The notes: generated from the letters alone by a model not told the origin. 64,000 nucleotides of DNA from an uncultured cyanobacterium (GCA_963744145.1 CAVUSO010000001.1:4246459-4310458), one strand, 5' to 3'. Counted from the first letter of the stretch, positions 1 to 64,000 are shown. Numbers and translations are program-made.

Positions 1-576
1 ATGGGGAAGAGTACCACCATTAGTATCACAGAAAACTAACCATTCAGCCCCAGCAGCGATCGCGGTTTTTAAAGTGGTCAGAGCATAAGCGGGATTTTGC
101 TTATAACCATCAAACCAATGTTCAGCATCATAGATCACTCTGCGTCCCTGACTCCGGAGATACTTGATCGTATCACCAATCATCGAGAGGTTTTCTTCTA
201 GAGTAGTTTTTAGCCCTTCTGTGACATGGAGATCCCAGGATTTGCCAAAAATCGTCACCCAGCGCGTGCCTGCGGCTAAGATGGGTTGTAACATTAGATC
301 AGTATCAGCAGGAATTCCCGGACGACGAGTGGAACAGAACGCGACTATTTCGGCTTGTTTGAGGGGTTCTTCTTTTAGTTGCCAAAAAAATTGGACATCT
401 TTGGGATTAGCCCCGGGCCATCCTCCCTCAATAAAGGGTATACCTAATAAGTCTAATTGATGGGCAATTCTTAATTTGTCTTCAATTGATAGGGATAGTC
501 CCTCCCGTTGGGCTCCGTCCCGTAAGGTAGTATCATAAATCCAAATGTTTGAGTTATCTGTAGTGATTAATGACAT
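1..576 (-). CDS. cimA: citramalate synthase / 2-isopropylmalate synthase family, N-terminal 192 codons (gene runs off the left edge)
   Basis: Absent from the ORF track because it has no stop in the window. Reverse translation from the ATG at 576..574 gives [71 protein letters not shown]..., the HMGL-like N-terminus typical of cyanobacterial CimA/LeuA. The frame stays open to base 1. Confidence 0.8.
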
Positions 577-692
577 TAGCGGTAATTTCTATTCGGCTGT
601 TTGCTTAGAGCGTGAATACTTAGTAGTAAATTTTAAATATCAGTCATACTAAAATAGTCAAACTTAATAAAACATAATTTAGGTGCGTCAAT

Positions 693-1025
693 ATGCCTAA
701 GGTTACAGCTCAAGGAAAAACGTTTGAGTGCGATCGCGGCGCTAATTTACGTCAGGTTTTGTTAAAAAATGGGGTTGATCTATATAATGGAGGTGCCAAA
801 GGTCTGAATTGTCGGGGTCTGGGTACTTGTGGGACTTGTGCGGTCAAGGTGGAAGGAGAAGTTAGTGAAACTGGTGGATGGGAAAAAACCAGGCGATCGC
901 TACCTCCCCATTCTCTCAAATCTAATCTGCGTTTAGCTTGTCAAACTCAAGTTTTAGGTGATGTCAAAGTAACAAAAATGGATGGATTTTGGGGTCAAGG
1001 TTCTCAACCTGTGTGGACTCCCTAA
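693..1025 (+). CDS. 2Fe-2S ferredoxin-like protein
   Basis: 110-aa ORF. The cysteine cluster CRGLGTCGTCAV plus a distal Cys (LACQT) fits the plant-type C-x4-C-x2-C...C ligand pattern. Confidence 0.75.
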   Translation: MPKVTAQGKTFECDRGANLRQVLLKNGVDLYNGGAKGLNCRGLGTCGTCAVKVEGEVSETGGWEKTRRSLPPHSLKSNLRLACQTQVLGDVKVTKMDGFWGQGSQPVWTP

Positions 1026-1073
1026 ACATAGTTAACTAGGTGTCGGGTGTGGGAGTTAAAACTTACCATCTCA

Positions 1074-1111
1074 CACCTAACACCTGACACCTAACACCTG
1101 ACACCTACACC
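1074..1111. repeat. heptanucleotide tandem repeat (CACCTRA)x5, STRR-like
   Basis: cacctaa cacctga cacctaa cacctga cacctac acc, read directly. The complementary ggtgtcgggtgtggg lies at 1039..1054, so a hairpin is possible just 3' of the ferredoxin gene. Confidence 0.7.
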
Positions 1112-1473
1112 AAATGTTCTAAACGATTCAGACGTTCTGAGTAATTATGGATCACGGAGAGGGCAAACATCGGGGTTTCTTGTACAGCAAACAGAAATCT
1201 TTCCCGATCTAAGCAGGCTAAGGTAACATCAGTTTTAGCAATAATGGTATAGGTTCGATTTTGTTGACCAACCAGTACCCCCACACCAAACATTGCACCT
1301 GGTGCCAAAGTTTCTACAACTTTACCATTAATGATTAGGTTAAGTTCTCCGGCAATAATACCATACATCTCATCTCCAGGTTGCCCTTCCTCAAAGATTG
1401 TTTGACCGGCTAAAAATGTCTAAGGTTTGGGTTGTTTTTGAAACAGACTGATGGTTTCTATTGGACCTAACAT
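1105..1473 (-). pseudogene. small cyclic-nucleotide-binding-domain protein, reading frame broken near 1420
   Basis: The ATG at 1473 opens MLGPIETISLFQKQPKP and hits a stop at 1422..1420. A shifted frame continues ...TLDIFLAGQTIFEEGQPGDEMYGIIAGELNLIINGKVV... into the listed 87-aa ORF. Together they read as one cNMP-binding beta-barrel domain. Confidence 0.6.
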
Positions 1474-1601
1474 TTGGGGATGGCTCCTAATGGGTAAGGG
1501 GGTTGAGGCAAAATTTATTATATAGCGATTTTGCACAAGAAAAAGTTATTCCCTATTATTGGGCAGCTTTTACGATGCAAGGTGAATGGTGCTAAGAATT
1601 T

Positions 1602-2045
1602 TTAGATACTTGCGGGATCTACGGCAATAATTCCATCACTAGAATACCGCATAAAGTCACGAGCATTTAAAGTCAAAATATGCGTGATATTATTGGTTTG
1701 CATTGCTGCTACAAGTCGCGCATCATGAACTTGAACACCAGAAACTTTAAATCTGACAACAAGCGATCGCCATTTAGAATAAACCGTCGAATTATCAGGC
1801 AAAATTAGAAAAATTCGCTCAATTAATCCTAAAAGTCTATCAGCTTCAATATGAGTAAACCCCAGCCCATTTCTATCAATAGGTCGAGTGACAACATTCC
1901 AAAACTCAACACAGTTTTGAGATGTCACATACAGGGTATAATTTTCCTGTTTTAGCTGACGAATAGCAGCTCTAATAGTTAGATGTAAAGGATGAGAGCG
2001 AATCACAAATCGTAATAAAATATTTGTGTCAATCAGATAGAACAT
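1602..2045 (-). CDS. vapC: PIN-domain ribonuclease toxin (VapC-like)
   Basis: The N-terminal MFYLIDTNILLRF carries the conserved PIN Asp, with acidic residues later (HDARL, TLNARDF). It sits 3 nt downstream of a small partner ORF. Confidence 0.8.
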   Translation of the reverse strand: MFYLIDTNILLRFVIRSHPLHLTIRAAIRQLKQENYTLYVTSQNCVEFWNVVTRPIDRNGLGFTHIEADRLLGLIERIFLILPDNSTVYSKWRSLVVRFKVSGVQVHDARLVAAMQTNNITHILTLNARDFMRYSSDGIIAVDPASI

Positions 2046-2048
2046 AAT

Positions 2049-2312
2049 TTAAGGATGCTCCTCATAAATACCAGCACGACTAACTGCGTACTCTGAGAGT
2101 TGTGGAATTCTATTGCCTGATATTTTTTCATATTCATCTGCTAATTGATCTGCTAATTGCTCGAATGTTTCCAGATCTTCAGTTGTTCTATTTTGCTTTT
2201 CTTTACTCCATTTATATTGTAAATATTCAAGAAATTCGGCAATTTCAAGAATTAAATTATCTGGTAAAGTATTGATAACTTGAAATATTTGCTGACGATT
2301 GATAATAGACAT
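2049..2312 (-). CDS. small antitoxin partner of VapC (DUF2281-like)
   Basis: 87-aa acidic ORF immediately upstream of the PIN gene with a 3-nt gap, the usual type II TA layout. Confidence 0.6.
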   Translation of the reverse strand: MSIINRQQIFQVINTLPDNLILEIAEFLEYLQYKWSKEKQNRTTEDLETFEQLADQLADEYEKISGNRIPQLSEYAVSRAGIYEEHP

Positions 2313-2350
2313 AGTTAGGCTCTTTTTTGATCGGTATTCTTCTAATTATA

Positions 2351-2534
2351 GGAGAAGTTAGTGAAACTGGTAGATGGGAAAAACCAGGCGATCGCTACCT
2401 CCCCATTCTCTCAAATCTAATCTGCGTTTAGCTTGTCAAACTCAAGTTTCAGGTGATGTCATAGTCAGGAAAATGGATGGATTTTGGGGTCAAGGTTTTC
2501 AACCTGTGTGGACAACCTAAGCATAGTTAACTAT
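2351..2534 (+). pseudogene. dead duplicate of the 3' end of the ferredoxin-like gene
   Basis: Aligns base for base with 855..1039 apart from a few substitutions and a 1-nt deletion in the A-run. It has no 5' part and no start codon. Confidence 0.85.
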
Positions 2535-2537
2535 TGT

Positions 2538-2948
2538 TTAAGTTTCTACTATGGTTGAGGAAAGCCCGACTAAATCACCAGATTCAGTTGTCCCAATGAT
2601 ATAAACCTCTATTTGGCGCTGACCGATGCGATAAACTTGTAAGTTATTAAGATTATTTTTGATAGTAGCTACCAGAATTTTAAACCTTTTAACTGTTTCT
2701 TGTTCTGTCTGATTATGCCAATCTTGTGCAGTGACAAAATTCTGAAAAAAAGCATCAATATTAACTAATTCAATTGGGGTATCTGGGGAATGGTTGGTTT
2801 TTGCTAAAATTTGACTAGCAGGGATAGGTGTAGCAACAGATTCCCAACAAAAAACTGTTAATGGGGATGTTGATTCACTCATTAATAATAAGTCATTTGT
2901 TGCTTGTTGCAGTTGCTTGAAAATTATCAAAGTTGGCTCTTTCATCAA
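2538..2948 (-). CDS. nuiA: nuclease A inhibitor family protein (NuiA-like)
   Basis: 136 aa. LLLMSESTSPLTVFCWE ... VNIDAFF ... QDWHNQTEQETVKRFKILVATIKNNLNNLQVYRIG ... VYIIGTTESGDLVGLSSTIVET is colinear with my recollection of Nostoc NuiA. Confidence 0.75.
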   Translation of the reverse strand: MMKEPTLIIFKQLQQATNDLLLMSESTSPLTVFCWESVATPIPASQILAKTNHSPDTPIELVNIDAFFQNFVTAQDWHNQTEQETVKRFKILVATIKNNLNNLQVYRIGQRQIEVYIIGTTESGDLVGLSSTIVET

Positions 2949-3199
2949 GTTAATTTTAGTGATACCGACATATTATAAAACAAGATGGTTTGGAAATGCA
3001 CCTATGTAACACTGACATGAGTAGCCCATTGGGGGGGTCTCTTCTGTCAACTGCGGAAGTCTTGAAAATAAATCGCGATCGCTATTTCCCAAACCAGTCT
3101 CAAATATTAACTTTTGTAAAAACCTGAGCAACCTCTGGCTGAATCAAAAATAAATGTTGATACCATAATAGGAGGTGAAGGGGAGGGGAAAATAAGTTA

Positions 3200-4393
3200 A
3201 TGTTAGATGCCAAGTCTTTATTTAACGAGAGTTATTATGATACTCTCTACCCAGATGTAGCTACGGCAATAGCTAAGGGATATTTTAGTAGTGGGTATGA
3301 TCATTTTCTCAAATTTGGCAAATCAGAAGGTCGCAGCCCAAGTCCTTTTTTTGACCCAAATTTTTACCTGACTGAATATGCAGATGTAGCCAATGCTATC
3401 AAAAATGGTGTGATTACCAATGCTTTTGACCATTATATTACCTTCGGACAAAAGGAAGGTCGTGACGGTAGTGTTCTCTTTGATAACAACTACTATTTAG
3501 CTCATCAAGCTGATGTAGCTACAGCAGTAAATAACGCTGCTAATACTATCGATCCGCTAACGGGAATCCAACACTATATTCAAAATGGTCTTAATGAAGG
3601 ACGGGCTGGTTCTTTAGAGTTTGATCCGATCTACTACCAACAAAATAACTCAGATTTAAAAGCTGCTGGTTTGAATAACCAACAATTAGCTAACCATTTT
3701 GTACTTAATGGAGAACAGGAAGGACGTAGAGCATCCTTAGCATTTGATGTGCAATTTTACTTAAATAATAATCCCGATTTAAAAGCAGCTAAATTAACTG
3801 ATCAGCAATTATTTGAACACTATGCTACTAATGGATTAAAAGAAGATCGTGTAGCTAGACCTGGGATAGTTGCGGCTGGAGCTAACAATGATCAAGTGAT
3901 CATGGGAGTACAAATTTTAAATAGTACCAAACCAACCGCGATCGGAACTAATGGTTTAACCAGCGTAGCATTTCCTGGTGCGCTCAGTATTAATGGTGTA
4001 TCTTTTGTGAACGGGGTTACTTATCTAGCTGGAATAAATGCTTGGAATTCTACTTATACGGACTCAGCTTATACCATTATCAATAATACTAATAATACTA
4101 TTACCCAATTAGGATTTCATAACATTTACTTTACCTTATCAACATTTAATGGTATTTCTCTCCATACAATTGGAGGTATTAATGCTTTTGGTCAAACTGA
4201 TTTTCAGCCATCAGATGTAGCTGGTAGTACATCCGATATTTTTGGTAATATATCTTATGATCCTGTGACCAATACATTGATTTTTGCCAGTGGTAATAAA
4301 ACTGGTATTTTACCAGGTCAATCTGTAGATGTTGTCTGGCACTTTACCGTACCTCAAGATTTAGAATCTCACCGAGTTGTTATCGGTACTTGA
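3200..4393 (+). CDS. repeat protein of unknown function
   Basis: Five ~40-aa repeats of the form F(D/N)xxxYLxxxxDVAxAxxxGxxxxxxxHYxxxGxxEGR, followed by an N/T/G-rich C-terminal domain. A Shine-Dalgarno-like aggagg lies upstream. Confidence 0.5.
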   Translation: MLDAKSLFNESYYDTLYPDVATAIAKGYFSSGYDHFLKFGKSEGRSPSPFFDPNFYLTEYADVANAIKNGVITNAFDHYITFGQKEGRDGSVLFDNNYYLAHQADVATAVNNAANTIDPLTGIQHYIQNGLNEGRAGSLEFDPIYYQQNNSDLKAAGLNNQQLANHFVLNGEQEGRRASLAFDVQFYLNNNPDLKAAKLTDQQLFEHYATNGLKEDRVARPGIVAAGANNDQVIMGVQILNSTKPTAIGTNGLTSVAFPGALSINGVSFVNGVTYLAGINAWNSTYTDSAYTIINNTNNTITQLGFHNIYFTLSTFNGISLHTIGGINAFGQTDFQPSDVAGSTSDIFGNISYDPVTNTLIFASGNKTGILPGQSVDVVWHFTVPQDLESHRVVIGT

Positions 4394-4484
4394 TCCCTGA
4401 ATTTTGGGTAGTGCCATCTTGTTCATTGTTATATTTGAATTGTTATATTTGATTTTTATCTTTCAGTTATGAGTGTTGCCAATT

Positions 4485-5042
4485 TCACGGTTTTTGATGC
4501 ACTGGCACCAGGTTGGAACTGCCTGTAGTAGAGGTTTGCACATCTACAACTCCCCGATACATTCTCATACCGCAGGTAAATTGATATTCACCTGTTTTTT
4601 GAGGAGTAAATTGGATCGGAGTGGTTTTATTTAAAGGCAAATGAGTATCAATTCCAAAATCGGGAAACAAAACTTCTTCTAAACAACTATTGGCATCTTT
4701 GCGGCAGAAATTGAGCCGCACAGGTTGACCAACCTGCACAACTATGTAATTGGGTTGGTAGCCACCATCAACAGTAATAGTGAGTTCTTGCAAGCCCTGT
4801 TGGAGGGTAGTTTGCTGTACCTTGTTTTTTTTGAAGAGAAACCACCAAACTTCTGCACCAATTAGGGCTATACCGCCCAGCGTTACTCCTAGTTTCAAAG
4901 CAAAAGGTTGCTCGACCTGACGGAATTGGTTAGTCTGCTGCGCTGGCATATTCATGCCAGTAGCGGTTGCCTCTAAAGCAATTCCCGTCAATAATCCTAC
5001 AGATATAATTATACTACCTAAAACTTGGTTTTTGCTGTTCAT
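4485..5042 (-). CDS. membrane-anchored cupredoxin-domain protein
   Basis: N-terminal TM segments, then a C-terminal EYQFTCGMRMYRGVVDV motif typical of cupredoxin-like proteins encoded beside Cu-ATPases. It lies immediately downstream of the ATPase. Confidence 0.6.
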   Translation of the reverse strand: MNSKNQVLGSIIISVGLLTGIALEATATGMNMPAQQTNQFRQVEQPFALKLGVTLGGIALIGAEVWWFLFKKNKVQQTTLQQGLQELTITVDGGYQPNYIVVQVGQPVRLNFCRKDANSCLEEVLFPDFGIDTHLPLNKTTPIQFTPQKTGEYQFTCGMRMYRGVVDVQTSTTGSSNLVPVHQKP

Positions 5043-5080
5043 TATTTACCTGATTTTCTGCCATGTTTTGCCCTTTTCCA

Positions 5081-7372
5081 TTAACTCAGTTCGGGCTGGA
5101 AATGACGCAAGCGCAAAGCATTGGAGACTACGGAAACAGAACTAAATGCCATAGCTGCTCCAGCAATCATGGGGTTGAGTAACCAGCCAAAGAAGGGGAA
5201 GAAAATGCCAGTAGCGAGGAAAAGACCAGCGACGTTGTAGGCAAAAGCAAAGAAGAGATTCTGGCGAATGTTCTGCATTGTAGCGCGACTGAGACGAATG
5301 GCGGTGATGATCCCTTGAAGATCACCTGAAATCAGGGTGATATCGCTAGCGGCGATCGCCACATCTGTCCCCGTACCAATGGCTAAACCCACGTCTGCTT
5401 GAGCCAAAGCAGGTGCGTCGTTGATCCCATCTCCCACCATTGCCACAATTTTGCCTTCAGCTTGCAGCTTTTTCACGGTGTCCGCTTTTTGGTCGGGGCG
5501 CACTTCAGCTAACACGCGCTTAATTCCGACTTGTTGGGCGATCGCTGTAGCGGTACGGTGATTATCTCCAGTCAGCATCACCACCTCTAACCCCATTTTT
5601 TGCATAGTTTTAATGGCAGTAGCTGAAGCAGGTTTGATGGTGTCTGCAATAGTGATCAGTCCCTGCAAGCGCCCGTCAACGGCGATAAATACGGCGGTTT
5701 TACCTGTGTCTTCCCCAGCAACTTTTTGAGCTTGGAGGGGTAGAGTTGCAATTCCCAATTCATCCATCCAGCGTTGAGTGCCGATTTGTACCAATTGACC
5801 TGCAACGACTCCCTGCACCCCACTACCTGCGATCGCTTCAAAATTTTCAGTTTCTGGTAACAATTCTGGCTGACCAGGGGAGGAGCTTTGCTGGGTCTGG
5901 GCATAGTTAACCACAGCTTCTGCTAGAGGGTGTTCTGAGTTGCGCTCAACTGCCCCCACCAATTGCAACAGGGTGAGCGGCTCAATCGCCCAAGATTGGT
6001 GATTTTGTCGATCCACCTCCAGCATCGTCGCAAAATCTGTAACTCCGGGTTTCCCTTGAGTGATAGTGCCAGTTTTATCTAAAACCACAATTTGAATTTG
6101 ATGGGCAAGTTCTAAACTATCTGCCCCTTTAATCAAAATACCGTTTTCCGCACCTTTACCCATACCAACTGTCACAGATGTGGGAGTCGCTAAACCCAAG
6201 GCACAGGGACAAGCGATAATCAGGACGCTCACTGTAGTAATCATGGCCAGGGTAATATTGCCCATCAAGTCAAACCAAATCACAAAGGTGGCGATCGCTA
6301 ACCCAATCACCGCAGGTACAAACCATCCCGTTACTTGGTCAGCCAGTTTTTGAATTGGTGCTTTCGAGTTCTGGGACTCTTGGACCAGTTTGACAATTTG
6401 AGCTAATGCGGTATCTTTCCCCACTCGGGTTGTCTGGAACCGGAAACTGCCAGTTTTATTAATGGTGGCTCCCATCACCTGATCTCCCAATTGCTTAGTA
6501 ACCGGGATGCTCTCACCTGTAATCATCGACTCATCTACTGCTGATGAGCCAGCAATTACCTCACCATCAACCGGGATTTTTTCTCCAGGACGCACGACGA
6601 TGATATCTCCCACCACCACTTCAGCAATAGGAATATCTATCTCTTTCTGATCGCGAACTACCCTTGCTGTTTTTGCTTGTAACCCCATCAATTTACGAAT
6701 GGCTGCTGAGGTTTCGCCCTTAGCCCGGTTTTCCAAAAAGCGACCTACTAACGTTAAGGTAATGATGACAGTTGAAGCTTCAAAGTAAACCTCTGGCTTT
6801 AGTCCTTGGGATAGAAAGAATCCAGGATTTACCGTAGTCCAGACCGAATAGGAGTAGGCAATCGTCGTTCCCAAAGCAATCAGAGTATTCATATCTGCGG
6901 TGCGATGTCGAAATGCCGAAATCGCTGATCTATAAAAGGATTGACTCACCCAAAACTGAACAGGGGCAGCGATGATTAACTGGACCCAAGGAATAGCTAG
7001 CCATTGGAGAGATGAAGGCAATGACATTCCTATATGCTCAAGTGTGCTAATTATCAATAGAACGCTTAATACACCACCAACTATTACCTTCAGCTTGAGG
7101 TCTTGCTGTTCGGCTTGGCGAAGGATTTTCTCTGCATCGTCTTCTTCCTCTCCAGGCTCAGATATGGGATAAGCAGAGTAACCCGCGGCACTTACCGCTT
7201 GGACTATCTGGTCAGAACTGGTTTGCTTGGCATCGAATGTGATGGCAGCTTGCTCAATGCCAAAATTGACATTACAATTAATAACACCGGGAACAAATTT
7301 GATCGCTTGCTCAATTGTATTTGCACAAGATGCACAACCCATGCCTTTCAATCGCAAATGCAATGTTTCCAT
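5081..7372 (-). CDS. copper-translocating P1B-type ATPase
   Basis: Heavy-metal-associated (HMA) domain [12 protein letters not shown], transmembrane CPC motif ([13 protein letters not shown]), phosphorylation site DKTGTIT, and hinge motif [10 protein letters not shown]. Confidence 0.92.
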
Positions 7373-7490
7373 ATCTGACTCGGATTAATATAAGGATCAG
7401 GCAAAAAGTTAAGTTTGTTGTTTTAATTATGGTATTTTTTTTAATCTCAGAGCAGTTATTTTAGGGGCGATCGCGCAAAATGGAAAAAAC

Positions 7491-8075
7491 ATGAGTGAAT
7501 CAATCAAAGCAACCCGCGCTACTGTGGCGATCGGGACGTTAAATGTAGATGGTTATATGTTGCCTGACGGTAGTTACCGTATGTCTCAGACACAGGCGGC
7601 TGAAACTGTCGGAAAAGAAGAATTTAACGCACGGGATTTTTTAGCGTCTAAGACCTTCAAACGCTTAAGTGGTGAAGGTTATACGGACGGGAAATTTATC
7701 GAGATTGAGTCAGAATCTACTCAAGTTAGGGGGCAAAGTCGTTTTAGAGCTTTACCTTTAGAGGTCGTGGTTATCTATTGGATATACCAGTGCCATCGCG
7801 GTAATAAACAAGCTTTCTCGCTGTTGATTGCACTTGCTACTGAATCCCTAGAGCGTAGGTTTGATAATGCTTTTGGTGTGGTTCGCACTGAGCAAGAGCG
7901 CAACGATATCACTACAGCAAGGATCAATGCTCTCGAAAGAGACCTTGCTAATTTGGGTGATGGGTTTGCGATCGATGATGAAATCCGCCGCGAGCGTGAT
8001 TATTTTGAGACACTACTAAAGCAAAACGGTATCGATCCTTATGGGTTGCCAAGTGACGATCTCAAAAAACCATAA
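7491..8075 (+). CDS. hypothetical protein
   Basis: 194-aa ORF with normal codon use. No motif I can name. Confidence 0.4.
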   Translation: MSESIKATRATVAIGTLNVDGYMLPDGSYRMSQTQAAETVGKEEFNARDFLASKTFKRLSGEGYTDGKFIEIESESTQVRGQSRFRALPLEVVVIYWIYQCHRGNKQAFSLLIALATESLERRFDNAFGVVRTEQERNDITTARINALERDLANLGDGFAIDDEIRRERDYFETLLKQNGIDPYGLPSDDLKKP

Positions 8076-8403
8076 ATTTGATGGTCCAAACTTGGTGGAC
8101 TCATCCTATTTATGCCAGAGTTGAACCAATCTATAGCTTTGATGTGTGATCCGAATTAGGGGCGATCGCTGTTGACCAGTGTAGTTTTAGCCTTGCTGAT
8201 TTATGATGACAACTGCCAACAACACGCGTCTTGAAATATCTGATTTAATTGCTGATTTGGTTTGATCTAATGTGGTTCATTCTCAAGAAGAGAGAATAGA
8301 CAGTCATTGGATAAGTTTTGATGACTAATCAAACGGACATAAAGCTTGAAATGATTGCTAGTTAAACGGTAAGCGCGATTGAATCCGGTTGATTAATTTT
8401 TTG

Positions 8404-8988
8404 TCAATCCCCAAAAATCGCATCAACACTAATCACTATGTCCGGAAACGCAAGGGGTGAGATACTTTCACCGCGTCTAAACTGTTGTATACTTTCATAA
8501 CCGTTCGGACCGGGATTGCGATAAACCTCAACTAATTCAGCATTTATATCTACGATCCAAAGTTCAATAATCCCAGCTAGACTGTAGCGAAATGACTTAA
8601 CATTACGGTCGTGTTCAATTGTGGTGTCTGCTACTTCGATCAATAAATATACGTCTTGGGGTTGTGGATGTGGGTCTCGGTATGCGCGACTTTTCGAGAT
8701 TGATATATCCGGCTGCGGTTCTAATCCCCCGTTTAGTCTAACTGGAGTCTGAGCTGTAAGAAACGCACGATCACCCAAAGCCTTAGAGAAAATCGAGAGT
8801 AAAAACCCAATACAATTTGCATGACGACTACCCATCGGTGCCATAAGAATGATATCCCCATCAATTAATTCCGTCCGTTCATCAGGTCCAATTATCCCAA
8901 CTTCACCCAGTTTGTAATATTCCTCTACCGTAAACTTCTTTCTTGTTGGTGTTGTTGCTGTTGCTACTGCGATCATCTTTCTCACCAT
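8404..8988 (-). CDS. Uma2 (DUF820) family putative endonuclease, tandem copy 1
   Basis: FTVEEYYKLGE...ELIDGDII.MAPMG..H...PDISI...YLLIEVADTT...D...K...Y...GIIELWIVD is the Uma2 PD-(D/E)xK-like pattern. Confidence 0.8.
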   Translation of the reverse strand: MVRKMIAVATATTPTRKKFTVEEYYKLGEVGIIGPDERTELIDGDIILMAPMGSRHANCIGFLLSIFSKALGDRAFLTAQTPVRLNGGLEPQPDISISKSRAYRDPHPQPQDVYLLIEVADTTIEHDRNVKSFRYSLAGIIELWIVDINAELVEVYRNPGPNGYESIQQFRRGESISPLAFPDIVISVDAIFGD

Positions 8989-9134
8989 CCCATAAACTGA
9001 CTAGCTCCGATCATTCTCATTCTAATTGCGTTCACTAGCTTGTACCGTAGGTAATCGCTTTACTGGTTTGCTCCGGTGATACCTACATAGAGAAACAGTA
9101 ATACCAATTCACCATGAAGATACATTGATGTATA

Positions 9135-9310
9135 TTGATCTGTGGGTGAGGGTGGGTTTTGATGATTAGTAGGTAAATGTCAAACATCTCGGTGAACCCA
9201 CCCCTACAAAAACCCGCAAATAGAGGATAAAATTGGTAGGGGCAGGTTCACCAGTCAATTTTGCCACCAATAGATCACCATTATAAACCTGCCCTGGCCT
9301 AACAGATCAA
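9135..9310. mobile_element. MITE-like element with nested inverted repeats
   Basis: The ends ttgatctgtgggtgagggtgggttt and aaacctgccctggcctaacagatcaa are inverted. The inner pair ggtgaacccacccctac / gtaggggcaggttcacc is also inverted. The same family occurs at about 23334..23597. Confidence 0.65.
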
Positions 9311-9377
9311 CCTCAGATTAAGTGCAATTTCATAGTTAATTGGTATAAGCGCGATTGAATCCAGTTGATTAATTTTG

Positions 9378-9995
9378 TTATATATTAATCCATAAAATCT
9401 CATCAACACTGATCGCTATGTCTGGAAATGAAAGAGGTGAGATACTTTCGCCGCGTCTAAATTGTTGGATACTTTCATAACCGTTCAGACCAGGATTGCG
9501 ATAAACCTCAACTAATTCAGCATTTACGTCTACGATCCAAAGTTCAATAATCCCAGCTTGACTGTAGCGGACTGACTTCACATTGCGGTCATTGTCGATG
9601 GTCGTATGTACGGGCGTATTGCAATACGCCCCTTCGATTAATAAATATATATCTTGGGGTTGTGGATGTGGGTCTAGGTATGAAAGACGACGTTTCACGA
9701 TTGATAGATCAGGTTGGGGTTCTAATCCCCCGTTTAGTCTTACTGGAGTTTGGGACAAGATTGAAATACTTTTACCCAAAGCATCATAGAACAGTTCATA
9801 CAAACGACCCATACAATTTGCATGACGATTACCCATCGCTGCCATATAAATAATATCCCCATCAATTAATTCTGTCTTACCATCCCCAAGCATCCCCAAC
9901 TCACCCAGCTTGTAATATTCCTCTACTGTGAACTTCTTTCTTGTTGGTGTTGTTGCTATTGCTACTGCGATCATCTTTCTCACCATCCTATCCAC
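9378..9995 (-). CDS. Uma2 family paralogue, tandem copy 2, carrying an in-frame palindromic insertion
   Basis: Colinear with copy 1, except LLIEVADTTIEHDRN becomes LLIEGAYCNTPVHTTIDNDRN. The extra residues are encoded by the palindrome at 9612..9631. Confidence 0.75.
   Translation of the reverse strand: MDRMVRKMIAVAIATTPTRKKFTVEEYYKLGELGMLGDGKTELIDGDIIYMAAMGNRHANCMGRLYELFYDALGKSISILSQTPVRLNGGLEPQPDLSIVKRRLSYLDPHPQPQDIYLLIEGAYCNTPVHTTIDNDRNVKSVRYSQAGIIELWIVDVNAELVEVYRNPGLNGYESIQQFRRGESISPLSFPDIAISVDEILWINI
9612..9631. repeat. 20-nt perfect palindrome GGGCGTATTGCAATACGCCC inside a CDS
   Basis: Read directly. A second copy lies at about 12150..12169 inside the Uma2 remnant. Confidence 0.85.
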
Positions 9996-10406
9996 TAATT
10001 CTTATTCTAAATTGCTTGTGATCACAATCCCATCCCCAGCGATCCAATGTCTGTCTATTCTCTCTTCTTGAGAATGAAGCACATTTTTATAGAATCGGAT
10101 TTTTAGGCATCATCGTTGCGATCGGGCGGCAATTCTGGCCAGGCTTTCTGTTATTATTGTCCCCTCGTACTACGGATCACCCGTTCTTATGGTAATAATT
10201 AAAATTTATTGAATTTCCAAATACTTACTACATAAGCTTTTCTCCTACTCGCTCTGTCTGTTCATTTTCTGGCTAAAGAATAGACAGACATTGGGTAGTT
10301 TAGCGATCGCTAACAATTACTAATCAAACGGATCTGAAGCTTGAAACGATTGCTAATAAAACGGTAAGCGCAATTGAATCCGGGTGATTAGTAATCGAAT
10401 ATTGGT

Positions 10407-10988
10407 CTACAAAATATCGTCAACGCTAATTACTATGTCTGGAAACGCCAGGGGTGAGATAGTTTCCCCGCATCTAAATTGTTGGATACTTTCATAGCCA
10501 TTAGCACTTGGTTGGCGATAAACCTCAATTATTTTGACTTCTATGTCTACGATCCAAAGTTCAATAATTCCTGCTTTACTGTAGCTAACTGACTTCACAT
10601 TACGGTCGTGGTCAATAGTGGTGTCTGCTACTTCAATTAATAAATATACGTCTTGGGGCTGTGGGAGTAGATCCCCGTAATCATCATCACGTAGTTTCAA
10701 AACCAATAGATCCGGTTCTGGCACTAATTTTCCGTTCAATCTGACTGGGATTCGTGCGGCGATTAAAGCGCGATCATCTAAAAGTTTGGGGAAAATTTTA
10801 ATCAATCTAATTAGACCCCTTATATGACGACTACCCATCGCTGCCATATAGATAATATCCCCATCAATTAGTTCTGTCCTGCCATCTCCAAGCATCCCCA
10901 ACTCACTCAGCTTGTAATATTCCTCTACCGTGAATTGCTTTCTTGTTGGTGTTATTGCTGTTGCTACTGCGATCATCTTTTTCACCAT
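10407..10988 (-). CDS. Uma2 family paralogue, tandem copy 3
   Basis: Same motif set as copy 1. Its upstream leader (10999..11056) matches the leader of copy 1 (9001..9058). Confidence 0.8.
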   Translation of the reverse strand: MVKKMIAVATAITPTRKQFTVEEYYKLSELGMLGDGRTELIDGDIIYMAAMGSRHIRGLIRLIKIFPKLLDDRALIAARIPVRLNGKLVPEPDLLVLKLRDDDYGDLLPQPQDVYLLIEVADTTIDHDRNVKSVSYSKAGIIELWIVDIEVKIIEVYRQPSANGYESIQQFRCGETISPLAFPDIVISVDDIL

Positions 10989-11280
10989 CCCATTTACTGA
11001 CTAGCTCCGATTATTCCCATTCTAATTGCGTTCACTAGCTTGTACCGTAGGTAATCACGATCGCGTACCGTAGGTAATCGCGTGGTCGTTGTCCAGTATC
11101 TAGATTTTTTGGCGATCGCGATCGTGGTCTAGTTCCAATGTGGTCTATTATCTGGCTAGAGAATTAACAGACATTGGATAGGTTTTGATAACTAATCAAA
11201 CGGATATAAAGCTTGAAACGATTGCTAGTTAAACGGTAAGCGTGATTGAATCCGGTTGATTAGTAATCGGATCTATTGGC

Positions 11281-11874
11281 CTACAAAATATCGTCAACGC
11301 TGATCTCTATGTCTGGGAATGACAGGGGTGAGATACTTTCACCACGTCTAAATTGTTGGATACTTTCATAACCGTTCGGACCAGGATTGCGGTAGACCTC
11401 TATCAATTCGGCTTTTACATCTACGATCCAAAGTTCAATAATTCCTGCTTGACTGTAGAGGACTGATTTTTCATTACGGTCATATCCCGCCGTGGTGACC
11501 GATACTTCAATTAATAGATATACGTCTTGGGGTTGTGGGAGTTGATACCTGTAACGATCACCACGCCGTTTCAAAATTGATATATCCGGTTCTGGTTCTA
11601 ATCTGCCGTTTAGCCTGACTGGGGTCTGGGCTACGACTGATGCACGATCATTTAAAAGTTTGGGAAAAATTTCAATCAGCCCAATTAAACAACTTACATG
11701 ACCACTACCCATCGGTGCCATAAGCATAATATCCCCATCAATTAGTTCTGTCCGTTCATCCGGTCCGATTATCCCTAATTCACCCAGTTGGTGATATTCC
11801 TCGACCGTGAACTTCTTTCTTGTTGGTGTTGTTGCTGTTGCTACTGCGATCATCTTTCTCACCATCCTATCCAC
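11281..11874 (-). CDS. Uma2 family paralogue, tandem copy 4
   Basis: Same motif set. It shares the MDRMVRKM N-terminal extension and the upstream leader with copy 2. Confidence 0.8.
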   Translation of the reverse strand: MDRMVRKMIAVATATTPTRKKFTVEEYHQLGELGIIGPDERTELIDGDIMLMAPMGSGHVSCLIGLIEIFPKLLNDRASVVAQTPVRLNGRLEPEPDISILKRRGDRYRYQLPQPQDVYLLIEVSVTTAGYDRNEKSVLYSQAGIIELWIVDVKAELIEVYRNPGPNGYESIQQFRRGESISPLSFPDIEISVDDIL

Positions 11875-12037
11875 TAATTCTTATTCTAAATTGTTTAGAT
11901 AGGCTTTGTTATATTTAGAATATCACTTTAAATTCTGCCAAGCCATCAGTAAAGCTTCAACTCAAAATTACTGCTCACAATTAAGCTGTGTTTAAGGGTA
12001 CAATTAATTGTTAGGTAGACCCCATTCAAGCAATAGG

Positions 12038-12294
12038 ATGGTAAGAAAGATGGTGGAAGTGACAGCAGCAACGAATATGACCGTAATGAAAAATCAATCC
12101 TCTACAGTCAAGCAGGAATTATTGAACTTTGGATTGTAGATGTAGAAGGGGCGTATTGCAATACGCCCATACTCGATGTTTATCGTAATCCTGGTCCGAA
12201 CGGTTATGAAAGTATCCAACAATTCAGACGCGGAGAAACTATCTCACCCCTGTCATTCCCAGACATAGTGATCAGTGTTGGCGATATTTTGTAG
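12038..12294 (+). pseudogene. internally deleted Uma2 remnant, opposite strand
   Basis: MVRKMV is fused directly to the EV..YDRNEKSILYSQAGIIELWIVDV...YRNPGPNGYESIQQFRRGETISPLSFPDIVISVGDIL part. About 115 codons are missing, there is a frameshift, and it carries a copy of the palindrome. Confidence 0.8.
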
Positions 12295-12400
12295 ACCAAC
12301 CGATCCTAAAATCCACTTCGATTACTAATCAAACGGATATGAAGCTTGAAACGGTTAGCTATAAATATTTACAGCGATTGAATCTGGGTGATTAATTCTG

Positions 12401-12775
12401 TTAACCTTGTCCGTTGCCTTGGTTTCTCTGTTGCAGTTGTAAATATTCCCAGATGCGTCTAATCTCGGCTCGATCTTCTTCACGTTGTCGGGATGCTGAC
12501 CTATCGTGTCGTACCAATTCCGTAACTAATCCCGACAAGTCTGTAATTATTCCCGACAAGTCTGTAACGGTATTTTGTAGTTGCAACTGACCGTATGCCA
12601 TTAAATCTACCTTTTCAGTTAATCGCTCTATCTTCTCTGTAATAGATGAAAGATTTTGCTGAACTACGAGCATTTCATCAAGCATAATATTTGTTCTTTT
12701 CCCAAACTCTGTCTCGTTCTGACTAACTCGTTCCCTTAAATTAGTTATTTGTTCTTGTAGTGAATTAGTTTCCAT
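12401..12775 (-). CDS. small coiled-coil protein, copy A
   Basis: 124 aa with heptad-like sequence. Near-identical to copy B except for a 7-aa (21-nt) internal duplication, TDLSGII/TDLSGLV. Confidence 0.55.
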   Translation of the reverse strand: METNSLQEQITNLRERVSQNETEFGKRTNIMLDEMLVVQQNLSSITEKIERLTEKVDLMAYGQLQLQNTVTDLSGIITDLSGLVTELVRHDRSASRQREEDRAEIRRIWEYLQLQQRNQGNGQG

Positions 12776-13011
12776 TTTGCTTTAGTTGATTTGGCTCAAT
12801 TTTATTGTCACTATCCGTTAGCGTTACATTCACGTAGTGTACCATAGGTAATCGCTTGTTCCAGTTCTGCTTTGGAATTGCCGATTCAAGCAAGTATCTT
12901 AACAAATCTTTGCATCCTGTCCTATTTTGCACGTATCCTGGTAGGACTCGGTAAGGTAAGAGTAAAAAACTATAAATATTTACAGCGATTGAATCCGGGT
13001 GATTAATTCTG

Positions 13012-13365
13012 TTAACCTTGTCCGTTGCCTTGGTTTCTCTGTTGCAGTTGTAAATATTCCCAGATGCGTCTGATCTCTGCTCGATCTTCTTCACGTTGTC
13101 GGGATGCTTCCATATCGCGTCGTACTAATTCCATAATTAATCCGGACAAGTCTGTAATCGTATTTTGTAGTTGCAACTGACCATATGCCATTAAATCTAC
13201 CCTTTCAGTTAATCGCTCTATCTTCTCTGTAATAGATGAAAGATTTTGCTGAACTACGAGCATTTCATCAAGCATAATATTTGTTCTTTTCCCAAACTCT
13301 GTCTCGTTCTGACTAACTCGTTCCCTTAAATTAGTTATTTGTTCTTGTAGTGAATTAGTTTCCAT
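13012..13365 (-). CDS. small coiled-coil protein, copy B
   Basis: 117 aa, near-identical to copy A at the nucleotide level. Confidence 0.55.
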   Translation of the reverse strand: METNSLQEQITNLRERVSQNETEFGKRTNIMLDEMLVVQQNLSSITEKIERLTERVDLMAYGQLQLQNTITDLSGLIMELVRRDMEASRQREEDRAEIRRIWEYLQLQQRNQGNGQG

Positions 13366-14863
13366 TTTGCTTTAGTTGATTTGGCTCAATTTTATTGTCA
13401 CTATCCGTTAGCGTTACATTCACTTAGTGTACCATAGGTAATCGCTTGTTCCAGTTCGGCTTTGGAATTGCCGATTCAAGCAAGTATCTTAACAAATCTT
13501 TGCATCTTGTCCTATTTTGCACGTATTCCGGTAGGACTCGGTAAGGTGAGAGTAAAAGCAGTCTGACCTGGTGGGGTGCGATCAATCTTTAAATCACCAC
13601 CATGTGCCCGGGCAATTTCTCGTGATAAACTAAGTCCTAAACCAGTACCCTCAATTTGACGGTTACGTGCTGATCCACCTCGATGAAAACGTTCAAAAAT
13701 TTGTTTGTGTTCACTAATTGGAATAGTCTCAGAACTATTACTGACTGTAACACAGACCGTAAAACCATAAAGTTTGGCTTCAATCCGGACCCAACCAGAG
13801 GGTAAGTTATATTTAATCGCATTAGTCAAAAGATTCTGTAAGACCTGGACTATTAAATCGCGATCGCCCCAAATTTTTAAATTTTGCCCAATCTCACTTT
13901 GCAATTCTAGTTCAGGAGCAAGAATTTCTAGATCATCAGTTAAATCGACTAACATCTTAGATAAATCCATTTCAATTGCGTGTAAACGCATTTGTCCAGC
14001 ATCAGCTAAGGAGAGGAGTAAGAGCTTACGAACAATGGTACTTAAGCGACATACTTCATCGAGGAGATGACTAAATTTTTGCTGAAGTTCGGAACCGGAA
14101 TCAACTTGTTGGAGAGCGCATTCCAATTCTCCCTGTAAAATTGCTAAGGGGGTTTTTAGTTCATGAGCTGCATCAGCACTAAAACGTAAAGCTTGTTTAA
14201 AACTACGTTCTAATCGTCCCATCATCTGATTAAATACTTTCAGTAATTCCACAAATTCCAGAATCTGCTGTACCGATCGCAATCCTTTGATCTAATCCTT
14301 TAGCGGTTACTCTTTTAATCTTACCCGTAACTTCATGTAAGGGTTTAAGCGCACGTCCCGATAACCACCAAGCTCCCAATGCTACCAAAATTAGAGCGAC
14401 GGGAATGGAAATCAAAAAAATATTACCAATCGTATTCATTTCCCGATCGATCAAGATTAAATTAATCGCGATCGCAATGCGTATTCCGGGAGTTGTCACT
14501 GCTCCAACTCGCCAATAACCGCTCAGAGTCTTTTTGGTAAAAAAATTAATATGATGGGGAATATTTTCTGGTGGTGGTAATTCTTCCGGAAGTGGGTTTA
14601 CTGGTAACTGGGATGGGTGCCGAAAACTATCTCCTGGTGTGGGTGAGGAAGATGGTTTTTTCGGTGTTGAATTTAAAGTTGGATCTCGTTTTTCCGGAAT
14701 CTCAGCAGATGGTAATTGTTTATTTGTTTCTAAATTTGAAGTTGGATAGGATTTTTCTTCAATTCCGTGAGAAGAAGATGGATTTTTCTCCACTGAGTTT
14801 GGTGCTGATTCCCTTCTTTCTTGAATTTCAATAACAGAAGATTGTTTATTATGGATGGGGGTT

Positions 14864-15100
14864 GGTACTGGCTTTGGTTTTTCCGAGATACTAGGAGAGG
14901 GAGACGGTTTTTTCTCAACTGGACTCGGTACTGGCTTTGGGTTTTCCGGGATACTAGGAGAGGGAGACGGTTTTTTCTCAACTGGACTCGGTACTGGCTT
15001 TGGGTTTTCCGGGATACTAGGAGAGGGAGACGGTTTTTTCTCAACTGGACTCGGTACTGGCTCTGGTTTTTCCGGGATACTAGGAGGGGAAATCGGTTCT
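14864..15100. repeat. 63-bp tandem repeat, about 3.7 copies, inside the kinase gene
   Basis: Copies start at 14864, 14927, 14990 and 15053. They encode PSPSPSIPENPKPVPSPVEKK units on the minus strand. Confidence 0.85.
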
Positions 15101-15145
15101 GGTTTTTCTGAATTTGGTGCTGGGGTTTGTTCTCCAGGGATTTCT

Positions 15146-15435
15146 GGTGGAGGAAATTGTCTTTCTCCTGGGGGATTAGATGGGGAAATGGGTTGACTGG
15201 GAATTCCTGGTGGAGGAAATTGTCTTTCTCCTGGGGGATTAGAGGGAGAAAAAGGTTGATCGGGAATTCCTGATGGAGGAAATTGTCTTTCTCCTGGAGG
15301 ATTAGAGGGAGGAAAAGGTTGACCAGGAATTCCTGGTGGAGGAAATTGTCTTTCTCCTGGGGGATTAGAGGGAGAAAAAGGTTGATCGGGAATTCCTGGT
15401 GGAGGAAATTGTCTTTCTCCTGGAGGGTTTTGGGG
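15146..15435. repeat. second 63-bp tandem repeat, about 4.6 copies, inside the kinase gene
   Basis: Copies start at 15146, 15209, 15272, 15335 and 15398. They encode NPPGERQFPPPGIPDQPFSPS units on the minus strand. Confidence 0.85.
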
Positions 15436-15843
15436 TGGATGTGGTTGGATTTGAGGGAAGAAAATTTTTAAGGGATCGGCAAATAAAGATAATTCGAGAC
15501 TAGATAATAGGGGAAATAATTTAGTTTGATCCAGATCAACGGGCCAACTCTGGGATTGATATAATACTTGTTCAGCATTATCAACCACGAGCAAAGCTAC
15601 CCCACGTTCAGAACTAACATTAAAAAAAGACGGTAAATCGGCTTTGTATAATGACCAATGACTGATGGGACGAGGAGGATGGGACTCTCGTAACAACTGA
15701 CTGGTAATTTCACTGTCAAGACGAGCAACTTTACTTTTATAAATAAGTAACCAGGACGCAATTCCAAAACCGATTAGGGTACTACCTGCTAATAAGACGG
15801 AGAGGAAAGCAATCCGGAAACGGAAAGAACGTAACTTCACGGT

Positions 15844-16524
15844 TTAATCTCCTCCGATTTTCCGAAACCGATAACCTACTCCACGGACACTTTCTAGATA
15901 GTCAACTCCACCCACTTGCTCCAGCTTTTTTCTGATGCGTTGAATACAAACATCAACTAGATTAGTATTTGGGTTAAAATCATATCCCCACACATGTTCA
16001 AGGATTTGGGTGCGAGTAAAGACCCGACCCGAGGAACGCATCAGGTATTCTAAGAGGTTAAACTCACGGGTAGTTAATTCGACGGACTGTTGATTATAGG
16101 TAACTTCACGAGTAATCCGATCGAGTTTTAGTGGTCCAGCACTTAAGATATTTTGCCGATCGCCCGTCACTCTTCGGATTACTGCATGAATCCGAGCAAT
16201 TAGTTCTTCGACAAAAAAAGGTTTAGATAAATAGTCATCAGCACCAAAATTTAGTCCTTCTAGTCGATCGTTTAATTCATTGCGAGCTGTCAGTAAAATT
16301 ACTGGTACATTCCGACCACTACGACGTAAGCTTTTGAGGATGAATAATCCATCCTTACCGGGAAGCATGATATCAAGCACAATTACATCATACTGATTCT
16401 CCATCGCCCGATTATATCCTTCATCACCATTATCCGTATAATCAACGAGGAATCCCTGTTCTTTTAGTCCAGCACAGACAAAGCTGGCAATTTTCGCTTC
16501 ATCTTCACAATAGAGAACATTCAT
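15844..16524 (-). CDS. OmpR-family response regulator
   Basis: Receiver domain (DVIVLDIMLPGKDG) followed by a winged-helix output (LTTREFNLLEYLM...VRGVGYRF). The kinase start lies 3 nt downstream. Confidence 0.9.
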   Translation of the reverse strand: MNVLYCEDEAKIASFVCAGLKEQGFLVDYTDNGDEGYNRAMENQYDVIVLDIMLPGKDGLFILKSLRRSGRNVPVILLTARNELNDRLEGLNFGADDYLSKPFFVEELIARIHAVIRRVTGDRQNILSAGPLKLDRITREVTYNQQSVELTTREFNLLEYLMRSSGRVFTRTQILEHVWGYDFNPNTNLVDVCIQRIRKKLEQVGGVDYLESVRGVGYRFRKIGGD

Positions 16525-16749
16525 TTGCAGAATTAATGATTGCGATTATACCCTATTCTAGCTCAATTTGACACCAACTTAAATTACAAAAATGTAATTC
16601 AGCCATGTATAGAGATGTAATTTTTAGGTTGCTTAATGAAATTATCGGGAAGAGGAAAGCCAAAAACGCAAATAAAGGTCATCTTCTTCTGCTTCAGTAA
16701 AATCACTTTCTTTCCCTCTATAAACTGCAACTATTTCAGGAGAATACTG

Positions 16750-17262
16750 ATGAAATTACGGAACTTAGTTTGTGTAGGAATTGTCTCACTGTTTATTCCT
16801 GTTAGTAGTCATCTTGCTTTTGCTCAATCCGAATTAAGTCAGACTCAATCAAATTCAACTCCTGTTGATTCTAGTAATCAGAATTCCCCTTGTCCTCCTC
16901 CACCAACTATGGGTGGAAAGGGACCTGAAGGTAATGCTTTACCACCTTGGTCTAAAGATATTAATCTGAGTAATCAACAAATAGAACAGATTAAAACACT
17001 CCACGAACAATCTCAAAAAGATACGGAAAGTTTACGACAACAACTCCATCAAGCTGAAGACCAAATGCGATCGCTGTTAGAAAGTGATGCTCCGATGGAT
17101 AAGTTACAGCAACAACATCAACAAATTCAAACCCTACGTCAACAACTTGATGATAAACATTTCCAAATGATGGTAGCTGAAAATAAGCTTTTAACTCCCG
17201 CTCAACGTAGTCAAATTAGCAAATTTATGCAGCAACATCGTCCTCCTCAACCACCAATGTAA
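16750..17262 (+). CDS. Spy/CpxP-like periplasmic protein (LTxxQ motif)
   Basis: I prefer the internal ATG at 16750, which gives a signal peptide MKLRNLVCVGIVSLFIPVSSHLAFAQ. The rest is a Q-rich helical protein with LSNQQIEQIKTLHEQ and LLTPAQRSQISKF (LTxxQ-type) motifs. It is divergent from the regulator/kinase pair. Confidence 0.6.
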   Translation: MKLRNLVCVGIVSLFIPVSSHLAFAQSELSQTQSNSTPVDSSNQNSPCPPPPTMGGKGPEGNALPPWSKDINLSNQQIEQIKTLHEQSQKDTESLRQQLHQAEDQMRSLLESDAPMDKLQQQHQQIQTLRQQLDDKHFQMMVAENKLLTPAQRSQISKFMQQHRPPQPPM

Positions 17263-17327
17263 TTTATCTTTTATCACCTTATCTTGCTCAAAAACAACTT
17301 TGTCATTACCTAAATCGGAGAAAAAAG

Positions 17328-17570
17328 ATGTCAGCTTTTACTACTTTATCAATCACGGAAGATGGATTTGCTTTCGACTCAAAAACTGGCGAAAGCTATA
17401 TTTTAAACAGTTGCGCTCAATTGGTGATTAAAGGTTTACAAAAAGGCGAAAATCGTCAAGATATCATTCACAATCTGGCACGGGAATTTGGGGTCACTCA
17501 AAATACAATTGAACGAGATATTGCCGACTTTTTTGGACAACTCAATAGTTTAGGAATGTTCACTAACTAA
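17328..17570 (+). CDS. PqqD-family small protein (peptide-chaperone / RiPP-recognition-element fold)
   Basis: 80 aa. ...DSKTGESYILNSCAQLVIKGLQKGENRQDIIHNLAREFGVTQNTIERDIADFFGQL matches the PqqD pattern (beta strands followed by a helical bundle). Confidence 0.65.
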   Translation: MSAFTTLSITEDGFAFDSKTGESYILNSCAQLVIKGLQKGENRQDIIHNLAREFGVTQNTIERDIADFFGQLNSLGMFTN

Positions 17571-17629
17571 GCTGAGGAAAAGTTGGTTGGAAATAATAAA
17601 TAAACAGAATAATTCAGAGGAGGAAATCA

Positions 17630-18670
17630 ATGAGACATCCAACCATAGCTGTTACGGGGATTAATGCGGTAGATAATCCTGGTCCTGGGACAGGAGTTGC
17701 CCGAAGTTTACGCGAAGATCAAGAATTATCAATGCAAATTGTTGGTCTAGCTTATGACGCAATGGAACCAGGGTTATATATGGATTGGCTATTCGATCGC
17801 CGTTATATTATGCCATATCCTGCGGCTGAACCGGAAGTTTCTTTAGAACGATTAGAACAAATTCAGTCACAATTTGGACTTGATTGCATTATCCCTAATT
17901 TCGATCTCGAATTACCCCTTTACATTCGTTATGCTCAGGAGCTAAAAGCACTCGGAATTCACACTTATCTACCTACTAAAGCTCAATTTGCGCTCCGTAA
18001 TAAAGCGAATTTGACTGAAGCTGCGAAAAATTTTGGAGTAGAGACACCCAAGACTATTGTAGTAAGTTCAGTACAGGAATTGCAGGAAGCGACCAAAGAA
18101 TTAGGGTTTCCCTTAATGATTAAAGGACCCTATTACAAAGCTTACAAAGTTTCTAGCAATCAAGAAGCATTACATCGCTTTTATCACTTAGCTAATGAAT
18201 GGGGATATCCCATCATTGTGCAACAGATAGTGAGTGGAATTGAATTGAATTTAGTCTCAGTTGGGGATGGTAAAGGGAGTCACCTCGGTTTAGTCGCAAT
18301 TAAAAAGATGGGGGTGACAGATTTAGGGAAAATCTGGAGTGGTTTAACGATTCATCATCCTGGGTTATTAAAAGTTGCGGAAAACTTTCTTCAACATACC
18401 CAATGGAAAGGTCCGTTTGAACTCGAATGTATCGCGGATGTGGATGGAACTATCTATCTGATTGAAATTAACCCTCGATTTCCAGCATGGACTTATTTTG
18501 CTACAGGAGTGGGAGTTAATTTACCTGCTCGATTAGTCCGAGCTGCTCTAGGATTACCTTTACCTCCCTTAGAACCCTATCCCGTCGGTAAATTATTGAT
18601 GCGTTATACCTACGAAATGGTCATGGACGCAACCCCTCTACAAACCTTAGTAACCATCGGAGAAAGATAA
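17630..18670 (+). CDS. ATP-grasp ligase (carboxylate-amine ligase type)
   Basis: 346 aa. GFPLMIKGPYY..., IVQQIVSG.ELN, and the Mg-binding ELECIAD..GTIYLIEINPRFPAW. Confidence 0.8.
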   Translation: MRHPTIAVTGINAVDNPGPGTGVARSLREDQELSMQIVGLAYDAMEPGLYMDWLFDRRYIMPYPAAEPEVSLERLEQIQSQFGLDCIIPNFDLELPLYIRYAQELKALGIHTYLPTKAQFALRNKANLTEAAKNFGVETPKTIVVSSVQELQEATKELGFPLMIKGPYYKAYKVSSNQEALHRFYHLANEWGYPIIVQQIVSGIELNLVSVGDGKGSHLGLVAIKKMGVTDLGKIWSGLTIHHPGLLKVAENFLQHTQWKGPFELECIADVDGTIYLIEINPRFPAWTYFATGVGVNLPARLVRAALGLPLPPLEPYPVGKLLMRYTYEMVMDATPLQTLVTIGER

Positions 18671-18671
18671 A

Positions 18672-20048
18672 ATGTTAGCTCAATACGAAAAACCCGCAAT
18701 CAAAAAGTTACAAAGTGGATTGATGAATAAGTTTGCTGGAGCAAGTTCACCACGTCGTAATGTGAAAACGGAAATAGCTGGAATTACGATCGATGATTTA
18801 GTTGCTGAGTTTGGTTCACCTCTATTTGTTTATTCTGAGCGATCGCTCCGTCGGAAATTCCGGACAATTAAAAGTGCTTTCACTACCCGTTATCCTGATG
18901 TGACTTTTGGTTGGTCTTACAAAACTAATTACTTAAAAGCGATTTGCGCTATTATGCACCAAGAAGGTGCGATCGCTGAATTGGTTTCCAAAATGGAATA
19001 TGACAAAGCTAAAGCATTAGGTATTCCGGGAAATCAAATCATTCTCAACGGTCCCCACAAACCCTTAGCTACCCTAGAAGCAGCAGTTTTAGATGGAGTG
19101 ACAATCAATATTGATCATTTAGATGAAATTGACGACTTAGAAACGATCGCTACTAAACTAGGACGCACAATTACCGTCGGATTAAGACTAAATCTGGATG
19201 TAGGAATTCAACCAAAATGGTCACGATTTGGATTTAATTTAGAGTCAGGTCAAGCATTAGAAGCAGTGCGACGAATTGCTAAGGGTGGAAAGCTACGTTT
19301 GAATGGATTACATAGCCATATTGGCACATTTATCCTTGAACCTAGTGCTTACGGTCGTCAAGTTGAGAAAATGGTGAAATTTGGTTATGAAATCGAAAAT
19401 CTGTTTAATTGGAGAATGGATTATATCGATATCGGTGGTGGTTTTCCCTCTCGGAGTCGTTTAAAAGGTATCTATCATTCTGCTGAAGTAATGTTACCAT
19501 CAATTGATGAATTTGCTGATGCGATTTGTGACGCTTTATGGGCAAATCTCAAACCCGGACATACCCCCAAACTGATTATTGAATCCGGACGAGCAATGGT
19601 GGATGAAGCAGGTACACTAATCTCAACAGTTTGGGCAAATAAAACTTTACCTGATGGTACTCCTGCGTATGTAATTGATGCGGGAATTAACCTACTCTTT
19701 ACTAGCTTTTGGTATCGGTTTGATATCGCACTCGATCGCCATGTTTCTGGTTCTGCTCAAAACTCAGTCATTTACGGACCGATGTGCATGAATATTGATG
19801 CGATCGATGAAGGAATCTCTTTACCACCTTTACCAAGAGGTACAAGACTGGTAATTTCCACAGTTGGAGCTTATAACAATACTCAATGGATGCAATTTAT
19901 TGAATACCGTCCTAACATTGTTCTCATCAGTGAAAGCGGTAATGTTGAATTAATTCGTGAAGCAGAAGACCTCAGTGATTTAGAACGACGGGAACATTTA
20001 CCAGCTCGATTAAGTCCGATCGCGAATTTATCTACTCGGACTCATTAA
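18672..20048 (+). CDS. PLP-dependent decarboxylase, Orn/DAP/Arg decarboxylase (group IV) family
   Basis: Putative PLP-lysine motif WSYKTNY, glycine loop YIDIGGGFPS, ESGRAMV (the EPGR equivalent), and the C-terminal GPMCMNIDAI. The start lies 1 nt after the ATP-grasp stop. Confidence 0.8.
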   Translation: MLAQYEKPAIKKLQSGLMNKFAGASSPRRNVKTEIAGITIDDLVAEFGSPLFVYSERSLRRKFRTIKSAFTTRYPDVTFGWSYKTNYLKAICAIMHQEGAIAELVSKMEYDKAKALGIPGNQIILNGPHKPLATLEAAVLDGVTINIDHLDEIDDLETIATKLGRTITVGLRLNLDVGIQPKWSRFGFNLESGQALEAVRRIAKGGKLRLNGLHSHIGTFILEPSAYGRQVEKMVKFGYEIENLFNWRMDYIDIGGGFPSRSRLKGIYHSAEVMLPSIDEFADAICDALWANLKPGHTPKLIIESGRAMVDEAGTLISTVWANKTLPDGTPAYVIDAGINLLFTSFWYRFDIALDRHVSGSAQNSVIYGPMCMNIDAIDEGISLPPLPRGTRLVISTVGAYNNTQWMQFIEYRPNIVLISESGNVELIREAEDLSDLERREHLPARLSPIANLSTRTH

Positions 20049-20063
20049 TTTCTTCTATCTGGT

Positions 20064-20090
20064 GTAGTAAGCGTTCAAAACGCTTACTAC
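20064..20090 (+). other. perfect 12-bp stem / 3-nt loop hairpin between the decarboxylase and the membrane-M23 gene
   Basis: gtagtaagcgtt caa aacgcttactac. No U-tract follows, so it is not a canonical intrinsic terminator. Confidence 0.6.
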
Positions 20091-20137
20091 CAAGTACATC
20101 TACTTTCATCACCTCAATCATTAGCGGAGTTAAAAAT

Positions 20138-22366
20138 ATGCTAGGTTTGCGCTACGAATCAATCCTAGACCTGGTTACCTTCACCACCGAAAAAAGTAAA
20201 AATTCTACTTTTCTACCCATCAAAATTTTTACCAAATTAGTCCAATTCTGTCAACCTTTAATTCTAGCATTATGTGCTGCAACTGCGGAAATTCTTTTTT
20301 TGCGTGGTGTCGGGACAGGGGCACTTTTACTAACAGCGATGCTCCTCCAACCAGCAGTTTTATTAATGGGAATAACCGGAGTAATCGCAGCAGTTACCTT
20401 TGCTAAAATTGCTCAACTTGGACAGAACTATCTCGATCGAGGTCCATTTCTCTTTAACCCACTTCTAGCAGGTTTAAGTGTCGGTTACCTATTTCAACCA
20501 GGAGCAGCTTCTTTATTTCTCGCTGGAGTAGCAGGAATATTAGCTTTTATTCTCACCTGGACTCTATCCCATATCTTCCGAACTTTCTTATTTTTACCTG
20601 TCTTAAGTTTACCCTTTATCATCGTCAGTTGGGTAGTACATCTAGCTGCATTTCGTTATGCTGGATTACAACCAGCAATTATTCCTGCTCATGTTTATTC
20701 CATTGGTTTACCAATCTGGATGGAAGGATTCTTGAGAACTTTAGGGTTGATTTTTTTCCTCCCTAATATCTGGGTAGGAATTGTCGTCGCAGGATTACTA
20801 TTAGTCAACTCACGCATCCAATTTTTATTAGCAATAGGTGGTTATGCGTTAGGAACTTCCATTCGCGGTATTCTCACAGGAACATTTATTTATGTCTATT
20901 ATGATCCAGCAGCATTAAATTTTGTATTAGTTGCATTAGCGATCGGTGGTTTTTATCTCCTTCCCTCCATCCGAAGTTATGCGATCGCAGGTTTAGCAAT
21001 TGGATTAGTTGCAGTATTAAGCGAAGCAGTGAGTGTATTTTGGGCAGCTTCTGGGTTACCAGTTCATGCGTTACCTTATAATTTAGTCACCTTATTATTG
21101 TTGTATGTATTGGGATTAGTAGGATATCGTTGGTTAACTAGATATCCTCAACCAACTCCAGAACAAACTCTCGATTATGAATTAACTGCTCGATTAAGAT
21201 ATCAAGGTACGGGAAAAACAATTTCCTTACCTTTTTCTGGTCGTTGGTTAGTTTGGCAAGGTTTTCATGGTCAATGGACTCATCAAGGTTTGTGGTGTTA
21301 TGCTTATGATTTTGTGATTCAAGATGAGTCTGGTTCTACTTATCGTGATGATGGATTTAATCTGAAAGATTATTATGCTTATGGTAAACCAATCCTCTCT
21401 CCAGTTCGAGGTTGGATCGTTCGAGTCATTAGTGATTTACCAGATTGTGCGATCGGTAATATTGATCAGGAACATAATTGGGGTAATCATATAATTATTT
21501 ACGATGAACGAGGTTTTTATGTCGAAATATCCCATTTTGCTCAACATAGCATTACCGTAAAATCAGGCGATCGCGTAGAAATTGGCACTTTATTAGGTCG
21601 TTGTGGTAATTCTGGTTATTCTTCCCAACCACATATTCATATTCAAGTCCAACTTAGCGCCGAATTAGGTGCAGCAACAGCACTATTTAGTTTTGCTAAT
21701 CTGATGGTAGATGGTGAATTTAGAGCCGAAGCTACCCCATCAGAAAATACTATATTAGAACCAGTAGCAAGCGATCGCGCTCTCGCTAAAGCTTTAACTT
21801 TCCCCCTTGATTCTAGTTTCGATTTTACTGTTACTCAAAAAGAAAAAATCGTTGATCATCTCTCTTTAACTACCCGGATCACAGGAGATGGTTGGTTTTA
21901 TCTAGATTCGGGTAAAGCCAAATTATACTTTAGTCGAGATGAGTACGGATTTATCTTTCATCGATTAGATGGTAATGATCCTAACTTAGCCTTATTATTA
22001 ACAGCAATTCCTCGATTACCCCTAGCTAGACGTGAACCCGGAAATACATGGTCTGATTATCTTCCCGTCGGGATGATGATTACTGGAATTCGACAAATGG
22101 TTTACTTATTTGCTAGTTCCTTTGTACCAGAGTTAGCTTCAGCTCGCTATACTGGTGAATGGATTTCAAATGAAACTTTAGTAGGAGCAGTCACCATCCC
22201 AGGAATCAAGAATAAAGTATTGACATCTGCTACTTTTGCTCAAAATGGAGAAATTCTCAGAGTCGGTGTCGGTCAGCGATCGCTAGTACGTCAAGATTTA
22301 CAGGTTGTCACCCAGAAATCCCACCGTTGTTTAGGAGTCGGGATGAATGGAAGTACCGTTGGTTAG
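20138..22366 (+). CDS. fusion protein: polytopic membrane domain + M23 metallopeptidase + C-terminal domain of unknown function
   Basis: About 330 aa with roughly 10 hydrophobic helices, possibly of the urea-transporter fold (unverified). Then GNHIIIYDERGFYVEISHFAQHSITVKSGDRVEIGTLLGRCGNSGYSSQPHIHIQV, the M23 HxH signature. Then about 220 aa with no motif I recognise. Confidence 0.7.
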   Translation: MLGLRYESILDLVTFTTEKSKNSTFLPIKIFTKLVQFCQPLILALCAATAEILFLRGVGTGALLLTAMLLQPAVLLMGITGVIAAVTFAKIAQLGQNYLDRGPFLFNPLLAGLSVGYLFQPGAASLFLAGVAGILAFILTWTLSHIFRTFLFLPVLSLPFIIVSWVVHLAAFRYAGLQPAIIPAHVYSIGLPIWMEGFLRTLGLIFFLPNIWVGIVVAGLLLVNSRIQFLLAIGGYALGTSIRGILTGTFIYVYYDPAALNFVLVALAIGGFYLLPSIRSYAIAGLAIGLVAVLSEAVSVFWAASGLPVHALPYNLVTLLLLYVLGLVGYRWLTRYPQPTPEQTLDYELTARLRYQGTGKTISLPFSGRWLVWQGFHGQWTHQGLWCYAYDFVIQDESGSTYRDDGFNLKDYYAYGKPILSPVRGWIVRVISDLPDCAIGNIDQEHNWGNHIIIYDERGFYVEISHFAQHSITVKSGDRVEIGTLLGRCGNSGYSSQPHIHIQVQLSAELGAATALFSFANLMVDGEFRAEATPSENTILEPVASDRALAKALTFPLDSSFDFTVTQKEKIVDHLSLTTRITGDGWFYLDSGKAKLYFSRDEYGFIFHRLDGNDPNLALLLTAIPRLPLARREPGNTWSDYLPVGMMITGIRQMVYLFASSFVPELASARYTGEWISNETLVGAVTIPGIKNKVLTSATFAQNGEILRVGVGQRSLVRQDLQVVTQKSHRCLGVGMNGSTVG

Positions 22367-22665
22367 GGACAACAAGCGGACAAATAATTTGACACTCGAC
22401 AATTGCCATATTATTTTTGTTCGCAGCGTAGGTTGTATATGTGGTTAAATGTAATGAGAGAGTCGGTGCCAAGAAAATTTGCGGAAATGACTTTCCTTCC
22501 AGATAAAATATAAACCTCTGTATTTGAGGAGCGACGAGAGCAAATTATTACTGCGATCGAGAATTGGTGGAATAAATATCGAGTGACGTTGCGTGAGATT
22601 GAAACTGAACGGGATACAGCAGCAAAGCGATTAGATGCTTAAAGTAAGTGAATTGAGGAAAGCTG

Positions 22666-22881
22666 ATGAAAGTTAAAGTAACAGAACAAGGTGTAGTCAT
22701 TCCCAAAGATTTTCTAGAGGGAGTTGAAGAGGTAGAAATCCGTAAGGAAAATAATATTATCTTTGTGATAGTAACTAATAAAACAGATCCAATTTTTGAG
22801 ATGGGAATAAATCCTGTAAACTGCGGAGTTTCTGATGCGTCTGAAAATTTAGATAACTATATTTACGGTTCTATTGAATGA
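22666..22881 (+). CDS. small antitoxin-like protein (possibly AbrB/SpoVT-type)
   Basis: 71 aa, QGVVIPKDFLEGVEEVEIRKENNIIFV. Its stop overlaps (ATGA) the start of a PIN pseudogene. Confidence 0.45.
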   Translation: MKVKVTEQGVVIPKDFLEGVEEVEIRKENNIIFVIVTNKTDPIFEMGINPVNCGVSDASENLDNYIYGSIE

Positions 22882-23075
22882 ATAGAGTTTTTTTAGATAC
22901 GAGTTATATTATCGCTTTATAAACAGCCGATGATAATTATTATCGGACATTAAAACATTGGCAGGATTTGATTAAAGAACCACCAAAATTAGTAACTACA
23001 TCTTATATTTTTGACGAAATGGCGCCATTTTTTAATAGTCGAAATCGTCATCATAAAGCTGTGCTAATCGGTTAA
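22878..23075 (+). pseudogene. PIN-domain (VapC-like) toxin remnant with an in-frame stop and a 3' truncation
   Basis: MNRVFLDTSYIIAL* then ...DDNYYRTLKHWQDLIKEPPKLVTTSYIFDEMAPFFNSRNRHHKAVLIG. It ends where unrelated repeat sequence starts. Confidence 0.65.
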
Positions 23076-23126
23076 TGTCGCGATCGCTCGCATATACGGT
23101 ATAATTCAATATGGTTCAGTTAAGGG

Positions 23127-23319
23127 TTGGTCAAGATGCAGGGATTTTGGGGCGATCGTCTCTGTAGATGCCTTGCACATCGCCAGCGCAGAAGCATCTA
23201 ACAGCGATTACTTTCTCACTTGTGATCAGCGTCTGATTAATCGTTGCCAAGAGCTAGCCTTAAACGTTATGAACCCCGCATCCTTTACAGCGGATTCGGT
23301 GGTTGATGAAGTACAGTAA
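23127..23319 (+). pseudogene. C-terminal fragment of a second PIN-domain gene
   Basis: ...VDALHIASAEASNSDYFLTCDQRLINRCQELALNVMNPASF... is a typical PIN C-terminus. No N-terminal half is present. Confidence 0.5.
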
Positions 23320-23333
23320 GATTTAGCATGAAT

Positions 23334-23597
23334 GGCGATCTGTTAAAGTCGCTTGTGAGTTATCTGTGTTGGTTGGGCAGGTTTATGATCGTTATCTGTT
23401 TGGAGCAGAATTGATTGGTGAACCTGCCCCTACAAATCCCGGTTGATTGTGATCATAAATTCATTCACCAGACATTTTTATGAGCTAATTTGATCTTAAA
23501 TGTTATATTTTTTGGTGAATCTCTGTAGGGGCGGGTTCACCGATGAACTTGCTACACACAAATAACCTTAATGAACCCGCCCTGCCCCACAGATCAA
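23334..23597. mobile_element. MITE-like element, same family as 9135..9310
   Basis: The right end aacccgccctgccccacagatcaa is the inverse of the ttgatctgt...gggcaggttt type of left end. Inner inverted pair: ggtgaacctgcccctac / gtaggggcgggttcacc. Confidence 0.6.
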
Positions 23598-23646
23598 CTT
23601 GATGAACTTCATAAACCTGGAATAGGCTGTATCACGGAGATCGACT

Positions 23647-23856
23647 ATGAAAGTTAATCTACCCAAGGAACAACAAGTGATCCAAGAAGCCCTGCAAATT
23701 CTCTATGCTCACATGACCCCACTCAAAGTCGCCCGCTTTATCACCGCTTGTCAGCTAGGCGAAGGAGACTATCTCCAAACCAAAGACGAACTGTTTGTCG
23801 ATGAAACCGTAGATAGTTTGTGTGACAAGATTAAAGCCTTTAAGCAAGGTAAATAG
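23647..23856 (+). CDS. small hypothetical protein
   Basis: 69-aa ORF. Function not recognisable. Confidence 0.35.
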   Translation: MKVNLPKEQQVIQEALQILYAHMTPLKVARFITACQLGEGDYLQTKDELFVDETVDSLCDKIKAFKQGK

Positions 23857-23997
23857 ACAGCGATCGCCATCTCAATATTTCGCCCAGTTCTCCGCTGATG
23901 TCCTCCAAAATATTCTTAACTGAACCGTATTGCGGTATGATTAACTGTCAGAACGCTATTCCCAGAGCGAGGCGATCGCAGTGAAACAATAATAAAG

Positions 23998-24204
23998 ATG
24001 CAACAATCGCGTGAGCTGATTCGCAGTTATGCCGCTTATGCTCTGAGTGCCTTTAAGAATTTTAGTGCAGCAGACATAGAAGAAATTACCCTGAAATTTG
24101 GGTTAAATATTGGTGGTAAAGCCGGAATTCCTTTTATCACAGAAGGAACTGCCGAAAGCAATTTAGAAATCGAAGTTAAATATAAATTTTCTAAGGCGAC
24201 TTAA
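23998..24204 (+). CDS. 5'-truncated duplicate of the Trypco2-like gene (C-terminal 68 aa)
   Basis: 23968..24236 aligns with 30481..30749, covering both coding sequence and 3' flank. The ORF starts at the internal Met of the full-length paralogue. Confidence 0.7.
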   Translation: MQQSRELIRSYAAYALSAFKNFSAADIEEITLKFGLNIGGKAGIPFITEGTAESNLEIEVKYKFSKAT

Positions 24205-24280
24205 AAAAAATTAAATAAAAAACGATTAACTGTTAAGTGCTTTTTTATTGGTATTCGAGGAAGGCGATCGCTCCAAATGT

Positions 24281-25201
24281 ATGACCAATGATTTTCCCAT
24301 CTTGTTTGTTACGGAAAAAGCTTATGAAGAATCCTCGAATGAAATTTTAGGGAGCAAGTATAAGTTTTGGTTCTATCACGAAGAATTTGGTCGTTGTCTT
24401 TACAAACAAAACCGAGTCAACTTGGGAGAAGATTGGGCAGAGAAAGTCGCATCAGAATTGTGTGAATTAATCGGACTTCCTCACGCTGTTTATGAATTGG
24501 CTTCAACTTGGAAAGGCGATCGCGGTGTAATTTCACCCAACTTTTTACCACAAGGGGGGACGCTTGTACATGGTAACGAACTGCTTACTTCAATTGTGCC
24601 AAATTACCTAACATTTAGCACCTACGGCGCATCACAACATACAATTGATGTAGTTTTAAGAGTTATTGCAGGCAGTTCTGTAAATTTACCCATTAATTGG
24701 ACACCGCCCTCTGGTATCCAAAAAGCAGTGGATGTATTTGTTGGCTATCTTTTGTTAGATGCGTGGATTGGTAACGGAGATCGTCACCATGAAAACTGGG
24801 GGATTGTCCGAATAAAACCGTCATCTACTTCAGAAGAAATGGAACACTTAGCACCTACTTACGATCATGCCTCAAGTTTAGGACGTGAACTCTCTGATGA
24901 AAAAAGGCAGAAACGATCTATACTGGATTATACCGACAAATGTTTTTCAGCGTTTTATGGTAGTGTTGATGATAAAAAGAGCCTGAAAGTTTTTGATACA
25001 TTCTCCCAAGTTGTTCATCGTTATCCCCAAGCAGCTAGTGTGTGGTTGACGCGACTTGAAAATATATCAGAAGCCAATATATTAGATATTTTTAATCGCA
25101 TTAATTGCTCACGGATCTCTCCCAATGCCAGTAATTTTGCTCAAAAAATTCTGGAAATTAACAAACACAGGATACTAACCTTATGGGAAACACTACCTTA
25201 A
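24281..25201 (+). CDS. HipA-like Ser/Thr kinase core without a HipA N-terminal domain (HipT-like architecture)
   Basis: Catalytic region LLLDAWIGNGDRHHENWGIV and APTYDHASSLG match the HipA C-domain motifs. The length (about 306 aa from the ATG at 24281) is too short to include the HipA N-subdomain. Confidence 0.75.
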   Translation: MTNDFPILFVTEKAYEESSNEILGSKYKFWFYHEEFGRCLYKQNRVNLGEDWAEKVASELCELIGLPHAVYELASTWKGDRGVISPNFLPQGGTLVHGNELLTSIVPNYLTFSTYGASQHTIDVVLRVIAGSSVNLPINWTPPSGIQKAVDVFVGYLLLDAWIGNGDRHHENWGIVRIKPSSTSEEMEHLAPTYDHASSLGRELSDEKRQKRSILDYTDKCFSAFYGSVDDKKSLKVFDTFSQVVHRYPQAASVWLTRLENISEANILDIFNRINCSRISPNASNFAQKILEINKHRILTLWETLP

Positions 25202-25212
25202 AAACACTAAAA

Positions 25213-25977
25213 ATGAAGACATCAAAAACACTATTTTTAGCTTGGCAAGACTATTTTAGTCGCGCTTGGTTTACCATAGGTCGGTTAACATTTGACGGAG
25301 ATATTTATAAATTTGTCTATACGCAAGGTGTAAAAGAAGCTCAAGAAAAATGTGCTTTTAATCCTTTATCTTCCTTTCCATATTTAGATCAAGTCTATAC
25401 ATCAACTCACCTATTTCCAGTCTTTGCTAATCGGTTAATGTCGCGATCGCGTCCTGATTATTCCAGTTTTATTGAATCGTTAAATCTTTTACCTGATAAT
25501 AACGAACCAATGGAAGTTTTAGCCCGCAGTGGTGGAGAACGAGAAACAGATACACTTGCGGTTTTTCCTTGTCCAGAAGTTGATGAAAAGGGACAATACA
25601 ATCTCTATTTTTTCTCGCATGGGTTGCGACACTTACCAACCAGTGCAATTGAGCGGATTAATCAGTTTGAACCTAGAGAAGAATTATGGTTAGCTCACGA
25701 ATTTCAAAATTCTTACGATTATCAGGCTTTAACTTTAAATACTAAAGACCATTACATTGTCGGTTATTGTCCGCGATATTTGCTGGCAGAAATTTTTGAA
25801 TTGCTTCGGCAAAATTCCAGTCTAAAAGTGCGAGTAGAGCAAGTAAATAAATCTCCAACCCCACTTCAGTTTCGTCTGTTATGTAAAATGAGTGTCAATT
25901 GTAGAGATAATTTTTGTCCTTTCTCAAGTAGTCAATATCAATCGCTGATTGTAGAAATTGCGATGAAATCTGCATAA
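25213..25977 (+). CDS. HipS/HipA-N-like domain fused to a HIRAN-like domain
   Basis: The N-half (F..IGRLTFDG..YKFVY...FNPLSSFPYLDQVYTSTHLFPVFANRL...PMEVLARSGGERETDTLAVFP) parallels the HipA N-terminal coupling domain. The C-half (EPREELWLAHEFQNSYDYQALTLNTKDHYIVGYCPRYLLAEIFELL) parallels the HIRAN pattern. It overlaps the kinase gene end. Confidence 0.55.
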   Translation: MKTSKTLFLAWQDYFSRAWFTIGRLTFDGDIYKFVYTQGVKEAQEKCAFNPLSSFPYLDQVYTSTHLFPVFANRLMSRSRPDYSSFIESLNLLPDNNEPMEVLARSGGERETDTLAVFPCPEVDEKGQYNLYFFSHGLRHLPTSAIERINQFEPREELWLAHEFQNSYDYQALTLNTKDHYIVGYCPRYLLAEIFELLRQNSSLKVRVEQVNKSPTPLQFRLLCKMSVNCRDNFCPFSSSQYQSLIVEIAMKSA

Positions 25978-26192
25978 CGCTTGGTATTATAATAACAAGA
26001 TTTACGCAAAATATCAACGCGATCGCATATACGGTATAATTAACTGTCAGAACGCTATTCCTAGAACGAGGCTCGCTAACATAAAATGCGTAAGTCTTGT
26101 ATATATTAAGTGCTGCTGAATATCTCATTAACTAGGAATATGCTGTAAATTGCACCAGTCTATAAATCGTGGCAGTTTATAAATCTTTGTGA

Positions 26193-29100
26193 TCATTTCC
26201 ATTGATTACAAACTTCTTTTATAGAATCAACTACACCTCGCATAGCTGTTTCTTCACCTAATGAAATAATAGCAGGATAAAGAGTTACTAAGTTTTTTAT
26301 AAAGTCTTGTCTATTAGTAGATGCTAGGATGTGAAGATATAACTTCCAATCAGAGAATGATAAATTAGATAAATCAAGACTATGGAGAAAACCATTGATT
26401 GCTTTTGCTTGATTTGGTTTAGAATTTATCTTAAAAATCTCATTTTTCACTTGAGATAATAATTGTTCAGGTACGAATTTACTTAGACCATTCAATACCT
26501 CTGCCCGACTGGATTCATCCTGAATAGTGCGTGCCGCATCCAAGGCTTCGGCAAAATAGGCCCTATCAATCTGAGCAAGGGAACTCAATACCTCTGCCCG
26601 ACTGGATTCATCCTGAATAGTGCGTGCTGCATCCAAGGCTTCGGCAAAATAGGCCCTATCAATCTGAGCAAGGGAACTCAATACCTCTGCCCGACTGTAT
26701 TTATCCTGAATAGTACGTGCCGCATCCAATAAAACTGAGAAATCTGCACCATCAATCTGAGCAAGAGATCTCAATACCAATGCCCGAAGGGATTCAGACT
26801 GAATAGCGCGTGCCGTATCCAATAAAACTGAGAAATCTGCACTATCAATCTGAGCAAGAGATCTCAATACTAATGCTCGAAGGGGTTCAGACTGAATAGT
26901 GCGTGCTGCATCTAATGCTTCTCCAAAATAAGCACTATCAATTTGAGCAAGGAATCTCAATACCTCTGCCCGACTGTATTTATCCTGAATAGCGCGTGCC
27001 GCATTCAATAAAACTGAGAAATCCGCACTATCAATCTGAGCAAGGGATCTTAATACCCATGCCCGCAAGAATTTATCCTGAATAGTGTGTGCCGCATCCA
27101 ATAAAACTGAGAAATCCGCACTATCAATCTGAGCAAGGGAACTCAATACCTCCGCCCGAATAGATTCAGACTGAATAGCGCGTACTGCATCCAATGCTTC
27201 GGCAAAATAGGCCCTATCAATCTGAGCAAGGGAACTTAATACCTTTGCCCGAATAGATTCATCCTGAATAGCGCGTGCCGCATCCAATGCTTCTGTAAAA
27301 CAGGCACTATCAATCTGAGCAAGGGAACTCAATACCTTTGCCCGAAGTGCCCGACGGGATTCATCCTGAATAGCGCGTGCCGCATCCAATGCTTCTGTAA
27401 AACAGGCACTATCAATCTGAGCAAGAGAACTCAATACCCATGCCCGAAAGGATTCATCCTGAAGAGCGCGTGTCGCATCCAATGCTTCGGCAAAATAGGC
27501 CCTATCAATCTGAGCAAGAGAACTCAATACTAATGCCCAAATGAATTGATCCTGACTAGCTTGTGCTGCATCCAATGCTTCTGTAAAATAGGCATTATCA
27601 ATCTGAGCAAGAGAACTCAATACTAATGCCCGATTTTTTTCATCCTGAATAGCGCGTGCTGCATCTAATGCTTCGGTAAAATAGGCCCTATCAATCTGAG
27701 CCAGGGCACTCAATGCCTCTGCCCGATTTTTTTTATCCTGAATAGCGCGTGCTGCATCCAATGCTTCGGTAAAATAGGCCCTATCAATCTGAGCCAGGGC
27801 ACTCAATACTTCTGCCCGATTGGATTCATTCTGAATAGCGCGTGTCGCATCCAATGCTTCGGCAAAATAGGCCCTATCAATCTGAGCCAGGGCACTCAAT
27901 GCCTCTGCCCGATGGTATTCATCCTGAATAGCGCTTATTTTTGTTAAAGCCTTCTTAAATAATGGTTTGGAAAAATAACAACATAATCCCTTAATCCATT
28001 CGGCTATTTTATGTTCATCTTGCATTTGCTCTACATAAGCCCAAGCTTGCTCTATTGTCCAAAATTTACCTTTGACAAATTCTTTGATCATGTCAATCGG
28101 TAGGTTTTCCAATAAACTGTTTAATGTTGCTGTAATTAAGGCATACCGATATTGCAGAACAATAGAGCGGGTTTTGTCTTGCTCATATTGTTGTTCGGCG
28201 ATCGCCCAAGCTCTAGCCACATCTTCCACAAAAATTGCTGGTTGACCAAGGCGATCGCAAGTTTCAAACCAAGCATTATGTCCTAAGCGATCGCTACTAC
28301 CTAGAAGAGTATGAATTTCATCAATCCAACCAGCTTGCTCTAAGTGCCAAGTCAACTGACGATGAATATATCCATCATTCGGTAAATTATACCAAGATTT
28401 TTCCTCAGTTTTTTCTCGGTAACGTTCTAGAAATTGTTGATGAGCCAAAGATAAGCAAGAACAATTTTTATCCCTAGAGCCTAGAGAATTAAGCTTACCT
28501 TCTTCAATCAGACTCCGAGCCATATCGTGCATAAGGTCGTGGATACGATAGGTTGGCTCATCCTCTAATGTAGTAACACCATCAGTCAGAAAAGAACGGT
28601 GTCGCAATAATGACAATCTTTGTTTAACTTGCACATTAGACGACAAATTCCACAGAACCGAAGCAACCTCTAGGGTAAGATTAACATCTTCTGGCAAAAT
28701 ACCTAACCAGGCAAACTGTTCTAACTGTTCCTGATTCAGCCGCTTTAAACTTAAGTTGAAACAAACTTCCAAACTATGTTTACGCTGTTCTTGCTCATCT
28801 AAATCTTCCCATCTTTCCGATGACTGTAAAAGTTTAAATACTCTAGAAAACTCAGCCTTAAATTCAGCTCGTAATTCCGCCCAAGTTGAACCATCTTTGA
28901 TTAAGTTAATCGCTAAATCCAGAGCTAATGGCAAATATCCCAATACCTGAGCAAAGGCTTTTGCTTCTATTTGATCAGCATCTTTCCAATCTTTGCCTAA
29001 CTTTCCTTTAATCAGTTCTAACGCTTCATCTTCGCTCATCAAATCTAAAGAATAGTAATCAGCCTGAGCAATTCTTGCTTCCCTAGTTGTCACCAATACC

Positions 29101-30296
29101 CGACAACCTTCACCACCCACCTGAAACCATTTAGCATGATCTGCATTCCACACATCATCTACTACCAGCAACATTTGTTTTTCTGCTAACAAAGTTTGTA
29201 AATACTGAGTAGCTGATTCCTTAGTATTTGCACTAAATGCTTCCCGCGATCGATCAAGCTCTCGAATCCAATCCCCTAATAACTTCTGTAAATCCGGTTT
29301 TTGTCCTAAAGTTACCCAGAGAATTCCATCTTCAAACCGAGCATTTACTTCTGGATCTCGCACTAGAGCCGCAGCTAAAACTGACTTTCCTAAACCTCCT
29401 AATCCAGCGATCGCGGTTACTACCAGAGTTTGTCCATTTCTGCCCAGAAGTTTTTCTTTTACTGCTTTGAGAGCATCTAACCGTTCCACGTAATTTTCTG
29501 GTAAGGGAATATGGGGAAACGACTTAGATTTCTGAGGTTTTCTTTGAGTAGAATAATTGAGAATGGGAATAGGTCGTCCACTGAGCAGGTGAACGGGTTC
29601 TTGACCACTTCCCTTTAATTGAATACAAATAAAAACGGTTAGTATACCAGCATAAATATTGCCATCATCAGCAGCTTGTTCCGGTTGGAGTCCTTGCAGC
29701 AACGCTTTAGTAAAAAGACCATGCTCTTGATCTTCATAAGCCTTTTCTTCGGCTCTACAAGCTGTAATTAAACAATAGTCAGGCTGACGATTAAAGCTTT
29801 TTAAAGTTGACTGTACTAAATCTTTGCTGAAGGTCTCAAGTAAAGCTCCTGCATGACAGCAATCTAAGAGAATTACTAAACTGCTGAGATCAGAATCGCT
29901 CACCAACTTATTCAAATCTTCTAATCGAATCAGCGTTTCCATATCTTTTTTAGCAGAATTGGAAGCAGCGAGAAAACCTTGTTTTTCTCCAGAAAGAGTA
30001 GTTATTTGAAAACCATGTCCTGCATAATAAACTAGAGCATCTTTCCGAGCAGCTTTTTCGAGCAGAAAAGTTTTTAGAGTTTGATAGAGATCGGCAGCTA
30101 GAACTTTTTGTGAGATAATCTCATAACGACTTTTCTCATTAACCCATTTACAAGGAAACCGGACAACCTCTTGAAAAGCTCCAGACCGTTCTAGCAATTG
30201 AGCCATTTCCTCCGCATCAGTAACCGCTTTCTTTAAGGAAGGGAAACTAGGAGAGTCATATTGAGAAATACCGATTACCAGTGCATATCGCGTCAT
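26193..30296 (-). CDS. STAND NTPase: caspase-like (C14) protease + NB-ARC ATPase + helical linker + fifteen 31-aa HEAT-like repeats
   Basis: Caspase dyad YYAGHGF / LLDCCHAGA. NB-ARC motifs GLGGLGKSVLAAA (Walker A), LLVVDDVW (Walker B) and VLVTTR. C-terminal repeats of consensus AEVLSSLAQIDRAYFAEALDAARAIQDESSR. Confidence 0.85.
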   Translation of the reverse strand: MTRYALVIGISQYDSPSFPSLKKAVTDAEEMAQLLERSGAFQEVVRFPCKWVNEKSRYEIISQKVLAADLYQTLKTFLLEKAARKDALVYYAGHGFQITTLSGEKQGFLAASNSAKKDMETLIRLEDLNKLVSDSDLSSLVILLDCCHAGALLETFSKDLVQSTLKSFNRQPDYCLITACRAEEKAYEDQEHGLFTKALLQGLQPEQAADDGNIYAGILTVFICIQLKGSGQEPVHLLSGRPIPILNYSTQRKPQKSKSFPHIPLPENYVERLDALKAVKEKLLGRNGQTLVVTAIAGLGGLGKSVLAAALVRDPEVNARFEDGILWVTLGQKPDLQKLLGDWIRELDRSREAFSANTKESATQYLQTLLAEKQMLLVVDDVWNADHAKWFQVGGEGCRVLVTTREARIAQADYYSLDLMSEDEALELIKGKLGKDWKDADQIEAKAFAQVLGYLPLALDLAINLIKDGSTWAELRAEFKAEFSRVFKLLQSSERWEDLDEQEQRKHSLEVCFNLSLKRLNQEQLEQFAWLGILPEDVNLTLEVASVLWNLSSNVQVKQRLSLLRHRSFLTDGVTTLEDEPTYRIHDLMHDMARSLIEEGKLNSLGSRDKNCSCLSLAHQQFLERYREKTEEKSWYNLPNDGYIHRQLTWHLEQAGWIDEIHTLLGSSDRLGHNAWFETCDRLGQPAIFVEDVARAWAIAEQQYEQDKTRSIVLQYRYALITATLNSLLENLPIDMIKEFVKGKFWTIEQAWAYVEQMQDEHKIAEWIKGLCCYFSKPLFKKALTKISAIQDEYHRAEALSALAQIDRAYFAEALDATRAIQNESNRAEVLSALAQIDRAYFTEALDAARAIQDKKNRAEALSALAQIDRAYFTEALDAARAIQDEKNRALVLSSLAQIDNAYFTEALDAAQASQDQFIWALVLSSLAQIDRAYFAEALDATRALQDESFRAWVLSSLAQIDSACFTEALDAARAIQDESRRALRAKVLSSLAQIDSACFTEALDAARAIQDESIRAKVLSSLAQIDRAYFAEALDAVRAIQSESIRAEVLSSLAQIDSADFSVLLDAAHTIQDKFLRAWVLRSLAQIDSADFSVLLNAARAIQDKYSRAEVLRFLAQIDSAYFGEALDAARTIQSEPLRALVLRSLAQIDSADFSVLLDTARAIQSESLRALVLRSLAQIDGADFSVLLDAARTIQDKYSRAEVLSSLAQIDRAYFAEALDAARTIQDESSRAEVLSSLAQIDRAYFAEALDAARTIQDESSRAEVLNGLSKFVPEQLLSQVKNEIFKINSKPNQAKAINGFLHSLDLSNLSFSDWKLYLHILASTNRQDFIKNLVTLYPAIISLGEETAMRGVVDSIKEVCNQWK
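26490..27930. repeat. 93-bp tandem repeats, about 15 copies, inside the STAND gene
   Basis: The period is read directly: tcctgaatagtgcgtgc recurs at 26518 and 26611. The last two units are identical at the protein level. Confidence 0.85.
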
Positions 30297-30333
30297 TCTG
30301 ATAATTGACCTAAAATCATTTTGCTGTTAACCT

Positions 30334-30717
30334 ATGATAAACCATTCTCTTGAGGGTACTATGTCCGAGATTCAAAAAATGCTATATACCGATGAAGATG
30401 GTAAAGAGTACGAAATCCTGATAGAAAATAAATCAGCAGTCAATCTTCCTGATGCTGATGTTGATGAAGGACGTGGTTCGCGAGGCGATCGCAGTGAAAC
30501 AATAATAAAGATGCAGCAAGCTCGTGAAATGATTCGCGGTTATGCAGCTTATGCTCTGAGTGCCTTTAAGGATTTTGGGGTAGCAGAAATAGAAGAAATT
30601 ACCCTGAAATTTGGGTTAAAGATTGGTGGTAAAGCCGGAATTCCTTTTATCACAGAAGGAACTGCTGAAAGCAACTTGGAAATCGAAGTTAAATGTAAAT
30701 TTCCTAAGGGGACTTAA
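30334..30717 (+). CDS. Trypco2-like (trypsin-co-occurring domain 2 / CU044_2847-like) small protein
   Basis: The C-terminal IRGYAAYALSAFKDFGVAEIEEITLKFGLKIGGKAGIPFITEGTAESNLEIEVKCKF is the pattern I recall for this effector-associated family. It is divergent from the caspase-NB-ARC gene, 38 nt away. The true start may be the ATG at 30361. Confidence 0.55.
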   Translation: MINHSLEGTMSEIQKMLYTDEDGKEYEILIENKSAVNLPDADVDEGRGSRGDRSETIIKMQQAREMIRGYAAYALSAFKDFGVAEIEEITLKFGLKIGGKAGIPFITEGTAESNLEIEVKCKFPKGT

Positions 30718-30882
30718 ACAAAATTAAATAAAAAACGATTAACTGTTAACTGTAATTACAAGCTAAAATAATTAAACCCTTTGGAAGAAGTGGTTTTAAA
30801 GCAATTAAGCTTCGCGGTCAATAATGTGACACTTGATGGTATGGGTTCGATCCAACTAGGATTTTAGTGGAAAGTTGTTAAG

Positions 30883-31461
30883 ATGAACAGTTTAACTCTC
30901 AACCTACCGCCTGTTCTCAAATTAACAGATGAGCAGTTTGAACAATTGGCGGCTGTTAATGGCGATTTAGGTTTAGAATTGACACCGAAGGGAGAACTAA
31001 TTGTTATGCCACCGACGGGAGGAGAAACCGGAAACCGAAATTTTGAGGCTTACATTGACTTGGGAATTTGGAACCGTCAAACTCTTTTGGGAAAAGCTTT
31101 TGATTCTTCTACAGGATTTCGATTACCTCAAGGTGGTACTCGTTCCCCTGATATTTCTTGGGTGACGATAGGACGTTGGAATAATCTTACTGAAGAGCAA
31201 CGCAAGAAATTTTTGCCTTTATGTCCTGATTTTGCGATCGAACTAGTTTCAGAAACAGATGATGTGGAAGAAACACGGGCAAAAATGCAGGAATATTTAC
31301 AAAATGGGTTACGTTTGGGATGGTTGATTAATCCTAAACTCAGACAAGTGGAAATTTATCGCCCGAATCAAGAGGTAGAGGTTTTGGCATCTCCTACGAC
31401 TTTATCGGGTGAGGATGTTTTACCAGGGTTTGTTTTAGATTTAGAGTTCATTTTTTCCTAA
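30883..31461 (+). CDS. Uma2 family putative endonuclease (second subfamily), copy L
   Basis: LTDEQFEQLA...GELIVMPPTGGETGNRNFE...SPDISWV...PDFAIELVSETD...GLRLGWLINP is the Uma2 pattern. Confidence 0.8.
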   Translation: MNSLTLNLPPVLKLTDEQFEQLAAVNGDLGLELTPKGELIVMPPTGGETGNRNFEAYIDLGIWNRQTLLGKAFDSSTGFRLPQGGTRSPDISWVTIGRWNNLTEEQRKKFLPLCPDFAIELVSETDDVEETRAKMQEYLQNGLRLGWLINPKLRQVEIYRPNQEVEVLASPTTLSGEDVLPGFVLDLEFIFS

Positions 31462-31586
31462 TGGACTCCGATGACTTAATGACACAACTGCAACAACTGG
31501 CGAGCCAAAATAATCAAACCATCAACGAACTCAGATTCCTGATCTGCGAAAGCACAACAACTATTCGCCCATCTTGCTAATTCAGG

Positions 31587-31874
31587 TCATCGTCAGTTGG
31601 GTAGTACATCTAGCTGCTTTTCGTTATGCTGGATTACAACCTCGCAGGTTTAGCAATTGGATTAGTTGCAGTATTAAGTGAAGCAGTGAGTGTATTTTGG
31701 GCAGCTTCTGGGTTACCAGTTCATGCGTTACCCTATAATTTAGTCACCTTATTATTGTTGTATGTATTAGAATTAGTAGGATATCGTTGGTTAACTAGAT
31801 ATCCTCAACCAACTCCAGTGTCGGTCAGCGATCGCTAGTACGTCAAGATTTACAGTTTGTCACCCAGAAATCCC
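31587..31874 (+). pseudogene. three-segment mosaic copy of the membrane-M23 gene
   Basis: 31587..31641 matches 20619..20673. 31642..31818 matches 20985..21160. 31819..31874 matches 22266..22322. All are in the same orientation, and segments 1 and 2 are out of frame with each other. Confidence 0.85.
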
Positions 31875-31912
31875 GAGTTGGGTTATCTTTAGTTTAATTA
31901 GGATAAATATTG

Positions 31913-32197
31913 ATGTCTAATCCGACAATTGAAGCAAAAATTAGTCTTCCGGTAAGTTTATTAGAAGCGACTAATAAAGCAGTGCAACAAGGAAAAGCAA
32001 ATAGCCGCGATGAATTTATTATGCGGGCAATTCGCAAGGAATTAGCGGCGCTGAAGCGAGCAGAAATTGATGCTTCATTTGCTAAAATGGCGAATGATGC
32101 AGAGTATCAAGCCGAAGCATTGCAAATTGCCGAGGAATTTGCTATTTCGGACTGGGAAGCTTGGCAAATGGGAGAATCTGAATATGAACAGGGGTGA
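31913..32197 (+). CDS. ribbon-helix-helix (CopG-type) antitoxin
   Basis: KISLPVSLLEATNKAVQQGKANSRDEFIMRAIRKEL is a typical RHH N-terminus. It overlaps the start of the mazF-like ORF. Confidence 0.7.
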   Translation: MSNPTIEAKISLPVSLLEATNKAVQQGKANSRDEFIMRAIRKELAALKRAEIDASFAKMANDAEYQAEALQIAEEFAISDWEAWQMGESEYEQG

Positions 32198-32369
32198 TGT
32201 TTACAATGCTCGTCTCGATCCAATTGAGGGATCTGAACAAGGGGGAAATCGTCCAGTGATTATTGTCAGTCGTAATGCTATTAATGTGAGTAGTTCTTTC
32301 GTGATAGCAGTTCCTTGGTCATTGTATAAACCTTCGTATAAAGTTGCGGGGTTTTATACGCTCATTTGA
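32184..32369 (+). pseudogene. mazF: MazF/PemK-family toxin, 3'-truncated
   Basis: MNRGDVYNARLDPIEGSEQGGNRPVIIVSRNAINVSSSFVIAVP is a normal MazF N-half. From about 32325 the sequence turns into unrelated AT-rich DNA, leaving 61 aa where roughly 110 are expected. Confidence 0.7.
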
Positions 32370-32462
32370 TGCTTGTCAATAGGTTTTGTAAAAATATTTT
32401 ATAAAGCATCTAAACGCTATAACAACGTAATACCAATGTTTTCACGCCACACCGTGTAATGT

Positions 32463-32572
32463 TTCTACGCTCACCTGTAGAAATTTCTATGCTCACCTAT
32501 AAAATTTTCTACGCTCACAAGATATAATTTCTACGCGGGACTATATAATTTTCTATATTATTTTTACTGGTA
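32463..32572. repeat. 22-bp tandem repeat, about 5 units, inverse orientation relative to the array at 46653
   Basis: ttctacgctcacctgtagaaat / ttctatgctcacctataaaatt / ttctacgctcacaagatataat / ttctacgcgggactatataatt / degenerate unit. Confidence 0.8.
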
Positions 32573-32889
32573 GTATAGAAATTATATGAGGCTTAAAGCA
32601 TTTTATATGTTTTCTTTAGAGAAGAAAAAATCAGGGTCATGGTTCTCTGGGACTGATTTTGGTGATTAGTCCTGGTTGTGATCGCTAATAAATTAAATAT
32701 AAAAAAAGCCACAATGGTGCATTACATTGTAGCTAATAATATTTTTCATTCTAGGGAAAATTTGGTGCGAGATTTCGGTGATCGTCTAGTATAGACAAGG
32801 ACTCTTCTCGGCGATCGCCTGTCCGAACTGAACAATGAAGGCGCGATCGCATCGCCAACTCCCCTACACCCTAAAAAGCGATTAATATA

Positions 32890-33480
32890 TTACCAAGGTA
32901 AATCTTGAGGTATTCCATAAGCTTGTTCTAATTGTTTCATATATGTATTTAATTTTCTCAAAACATAATCAGCAAGATTTCCGGGTGTAGTATCAATTGT
33001 GTAACAAAATTCTAAACAAATAATTTTATTGCTTGTTTCAACTGTTATATCTGGTTTAATTCTTAAATGTGGATGATACTGTTCACATCTAAAGTGAAAG
33101 TTTAATCCAGATAATACTTCTTCAAGTGCTAAACAGATAGCTTTATTAAATGGTTGATCTCCTATTTTTCCTGGTTTAGATGCAGATGTAGCTTCATTAA
33201 TTTTTTTAAAGGCTTCTCTTGAACTATTTAATGCTTGTCCAACTGTGCCACTTTTACGTTTACCAGTAGGATTTTGACTACCAGATAATTGCAAATATAA
33301 AGGAGTTCTTTTCAATGTTTCATTTGCTAATTTTTTACCAAACCAATGCTTAGGTACATTATATTTTTTTGGATCTTTAAAATCTTCTCTTGAAATTTTA
33401 ATTTTTGCATCATCAGCGTAAGCAACAATACAACTGATTAATGCGTTTGTTGGTAAATACATAATTTTTGTGGTTAACAT
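32890..33480 (-). CDS. hypothetical protein, partner of the P-loop NTPase
   Basis: 196 aa, Lys-rich. The C-terminal RIKPDITVETSNKIICLEFCY weakly resembles a PD-(D/E)xK core but lacks the Lys. It lies 36 nt downstream of the NTPase gene. Confidence 0.4.
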   Translation of the reverse strand: MLTTKIMYLPTNALISCIVAYADDAKIKISREDFKDPKKYNVPKHWFGKKLANETLKRTPLYLQLSGSQNPTGKRKSGTVGQALNSSREAFKKINEATSASKPGKIGDQPFNKAICLALEEVLSGLNFHFRCEQYHPHLRIKPDITVETSNKIICLEFCYTIDTTPGNLADYVLRKLNTYMKQLEQAYGIPQDLPW

Positions 33481-33516
33481 ACGGCTATTTAGAGCTAATG
33501 TTAAACGGTGAGGAGG

Positions 33517-34710
33517 TCAATCAGCTTTTCTTTGTGTATGTTCAATATAAGGCTGTAAAGGGTTATATTCAGCATTCCACATTTCATTGATATTTTCAGG
33601 AATTTGTTTAGCAAAACGTGCTACAACTCCTTCCGCTTCTGGATAAGAAAATATAAACCAAACTTCTGTAGATTTTGGAATCGAGTTTTCAATTTGCTTA
33701 ATATAATTAGTTCTTTGTTCCCAAAGAGTTCTAACATTTTTTAAATAATCTCTAATCAAATGTTTTTCTTGAGGTTTTTGCTGATAGTCATCTTTCAATT
33801 GTTCAAAATCATTATCATTTAATTGAAACTCATGACAACTTTTTCCACTATTAAAAAATTCAATGGTTTTTCGGGCAATATTAGGATATTCTTCCAGAGG
33901 TGGACCCGTAAATTCTATATAAGGAAGTCTACTATGAAACATGGTACTAGAGTAATTTTTTGCAAAACTTTGCATTTTTTCTAAATCTTTACGAACTGTT
34001 ACAGGCCAAATAATCAAAATTGCATATTTACGAAGGAAACTATTTAAATCTCTAAAAAAACCTTTCACTTCCTCTTCTTGCTCATCTCCTAAGTTTTCTA
34101 AATACTCAATTACGATACATAATTTATTATGATTTTTTTTATTCTCTGAAAAAAATTTGATAGCCTCTTGTTTAATTGTTTTGATTAATTCTTTAAGTTT
34201 TAATCCAGAATTATCTTCTTTTATTAACTCACTAGCATCAATTGATACTATTTCTTGTATCATCATATATTGTTGAAATTTTAATGAACTAATGAATGTA
34301 GATTTTCCAACACCGGAAACACCATATAAAAACAATAGATAACCATTATTTCTCATGTCTTTTAAAACAGGTATAATTAGTTCTTCAAATTTAGTAACTC
34401 GAACAATTAAATCAGGAAGCCTAGATTTCTTTTCTCCAATTTCTTCTAAAATTTCTTCATAAGTTAATGGCAAGAATAAATCTAAGTTTTCTCTATTATT
34501 TGTTTTAGAGTTTGAAATTATTATTTGGGGGGAAACTAATTTTTCTTCAACAACAATTTGTTCGGCTGATAAATTACCATTTTCATTTACTGAATCTGAT
34601 TTGAAAATATCAATTTTTGACTGATCTTCTTGAGATTTAGAAGAACCGTCAAAGTCAGGAAATAATAAAGGTAATTGATCTGGATTGTCTGATCTTTTTC
34701 TTCTGGACAT
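33517..34710 (-). CDS. P-loop NTPase (AAA-like) with a charged, low-complexity N-terminus
   Basis: Walker A LFLYGVSGVGKSTF and Walker B-like KLCIVIEYLENL. The DNA is very AT-rich and HIP1-free. Confidence 0.6.
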   Translation of the reverse strand: MSRRKRSDNPDQLPLLFPDFDGSSKSQEDQSKIDIFKSDSVNENGNLSAEQIVVEEKLVSPQIIISNSKTNNRENLDLFLPLTYEEILEEIGEKKSRLPDLIVRVTKFEELIIPVLKDMRNNGYLLFLYGVSGVGKSTFISSLKFQQYMMIQEIVSIDASELIKEDNSGLKLKELIKTIKQEAIKFFSENKKNHNKLCIVIEYLENLGDEQEEEVKGFFRDLNSFLRKYAILIIWPVTVRKDLEKMQSFAKNYSSTMFHSRLPYIEFTGPPLEEYPNIARKTIEFFNSGKSCHEFQLNDNDFEQLKDDYQQKPQEKHLIRDYLKNVRTLWEQRTNYIKQIENSIPKSTEVWFIFSYPEAEGVVARFAKQIPENINEMWNAEYNPLQPYIEHTQRKAD

Positions 34711-34996
34711 ATTTAGATACTTAGATTAAAAATTAGGCGAAAACTAAAATTAAGGTGAGTCCGTTAAGACCCACACTAAAAATTATACTATACCAAAACC
34801 TCTACTGTGTCAAGCTTAGGCATCTTATCCACAGGAATCACCCGACCGAAATTCTCAAAACACTAAATCTCATGCTCTAATATTTTACTATAAACCTAAT
34901 TTTCTTTTCAAGATATCTAACTAACTTAATTATTAAGTTACCTTATTAGTCAAAGTCAATGCTATAATTCCTAGGCTTGTTTATTTCCCACTATCA

Positions 34997-35197
34997 ATGA
35001 GTATATTTGCAATTCAGTTTAAGAAAGAGGAACAAGTTAGATATGCGATCGCCACTCAAGGAGATCCAGAATATAACGGGATAGACTCAGGGAATTTAGA
35101 GGATGCAAAAACATGGAAAACATCAAAGGGTGCTAAGAAATATTTAGAAACTCATGTATTGGTGAACCGCCAAGGCGATAGAATTCGGACAAGATAG
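34997..35197 (+). CDS. small hypothetical protein
   Basis: 66-aa ORF only. Confidence 0.25.
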   Translation: MSIFAIQFKKEEQVRYAIATQGDPEYNGIDSGNLEDAKTWKTSKGAKKYLETHVLVNRQGDRIRTR

Positions 35198-35452
35198 GAT
35201 TCTATAGAAGTAGTAGAAATATCATTAGAGCTTAATAATGAACTGGCAAATAATACAGAACTTCAATCTAAGTCTAAGGAAGTTTCTATGATTAATTTTT
35301 ATCCAACTCCTGAAATTTTGGAATGGTTGGAGAATGAATGGGATAATGAGAATAGAGAAACTGATTCAGAATACTTAATCGGAAACTGGAGAAGTTGATT
35401 AGATTGGAACGTGAAGGTTTTTAGGTTGATTTTTTTGAAAGAGGTATTGATT

Positions 35453-35800
35453 ATGAGCCAAACAGCTTGGAATATTCTCGGTATCCTTACCATTTTGGCA
35501 GGGATTTTATTGTTCTTGACAGAACGAGAAAGATTTGTCACAGTACCTCCAGATCAGTATTTTCAATTTTTCGCAATAGGTTTTTTAATTTTTGGGTTTC
35601 TAGGTATAATTGCAAGCACCTGTTTTTTTCCTAAAGTACGTCCTTTTACTTTGCGAGTTTTGGGAACATACGGGATATTTTGCTGTGTTTTTAATCTAAT
35701 TACTGGTTTTAAAAAAGGTGACTTTTCTCAATTTCCTATGACAATTTGTTTCTGGCTACCGGGCTCAGTTTATCTAGTAGTTAAAGGAAAAATGGATTAA
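35453..35800 (+). CDS. small membrane protein (about 4 TM)
   Basis: Hydrophobic segments ILGILTILAGILLFL, FFAIGFLIFGFLGIIAS, LGTYGIFCCVFNLI and ICFWLPGSVYLVV. I prefer the ATG at 35453 over the GTG at 35411. Confidence 0.4.
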   Translation: MSQTAWNILGILTILAGILLFLTERERFVTVPPDQYFQFFAIGFLIFGFLGIIASTCFFPKVRPFTLRVLGTYGIFCCVFNLITGFKKGDFSQFPMTICFWLPGSVYLVVKGKMD

Positions 35801-36012
35801 TTTTATTTGCGATCGCCCAAAAAGCAACCCCCTCACCAGAAAGACAGAATCCTTGTCTGCTAAAGGGTTGAGTGTTATGGACAAATTGGGATTAATTAGC
35901 GCTAACTAAGTCAAAAATTTATACTGCTGATGAACATCTGGAGTTTGAGGTTAAGATACCGGACATGATATAATTCCTCAAACATACCTGTTAACCCTAA
36001 TTACCAGCTAAA

Positions 36013-36591
36013 ATGAACAGTTTAACTCTCAACCTACCGCCTGTTTTCAAATTAACAGATGAGCAGTTTGAACAATTGGCGGCTGTTAATGGCGATTTAG
36101 GTTTAGAATTGACAGCGCAGGGAGAACTAATTATTATGCCACCGACGGGAGGAGAAACAGGCGATCGCAATTTTGAAATTGATGGACAGCTTTGGTTGTG
36201 GAATCGTCAAAATTTTCTGGGGAAAGCCTTTGATTCTTCTACAGGGTTTCGATTACCAAATGGCGCAACTCGTTCTCCCGATGTGGCTTGGATCAAAATT
36301 GAAAGATGGGAAGCTTTAACCCCGACACAAAGAAAGAAATTTTTACCGCTATGTCCTGATTTTGCGATCGAACTGGTTTCAGAAACAGATGATGTGGAAG
36401 AAACGCGAGCAAAAATGCAGGAATATTTACAAAATGGATTGCGGTTGGGATGGTTGATTAATCCTAAACTCAGAGAAGTGGAAATTTATCGCCCGAATCA
36501 AGAGGTAGAGGTTTTGGTATCTCCTACGACTTTATCGGGTGAAGATGTTTTACCAGGGTTTGTTTTAGATTTAGAGTTCATTTTTTCCTAA
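36013..36591 (+). CDS. Uma2 family putative endonuclease (second subfamily), copy R
   Basis: Same length as copy L. The first ~100 nt and last ~240 nt are nearly identical to copy L, while the middle is diverged. Confidence 0.8.
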   Translation: MNSLTLNLPPVFKLTDEQFEQLAAVNGDLGLELTAQGELIIMPPTGGETGDRNFEIDGQLWLWNRQNFLGKAFDSSTGFRLPNGATRSPDVAWIKIERWEALTPTQRKKFLPLCPDFAIELVSETDDVEETRAKMQEYLQNGLRLGWLINPKLREVEIYRPNQEVEVLVSPTTLSGEDVLPGFVLDLEFIFS

Positions 36592-36835
36592 TGGATGATT
36601 GAATCTGATTCAACCTACGAACTTTCTTCCTCTGTTGGAGAAAACCACAGTTTCCTTACCTATCGATGGGTCAGCTCCTCACCTACCTCAATATCCCCAA
36701 TTTTTCTCTTGAGATGTTAATATTTATGTAACGATATATCACGATCGGAGCTTTTCTAACTTGATATAATAACATCGCTCACTTAAAAAGCTGTTTTTGT
36801 GGTAAGACAAACTTGCAAGTTTTGTCTGAAATTGA

Positions 36836-38797
36836 ATGAAATCATCTAGCGACTTCTTAATTATTGGCGGTGGTATTATTGGTCTATCACTAGCAGTTGA
36901 ACTGAAATTGCGAGGGGGATCAGTAAGAGTCCTCAGTCGGAATGCTCCCGAAGGTGCTACTTATGCTGCTGCTGGAATGCTAGCACCTCAAGCAGAAAGA
37001 ATTCCTGCCGGACCAATGTTAGATTTATGTATCCGATCGCGATCGCTCTATCCAGAATGGGTTCGCAAACTGGAGGATATTTCTGGTTTATCGACCGGAT
37101 ATTGGCCTTCTGGCATTTTAGCACCAGTTTATGCAGAAGATCAGCTCGAAAAAATTCCGACTGATTCATCTTTTTGGTTAGATCATCGGGCAATTCATCA
37201 ATGTCAATCGGGATTAGGTCCAGATGTTATTGGTGGTTGGTGGTTTCCAGAAGATGGACAAGTTGATAATCGTGCTTTAGCGGTGGTCTTATGGACATCA
37301 GCTCGGGAATTAGGAGTGAATCTGGATGAAGGTGTTACGGTAGAAGCGATCGAACAACAACATGGTCAGGTTAGTGGTGTCAGAACTACCACAGGTTTAT
37401 TCACAGCAGGACATTATATTTTAGCTACTGGAGCTTGGTCAAATCAGTTATTACCACTCCCAGTCTCTCCAAAAAAAGGACAAATGTTATCAGTCCGAAT
37501 CCCTGGAGAGGGAAATCATTTAGCCAGAGTTTTATTTGGTTCGGAAACCTATATTGTCCCTAGACGTGATGGACAAATTATCATTGGTGCTACCACTGAA
37601 GAGGTGGGATTTACTCCCCATAATACTCCAGTCGGAATTCAAGCTTTATTAAACAGGGCAATTCGGCTTTATCCAGAATTGCAACATTATCCTATTCAAG
37701 AATTCTGGTGGGGATTTCGGCCCAATACTCCTGACGAGATGCCGATCTTAGGACCAAGTTTATGTCAAAATTTAAGTTTAGCGATCGGTCATTATCGGAA
37801 TGGAATTTTGTTAGCACCAGTGACAGCTGTTTTGTTAGCAGAATCTATTCAGGGACAAAAATCTGATCCTTTATTAGCAAATTTTCAGTTAGAACGGTTT
37901 TTCTTGACTAATTCAGCTTTGTGTGCATCCAAACCAGATCAATATTCCCCATCTATGCTAACTTATCCCAACCCAACCCCAGTCATTCCATCGGTTCTAG
38001 CTCTTGATCCTCCCTTAATTATTGCCGGTCGTAAGTTTAAGTCTCGGTTAATGACAGGTACAGGTAAATATCGCAGTATTGCCGATATGCAGCAAAGTAT
38101 CCTGAAAAGTGAATGTGAAATTGTCACTGTCGCAGTCAGAAGAGTGCAAACTCAAGCACCAGGACATGAAGGATTAGCAGAAGCATTAGATTGGACTAAG
38201 ATTTGGATGTTACCGAATACCGCGGGTTGTCAAACGTCTGAAGAAGCAATTCGAGTAGCGAGGTTAGGACGGGAAATGGCGAAATTATTAGGGCAAGAGG
38301 ACAATAATTTTGTCAAATTAGAGGTGATTCCTGATCCAAAATATTTACTACCCGATCCGATCGGCACCCTGGAAGCTGCGGAAAAATTAGTGCAAGAAGG
38401 GTTTGCGGTATTACCTTATATTAATGCTGATCCGATCCTGGCTAAACGTTTAGAAGAAGTGGGCTGTGCTACAGTTATGCCATTGGGTTCACCAATTGGT
38501 TCCGGTCAAGGGATTAAAAATGCAGCCAATATTCAGATTATTATTGAAAATGCTAGGATTCCCGTCGTAGTTGATGCAGGGATTGGGACTCCGAGTGAAG
38601 CAGCTCAAGCAATGGAAATGGGAGCTGATGCTGTTCTGATTAATACAGCGATCGCTAACGCTCAAAATCCGGCATTAATGGCCCAAGCTATGGGAATGGC
38701 TACAATTGCTGGTCGTCTCGCTTATTTAGCAGGGAGAATTCCAGTTAAATCTTATGCTAGCGCCAGTTCGCCTCTGACTGGGACAATTAACAGTTAA
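36836..38797 (+). CDS. thiOG: bifunctional glycine oxidase ThiO / thiazole synthase ThiG fusion
   Basis: N-terminus [18 protein letters not shown] (FAD fold, ThiO-like). C-half [17 protein letters not shown]...[14 protein letters not shown] (ThiG signature). Confidence 0.88.
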
Positions 38798-38893
38798 GTT
38801 TTTTTGATTAATTTTGAAGATTTGTTGCAAAATATGTAGATTTAATACATAATTTTTGATAAAGTAATCTTAATTAATCAAGAGGTTTTTTCA

Positions 38894-39073
38894 TGCGCTA
38901 TACCCAAGAAAGTGGTGGACGTTTAAATAATTTTGCCGTTGAGCCAAAAATTTACCAAGCTGAATATCCCAGCAAAGCCCAGCAAATCAGATATATTTTC
39001 ATGGGAATTGCCTCATTAGCTTTGGTAAGCGGTTTAATCGCTGTTGCTTTTGCCGTTTCCAAAGTCGGTTAAT
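38894..39073 (+). CDS. single-helix Psb34 / ssl1498-like protein
   Basis: 59-aa ORF, below the ORF-track length cutoff: MRYTQESGGRLNNFAVEPKIYQAEYPSKAQQIRYIFMGIASLALVSGLIAVAFAVSKVG. The GGRLNNFAVEPK motif followed by one TM helix fits that family as I recall it. Confidence 0.5.
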
Positions 39074-39196
39074 CGAAAAATTAATAATCTTGATCCTCCA
39101 GGTGCCTAATTTTCGAGGTGCCTGGTGAGAAATTTCCCAAAAAATTAGACCTAGGGACTTGCAAATCAAGATTAGAATTTGTTATAATCTAGTACA

Positions 39197-39339
39197 GTTC
39201 AGTTAATTGTAGGGGCGTTCGCGTAGCGTGCCGGAGGCATAGCATTCGGGCGATAACTTATCACTTAAACAAGTTAATATTATATCCGAATGCTTCGCCC
39301 TTCTTCGCCGATATCTCCCAAAATATTCTTAACTGAACC
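39197..39339. mobile_element. 143-bp MITE with 10-nt terminal inverted repeats and an internal long hairpin
   Basis: Terminal inverted repeats gttcagttaa (39197) and ttaactgaac (39329). The internal arms GGGGCG...AGCATTCGGG / CCGAATGCTTCGCCC are the same module as hairpin B of the 405-bp array. Confidence 0.65.
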
Positions 39340-39354
39340 ATATTGTGTTATAAT
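39316..39354 (+). promoter_or_regulatory. candidate promoter for tRNA-Thr, partly contributed by the MITE end
   Basis: TATAAT at 39349..39354, 10 nt before the tRNA 5' end. TTCTTA lies 17 nt upstream, inside the MITE terminus. Confidence 0.35.
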
Positions 39355-39364
39355 CAAGGTTATT

Positions 39365-39437
39365 GCTGGTGTAGCTCAGTTGGTAGAGCATTCGATTTGT
39401 AATCGAACGGTCGTGGGTTCAAGTCCCTTCACCAGCT
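39365..39437 (+). tRNA. tRNA-Thr (anticodon UGU)
   Basis: Manual cloverleaf: acceptor GCTGGTG/CACCAGC, D stem GCTC/GAGC, anticodon stem TTCGA/TCGAA with loop TTTGTAA, T loop TTCAAGT. There is one U-U mismatch in the T stem (positions 50:64). Confidence 0.85.
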
Positions 39438-39556
39438 TTTAGGATTGGCTCGATATTGCATCTAGCCGATTTGTGAAAATATGTTTGCAACTTAACCAAC
39501 AGTTATAGTGCTAGCCAATTAGAAAATGGCTATATTTATAACTATGATTAATCGAA

Positions 39557-40591
39557 ATGTCATCAAAATATATGTTTCCCTTTCAATATCCAGTTCCCCA
39601 AAAAGATCCTCCGGCTCACCCGCGAGAAACTCTCCCCACCATGTATGATCTACCCAGTGAAAACCCGGAGGAACCTGGTTTGCCCGATGAATTTCATGAT
39701 TGGCAACCTCAATTTTTGAGTGCAACTTTTCGTCCCCGAAAATATCCGATCGCGCGAGTATTTAGTGCCAGTGACATGAATCTTTACTATGATGTGCGTC
39801 ATCCTTTGTGGTACAAACGACCAGATTGGTTTGGAGTCGTGGGGGTATCGAGATTGTATGATGAAGTTGATTTACGTCTTTCCTATGTGATTTGGCAAGA
39901 AGGTGTCAATCCAGTGGTCGTAGTAGAATTGCTCTCACAAGGAACGGAAAAGGAAGATTTAGGTACTAGAAATATAAAAACTTGGTCTGGAGAAGATGCT
40001 TCAGGAACAGGGAATGGAAAAGAAGGGAAACCCCCAAGCAAATGGGAAGTATATGAGCAAGTGTTAAGAATTCCCTATTATTTTGTCTTCAGTCGTTATA
40101 CTAATCAACTGCAAGCATTTCAGTTAGTCGGAGGAAAGTATCAAGCATGGGAACTAGAATCGCAAGGGAGATGGATTGAAGAATTAGGTTTAGGATTGGG
40201 TTTATGGCAAGGCGAATATCAAGGAGTAGAGCGATTATGGTTACGTTGGTATGATCAAGAAGGTAATTGGATTCTAACAGAAGCTGAACAGGAACGTCAA
40301 CGCGCTGAACAACAGGCTCAATTAGCCCAACAAGAGCATCTGAGAGCTGAACAACAGGCTCAATTAGCTCAACAAGAGCGTCTGAGAGCTGAACAACAGG
40401 CTCAATTAGCTCAACAAGAGCGTCTGAGAGCTGAACAACAGGCTCAATTAGCCCAACAAGAGCATCTGAGAGCTGAACAACAGGCTCAATTAGCCCAACA
40501 AGAGCGTCTGAGGGCTGAACAACAAGACCAACAATATCAAGATTTGTTGCGAAAATTGCAAGAAAAAGGCATTAATATAGAAGACCTATAA
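39557..40591 (+). CDS. Uma2 family protein (long-N-terminus subfamily) with a C-terminal Q/A/E-rich repeat tail
   Basis: PTMYDLPSENPEEPGLPDEFHDWQPQFL..., PDWFGV, VVVVELLSQGTEKEDL. Then 14-aa repeats AEQQAQLAQQE(H/R)LR. Confidence 0.75.
   Translation: MSSKYMFPFQYPVPQKDPPAHPRETLPTMYDLPSENPEEPGLPDEFHDWQPQFLSATFRPRKYPIARVFSASDMNLYYDVRHPLWYKRPDWFGVVGVSRLYDEVDLRLSYVIWQEGVNPVVVVELLSQGTEKEDLGTRNIKTWSGEDASGTGNGKEGKPPSKWEVYEQVLRIPYYFVFSRYTNQLQAFQLVGGKYQAWELESQGRWIEELGLGLGLWQGEYQGVERLWLRWYDQEGNWILTEAEQERQRAEQQAQLAQQEHLRAEQQAQLAQQERLRAEQQAQLAQQERLRAEQQAQLAQQEHLRAEQQAQLAQQERLRAEQQDQQYQDLLRKLQEKGINIEDL
40304..40530. repeat. 42-bp tandem repeat, about 5.4 copies, inside the Uma2 gene tail
   Basis: The unit gctgaacaacaggctcaattagcccaacaagagcatctgaga starts at 40304, 40346, 40388, 40430 and 40472. 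Confidence 0.85.
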
Positions 40592-40655
40592 AATTCAGCA
40601 AGCTAGGCAAATTGCGATCGCGATCAATTTCGAGATTAGCGATCGCGAATAATTA

Positions 40656-42911
40656 TTAGCTATCTTCGTCTTCTTCTCCAGTATTAATGGATGGTGAGCG
40701 TTGGAAGGTAAAGGTAAAAGTATCTCCACTCGCAATTACTCGTCGGATTTCATCATAGAAAGGATAATTACCAATCCCGCTTAAATAAGCCCAACCGCGC
40801 GATCGCGTCAATCCGATAAATAACTGATTACGTAAACTGGGATTACCTTCATCTTTAGCTACATGATCGCACCCAATTACATAAACTATATTGGCTTCAT
40901 TTCCTTTAGCGCGGGGAGGACGGGATATAGTTACTCCTCCCTGATACCAAAAACGATCAGGATCATTTTCCGGATATTTAGGGTTAAGTTGATTCAAACG
41001 TATGGCACTAGGAATATAGATTTTAATTCCTGACTCCATTAAAAACTTACCCACTTCATTTTCTAAGTTGAGTGCATCTAATCGAGTTCCTAAAACCACT
41101 ACCAAAATATCTTGACTTGGTTTTAATTCATCATATTGAAGATTATATTTAATCTTCTCAACCACCGCAGCTAATTCCTCAGCTCGAGAGTTATAAGTGG
41201 TAAACTCTAATAAAGGTTCATCCCAATATTTGGGAATTGGATTAGGAGAATTTTCTGGGGGTCGTTGCAAAATAATTTGTTGTCCAGGAGGAGAAAAACT
41301 ACCTTTAATCACTTTATAACCAATTGCATCCCAACTTTTTTGATTGGTTAATCCAGCTACCATTCCATTTGGACGTAATAATCCCATCCCGATCGCATGA
41401 GCCGCAGTTAAGATTGTCCCAGGAGTACGATAACAGCGTTGGATGATCTCACTTTTTTTAATGTTCCCTTTATGTCTCCCTGTCACTAATTTAGTTAAGC
41501 GATCGCCAAACAATTCTTTAGCCATCGGAATTTTGGTACTATCTAAGGATTGGGCTTCATCATAAGCCCAAATTAAACGTCTTTGTTCAGGATTTTCTGG
41601 ATCGATCGGACGTAAAGATTCATACATCATCCAATAGATTGCTTGCTTATATTCCCCATTATCTTCATACTTAAACTCATCGTCGGTGACTAAATCTTGT
41701 CCCTCATCAACGAGAATAGCATCAAAAATCGGTTGCAGGTAATTTTCCGACAATAACTGATTGCAGATTTGGGCTAATTCTTCACTTGGTTTTCTCCGGG
41801 ACACACTGTTAATACCCAGAGGAGCAATTCCATTAACTTGACAAATAGTTTGATAAAAACCAGGTCGCGCTTTTCCACCCCAAGCGTGTAATATTTTGAG
41901 GTGGTTTTTTACTTGCTGATCATAGGAAACATCCCCATTACTAAAACGTCTTAACCAGCGATCAATTAATGTTTCAATTTGAGGATAAAGCGATCGACTA
42001 AAAAAGATAAAAGCGATCTCCCAATCAGGATGCTTTAAATACATCATTGCGGCTTTTTGACATAGCAAGATGGTTTTTCCTGAACCAGCAATACCGCGAA
42101 TTCGTTGGGCACCGGGAGGAATTTGTTTAGCAATTTCTTCTTGCTGTAAATCTACCTCATATAGCCATTCTTGTAAATTACTAATAATGCTACCACGAGT
42201 CTTTCTTTGACTAGTGGTAGTGGTGTGAGTAAATTTACGCAGAGCTGGAGTCCCACTGATTACTGCTTGCAATATTTTCCATTGTTCCTCATCTAAGTCT
42301 TCTCCGCTCACCGCAGGAACTGATTGTTGAATTTGCTGTAATAAAGTGCTAGGATGAAGCTGGTTTTGGAAGATGATCGGTAACAAATTGGGAATTTGAT
42401 CAAAACCTCTTTGTTGCCATTGTTCTGTGGTGATCAAAGGAAGTACAATCAGAGCGCGTCCCGTAATTTTACGGAAAATATTTTTTTCGCGATCGCAATA
42501 TCCTAACAATGCTTGTAGTTGAGATTTACCACTTTCTCCCGGATGAGCAAAGATGAGTTGATCATGATCTAATTGCCATTGTCCATCATTAATTGCGATA
42601 ATTTGGTCGATCGTCAGCTGCGATATTTCGAGAATAACTAAACCTAATTCTTGATCAGCTATTACCACATCCGGTTCTCTGCGGACTTCTCCCAGTTTAA
42701 AAAAAAGCGGGTAACGCCAATAACCGATACACTCGCGATCGCTAAAAGCATTTTTGACCAGATCCCAAACCTTCTGTTCACAATTTTTACCACTCTCCGG
42801 AATTGGTTCAGTGATGATAAATTTGCGAATTTTATCTTTAATCGAAACAGACATAATCACTACCCTAAAAAACAGTGGGGTGAATTTAAAAGAATAATTT
42901 TTTTTTGTCAA
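40656..42911 (-). CDS. NERD-like nuclease domain fused to a UvrD/Rep-type SF1 helicase
   Basis: N-terminus EQKVWDLVKNAF...REPDVVIADQELGLVILEISQ (NERD-like). Walker A GIAGSGKTILLCQKA, Walker B ILVDEGQD, C-terminal LFIGLTRSRGWAYLSG. The true start may be the Met at 42854. Confidence 0.7.
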   Translation of the reverse strand: MTKKNYSFKFTPLFFRVVIMSVSIKDKIRKFIITEPIPESGKNCEQKVWDLVKNAFSDRECIGYWRYPLFFKLGEVRREPDVVIADQELGLVILEISQLTIDQIIAINDGQWQLDHDQLIFAHPGESGKSQLQALLGYCDREKNIFRKITGRALIVLPLITTEQWQQRGFDQIPNLLPIIFQNQLHPSTLLQQIQQSVPAVSGEDLDEEQWKILQAVISGTPALRKFTHTTTTSQRKTRGSIISNLQEWLYEVDLQQEEIAKQIPPGAQRIRGIAGSGKTILLCQKAAMMYLKHPDWEIAFIFFSRSLYPQIETLIDRWLRRFSNGDVSYDQQVKNHLKILHAWGGKARPGFYQTICQVNGIAPLGINSVSRRKPSEELAQICNQLLSENYLQPIFDAILVDEGQDLVTDDEFKYEDNGEYKQAIYWMMYESLRPIDPENPEQRRLIWAYDEAQSLDSTKIPMAKELFGDRLTKLVTGRHKGNIKKSEIIQRCYRTPGTILTAAHAIGMGLLRPNGMVAGLTNQKSWDAIGYKVIKGSFSPPGQQIILQRPPENSPNPIPKYWDEPLLEFTTYNSRAEELAAVVEKIKYNLQYDELKPSQDILVVVLGTRLDALNLENEVGKFLMESGIKIYIPSAIRLNQLNPKYPENDPDRFWYQGGVTISRPPRAKGNEANIVYVIGCDHVAKDEGNPSLRNQLFIGLTRSRGWAYLSGIGNYPFYDEIRRVIASGDTFTFTFQRSPSINTGEEDEDS

Positions 42912-43534
42912 TCCCCTATTGATTAATTTTCCAGATACAATTAATTTAAAATATTAACAAAAGTTATCATAGAAACCGGATTTCCCTGATCTTGAATTTT
43001 AGATAAATGGAGCGCGATCGCTGCAAGTTTCAATCCCTGAAAGGGATTCAGTGTCATTGCGACTGCGGTAGTTTGGAGGTCTTGATATATATGACCATGA
43101 GACTTCTATTCGAGTGGTCCAAGCAGCGAGAGATTTTCCAAATTCTTAATAGCTGTTTTCGGGAGGGATATTTTTCAGGGACTATTTTCTGTAATCATAC
43201 CAGATCTGGTTAATGTTGTTTAGCCGTTTGATTGATTTAGGTGAGGAAAACCGTCTCTGTTCGTCATTGGCAGAAAAAATAAATTGAGGTTAATTATGAT
43301 TAGACCTAGAAACACACCTGACTACCTTAGAAAAGACTGATATCTTAGGGGGCAGATTGATCCTTAACCTAGTTTTGTCAAAAAAAAACCAAATTTCCCG
43401 AACATTTTGTTAATTTTTATGAAAGGATATGCGATCGGGTGCAAATTCTTCAAAAATTTTTGAGGAAAAATAGCATCATAATGCCAAGATTCTTCTAGCC
43501 TTATGGTAATTTTCAGACAGTTCGAGGCTGATCA

Positions 43535-45016
43535 ATGACTGCTGTGCCCTTGTCCAGACCAACCCCACAACCTGCTGATTCTAACAGTAGAAATCCCACT
43601 GCTGATGCCACACCTGTTTTTGCCCTCAAAGAACTGGTGGCTCGATTACAGCGGGAACAACACAAAATTCAAGATTTACTTAGTTCCTTGGGATTTGCTC
43701 TCCGGAGCTTTAACAATTTGAATCAGTTTTTAGAACTGATTCCTTTAATTGCCAGTCGCGTTACGGATGCTGATGGTGGTGCTTTGGTGTCTTTGAAAAA
43801 TGGTCAAGTCAAACTTGAACAAGTTCATTGCCAAAATGGTCATTCCTGTCAAGATATTCGTCAAGTGTTAGAAAAGGCTACCAGTGAAATTAAACTGTCC
43901 TTACTAAAGTCATCTGTTCGTTCTCAGCCTATCACTAAACTAAATCCTAAAAGTGCTAGTATTTCAGCCCAAAAACTTGGCTCAGTTGAGGAGACCTGTC
44001 TAGGAGCTTTAGATCAACAAATATCCTGGAATTTGGGCTCAGATATTCAGGTTTTTGGGACTCCGATTCTGATTAAAAATATCGAAAGAGGTCGGTTGTA
44101 TGTATTTAGTCGCGCTCCAGAATATAACTGGACAGAAACTCGTCAGAAATTAATTCGCTTAATCGCTGACCAAACTGCTGTCGCGATCGAAAATGATGAA
44201 TTGACCGTAGAACTTCGGAAAAAAGAACGTTTAGATCGGGAGTTAGAAATTGGGGCAGAAATTCAATTACGCTTGTTCCCTCGTCAATGTCCGCAAATTA
44301 AAGGGATTGAATTAGCAGCTTTGTGTCAACCTGCTAATCGAGTCGGTGGTGATTATTACGATTTTATTCCTACTAATCATCAATCGATCCGTCACAAACA
44401 TTCTGAAGAAAGTCAGGTCGATCGCTGGGGAGTTGTGATTGGAGATGTGATGGGTAAAGGTGTTCCTGCTGGTTTAATTATGACCATGACTAGGGGAATG
44501 CTGCGAGCGGAAGTATTAAATGGTCACCCACCAGCTCGCATTTTGCAACATTTGAATCGGGCAATGTATGCTGATTTGGAGAATTCCCATCGGTTTGTAA
44601 CTTTGTTTTATTCAGAATATGATCCGGTTAGTCGGATTTTGTCCTATAGTAATGCAGCTCATAATCCACCTTTATTATGGCAAGCTCATTCCCAGTCAAT
44701 TAAACGTTTAGATACTTTAGGAATGTTGATTGGCTTAGACTCAGATACCCGCTACCAAGATGCTCAAATTCAACTTGAACCAGGAGATACAATTATTTAT
44801 TATACCGATGGATTTACTGAAGCGGCTAGTCAAACTGGCGATCGCTTTGATGAGGAAAATTTGACCAAAGCCTTTTTATGGGCTTGTCATCATTGTCGCG
44901 ACTCTCAAGAGATTTTAGAATATTTGTTTGACCAAGTTCAACAGTTTATTGGTCTGGGGAACCGTAATGGGGATGATATGACCCTAATTGTCATGAAAAT
45001 TAACAATAGCGATTAG
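43535..45016 (+). CDS. GAF-domain PP2C (SpoIIE-family) phosphatase
   Basis: C-half RVGGDYYDF...GDVMGKGVPAGLIM...YSNAAHNPPLL...YTDGFTEA...DDMTLIVMK. Confidence 0.85.
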   Translation: MTAVPLSRPTPQPADSNSRNPTADATPVFALKELVARLQREQHKIQDLLSSLGFALRSFNNLNQFLELIPLIASRVTDADGGALVSLKNGQVKLEQVHCQNGHSCQDIRQVLEKATSEIKLSLLKSSVRSQPITKLNPKSASISAQKLGSVEETCLGALDQQISWNLGSDIQVFGTPILIKNIERGRLYVFSRAPEYNWTETRQKLIRLIADQTAVAIENDELTVELRKKERLDRELEIGAEIQLRLFPRQCPQIKGIELAALCQPANRVGGDYYDFIPTNHQSIRHKHSEESQVDRWGVVIGDVMGKGVPAGLIMTMTRGMLRAEVLNGHPPARILQHLNRAMYADLENSHRFVTLFYSEYDPVSRILSYSNAAHNPPLLWQAHSQSIKRLDTLGMLIGLDSDTRYQDAQIQLEPGDTIIYYTDGFTEAASQTGDRFDEENLTKAFLWACHHCRDSQEILEYLFDQVQQFIGLGNRNGDDMTLIVMKINNSD

Positions 45017-45092
45017 AAATGTTGCAGACCAAAGACCGCTGGCAAAAATAACTAGGACAGTCATTTTGACTGTCCCATCAAATGACAAAAAA

Positions 45093-46424
45093 CTATTGGG
45101 CATAGATAAAGGTATTATCCCAAACGTAATCTATAATCTTTTTCGCTTCATCGAGTGATGGAACTAGGCAATGCCCATCACGATCGTAAGTTAGCATAGA
45201 TACTTCTTCCGGACTAGCTTCATCTGTACCATCCTTGATGATTTTACCAGTTATACTTTGTAAATTGCCCAAAGGACCATTAATATCAAAGTCAATTTTT
45301 GTGCCTAACTTGCTTTCCATCCATGTTTCAATTTGGTTATCTAATTGTTCTGGAGTCAAGGGTGTTTTGCTAGTCATTAGGTGATAATAAACCAGGATAA
45401 TTTCTTTACATTCTTCCTCTTCTGCGGCATCAATTAAGGAACCAAAAACACTAGCATTATTAGCTAAATTTCGGAAGAAAAGAGTATCGGACACTTTTTT
45501 TTGAAATTTGATTTTCTTGTAATTGTAGTTGGTGTATTGTCTGACACCTACTCCACCCAATGTGACTACCAAGGACAATGCTGCTACCAATATGGGCATA
45601 ATATTCTGGACATTTTCTTCGCTGATATTTGTGTTGAGGAAATTAAGATTTCCGAAAAATATAAACAAGATCACTCCGAGAATGAGTAAAAGTTGTGGTA
45701 AAATTTTCACCACTACTGAAATACCTGCCCCCACAGCAGGAATGAACAGAAAAAGACGATCTTTCCATGTCATGCTGATTTTGATATTGGGAAACAAGAA
45801 TTCCAAGTCAAATTTGGGAATATTTTTGTAGAAGTAGATATATATTTTCCCTGGCACAAAATTGAGCTTCTCGATTTTTGCCTTTTTTGACTCAAAATAA
45901 GTAGCATCTTTGAACTTAAGTAACAATACTACTCTTTCAAAAGTGTCAATCGTCTTTTCTACTTGTTTCAAAAGTTTCTTGATAGCAGCTTTCTTCTGAC
46001 TATCTCCTTGATAGTAGCAAATAATCCGGTCATAGTCATTAAAATCAATGTTTGTCTTGAGTTCAAGTAACGAGTTTTCTTCCAAGGCCCGTTGTAACAT
46101 TTCTTCAGGTAAGCGGATATAATTTGCTCTTTCCATTAGGGTTTCAAAAGTGGAAACTACTTTTGCTTCCATCTGAGCTTGCTGTTCTGGGGTAGGTAAA
46201 ACTCTTAACTTGGTATCAGAATCTGGATTAAAGGGAAAAAAGTTGTCCTTTAAAATTTCTAGAGTCTGATGTAACTGAAAATGGTAATAAGCGGCTAATA
46301 TTTCGCAGAAATCCCGAAACTTTTGGACATCTGCGTCAGCTAATTGGTTATCTTGAACACAGATTTCGATCAGATCGGAGCGACGATAGGGGATAAAAGC
46401 TTCGCGGTCTTGATAAACTGCCAT
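45093..46424 (-). CDS. DUF3754-like membrane protein
   Basis: MAVYQDREAFIPYRRSDLIE... followed by two central TM helices. I prefer the ATG at 46424 over the longer ORF starting at 46496. The family call is from memory. Confidence 0.5.
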   Translation of the reverse strand: MAVYQDREAFIPYRRSDLIEICVQDNQLADADVQKFRDFCEILAAYYHFQLHQTLEILKDNFFPFNPDSDTKLRVLPTPEQQAQMEAKVVSTFETLMERANYIRLPEEMLQRALEENSLLELKTNIDFNDYDRIICYYQGDSQKKAAIKKLLKQVEKTIDTFERVVLLLKFKDATYFESKKAKIEKLNFVPGKIYIYFYKNIPKFDLEFLFPNIKISMTWKDRLFLFIPAVGAGISVVVKILPQLLLILGVILFIFFGNLNFLNTNISEENVQNIMPILVAALSLVVTLGGVGVRQYTNYNYKKIKFQKKVSDTLFFRNLANNASVFGSLIDAAEEEECKEIILVYYHLMTSKTPLTPEQLDNQIETWMESKLGTKIDFDINGPLGNLQSITGKIIKDGTDEASPEEVSMLTYDRDGHCLVPSLDEAKKIIDYVWDNTFIYAQ

Positions 46425-46652
46425 AATACTTAATCTGTGAATAGGAAGAATTGAAAAATTGTTGTAGTTGTTAGCATAAACAATTATGGATACCAAAAAT
46501 AGTGATTTTTTGGCCCAGAATGGCGATCGCTACCTAAAACCTGTCCCAAAAACTTGCACCTCAGATTCGTGACGGCGATTTTACTTCCTTAGAAGTAATT
46601 GTAGAATTTTCAATTTCCCTAGGTATAATCTATGATTTTTTTAGAGAAAATA

Positions 46653-46876
46653 TAGAATTTTCTATAGGTGAGCATAGAATTTTCTATAGGTGAGCATAGA
46701 ATTTTCTATAGGTGAGCATAGAATTTTCTATAGGTGAGCATAGAATTTTCTACAGGTGGACATGCAATTCCTTATAGATGAGCGTAGAATTTTCTATAGG
46801 TGACCGTAGAATTTTCTACAGGTGAGCGTAGAATTTTCTATAGGTGAGCGTAGAATTTTCTACAGGTGAGCGTAGT
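46653..46876. repeat. 22-bp tandem repeat, 10 units, each containing the palindrome TAGAA-TT-TTCTA
   Basis: The unit tagaattttctataggtgagca starts at 46653 and recurs every 22 nt to 46872. Degenerate units lie upstream from about 46601. Confidence 0.9.
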
Positions 46877-47268
46877 TCCAAACAAGGTCTCCTGGAAGGT
46901 TAGATGATTTTATCTATGCTGTGGCCGAACCAATATTTTATTTGAGGAAAAAATAATGGTAATCAGTAACTTAATTGGGAACATAATAGCTGGGGGCACC
47001 AGCATAATTCATCTGAGCGACTCTGTCCCAATGTTAGTCTGGAAGATATTCCTGAATGGTTCGTTGTTAGCCCAACATGTTGATGTCGATTTGTGGGCAG
47101 ATGTCCAAAATTCCTTTAATAATTTTGTCCAAAGTGGCCAAATCTGGGCGATGCTAGTTGGTTTCTTTTTAGGATATTTTATCCGAGGTATGTATACCAT
47201 CGGTTAATTAGGTAATGAGAACCATTACCATTGAGGATGGGATCAGGTAATCTTAAAACATAGCAACT

Positions 47269-48657
47269 GTGACTGAAAAAAAAACTTGGAGTCAAAGGTT
47301 TGAAACGGTGCTACATCCCGCGATCGCCCGTTTCAATGCGAGTATTAGTTTTGATCTAGAATTAATTGAGTATGATCTGACTGGCTCAATCGCCCATGCT
47401 CAGATGTTAGCCAAAACAGGGATTATTTCCCCGGAAGAAGGAAATCAGTTAGTTGCAGGATTAGAACAAATTCGTCAAGAATATCGGTCTGGACAGTTTC
47501 AGCCAGGAGTAGATGCGGAAGATGTCCATTTTGCGGTAGAAAAGAGATTAACCGAAATAGTCGGTGATGCTGGAAAAAAACTCCATACTGCTCGATCGCG
47601 CAATGATCAAGTTGGAACAGATACCCGGTTGTATTTGCGTGATCAAATTGAACAAATTCGGGCTGGGTTGCGAGAATTTCAACGTGTTTTATTGCAACTC
47701 GCTGAACAAAATGTGGAGACTTTAATTCCTGGATATACTCACTTACAACGGGCACAACCAGTAAGTCTAGCACATCATTTATTAGCTTATTGGGAAATGG
47801 CTAATCGGGATTGGGAAAGATTAGCAGATGTTTCTCGTCGCGTGAATATTTCTCCTCTAGGTTGTGGTGCTTTAGCAGGAACTACTTTCCCGATCGATAG
47901 ACATTTTACAGCAGAAAAGTTAGGTTTTGCCGCTCCCTATCCTAATAGTTTAGATGGGGTCAGCGATCGGGATTTTGCCATTGAATTTCTCGGTGCTGCT
48001 AGTTTAATTATGGTTCATTTGAGCCGCTTGTCAGAGGAAATTATTCTGTGGAGTTCTCACGAATTTGGTTTTGTGACTCTCACGGATAGTTGTGCGACTG
48101 GTTCAAGTATTATGCCGCAAAAGAAAAATCCTGACGTACCGGAGTTAGTGAGAGGAAAAACTGGTCGTGTGTTTGGTCATTTGCAAGGGATGTTAGTGTT
48201 AATGAAAGGTCTACCATTAGCTTATAACAAAGACTTGCAAGAAGACAAAGAAGCTTTGTTTGATAGTGTAAAAACAGTCAAAGCTTGTTTGGAAGCAATG
48301 ACAATTTTAATGGAAGAAGGGATAGAATTTCGCAGCGATCGCTTGCTCAACGCGGTGAATGAAGACTTTTCTAATGCTACCGATGTGGCTGATTATTTAG
48401 CAACTAAAGGAGTTCCGTTTCGGGAAGCTTATAATTTGGTTGGTAAAGTAGTTAAGACCAGTTTAGCACAAGGGAAGTTACTCAAAGACCTTACTTTAGC
48501 AGAATGGCAAGCATTACATCCAGCTTTTGCTGAAGATATCTATGCAGCGATCGCACCTCGTCAAGTAGTTTCTGCTCGAAATAGCTATGGTGGAACTGGG
48601 TTTGACCAAGTCCGAATTGCTTTACAATTTGCTAAAGAGCGAATGCAATTGTCCTAG
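47269..48657 (+). CDS. argH: argininosuccinate lyase
   Basis: GTG start. TWSQRF..., [17 protein letters not shown], and the fumarate-lyase signature [12 protein letters not shown]. Confidence 0.93.
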
Positions 48658-48919
48658 TTAAGCCCGATACTTAAATTAATTAGATTAGCGATCGCTATCC
48701 TAGACAAAACCAAGACCGCGGGCATTTTGGCATCGCGATCGCTCTTTCTACTGATGTCCCTATATTATTCTCTGATGAAGGTTTGAAATATTTCTAACTT
48801 TTTGCCGGCTATGCTGGTTTTATTGGAAATTGGGAGGGATCGCTTGCTCAAGCGTAGACTTTTGATATTGGGACTCTGGTTATTCTAAAGGCGATCGCCA
48901 CCTCACCCCGTTTAAATTT

Positions 48920-49162
48920 ATGCTGAAACAAATCTTGACCTTAATTTTGGTACTGGTAGCAATTACGGCAACTCTATTGTTTTTTGATATTGGCCAATTA
49001 CAAGCCGCCCAAGATTGCAATAAGTCTTACCCAGATGTCTGTATTCCTTCACCTCCTCCTGATTTGGATTGTAAGGACATAAGTTATCGCAATTTTAAGG
49101 TTTTACCTCCTGACCCACACAAGTTCGATCGGGATAAAGATGGTGTTGGTTGTGAGCGGTAG
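48920..49162 (+). CDS. secreted Excalibur-domain protein
   Basis: N-terminal TM/signal segment and a C-terminal DRDKDGVGCE calcium-binding motif. Confidence 0.7.
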   Translation: MLKQILTLILVLVAITATLLFFDIGQLQAAQDCNKSYPDVCIPSPPPDLDCKDISYRNFKVLPPDPHKFDRDKDGVGCER

Positions 49163-49310
49163 TTTTGAGATGGGGCGATCGCTATTGTCCCACACACATT
49201 AACCCTAATTTTGGTATTAAAAAGCATACATATAGGATAAGACATGAGCTAGAATAAATCAGAATGTCTGAAGTGTAAAGAATTAATCTATTACCAATAG
49301 CATCTTCACT

Positions 49311-50717
49311 CTAGTTTATACTCAAGGAAGGAAAACGAGGCATCATGCAGTAGGGACAATCTAACCATTCTAGTTGCAATCCTGCATCACAACCTTGACA
49401 GGTAAGATAGTTTTTTCGTTTAGCTTTGAGTTCTGCTTCTAATCCAGAATCCATAAATGCAACTCGTTCTAATTCTTCAAAGGTAGTATAACCTTGGCGG
49501 ACTAGGTTTAAACTGTAAGCCAGTAAGGAAACCATCCCTTCTTCTACTGCCGCTTCTTTAATCCGCTCTGTATTTGCGCCTTGGACAATTAAGGCTTTTA
49601 TTCTTTCTGTTACTTTGAGGAATTCATAGACTCCCACGCGACCATCGTACCCGCTCCCATGACATTTTTCACAAAGTTTATCTCCCATTTCCTGGCGCTG
49701 ATTACCATGGATAGTATTAGCCTTATAGAAAACTATATCTACTTCCTGAGAAGCAGATAGACCATAACGGGCTAATTCTTCTAGAGTGGGATTATAAGCA
49801 ATTCGACAGCGATCGCAAACTCGACGAACTAGACGTTGGGCTAATATACCCAGCAAAGTCCCAGACACCATGAAGGGTTCACACCCCATTTCGTCTAAAC
49901 GTGCGATCACACCGACAGCATGATTATTATAGAAAGCAGTTAAAACTAAGTTTCCCCTTAATGCTGCTTCTAATGCAGTTTTAGCTGTTTCCCGATCTCG
50001 TGTTTCTCCCACTAGGATGATATCTGGTCTTTGTCCTAAAACAGCCCGGAGAAGAACATAGGAGGTTAAGTGTTTATCACGTATCACTTGACATTGATTA
50101 ATCCCTGGTAAAGCCAATTCTATTGGGTCTTCAATAGTAATGATATTAATTCCTGGCTCATTGCGTTCGGCTAGGATCGAATACAAAGTGCTTGATTTTC
50201 CTGATCCGCTTGGTCCTGTTACTATAATTAATCCGGAGGGATGACTAGCTGCTTCTCTTACCAGGGCTAAAGTATCAGGATCTGTAATTAAATTATCTAA
50301 ACCTATTGGGGGAATCGATTTATCGAGAATTTTTAGACAAATTCTTTCCCCATAAAGACTAGGTAAACTATCAACCAGAAAGTCTACTATACGTCCTTGA
50401 AAAGTACGACGAATCCGACTAAATTGCGGTTGTCGTTGTTCCGCAATATCCATGTCGGAGATAAATTTAAACCGGGCGGTAATAGCTGGGACTACTTTTT
50501 TAGGTAATTGAAAATATTCTTGCAGTACCCCATCTTTCCGCATCCGAATCCGCATAAATTCTTCTTGTGGTTCCACATGAATTTCCGAAACTTTTTCTAC
50601 TAAAGCTTTAGCTAATATTTTGTTAACTGCATCAATAATTAATGTGGAAGAAGCTTCTGACTTCGATAGGAGGGCGTCATTATCATCGCCAAAATCATTG
50701 CCTAAAGTAGATATCAT
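49311..50717 (-). CDS. GspE/PilB-family secretion ATPase with a C-terminal Cys4 extension
   Basis: Walker A GPSGSGKSS, Asp and His boxes, the internal tetracysteine CDRC...CEKCHGSG, and an extra tail CQGC...CPYC. No other secretion or pilus genes lie nearby. Confidence 0.8.
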   Translation of the reverse strand: MISTLGNDFGDDNDALLSKSEASSTLIIDAVNKILAKALVEKVSEIHVEPQEEFMRIRMRKDGVLQEYFQLPKKVVPAITARFKFISDMDIAEQRQPQFSRIRRTFQGRIVDFLVDSLPSLYGERICLKILDKSIPPIGLDNLITDPDTLALVREAASHPSGLIIVTGPSGSGKSSTLYSILAERNEPGINIITIEDPIELALPGINQCQVIRDKHLTSYVLLRAVLGQRPDIILVGETRDRETAKTALEAALRGNLVLTAFYNNHAVGVIARLDEMGCEPFMVSGTLLGILAQRLVRRVCDRCRIAYNPTLEELARYGLSASQEVDIVFYKANTIHGNQRQEMGDKLCEKCHGSGYDGRVGVYEFLKVTERIKALIVQGANTERIKEAAVEEGMVSLLAYSLNLVRQGYTTFEELERVAFMDSGLEAELKAKRKNYLTCQGCDAGLQLEWLDCPYCMMPRFPSLSIN

Positions 50718-50902
50718 AGAATATTTTTGATGGATAAATTTTGGTTAATGTCCTGTTTACTCTATTATATCTTGAGGGGTATGATCGCTATTCTCCTGAT
50801 TGGGTTTTGGATAGGTGGGGGCGATAGCCAAGAAACCCGGTTTCTTTGCGTAAGTCCTAAAACATTGAAAAAAGCAATTACAAAGAAGGATGTCTGATTC
50901 AA

Positions 50903-51400
50903 TTATTCAATATTTTCAGGATTTTCAGGCAGATCGCTGTCAGTCGGTAAAAAATCAGGATTAAGAACTTCTTCTCCAGTAAAGGGAGACTCTGGGGGAA
51001 ATATCACAATAGATAAACCTGTTTCACCTGCGGCGAGTTCCCTAGCATCTTGATAAGATTCATTAAAAATCTCTTCAAAAAAACGATATAAACTCGGACT
51101 GGTTTTGAAGGTATCTCGGATGCGTTTACGATGTTCTATAATGGTGTAATGCCAACTATTTGTTCGTTTTCCCGGCTGATATTTATACTTGAGTAAGTGC
51201 ATGAGAAGTACCCTCAAATTACTCTTTAAAGTATTTTTATCGCTTCTCCCCATACTTTCCAGTTCCTCTAGTAAGTTTTCTAAATCTATTTCGGCAAATT
51301 TTCCCTCTTTTAATAAGTTGATAGTTGTCTTTAACCACAGATAAAAATCCTGTTCATAAAGGGATGTTATTGCAGTTGGTATTGATTTGATAGTTGTCAT
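50903..51400 (-). CDS. DUF29-family protein
   Basis: LYEQDFYLWLKTTINLLKEGKFAEIDLENLLEELESMGRSDK is the characteristic DUF29 N-terminus. Confidence 0.75.
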   Translation of the reverse strand: MTTIKSIPTAITSLYEQDFYLWLKTTINLLKEGKFAEIDLENLLEELESMGRSDKNTLKSNLRVLLMHLLKYKYQPGKRTNSWHYTIIEHRKRIRDTFKTSPSLYRFFEEIFNESYQDARELAAGETGLSIVIFPPESPFTGEEVLNPDFLPTDSDLPENPENIE

Positions 51401-51520
51401 TTTGTTTGACCCCCTTTCTCTTCTCTACACATAAGTGTAACATATTCTATAATTTATCGCGATATGGTTCAATAAACCTTGACGATATGCTGTGGCTGGA
51501 GACCAGGAGAGTACCCAAAT

Positions 51521-51748
51521 CTAAACATGATAAGCAGTAATAGCAACAGTTCCATCAGGACTGTAAATAGCTTCAATGCGTCTAAAAGTAGAATGATTCC
51601 ACCACACTTTCAGGCGATTTCCCTGAGCGGGAGCCGTACCAATTTTAGCGTAACCGGCTCCTACTAGAAGTAACTCAAATTCTGTAGATGGCAAAGTTTT
51701 TACAGTAATTTGAGGGATACCATCAAGCTGATGCGTATCAAGGGTCAT
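51521..51748 (-). CDS. hypothetical protein, downstream member of an overlapping pair
   Basis: 75-aa ORF. Its ATG overlaps the stop region of the upstream 85-aa ORF by 11 nt. Confidence 0.35.
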   Translation of the reverse strand: MTLDTHQLDGIPQITVKTLPSTEFELLLVGAGYAKIGTAPAQGNRLKVWWNHSTFRRIEAIYSPDGTVAITAYHV

Positions 51749-51995
51749 AACTACCTTGATACGTGCTATAAATCCGGTATCCAGGGAATACTAAAGCAAT
51801 GCCAATTGGACTATGAATTCTCCCCGGATAGCTTTCTTCGGGTTCACTACCTCCAATCCGAATTTTGATAGCACCTAGCCAAATGTAGAGCCCTGGAATT
51901 AAAGTATCTAAACTATAGGCGATCGCTCGCATTTGCAGATCGGCGGAATTAATCGGTTTTAAAGACTGTGGCTTTTCAGGTTTAGAAATAGACAT
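51738..51995 (-). CDS. hypothetical protein, upstream member of an overlapping pair
   Basis: 85-aa ORF. Confidence 0.35.
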   Translation of the reverse strand: MSISKPEKPQSLKPINSADLQMRAIAYSLDTLIPGLYIWLGAIKIRIGGSEPEESYPGRIHSPIGIALVFPGYRIYSTYQGSYDP

Positions 51996-52241
51996 GGAAC
52001 TGATTCCTGTGCGTTACGGTGCAAAAGCGGTCTTGTTAATTACACTTGAACGTAACCTAATCTTCATTTTTCAAGTGTTAAGCTTATGTTACTATTTTGT
52101 CGCGATGCCTGCGACTGATCTCGACTTATACCACGAAATTGTAAATCTACAGATCCCTTTTTTTGTCCATCCTCAATCAAGTCACAAACCTTTGATTTTT
52201 CCAGAGACCAGGCGATTTTAATCTCGCAACAAAAGTAATGC

Positions 52242-52733
52242 CTACGGCACGCTACGCGAACAGAATGCTGATGCTAAGGTCTTGGATGTTATTAACAAAT
52301 CAAGCTGGTTATTAAGATTATCTAAATCTGCTTCAATCTCAATTATTTTTTGATTAGCTTCAGCATTATTTTTACTCAAACCTACATCTAAAGAAACTAA
52401 AACATAATTTAATAATTCTATTATTTTATTAAGAATCTCTAAAATCTGTAACTCTATATTTTTATCTATTGGCAGTGGTACTATTCTGAATAACAAAAAA
52501 CAGTTATATAGACTAGAGGCAGATTTTAAAATACTTTCAAAACCAAATATCATAGCTCCACCCTTTATCGGTGAAGATAAAATACGCATAGGTTCGTTGA
52601 TGATCTCTGGCTCTTCATCTCTTTTATGTAGATTTCGTAAACTATTTTCAACAATTGCTAAACATTCTTTTGCATCCTCAAGAAAATATTCAATTCCTGC
52701 TCTTTTGGTCTTATTCTGGTTTTCTTTAATCAT
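52242..52733 (-). CDS. Hpt-like four-helix-bundle protein lacking the phospho-accepting His
   Basis: IEYFLEDAKECLAIVENSL....EEPEIINEPMRILSSPIKGGAMIFGFESILKSA parallels the CheA-P1/Hpt pattern (F..Ea.E.L...e..L...FR.aH.iKG.a...G), with Ser where the His should be. The 3' end runs into a dispersed repeat. Confidence 0.3.
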   Translation of the reverse strand: MIKENQNKTKRAGIEYFLEDAKECLAIVENSLRNLHKRDEEPEIINEPMRILSSPIKGGAMIFGFESILKSASSLYNCFLLFRIVPLPIDKNIELQILEILNKIIELLNYVLVSLDVGLSKNNAEANQKIIEIEADLDNLNNQLDLLITSKTLASAFCSRSVP

Positions 52734-53016
52734 AAAAAGCTGGCCGATCTAATATTTAAAATATAACTGTCTAATAGCCCATAAGACTACTGATTTGAAC
52801 GCAAATACTCTTACAGTAATATTATTTCATAACTTTAATACGATCGCACCTAATCAAATATTGAAATGCGATCGCTATTCCTAAATCCCACTAGACGGTT
52901 GATTTTAGTTGATGCGATCGCCATCTCCCCAACCAACTCCCAAACATCACTAACCACAACATCATTCACAACGCGATCGTTCTCCCAAAAATAATAATGC
53001 GATCGCCATAAATAAT

Positions 53017-54650
53017 TCAAGTTTCCGTAGCAAAATCTTCTGGGTCAATATCCCAGTTTACCCAGCGAATTGCTGCTCTAGCAGAATCAAGATCGGGTGG
53101 AACACGCAAAACGTGAATGTGAGCTGTACTTGGACAAGTCATTTTTAGTAAATGTATGGGTTCTATATCAATATTTGCATCAATCTTGAGAAGGGTATAT
53201 TCTCGATAGCGATCAATTTCGATTGCTCCTAGCTCTTGGATAATGCGATCATACCCTAGCTGCCGAATCAATATTCTCCGAATTTCAACATTTTCTTCTG
53301 TAAGTAACCATTCGGCTTTCCACTGGTTTAAATGCGTCCAGTAGCGACGTGGAAGATTGACAGCCAAAACAGTAAACCTCCAAATATTGATTGGGATGGT
53401 TAGCTAAAATAGATAAATCTTCAATGGGGTTACCATTGAGATCAAGCAATCCTAAAGACTTGAGCTGTCCTACCTCAATTGGTAAGCTGGTTAGTTGATT
53501 ATTAGACAAATTAAATCTGTATAAAGACTGGAGTTGTCCTATCTCAATCGGTAAGCTGGTTAGTTGATTATTAGACAAATTAAGTCTCTTTAAAGACTGG
53601 AGTTGTCCTATCTCTGCTGGTATGCTTGTTAGTCGGTTATCCCCCAGATAGAGCTTGGTCAAAGAATGGAGTTGTCCTATCTCTGCTGGTATACTTGTTA
53701 GTTGGTTATACCCCAAACAGAGCTGGCTCAAAGAATGAAGTCCCCCTATCTCGGTTGGTAAGCTTGTTAATTGGTTACCACACAGATAGAGTTCGTTCAA
53801 TGACTGGAGTTGTCCTATTTCTGTTGGCAAGTGTGTTAGTTTATTCCCATCTAGAAGTAGCGTTTGCAAAGAACAAAGTTTCCCTATCTCTGCTGGTAGA
53901 CTTGTTAATTGGTTGCTATTTAAGCTGAGATGGGTCAAAGAATGGAGTCGCCCTATTTCTGTTGGTAGGTGTGTTAGTTGGTTCTTGTCTAGGGATAGCG
54001 ATTTTAAAGAATGCAGTTTTTCTATTACAACTGGTATATTAGCTAAATAGTTTCCAGCTAACGAAAGTGTGGTTAAATAAGGGAGTTGGCTGATTTCGTC
54101 TGGTAGGTGTGTTAGTTGGTTATTGTCTAGGGATAGCGATTTTAAAGAATGCAGTTTTTCTATTACAACTGGTATATTAGTTAAATAGTTTCCAGCTAAC
54201 GAAAGTCCGGTTAAATAAGGTAGTTGGCTGATTTCATCTGGTAGATTTGTTAGTTGATTATTGTCTAGAAAAAGCCATTCTAAAGAATGTAATTGCCCTG
54301 TCTCTATGGATAAGCTTTTTATTTGGTTATCTTCTAAATGAAGAATCTCTTAAGTTGTGAATTTGCCATATTTCAGCTGGTAGGTGTGTTAGTTCATTTT
54401 TACTCAGGTCTAATTCTTTTAAAGAATCAAGTTGCCCGATCTCAGCTGGTAGACTTTTTATTTGGTTATCAGACAGACAAAGTTCGCTCAAATTTAATAG
54501 CAGTCCTATCTCTTTTGGTAAAGTAATCAACCCTTTACACCTGAAATTAAGTTCTGTTATATCTAAGTAATAATAACTAAGAATTATTGCTTGTACATCT
54601 TGCTCTGCCATAACCGAGCAACCATCAATTATTCCTTGTACAACTTCCAT
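53017..54650 (-). pseudogene. leucine-rich-repeat protein with a conserved C-terminal domain, split by at least two frameshifts
   Basis: ORFs 54327..54650, 53285..53938 and 53017..53367, plus open LRR-coding sequence between them, form one colinear gene of 23-aa LRRs (LTSLPxEIGQLQSLxxLxLxxNQ). The frame changes near 54340 and 53360. Confidence 0.65.
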
Positions 54651-55282
54651 ATCCGATATCTTTTTCCTTTACTTTATGACTCATTGGTAATCCTAAAAAA
54701 TGCGATCGCTGCTGATCTTTATAATTTTTTCTAATTCTGCGACTAACTGGGTTGCCTTAGTGATACTTGCGATTGCTCTCTCTGCAACTTTCACCCAAGC
54801 AGCACTAAGCATAGACTAACTCACTGGGAGAAATTTGTCTACTACTTGGCGATCGCCCACCCAAACTCAAATCTATCTAGCCCTTAATTATTTGACCTAA
54901 TGGTTTAAATGTTTCTGTACTGCGATCTCCTTTTTACCCAAGCAATAATCCCGACGATGGCCCTAGTTACGACTGTCCACAGCCAAACTTGTTTTTTTTT
55001 CCTACTGAATGGGCGCAAGAACTCTGGCCCCCGTATATGTAATTCATCGATCTGGGCGATGTCCCGAATTTCCTCATGATCGGGTGAGGGTATGCTTAGG
55101 TATATTGTTGGTTAGGGATCTTGTCGGTTATATTTATCTTGGTAAGAGGATATTTTCCCAAGTCCCTTCTTTATAAAATCCTCATCGAAACTTTACCCAA
55201 TGCTTGCAATTACCTATTGACCTACAAGTAGAAAAAAATAGATGATTAAGTCAATGAGATATTTACTGCAAGGGAAAAATCG

Positions 55283-55513
55283 ATGACACCAATATTTCTA
55301 AATGACTTAATTGACTTAATGCCAGAAATTGCTCAAGCAGAGATTAATATGGAATATGGCAGGATGGATGAGCATGAGAATATCTGGGCATCTACAATTG
55401 CTCAAAACAGTTCTAATCATCCTCACTTTGATGAAAAAGATCAGCTAAAAGTTATTTTAGATCATCTTGATCGTTCCTGGTGGATAGATCCCTTGTTAGA
55501 GTCAGATGTCTAA
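55283..55513 (+). CDS. small acidic hypothetical protein
   Basis: 76-aa ORF, followed by a good intrinsic terminator. Confidence 0.4.
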   Translation: MTPIFLNDLIDLMPEIAQAEINMEYGRMDEHENIWASTIAQNSSNHPHFDEKDQLKVILDHLDRSWWIDPLLESDV

Positions 55514-55588
55514 ATTCCTAGACTTGAACATTTTAATTTTTATTTTGTCTGACCGCAAAATCAGAATTTTTCACTATAAATATTTCGG

Positions 55589-55622
55589 TAGCCCCTTAGA
55601 CATGAGGGGCTATTTATTTTTT
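55589..55622 (+). terminator. intrinsic terminator
   Basis: Stem tagcccct / aggggcta (8 bp), 8-nt loop, then tttatttttt. Confidence 0.75.
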
Positions 55623-55879
55623 GTGAGTGGCTACACAATTGTTGATATATTTAGTTAGAGCCGTTAGATTAGAGTGTCAAATTTCACCAATATTTTTATG
55701 AATATGTTTGACATTTGGTTAAATATATGGTATAACAGCCAAAAATAGCCGTCAAAAGGAAAAATAACCAAATAAGTGGTTGTGCTAAATCTATTCTTAT
55801 CAAAAAAAAAATCCAAGATAAAATTGATTAAGTGTTTTAGTGTAAATTCGGCTTGGTCTGGTGGAGCGAAAGTTTAAAA

Positions 55880-57403
55880 ATGTTGAATGTATCTGAAAAT
55901 ATGGCCACAATTGCCATTGTACTGGTTGCATTGGGGATCTTGGGTTGGGGATATTATCGGGCCAAACCTTTCGGGAAATTAGGAATTTTAGCTTGGTTAC
56001 AGTCAGTCGTACTGATGCTACCTTGGTTAGTCTTCTTTAGTTTGTTCTCTGCTGGGATTTATATCGAGTTAGTGGGTGTAATATTGTTGCTAGTGGTTTC
56101 GACCGGAATATACATATTTTTGGGGTACAAACTCCGGTCCGCTAGTAACGATGCTCAGGTCCGATCGCGTTTAGAAACCATATTAAAATCAAACTCAGAT
56201 CAGACTGATCCGGAACAGGTCAGTGATCCGGTCGCGATCGAAAACACGACTAAATCTGTAGCAGTCGGATTACCCGTACCAGCACAAATGCGTCCTCTAC
56301 CTGATGAAGACTTAAAAATCATTCAAGGGATATTTGGAATTGATACGTTTTTTGTCACAGAAACTATTCCCTATCAAGATGGAGCGATTTTTAAAGGTAA
56401 TTTGCGAGGGGAAGTAGAATCCGTATATTCCCGACTATCTGCTAGTTTACAAGAACGTTTGGGCGATCGCTATCGGTTATTTTTGGTGCCGAGCCAAAAT
56501 GACAAACCGATCGTCATTATCTTACCAAGTAGCAATGATCCGCAACCAGCAACTAAAAGTCAAAATCTCCTGTCTTTAGTGTTATTAATAGTCACCGTGA
56601 TTAGTTGTTATGAAACTAGCGGACTATTAAAAGGGTTTGATTTATTCTCTACTCCAGAAAGATGGGTGGAAGCTTTACCTATTGGTACAGGAATTTTAGC
56701 GGTTTTTGCTGTGCATGAAATCGGACATCAGGTATTAGCTAAACGTCATCAAGTGCGGTTTAGTTGGCCATTTTTTATTCCCACATTACAAATTGGCTCG
56801 TTTGGAGCAATTAATCGTTTTGAATCCTTAATCCCCACTCGAACTGCTTTATTTGATGTCGCTTTAGCTGGTCCAGCAGCAGGGGGAATTCTCTCTCTAG
56901 TCATGTTAATCACTGGTTTACTTCTATCCCATCCTGGTAGTTTGTTCCAAGTACCATCAGAATTTTTCAAAGGCTCAATTTTAGTGGGAACTTTGGCGAA
57001 AATTGTCCTGGGTACAGATTTGCAAAAAACCATCGTTGATATTCATCCACTCACAATCATTGGTTGGTTAGGATTAGTAATTACAGCGATTAATTTACTA
57101 CCTGCGGGTCAATTAGATGGGGGAAGAATTGTGCAAGCTATTTATGGACGCAAAATTGCTGGTCGAACTACAGTTGCTAGTTTAATTATTTTAGCGATCG
57201 CGTCTCTAGCTAATCCTCTGGCTTTATATTGGGCGATTGTTATTATCTTTTTACAAAGAAACTTAGAACGTCCTAGTCTTAATGAAATCACTGAACCTGA
57301 TGATGCTAGAGCTGCTTTAGGTTTATTAGCATTATTTTTGATGATTGCTACTCTTTTACCTTTAAGTCCAGGTTTAGCAGGTCGTTTAGGAATTGGTGGG
57401 TAA
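55880..57403 (+). CDS. site-2 protease family (M50) membrane metalloprotease
   Basis: HEIGH motif (VHEIGHQVLAKRH) within multi-pass membrane topology, plus a later NLLPAGQLDGGRI motif. The start is uncertain (TTG at 55853, ATG at 55880 or 55901). Confidence 0.85.
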   Translation: MLNVSENMATIAIVLVALGILGWGYYRAKPFGKLGILAWLQSVVLMLPWLVFFSLFSAGIYIELVGVILLLVVSTGIYIFLGYKLRSASNDAQVRSRLETILKSNSDQTDPEQVSDPVAIENTTKSVAVGLPVPAQMRPLPDEDLKIIQGIFGIDTFFVTETIPYQDGAIFKGNLRGEVESVYSRLSASLQERLGDRYRLFLVPSQNDKPIVIILPSSNDPQPATKSQNLLSLVLLIVTVISCYETSGLLKGFDLFSTPERWVEALPIGTGILAVFAVHEIGHQVLAKRHQVRFSWPFFIPTLQIGSFGAINRFESLIPTRTALFDVALAGPAAGGILSLVMLITGLLLSHPGSLFQVPSEFFKGSILVGTLAKIVLGTDLQKTIVDIHPLTIIGWLGLVITAINLLPAGQLDGGRIVQAIYGRKIAGRTTVASLIILAIASLANPLALYWAIVIIFLQRNLERPSLNEITEPDDARAALGLLALFLMIATLLPLSPGLAGRLGIGG

Positions 57404-57526
57404 AAAATAATTAGCTCAAACAATAGAATATTGGAGATTTTTTTTCTGGTGATTTTAGTTGCGATGAGAGTGTTCTCATCGCTAATAACTACTTAGATAT
57501 ATAACATTATTGCACAATGATGCTCC

Positions 57527-58393
57527 ATGACCAATCATCACAATGATCTGATCTCTGTTAATGCTATTCCTGGAGTGATTTTAGTATTTGATTTTAGTGC
57601 TTTAGTGATCGGTAAAACCCAGGAATGGCAGCATTACACAAATACTGGTTTATGTTATTTACCTGGGTGTGTTTATCAGGAACTTAAATTACTAACTATC
57701 AATAAAAATCAAGCTGCTCCAACCAAATTAGCACAGGAGTTTATGCTTTTTTGGTCAACCAGTGGTTGGAAGTTAACTAATACTCTAGCTGATCATCCTT
57801 TGCTCCAACCAGCTCTAGCGAATCAAAGCAAAGAAGCTCGATTAATAGTTGCTGTAGCTCAGTCTGCCTATAGTTTATCCCAAAAGCACCAGAATAAGTT
57901 AATTATTTTAATTACTAATCATCAACTTTTATTAGAACGTATCGAAGCTTTAAATGTGACTAATTTGAGCGGAATTAACCTAACTGCTTTGCGAGAATGG
58001 TGTCGCACTAAATTTCGCCCCCTATTAATTACTCAAAAACTTCAGAACATGATGCAGTTATCAACATCACTGACCATCTCATCCACGCTGTCTTCGCAAA
58101 TTGTGCAGAAGGGTAATATTCAGAAAAACCCGAAAACTGTTTGGCAAACAACCCAGTTACAAGGGACAAAACCTAGAAAAACTCCACTAAAAAAACCTGT
58201 TTCTAGTTTATCATCGAAATCGCCAGTTACCTCTGGGCAACCTAGTCTATTAGCGTTGTTGATTTCTGGAATTTTAGCTTTCATGGGATTGACGATCATC
58301 ACGGGATTTACTTGGCGATCGCTGGATCTCAGAACTTTTAATCAAGTTTGGGATCATTTAGGTTTACCCGATTTACCAGCCGAGCTTTTTTAA
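57527..58393 (+). CDS. hypothetical protein with a C-terminal TM anchor
   Basis: 288 aa with a Ser/Thr/Pro-rich linker and one TM helix (LLALLISGILAFMGLTIITGF). The N-domain may be PIN-like, but I cannot place the acidic residues. Confidence 0.35.
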   Translation: MTNHHNDLISVNAIPGVILVFDFSALVIGKTQEWQHYTNTGLCYLPGCVYQELKLLTINKNQAAPTKLAQEFMLFWSTSGWKLTNTLADHPLLQPALANQSKEARLIVAVAQSAYSLSQKHQNKLIILITNHQLLLERIEALNVTNLSGINLTALREWCRTKFRPLLITQKLQNMMQLSTSLTISSTLSSQIVQKGNIQKNPKTVWQTTQLQGTKPRKTPLKKPVSSLSSKSPVTSGQPSLLALLISGILAFMGLTIITGFTWRSLDLRTFNQVWDHLGLPDLPAELF

Positions 58394-58460
58394 GTTATCC
58401 CTACTATTTTTTTTTGCCAAAATATGCCAATATTTTAGCATTGAGATTAAATTCAAAATC

Positions 58461-60040
58461 ATGAATAGTGAAGTATCAACCGTCAATAATCATCCAGGTT
58501 ACGATATTATTGCCTTTGGAGACGAAGTCCCAGGAGTATTAGGGATCGTATCTGCAGCAAGAGAGTATTTTCGTCAGACTAAAAAGTATCCCCGGACCTG
58601 CTGATCTCAAAAGGAAATTTCGCGATCGGAATTGGTGGAGTTTTAGTGAGAGGAGGTTTGGCTTATTTAGATAGAAGTCAAATTGATGGCAATATGCGTC
58701 AATCATTAGGTTTAGAGAACTTTGGCGCTCCCGCATCAATATATAAAGAATTTTTACAAAGAACGGGAGTAGTGAGTGTAGCACTTGATCCCCATCGAGC
58801 TAATCAAGTGCTGCGGGAAATGCTGTTAGAGTCTGGAGTTAGTCTGCTGGGTAACGCTCAGATTACAGATGTGATCAAAGAAGATCAAGTGATCAAAAGC
58901 ATTGTGACATCTAATGGTCAGAGTTATGGAGCTAAACAATTTATTGATTGTACTATTCATGCTGAATTGGCACAAGCAGCTGGGGTGAAAAAGTTGAAGG
59001 GATTTGAAACCTTTGGTTTACCAGAATCAGAATTAGCAGTTACCTTTATTTTTGAAACTCAAGGGATTAGTCCGCAAACCCTCAAAGACATCGAACTTAA
59101 TTATCTCAAACGTTTCACAGATCTAAATGATGCTCAAGCCCAAAAGTCCTTGCTCAACGCCGCTGGTTCAGATGCCAAGTTAGCAGAAAGACTAAGACAA
59201 AATATGGTTGATCAGAACGGGAAACTCAAAAATTTCTGGATTGGTCCTGATTATATCGATATTCGTTCTCCAGCTTTTTCCGTAGCTTATCATGCTTTTC
59301 GCGGCAAAAAAATCTCTCTCCCAGAAAAAGGTTTTATTTTTGACTTAGCTAATATTGCGATTCTGCCTGATCAAAGGTTATCTTGGAATAACTTACTCTT
59401 TACTGTGACCGGTACTCAAGCAGAGGAACTAGCTCGAAATGGTGCCAAACCAAATGCGGCTATGTGCGAAGAAATGTCTTTTGTCGAAAAATGGTTTAAG
59501 AGTATTGGTGCTACTGGGGTAACTGCGGCTTCAGAAATTTATATTAGACACGCTGGTAATGTTACCGGAGTAGTAAAACCATTGACTGGAACTCAAATGT
59601 TAGCAGGAGGAGTACCAGCAGAGGAAGCTTTAGGAACTTTTAGTTATCATTTTGATGTTCGCGGTGGAATTCCCGGAATTGGTAATAAAGCTAGTGCTAA
59701 GGGAGTTTCTGGTTTGAGTTTTGGGAATCCGATTTTTAATTATGGGATTCAACACTGTTTAATTCAAGATATTCCTAATCTCGCTGTTGTTAGTCCTAGT
59801 TCAGGATTTGAAGGTTTAGCTCCAGCCGCAGGTAGAATTGTTGAATTTAATAGTGGTGTTGCCCAAGGAGTTGGAATTGCTGCAACTTTAGCAATTCTGG
59901 GCAAAAAAAATTTAGCGGATATATCGAATCAGGAAGTAAAGCAAGTTTTAATTAATAATGGTCAATATCCGAAAATTTTTGGGATTGATCAAACCGCAGA
60001 AGCATCTAGATTAGGACAGTTAGAAACTTTGTTAGCTTAA
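58461..60040 (+). pseudogene. FAD-dependent oxidoreductase-like gene with a frameshift near 58600
   Basis: The ATG at 58461 gives MNSEVSTVNNHPGYDIIAFGDEVPGVLGIVSAAREYFRQTKKYPRTC*. A shifted frame continues LISKGNFAIGIGGVLVRGGLAYLDRSQ... into the listed ORF 58646..60040. Confidence 0.55.
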
Positions 60041-60177
60041 CTGGTTTTTGATCTTAAGGTAGTCTCTGCAAGATGGTGCAGGTACGAAAAATCAATAGAC
60101 AAGAAAGCAAAAGTCAAAAATATTTGTTTGTAGTAACGGCTGTCTTCCCTCAAATATTGAGCATGATTGGGACTGAA

Positions 60178-61625
60178 CCATTCTTTGCCGAGCTCTCCCA
60201 AAATATTCTTAACTGAACCCTACAAAAATTGTCTCCTCTAGTTTGAATGCTGATTTATGATAGTCAATCTGTGTGATTCATGAACCCAGGGCAAAGCATT
60301 TCGGTCATAGATTTCGGTCGAGGCGATAATTTCTGAGCCGAAATGCTTTGCCCCTACAAATATTACAAATATGGACAAGATTTGGTTCTTGTTTCCTGAG
60401 CGCGATCGCGAAGAGCCACAAAATCTGCATTATCATACAGTTTGGTTAATTGTAGGGGCGAAGCATTCGGGCGATAATTAATCACTCAAGCCTTTACCCT
60501 GAGCGTAGTCGAAGGGCATAATTTTAGATCCGAATGCTTCGCCCATTCTTTGCCGAGAGCTCCCAAAACATTCTTAACTGAACCATTCTTTGCCGAGCTC
60601 TCCCAAAATATTCTTAACTGAACCCTACAAAAATTGTCTCCTCTAGTTTGAATGCTGATTTATGATAGTCAATCTGTGTGATTCATGAACCCAGGGCAAA
60701 GCATTTCGGTCATAGATTTCGGTCAAGGCGATAATTTCTGAGCCGAAATGCTTTGCCCCTACAAATATTACAAATATGGACAAGATTTGGTTCTTGTTTC
60801 CTGAGCGCGATCGCGAAGAGCCACAAAATCTGCATTATCATACAGTTTGGTTAATTGTAGGGGCGAAGCATTCGGGCGATAATTAATCACTCAAGCCTTT
60901 ACCCTGAGCGTAGTCGAAGGGCATAATTTTAGATCCGAATGCTTCGCCCATTCTTTGCCGAGAGTTCCCAAAACATTCTTAACTGAACCATTCTTTGCCG
61001 AGCTCTCCCAAAATATTCTTAACTGAACCCTACAAAAATTGTCTCCTCTAGTTTGAATGCTGATTTATGATAGTCAATCTGTGTGATTCATGAACCCAGG
61101 GCAAAGCATTTCGGTCATAGATTTCGGTCGAGGCGATAATTTCTGAGCCGAAATGCTTTGCCCCTACAAATATTACAAATATGGACAAGATTTGGTTCTT
61201 GTTTCCTGAGCGCGATCGCGAAGAGCCACAAAATCTGCATTATCATACAGTTTGGTTAATTGTAGGGGCGAAGCATTCGGGCGATAATTAATCACTCAAG
61301 CCTTTACCCTGAGCGTAGTCGAAGGGCATAATTTTAGATCCGAATGCTTCGCCCATTCTTTGCCGAGAGCTCCCAAAACATTCTTAACTGAACCATTCTT
61401 TGCCGAGAGTTCCCAAAATATTCTTAACTGAACCCTACAAAAATTGTCTCCTCTAGTTTGAATGCTGATTTATGATAGTCAATCTGTGTGATTCATGAAC
61501 CCAGGGCAAAGCATTTCGGTCATAGATTTCGGTCAAGGCGATAATTTCTGAGCCGAAATGCTTTGCCCCTACAAAGATTACAAATACGGACAAGATTTGG
61601 TTCTTGTTTCCTGAGCGCGATCGTT
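60178..61625. repeat. 405-bp tandem repeat, about 3.6 copies, non-coding
   Basis: Unit starts at 60178, 60583, 60988 and 61393. Each unit carries two long hairpins (GGGCAAAGCATTTCGG...CCGAAATGCTTTGCCC and GGGCGAAGCATTCGG...CCGAATGCTTCGCCC). The track shows no ORF of 60 aa or more between 60041 and 61861. Confidence 0.9.
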
Positions 61626-61861
61626 GTTATTCTCCTACTTTTTCCGGAGGTTTTAGCTTAATTCCTCGCAAACGATAAGCCGTACTGACACTAGCTTCTA
61701 TAGCATTGTCCAGCTTATTGCTTAACCCATTTACAAAAGTTAATACATTACCTATTACTTTTGTCCGACTACTTATATGATTATAACATTTTTAGGTTTT
61801 CACGCCACAGTCACGCCATTAGGGTGCGACGCGAAAGCTTGATTGTTCAGTCAGAATTAGG

Positions 61862-63946
61862 TTAGGTCTGTGTAAGTTCTGCAATTGGCACAGACCGATA
61901 CTTGACCGCAGCGATCGCTAAATCCCGCACTAGCTGTAATAAAGTTTCCTGACTATAAGCTCCTTTTTGGAGAATTTGCTGCACATAACCATTGAGAGAC
62001 TCTTTTTCCGCATGAGATAGATCGATCGCTGTAATCACAATAATTGGTAGCGATCGCCCGATTGGCATTTGTCGTAATTGTCTAATAAATTCAAACCCAT
62101 CTACTTCTGGTAACATTAAATCTAACAAAATCAAATCTGGGGGATGAGCGACTACTTGCTCAAGTCCAATCCGACCATTTTCCGCCATGATTACTGTCCA
62201 ACCAGCTTTTTCTAAAATTTTTCCTAACATCTGGCGAGTCATAATATCATCTTCAACTACCAGAATTTGACTAGATTTTTCTTGTTCATATTTTTGCAAT
62301 AAATTAGCTAATTGCTGATGATCAATTGGTTTGACCAAATAATCGGTAGTCCCAATCGTAAAACCCGTATTTTTATCATCAACAAATGTCAACAAAATCA
62401 CTGGTACATCAGCCAATTTTGGATCAGCTTTCAAAGCTAATAAAACTTCCCAACTATTCATCTCCGGAATCAACACATCTAAAATAATTACATCCGGATG
62501 ACAAGTTTGCGCTAACTCTAATCCAGTCTGAGCAGTTGTCGCACTTTCAATTTTAAATCCTTCCTGCTGTAAATGCTGGGAAATTAAAGCGTGAACTGCT
62601 GGATCATCATCGATGAGTAATAGCACTTTTTGATCAATAATCTGCTCAGATAGATGATCATTTTTGCTAGTTAATGGCTGATCTGGAAATTGATGATTTT
62701 CTGGTTCTTGCATATTTTTCTGATTGACGATCGCGGGGAGACGAATAATAAAAGTAGATCCTACTCCTACTTCGCTATTAACCGTAATATCCCCACCCAT
62801 CATCTGACAAAATTTCTTGGTGATCGTTAAACCCAAACCAGTACCACCATATTTGCGAGTGGTGCTAGCATCTGCTTGGGTAAAAGCTTCAAATACAGAT
62901 TTGATCTGTTCTGAATTCATCCCAATCCCCGAATCAGTAACTCGAAAAGTTAAGATCGAACTATCCAGAGTTTTACTTGCATCTTCCTCTTGTTCAGGTT
63001 TGACTTCTAAAATAATTATTCCCGCTTGGGTAAATTTAGCAGCATTACTGAGCAGATTAAATAGAGATTGTCTAATCTTAGTCGGATCAGAATACATTGG
63101 GCCAATATTTTCCGCACAAATAACCTGCAATTCATTACCTTTATTTTCAATTAATGGCTGGATCGTCGATACGACTTCCGCAATTAAACTCGGTACATCA
63201 AAAGTTGTTAAGTCTAATTCCATCCGACCAGCTTCAATTTTAGAAAAATCCAGAATATCATTAATTAAAGACAGCAGATGCTTACCAGCTACATAGATGT
63301 TTTTCAGATCACCAACCAAGTCTTCTGCACCAGTTGCTTGGGCATCTTCTTGGAGTAATTCACTATAACCAATAATCGCATTTAATGGTGTCCTTAATTC
63401 ATGGCTAATATTTGCCAAAAATTGACTTTTAGCCCGATTTGCTGTTTCTGCTGCTTCTTTTTGCTCTTGGACTAAATTATTCGCGATCGCTAACAGTTGA
63501 GCTTGACCTAACTGGAGCATATGAAAATCCAATAACTCAAAATGCCCATCCTCAAATTCAATAATAATCGGCTCATAAACCAATTCGAGCGGACGATTTA
63601 ACGCGATTTGCGCCGCAGTATGGATGGGACAAGATGCGGATAATACCAGATGTTCTATTGGTAAAGAAGCGTTATTTTTAATGACATTTAATAAAACTTG
63701 GATCGGGCGTTTTAAATAAAGTTCTAAACTATAGGGTCTACTCATCCATGTGAGGAATTTTGCCCGAGAAATCATGCCTAACATTTGGGAGCCCTCAGCA
63801 ACAATTACTCCTGGTAAACCTAAATGACGTTCAAATTCAGTGACAACAATTCGTCCTAAAGTTGCCGAACTAATTTGAAAATTATGAGAAGGGAAATCTC
63901 CTAATTTAGAATCAAGGTTTAAAGGTGGTAAGTTGACATCTAGCAC
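61862..63946 (-). CDS. hybrid sensor histidine kinase with two receiver domains
   Basis: H-box [18 protein letters not shown] and HATPase boxes (NAAKFT, DSGIGM, GTGLGL). Two REC domains (LLIDDD...[13 protein letters not shown] and ILVVEDD...[14 protein letters not shown]). Confidence 0.9.
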
Positions 63947-64000
63947 AATTATTCTCTGGTGCCTAAAATTAAAGTTAAACAGTTATGGCAATTTTCGAGT

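Follow-up and report, generated by a model that had tools for sequence, protein, structure and literature searches.

Near the right end of a 64-kb window of DNA from a soil cyanobacterium (the window being the whole stretch analysed here, 64,000 nucleotides) lies a 1.45-kb non-coding tandem array, and the question it raises is whether its units are small genes that give rise to a structured RNA or members of a repeat family already known in bacteria. The array is best read as a recent local tandem amplification of a 405-bp non-coding segment that contains two hairpins, A and B, of the REP (repetitive extragenic palindrome) type, short palindromes dispersed by REP-associated tyrosine transposases (RAYTs). 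On this reading, to which we give a probability of roughly 0.78, it is an ordinary bacterial repeat cluster of the described REP/RAYT system, nothing in it marks it as a new RNA gene, and no selected function is required to explain it.

The array was delimited with Tandem Repeats Finder (TRF), and its features are collected in Table 1. The extent agrees with the original prediction, which had counted 3.6 units of 405 bp (~1.45 kb) starting at 60178, 60583, 60988 and 61393; these starts describe the same array, 6 nt out of phase with the TRF units. Written as a formula, the array consists of R (237 bp)-M (168 bp) three times, followed by a final R. An absence of ORFs of 60 aa or more over 60041..61861 had also been claimed, and indeed the longest ORF touching 60041-61861 has 54 aa. 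CRISPR or coding-repeat readings are excluded by the anatomy of the array and by stops in all frames.

Both elements expected in every unit, i.e. two long hairpins and a duplicated terminus motif, are present. REP A reads GGGCAAAGCATTTCGG...CCGAAATGCTTTGCCC-CTAC and REP B reads GTAG-GGGCGAAGCATTCGG...CCGAATGCTTCGCCC, and the arms of both are perfect (16 nt in A, 60289-60304 / 60338-60353; 15 nt in B, 60456-60470 / 60530-60544). The arm pattern has 16 matches in the 64-kb window, compared with 0.23 expected by chance. Since the foot of REP A is on its right and that of REP B on its left, the two form an inverted pair whose feet face inward; the spacer between them measures 94 nt and has a HIP1 site close to its middle. 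Next to the feet, the 26-nt arms of A and B are 85% complementary and lie 84 nt apart; palindromy in the rest of the A-B spacer is marginal (p ~0.06). The terminus motif forms a 40-bp tandem pair, T' then T, that spans each unit junction (T'/T starts at 60543/60583, 60948/60988 and 61353/61393), and T' is at the same time the right flank of REP B.

Table 1. Features of the array, of its dispersed copies and of the surrounding genes, in window coordinates
Feature	Position	Strand	Details
Whole tandem array	60172..61623	.	Period 405 bp, 3.585 units, 99% matches, 0 indels (TRF)
Units in TRF phase	60172-60576, 60577-60981, 60982-61386, partial 61387-61623		TRF and unit comparison
REP hairpin A	60289..60357	-	16-bp arms, 33-nt loop, foot CTAC at 60354-60357 (GTAG on the minus strand)
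Further hairpin A copies	60694-60762, 61099-61167, 61504-61572		
REP hairpin B	60452..60544	+	Foot GTAG at 60452-60455, 15-bp arms, 59-nt loop
Further hairpin B copies	60857-60949, 61262-61354		
Tandem pair of the 40-bp motif, T' then T	60543..60624	+	TRF period 40 x 2
Further T'-T pairs	60948-61029, 61353-61434		
Lone first T	60178-60219		
HIP1 palindrome GCGATCGC	60402..60409	.	In the spacer between the A and B feet; again at 60807-60814 and 61212-61219
HIP1 half-site GCGATCG	61617-61623		Right end of the array; divergence from 61624 on
ACTGAACC	60172..60179	+	Left array edge; matches the end of T/T' over 8 nt
Dispersed copy of REP B and T motif	39193..39339	+	Upstream of tRNA-Thr; left arm broken by a 23-nt insertion
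Degenerate copy, REP right-arm relic (TTTCGCCC) and T motif	23880..23926	+	
Upstream flanking gene, FAD-dependent oxidoreductase	58646..60040	+	Pfam PF12831 and homologues; 3' end toward the array
Downstream flanking gene, hybrid histidine kinase	61862..63946	-	Pfam HisKA, HATPase_c, Response_reg; 3' end toward the array
Uma2-family gene regions	8404-11874, 30883-31461, 36013-36591, 39557-40591		

Repeats of this kind interrupt short-read assemblies, and public contigs do end at the array edges; together with at least one discrepancy of 1 bp between the window and an independent contig, this could mean that the assembly has over-expanded or mis-joined a repeat of which the genome truly carries one unit, and that the array is an artefact. 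The depth profile argues otherwise. In the only public run that contains the locus (ERR11571142, a 2024 soil metagenome, as short-read Logan contigs), the contigs over the left junction (60107-60201) and the right junction (61594-62347) have depths of 5.4 and 6.0, whereas an array-specific contig (60172-60335) reaches 20.7. This corresponds to ~3.8 copies and agrees with the four occurrences of segment 60172-60335 in the window. Because both array edges are at single-copy depth and the interior is at 20.7, in independent contigs, we regard ~4 copies as real. A separate contig of the same run crosses the T'-T unit junction (60527-60589), and ordered, alternating differences between copies are unexpected from mis-assembly. 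An artefact is thus extremely unlikely.

One other contig of this run, at a depth of 13.6, joins 60361 to 60497 through 14 other letters (CTGGACAAAACTTG). It is most likely a related REP copy from elsewhere in the genome or the community and not a variant of the array.

When the copies are compared column by column, unit 3 matches unit 1 at all 405 bp, and unit 2 differs from them at two positions only, 149 (G->A) and 389 (C->T). Position 149 reads G/A/G/A across the copies and position 389 reads C/T/C, which are the alternating diagnostic substitutions that had been reported; the growth by duplication of an 810-bp dimer deduced from them is supported by the identity of units 1 and 3 and by the two alternating sites. 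The partial unit 4 has the A of unit 2 at position 149 plus three private changes, one of which (AGT at 61408-61410) makes a T'/T chimera of the fourth T (61393-61434). In an order of events that is based on very few variable sites, a first duplication would have fused the T' end with the T start, possibly via an 8-nt microhomology, for which ACTGAACC at the left edge is the candidate. Unequal homologous exchange would next have doubled the 810-bp two-unit block, gene conversion between T' and T would have yielded the chimeric fourth T, and a deletion at the HIP1 site would have trimmed the last unit at the right end.

Outside the array, REP B and T' recur together as a ~147-bp composite at 39193-39339 and as a relic at 23880-23926. 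The first of these is 87-92% identical to hairpin B plus motif, and hairpin B is therefore, as had been proposed, the module of the copy noted at 39197. In total, the window has seven hairpins in the array and, outside it, a copy at 39.2 kb and a relic at 23.9 kb. In the metagenome run, k-mers of the REP B left arm have a depth of 873 against a single-copy depth of 5.4, a value that may include DNA of other organisms, given that the reads are metagenomic and that several taxa have this stem. The REP upstream of tRNA-Thr carries a 23-nt insertion in its left arm (39216-39240, TTCGCGTAGCGTGCCGGAGGCAT), which resembles the very small dispersed repeats that reportedly nest in other repeats of filamentous cyanobacteria. 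The terminus motif appears to be lineage-specific, since the pattern CCAAAAYATTCTTAACTGAAC had no match in GTDB species genomes and only two chance matches in JGI metagenomes, both in apparently coding sequence that does not resemble the repeat.

The two T-motif copies outside the array have a further 15 nt in common (RTATTGYGKTATRAT, at 23927-23941 and 39340-39354) that carries a -10-like hexamer, and both are located upstream of plus-strand genes, namely tRNA-Thr and a HipA-like module. The extended repeat could be a repeat-borne promoter that the array copies do not have. The earlier remark that the motif lies just upstream of -10-like boxes at the tRNA and HipA loci thus holds for those two places, but it does not extend to the array, where the T copies are followed by other sequence and the RTATTGYGKTATRAT extension is missing. 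At the tRNA locus, the best promoter-like site is upstream of the inserted REP element.

From this motif context, the original prediction had gone on to suggest a promoter in each unit and, as the product of the array, a structured RNA of high abundance. Each 405-bp unit would then be a small gene with a motif-borne promoter, and the array as a whole a source of non-coding RNA similar to NsiR1. The two motif copies with -10-like boxes ahead of plus-strand genes speak for it, as does the finding that the units fold far better than shuffled sequences (z -5.4 and -4.7); the high z-scores, however, are explained by the REP palindromes. Promoter-like sites in 59900-62000 occur at the chance level (4 versus 4.3 expected), and they are found inside loop B and not after the motif. 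Intrinsic terminators in the units are also near the chance level (3 versus 1.7 expected), the only candidate being a weak one on the minus strand inside loop B. Searching the array against Rfam returned nothing at the gathering threshold or at E up to 10, NsiR1 included, and the array sits between convergent 3' ends, which also counts against the RNA model. Nothing in the sequence features would argue for unit-wise promoters. The predicted RNA is therefore unsupported, and we consider this model quite unlikely; an NsiR1-type tandem sRNA gene array was rejected in view of chance-level promoters and the lack of an Rfam match.

The hairpin stem belongs to a family that extends far beyond this genome. 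Scanning one genome per GTDB species with the pattern GGGCRAAGCATT-N35-65-AATGCTTYGCCC gave at least 119 loci, showing that the stem GTAG-GGGCRAAGCATT...AATGCTTYGCCC-CTAC recurs across Cyanobacteria and other phyla. Among the first 80 of these at least 119 loci, 46 are cyanobacterial and 34 are not. The non-cyanobacterial hosts comprise Brocadia/Brocadiaceae, Chloroflexota/Anaerolineae, Armatimonadota, Latescibacterota, Calditrichaceae, Deltaproteobacteria, Acidimicrobiia and unclassified MAGs. All extracted hairpins share the outer stem GTAG-GGGCGAAGCATT, whose three bottom pairs are G-C; the next 3-4 stem pairs vary in sequence with their complementarity kept, and the loop is unalignable between phyla and tightly distributed in size around a mode of 32-35 nt. 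Of 133 hairpins, 125 carry a GTAG/CTAC foot, 98 of them on one side only and 27 on both. With its 33-nt loop, its stem and its foot, hairpin A is typical of the family.

At loci where gene orientation could be classified, 23 are convergent, 26 tandem and 3 divergent, versus an expectation of 13/26/13, so the family hairpins are strongly biased to convergent or 3' intergenic positions and avoid divergent regions. The array, placed between the convergent 3' ends of the oxidoreductase (+) and histidine kinase (-) genes, occupies a typical convergent-gene position of the family. No recurrent neighbouring gene, which would be a sign of cis-regulatory RNA, was seen among the loci of the at least 119 matches listed. 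Because of this and of the avoidance of divergent regions, the hairpins are viewed as dispersed REP-type elements, and the cis-regulatory RNA reading was rejected. A tandem REP unit occurs in just 1-2 of the 119 loci listed, the largest (L055) being 169 bp x 2.5; arrays as large as the present one are uncommon for the stem family in this 119-locus sample. The literature on the stem yielded one relevant match, a Microcystis toxin-antitoxin module flanked by 152-bp repeats with the same 16-nt inverted repeat, which were not read as REP in their source publication. The RAYT-linked REP of N. punctiforme (Bertels & Rainey) was considered as well and has a different sequence.

In other genomes, the same hairpins are found within and beside RAYT-like genes. 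In a Chloroflexi locus (L016), a gene at 6463-7026 (187-aa ORF) contains an internal hairpin at 6738-6798, and a second hairpin (7033-7093) follows directly after the stop codon. The ORF shows the hallmarks YDYSQPGAYFVT, the HUH motif MPNHFHGII, WQRGYYDRII and YIEENP. In the cyanobacterium Egbenema (L125), the gene at 2501-3058 has an internal hairpin at ~2776-2850 and a very similar 5' hairpin at 2348-2420, ~80 bp upstream of the start codon, and at a third locus (L122, gene 2501-3220) nested internal hairpins are accompanied by another one ~60 bp downstream of the stop codon. The L016 locus also bears an IS200-type Y1 transposase gene (7450-7914; PF01797, E 3.7e-41), ~420 bp from the RAYT gene and on the opposite strand.

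An alignment of 24 RAYT sequences shows RRGEAF, a variable linker and NASPL right after the HUH motif, and RRGEAF...NASPL is the in-frame translation of cGTAGGGGCGAAGCATT...AATGCTTCGCCCCTA (the other frame gives VGAKHS). Residues A110 and P112 are invariant in the 24 sequences, which come from several phyla, and the motifs are found in ~100 of the best 120 homologues. At E <= 1e-5, more than 5,488 homologues of the L016 ORF are known, named 'REP element-mobilizing transposase RayT' in their sources. Among NCBIfam models, REP_Tyr_transpos fits best, with a score of 69 bits that falls short of the 80-bit equivalog cutoff; among PDB structures, the best match is 4ER8, E. coli TnpA_REP. The partner gene of the family is a Y1/HUH RAYT and not a DDE transposase. 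From the alignment, the gene seems to have the internal REP as a fixed component of ancestral origin and not as an occasional insertion; being carried in frame within the transposase gene could be the reason why the stem is nearly identical across phyla.

These properties correspond to a described class. TnpA_REP subclass 2.4, which is Bertels's group 4, has the motifs NH[IFV]H, WQ and YIxNNP, and its REPs come in two forms, 'double foot' and 'canonical long', the latter having a 5' GT[AG]G foot and a stem whose three lowest pairs are G-C; in-frame REP insertions within tnpA_REP are also known from it (Quentin et al. 2018, PMC6006769). Both REP A and REP B have a GT[AG]G-type foot and three bottom G-C pairs, and hairpins that flank tnpA_REP and lie in frame inside it are those seen in the other genomes (L016, L125 and L122). 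Because their stems are identical with hairpins in or beside such genes elsewhere, A and B can be assigned, on sequence grounds, to the REPs of the substrate family of TnpA_REP subclass 2.4 / RAYT group 4.

No RAYT (Y1_Tnp) gene was detected in the 64-kb window, either with Pfam on 44 ORFs or with an HMM of the 24-sequence alignment on the six-frame translation; since the window has no such gene, we infer a cognate RAYT in this organism from the other genomes. Such an enzyme might itself have made the array by HUH cleavage and rejoining at the feet, or the array might be its working site, a reservoir or a landing pad. Every unit does offer two REP feet, and the REPIN clusters of P. fluorescens adjoin their RAYT (PMC3116915). 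The unit boundaries, however, are off the REP feet, with ACTGAACC at the left edge and a HIP1 site at the right one, and a RAYT gene is absent within the ~60 kb of the window to the left and the ~2.4 kb to the right. A RAYT-made array is highly unlikely, and the local amplification most likely took place without transposase help.

By eye, 'PNLVHICNICRGKAF' resembles 'MPNHVHGII..RRGEAF' and 'SQNILN' resembles 'IQNFKS', and the flanks of A and B together with the terminus motif were considered as relics of RAYT coding sequence. This idea was dropped: in a shuffle test against 100 RAYT sequences the flanks did no better than opposite-orientation controls (p = 0.09-0.9), and a profile HMM search for RAYT relics in the flanks, on the six-frame translation of the window, gave no match.

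The window has 39% G+C and 75 HIP1 (GCGATCGC) sites, and the array had no match among plasmid records. The best homologues of the oxidoreductase are from Microcoleus, Tychonema and Aerosakkonema at just 66% identity; the source is therefore a filamentous cyanobacterium without a close sequenced relative. The oxidoreductase gene itself is split, its N-terminal 47 aa being in a separate upstream frame (58461-58604) followed by a 464-aa ORF, compared with ~520 aa in homologues. An independent contig (L126) has the same split, with an extra 1-bp indel and one mismatch near window position 59120, and the split may be either a real pseudogene or strain variant, or an assembly error.

The window is also rich in Uma2-family and toxin-antitoxin genes; seven Uma2-family genes (putative restriction endonuclease, PF05685) are present, four of them consecutive on the minus strand. 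Other repeats include a 93-bp repeat x 15.4 (84% identity, 26492-27934) within a 1,367-aa ORF (26193-30296, minus), which suggests a protein built from ~15 repeats of 31 aa. Non-coding arrays of short period are found at two places, 22 bp x 10.2 at 46652-46875 (ATAGAATTTTCTATAGGTGAGC, 88% matches) and 22/44 bp x 2-3 at 32450-32555 (TTTCTACGCTCAC...); both look like iterons or operators.

The REP cluster could be kept by selection between the two convergent genes as a multi-hairpin RNA 3' end, an insulator, a topological buffer or the source of a processed small RNA derived from the REPs, with a dosage tuned by copy number, which we hold to be highly improbable; if true, this would make it the first case in cyanobacteria of a functional tandem REP array linked to a subclass 2.4 RAYT system. 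At most, the hairpins may have the roles of REPs in other places, either as structures at RNA 3' ends or as structural DNA elements in the gap between convergent genes. With an unselected, locally amplified REP cluster, a striking candidate RNA locus would be explained by known selfish or domesticated REPs and ordinary tandem amplification. The array would then also serve as an example of growth by microhomology, dimer doubling, gene conversion and HIP1 trimming. The stem, in addition, is usable as a marker of subclass 2.4 RAYT in the annotation of cyanobacterial, anammox and Chloroflexota genomes.

Among known systems, the NsiR1 array of Anabaena/Nostoc is similar in consisting of tandem direct repeats in a cyanobacterial intergenic region. 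Each NsiR1 repeat reportedly has its own promoter and terminator and gives an sRNA of ~60 nt, as Ionescu et al. are said to have described in 2010, whereas the present array has neither a promoter signal nor an Rfam match. Cyanobacterial MITEs (Nezha, MaeMITE; PMC3184786) resemble the hairpins in being short, palindromic, multi-copy, non-coding and intergenic, but they need terminal inverted repeats shared with an IS as well as target-site duplications, neither of which was found here. An autonomous element bounded by the arms was looked for, and inspection of the 119 loci listed revealed no longer arm-bounded element and no consistent flanking direct repeats. The label MITE, used in the original prediction for the copy at 39197, was imprecise, as the hairpins are REPs of the RAYT system (PMC6006769). 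A REPIN consists of two inverted REPs that jointly make one long hairpin and replicate as a unit; A and B are inverted by their feet, but the feet point inward and each REP is already a long hairpin.

Di Nocera et al. (2013, PMC3733652) note tandem REP/REPIN clusters generally in REP-rich genomes, and the GTAG-tagged REP superfamily and BIME-like dimers presented there share with our hairpins the GTAG tag, an extragenic location and hosts among Cyanobacteria, Chloroflexi and Planctomycetes. The REPs of subclass 2.4 (PMC6006769) have the same long hairpin, GT[AG]G foot, three G-C pairs and single or double foot, and the same hosts, i.e. Cyanobacteria plus scattered phyla. They differ in that the REPs here have no transposase gene in the window and are arranged in tandem with 300 bp of flanking DNA, and in that the 59-nt loop of hairpin B is unusually long against the family mode of 32-35 nt. 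The tandem arrangement has its counterpart in P. fluorescens SBW25 (Bertels & Rainey 2011, PMC3116915), in which 16 tandem clusters of near-identical palindromic repeats with their flanks are known and each of three REPIN families has a cluster beside its RAYT. Those clusters involve another RAYT group and another REP sequence, whereas the unit here is larger (405 bp) and has two inward-footed REPs; the largest SBW25 cluster comprises four REPINs in just over 700 bp, and the present array is about twice that length.
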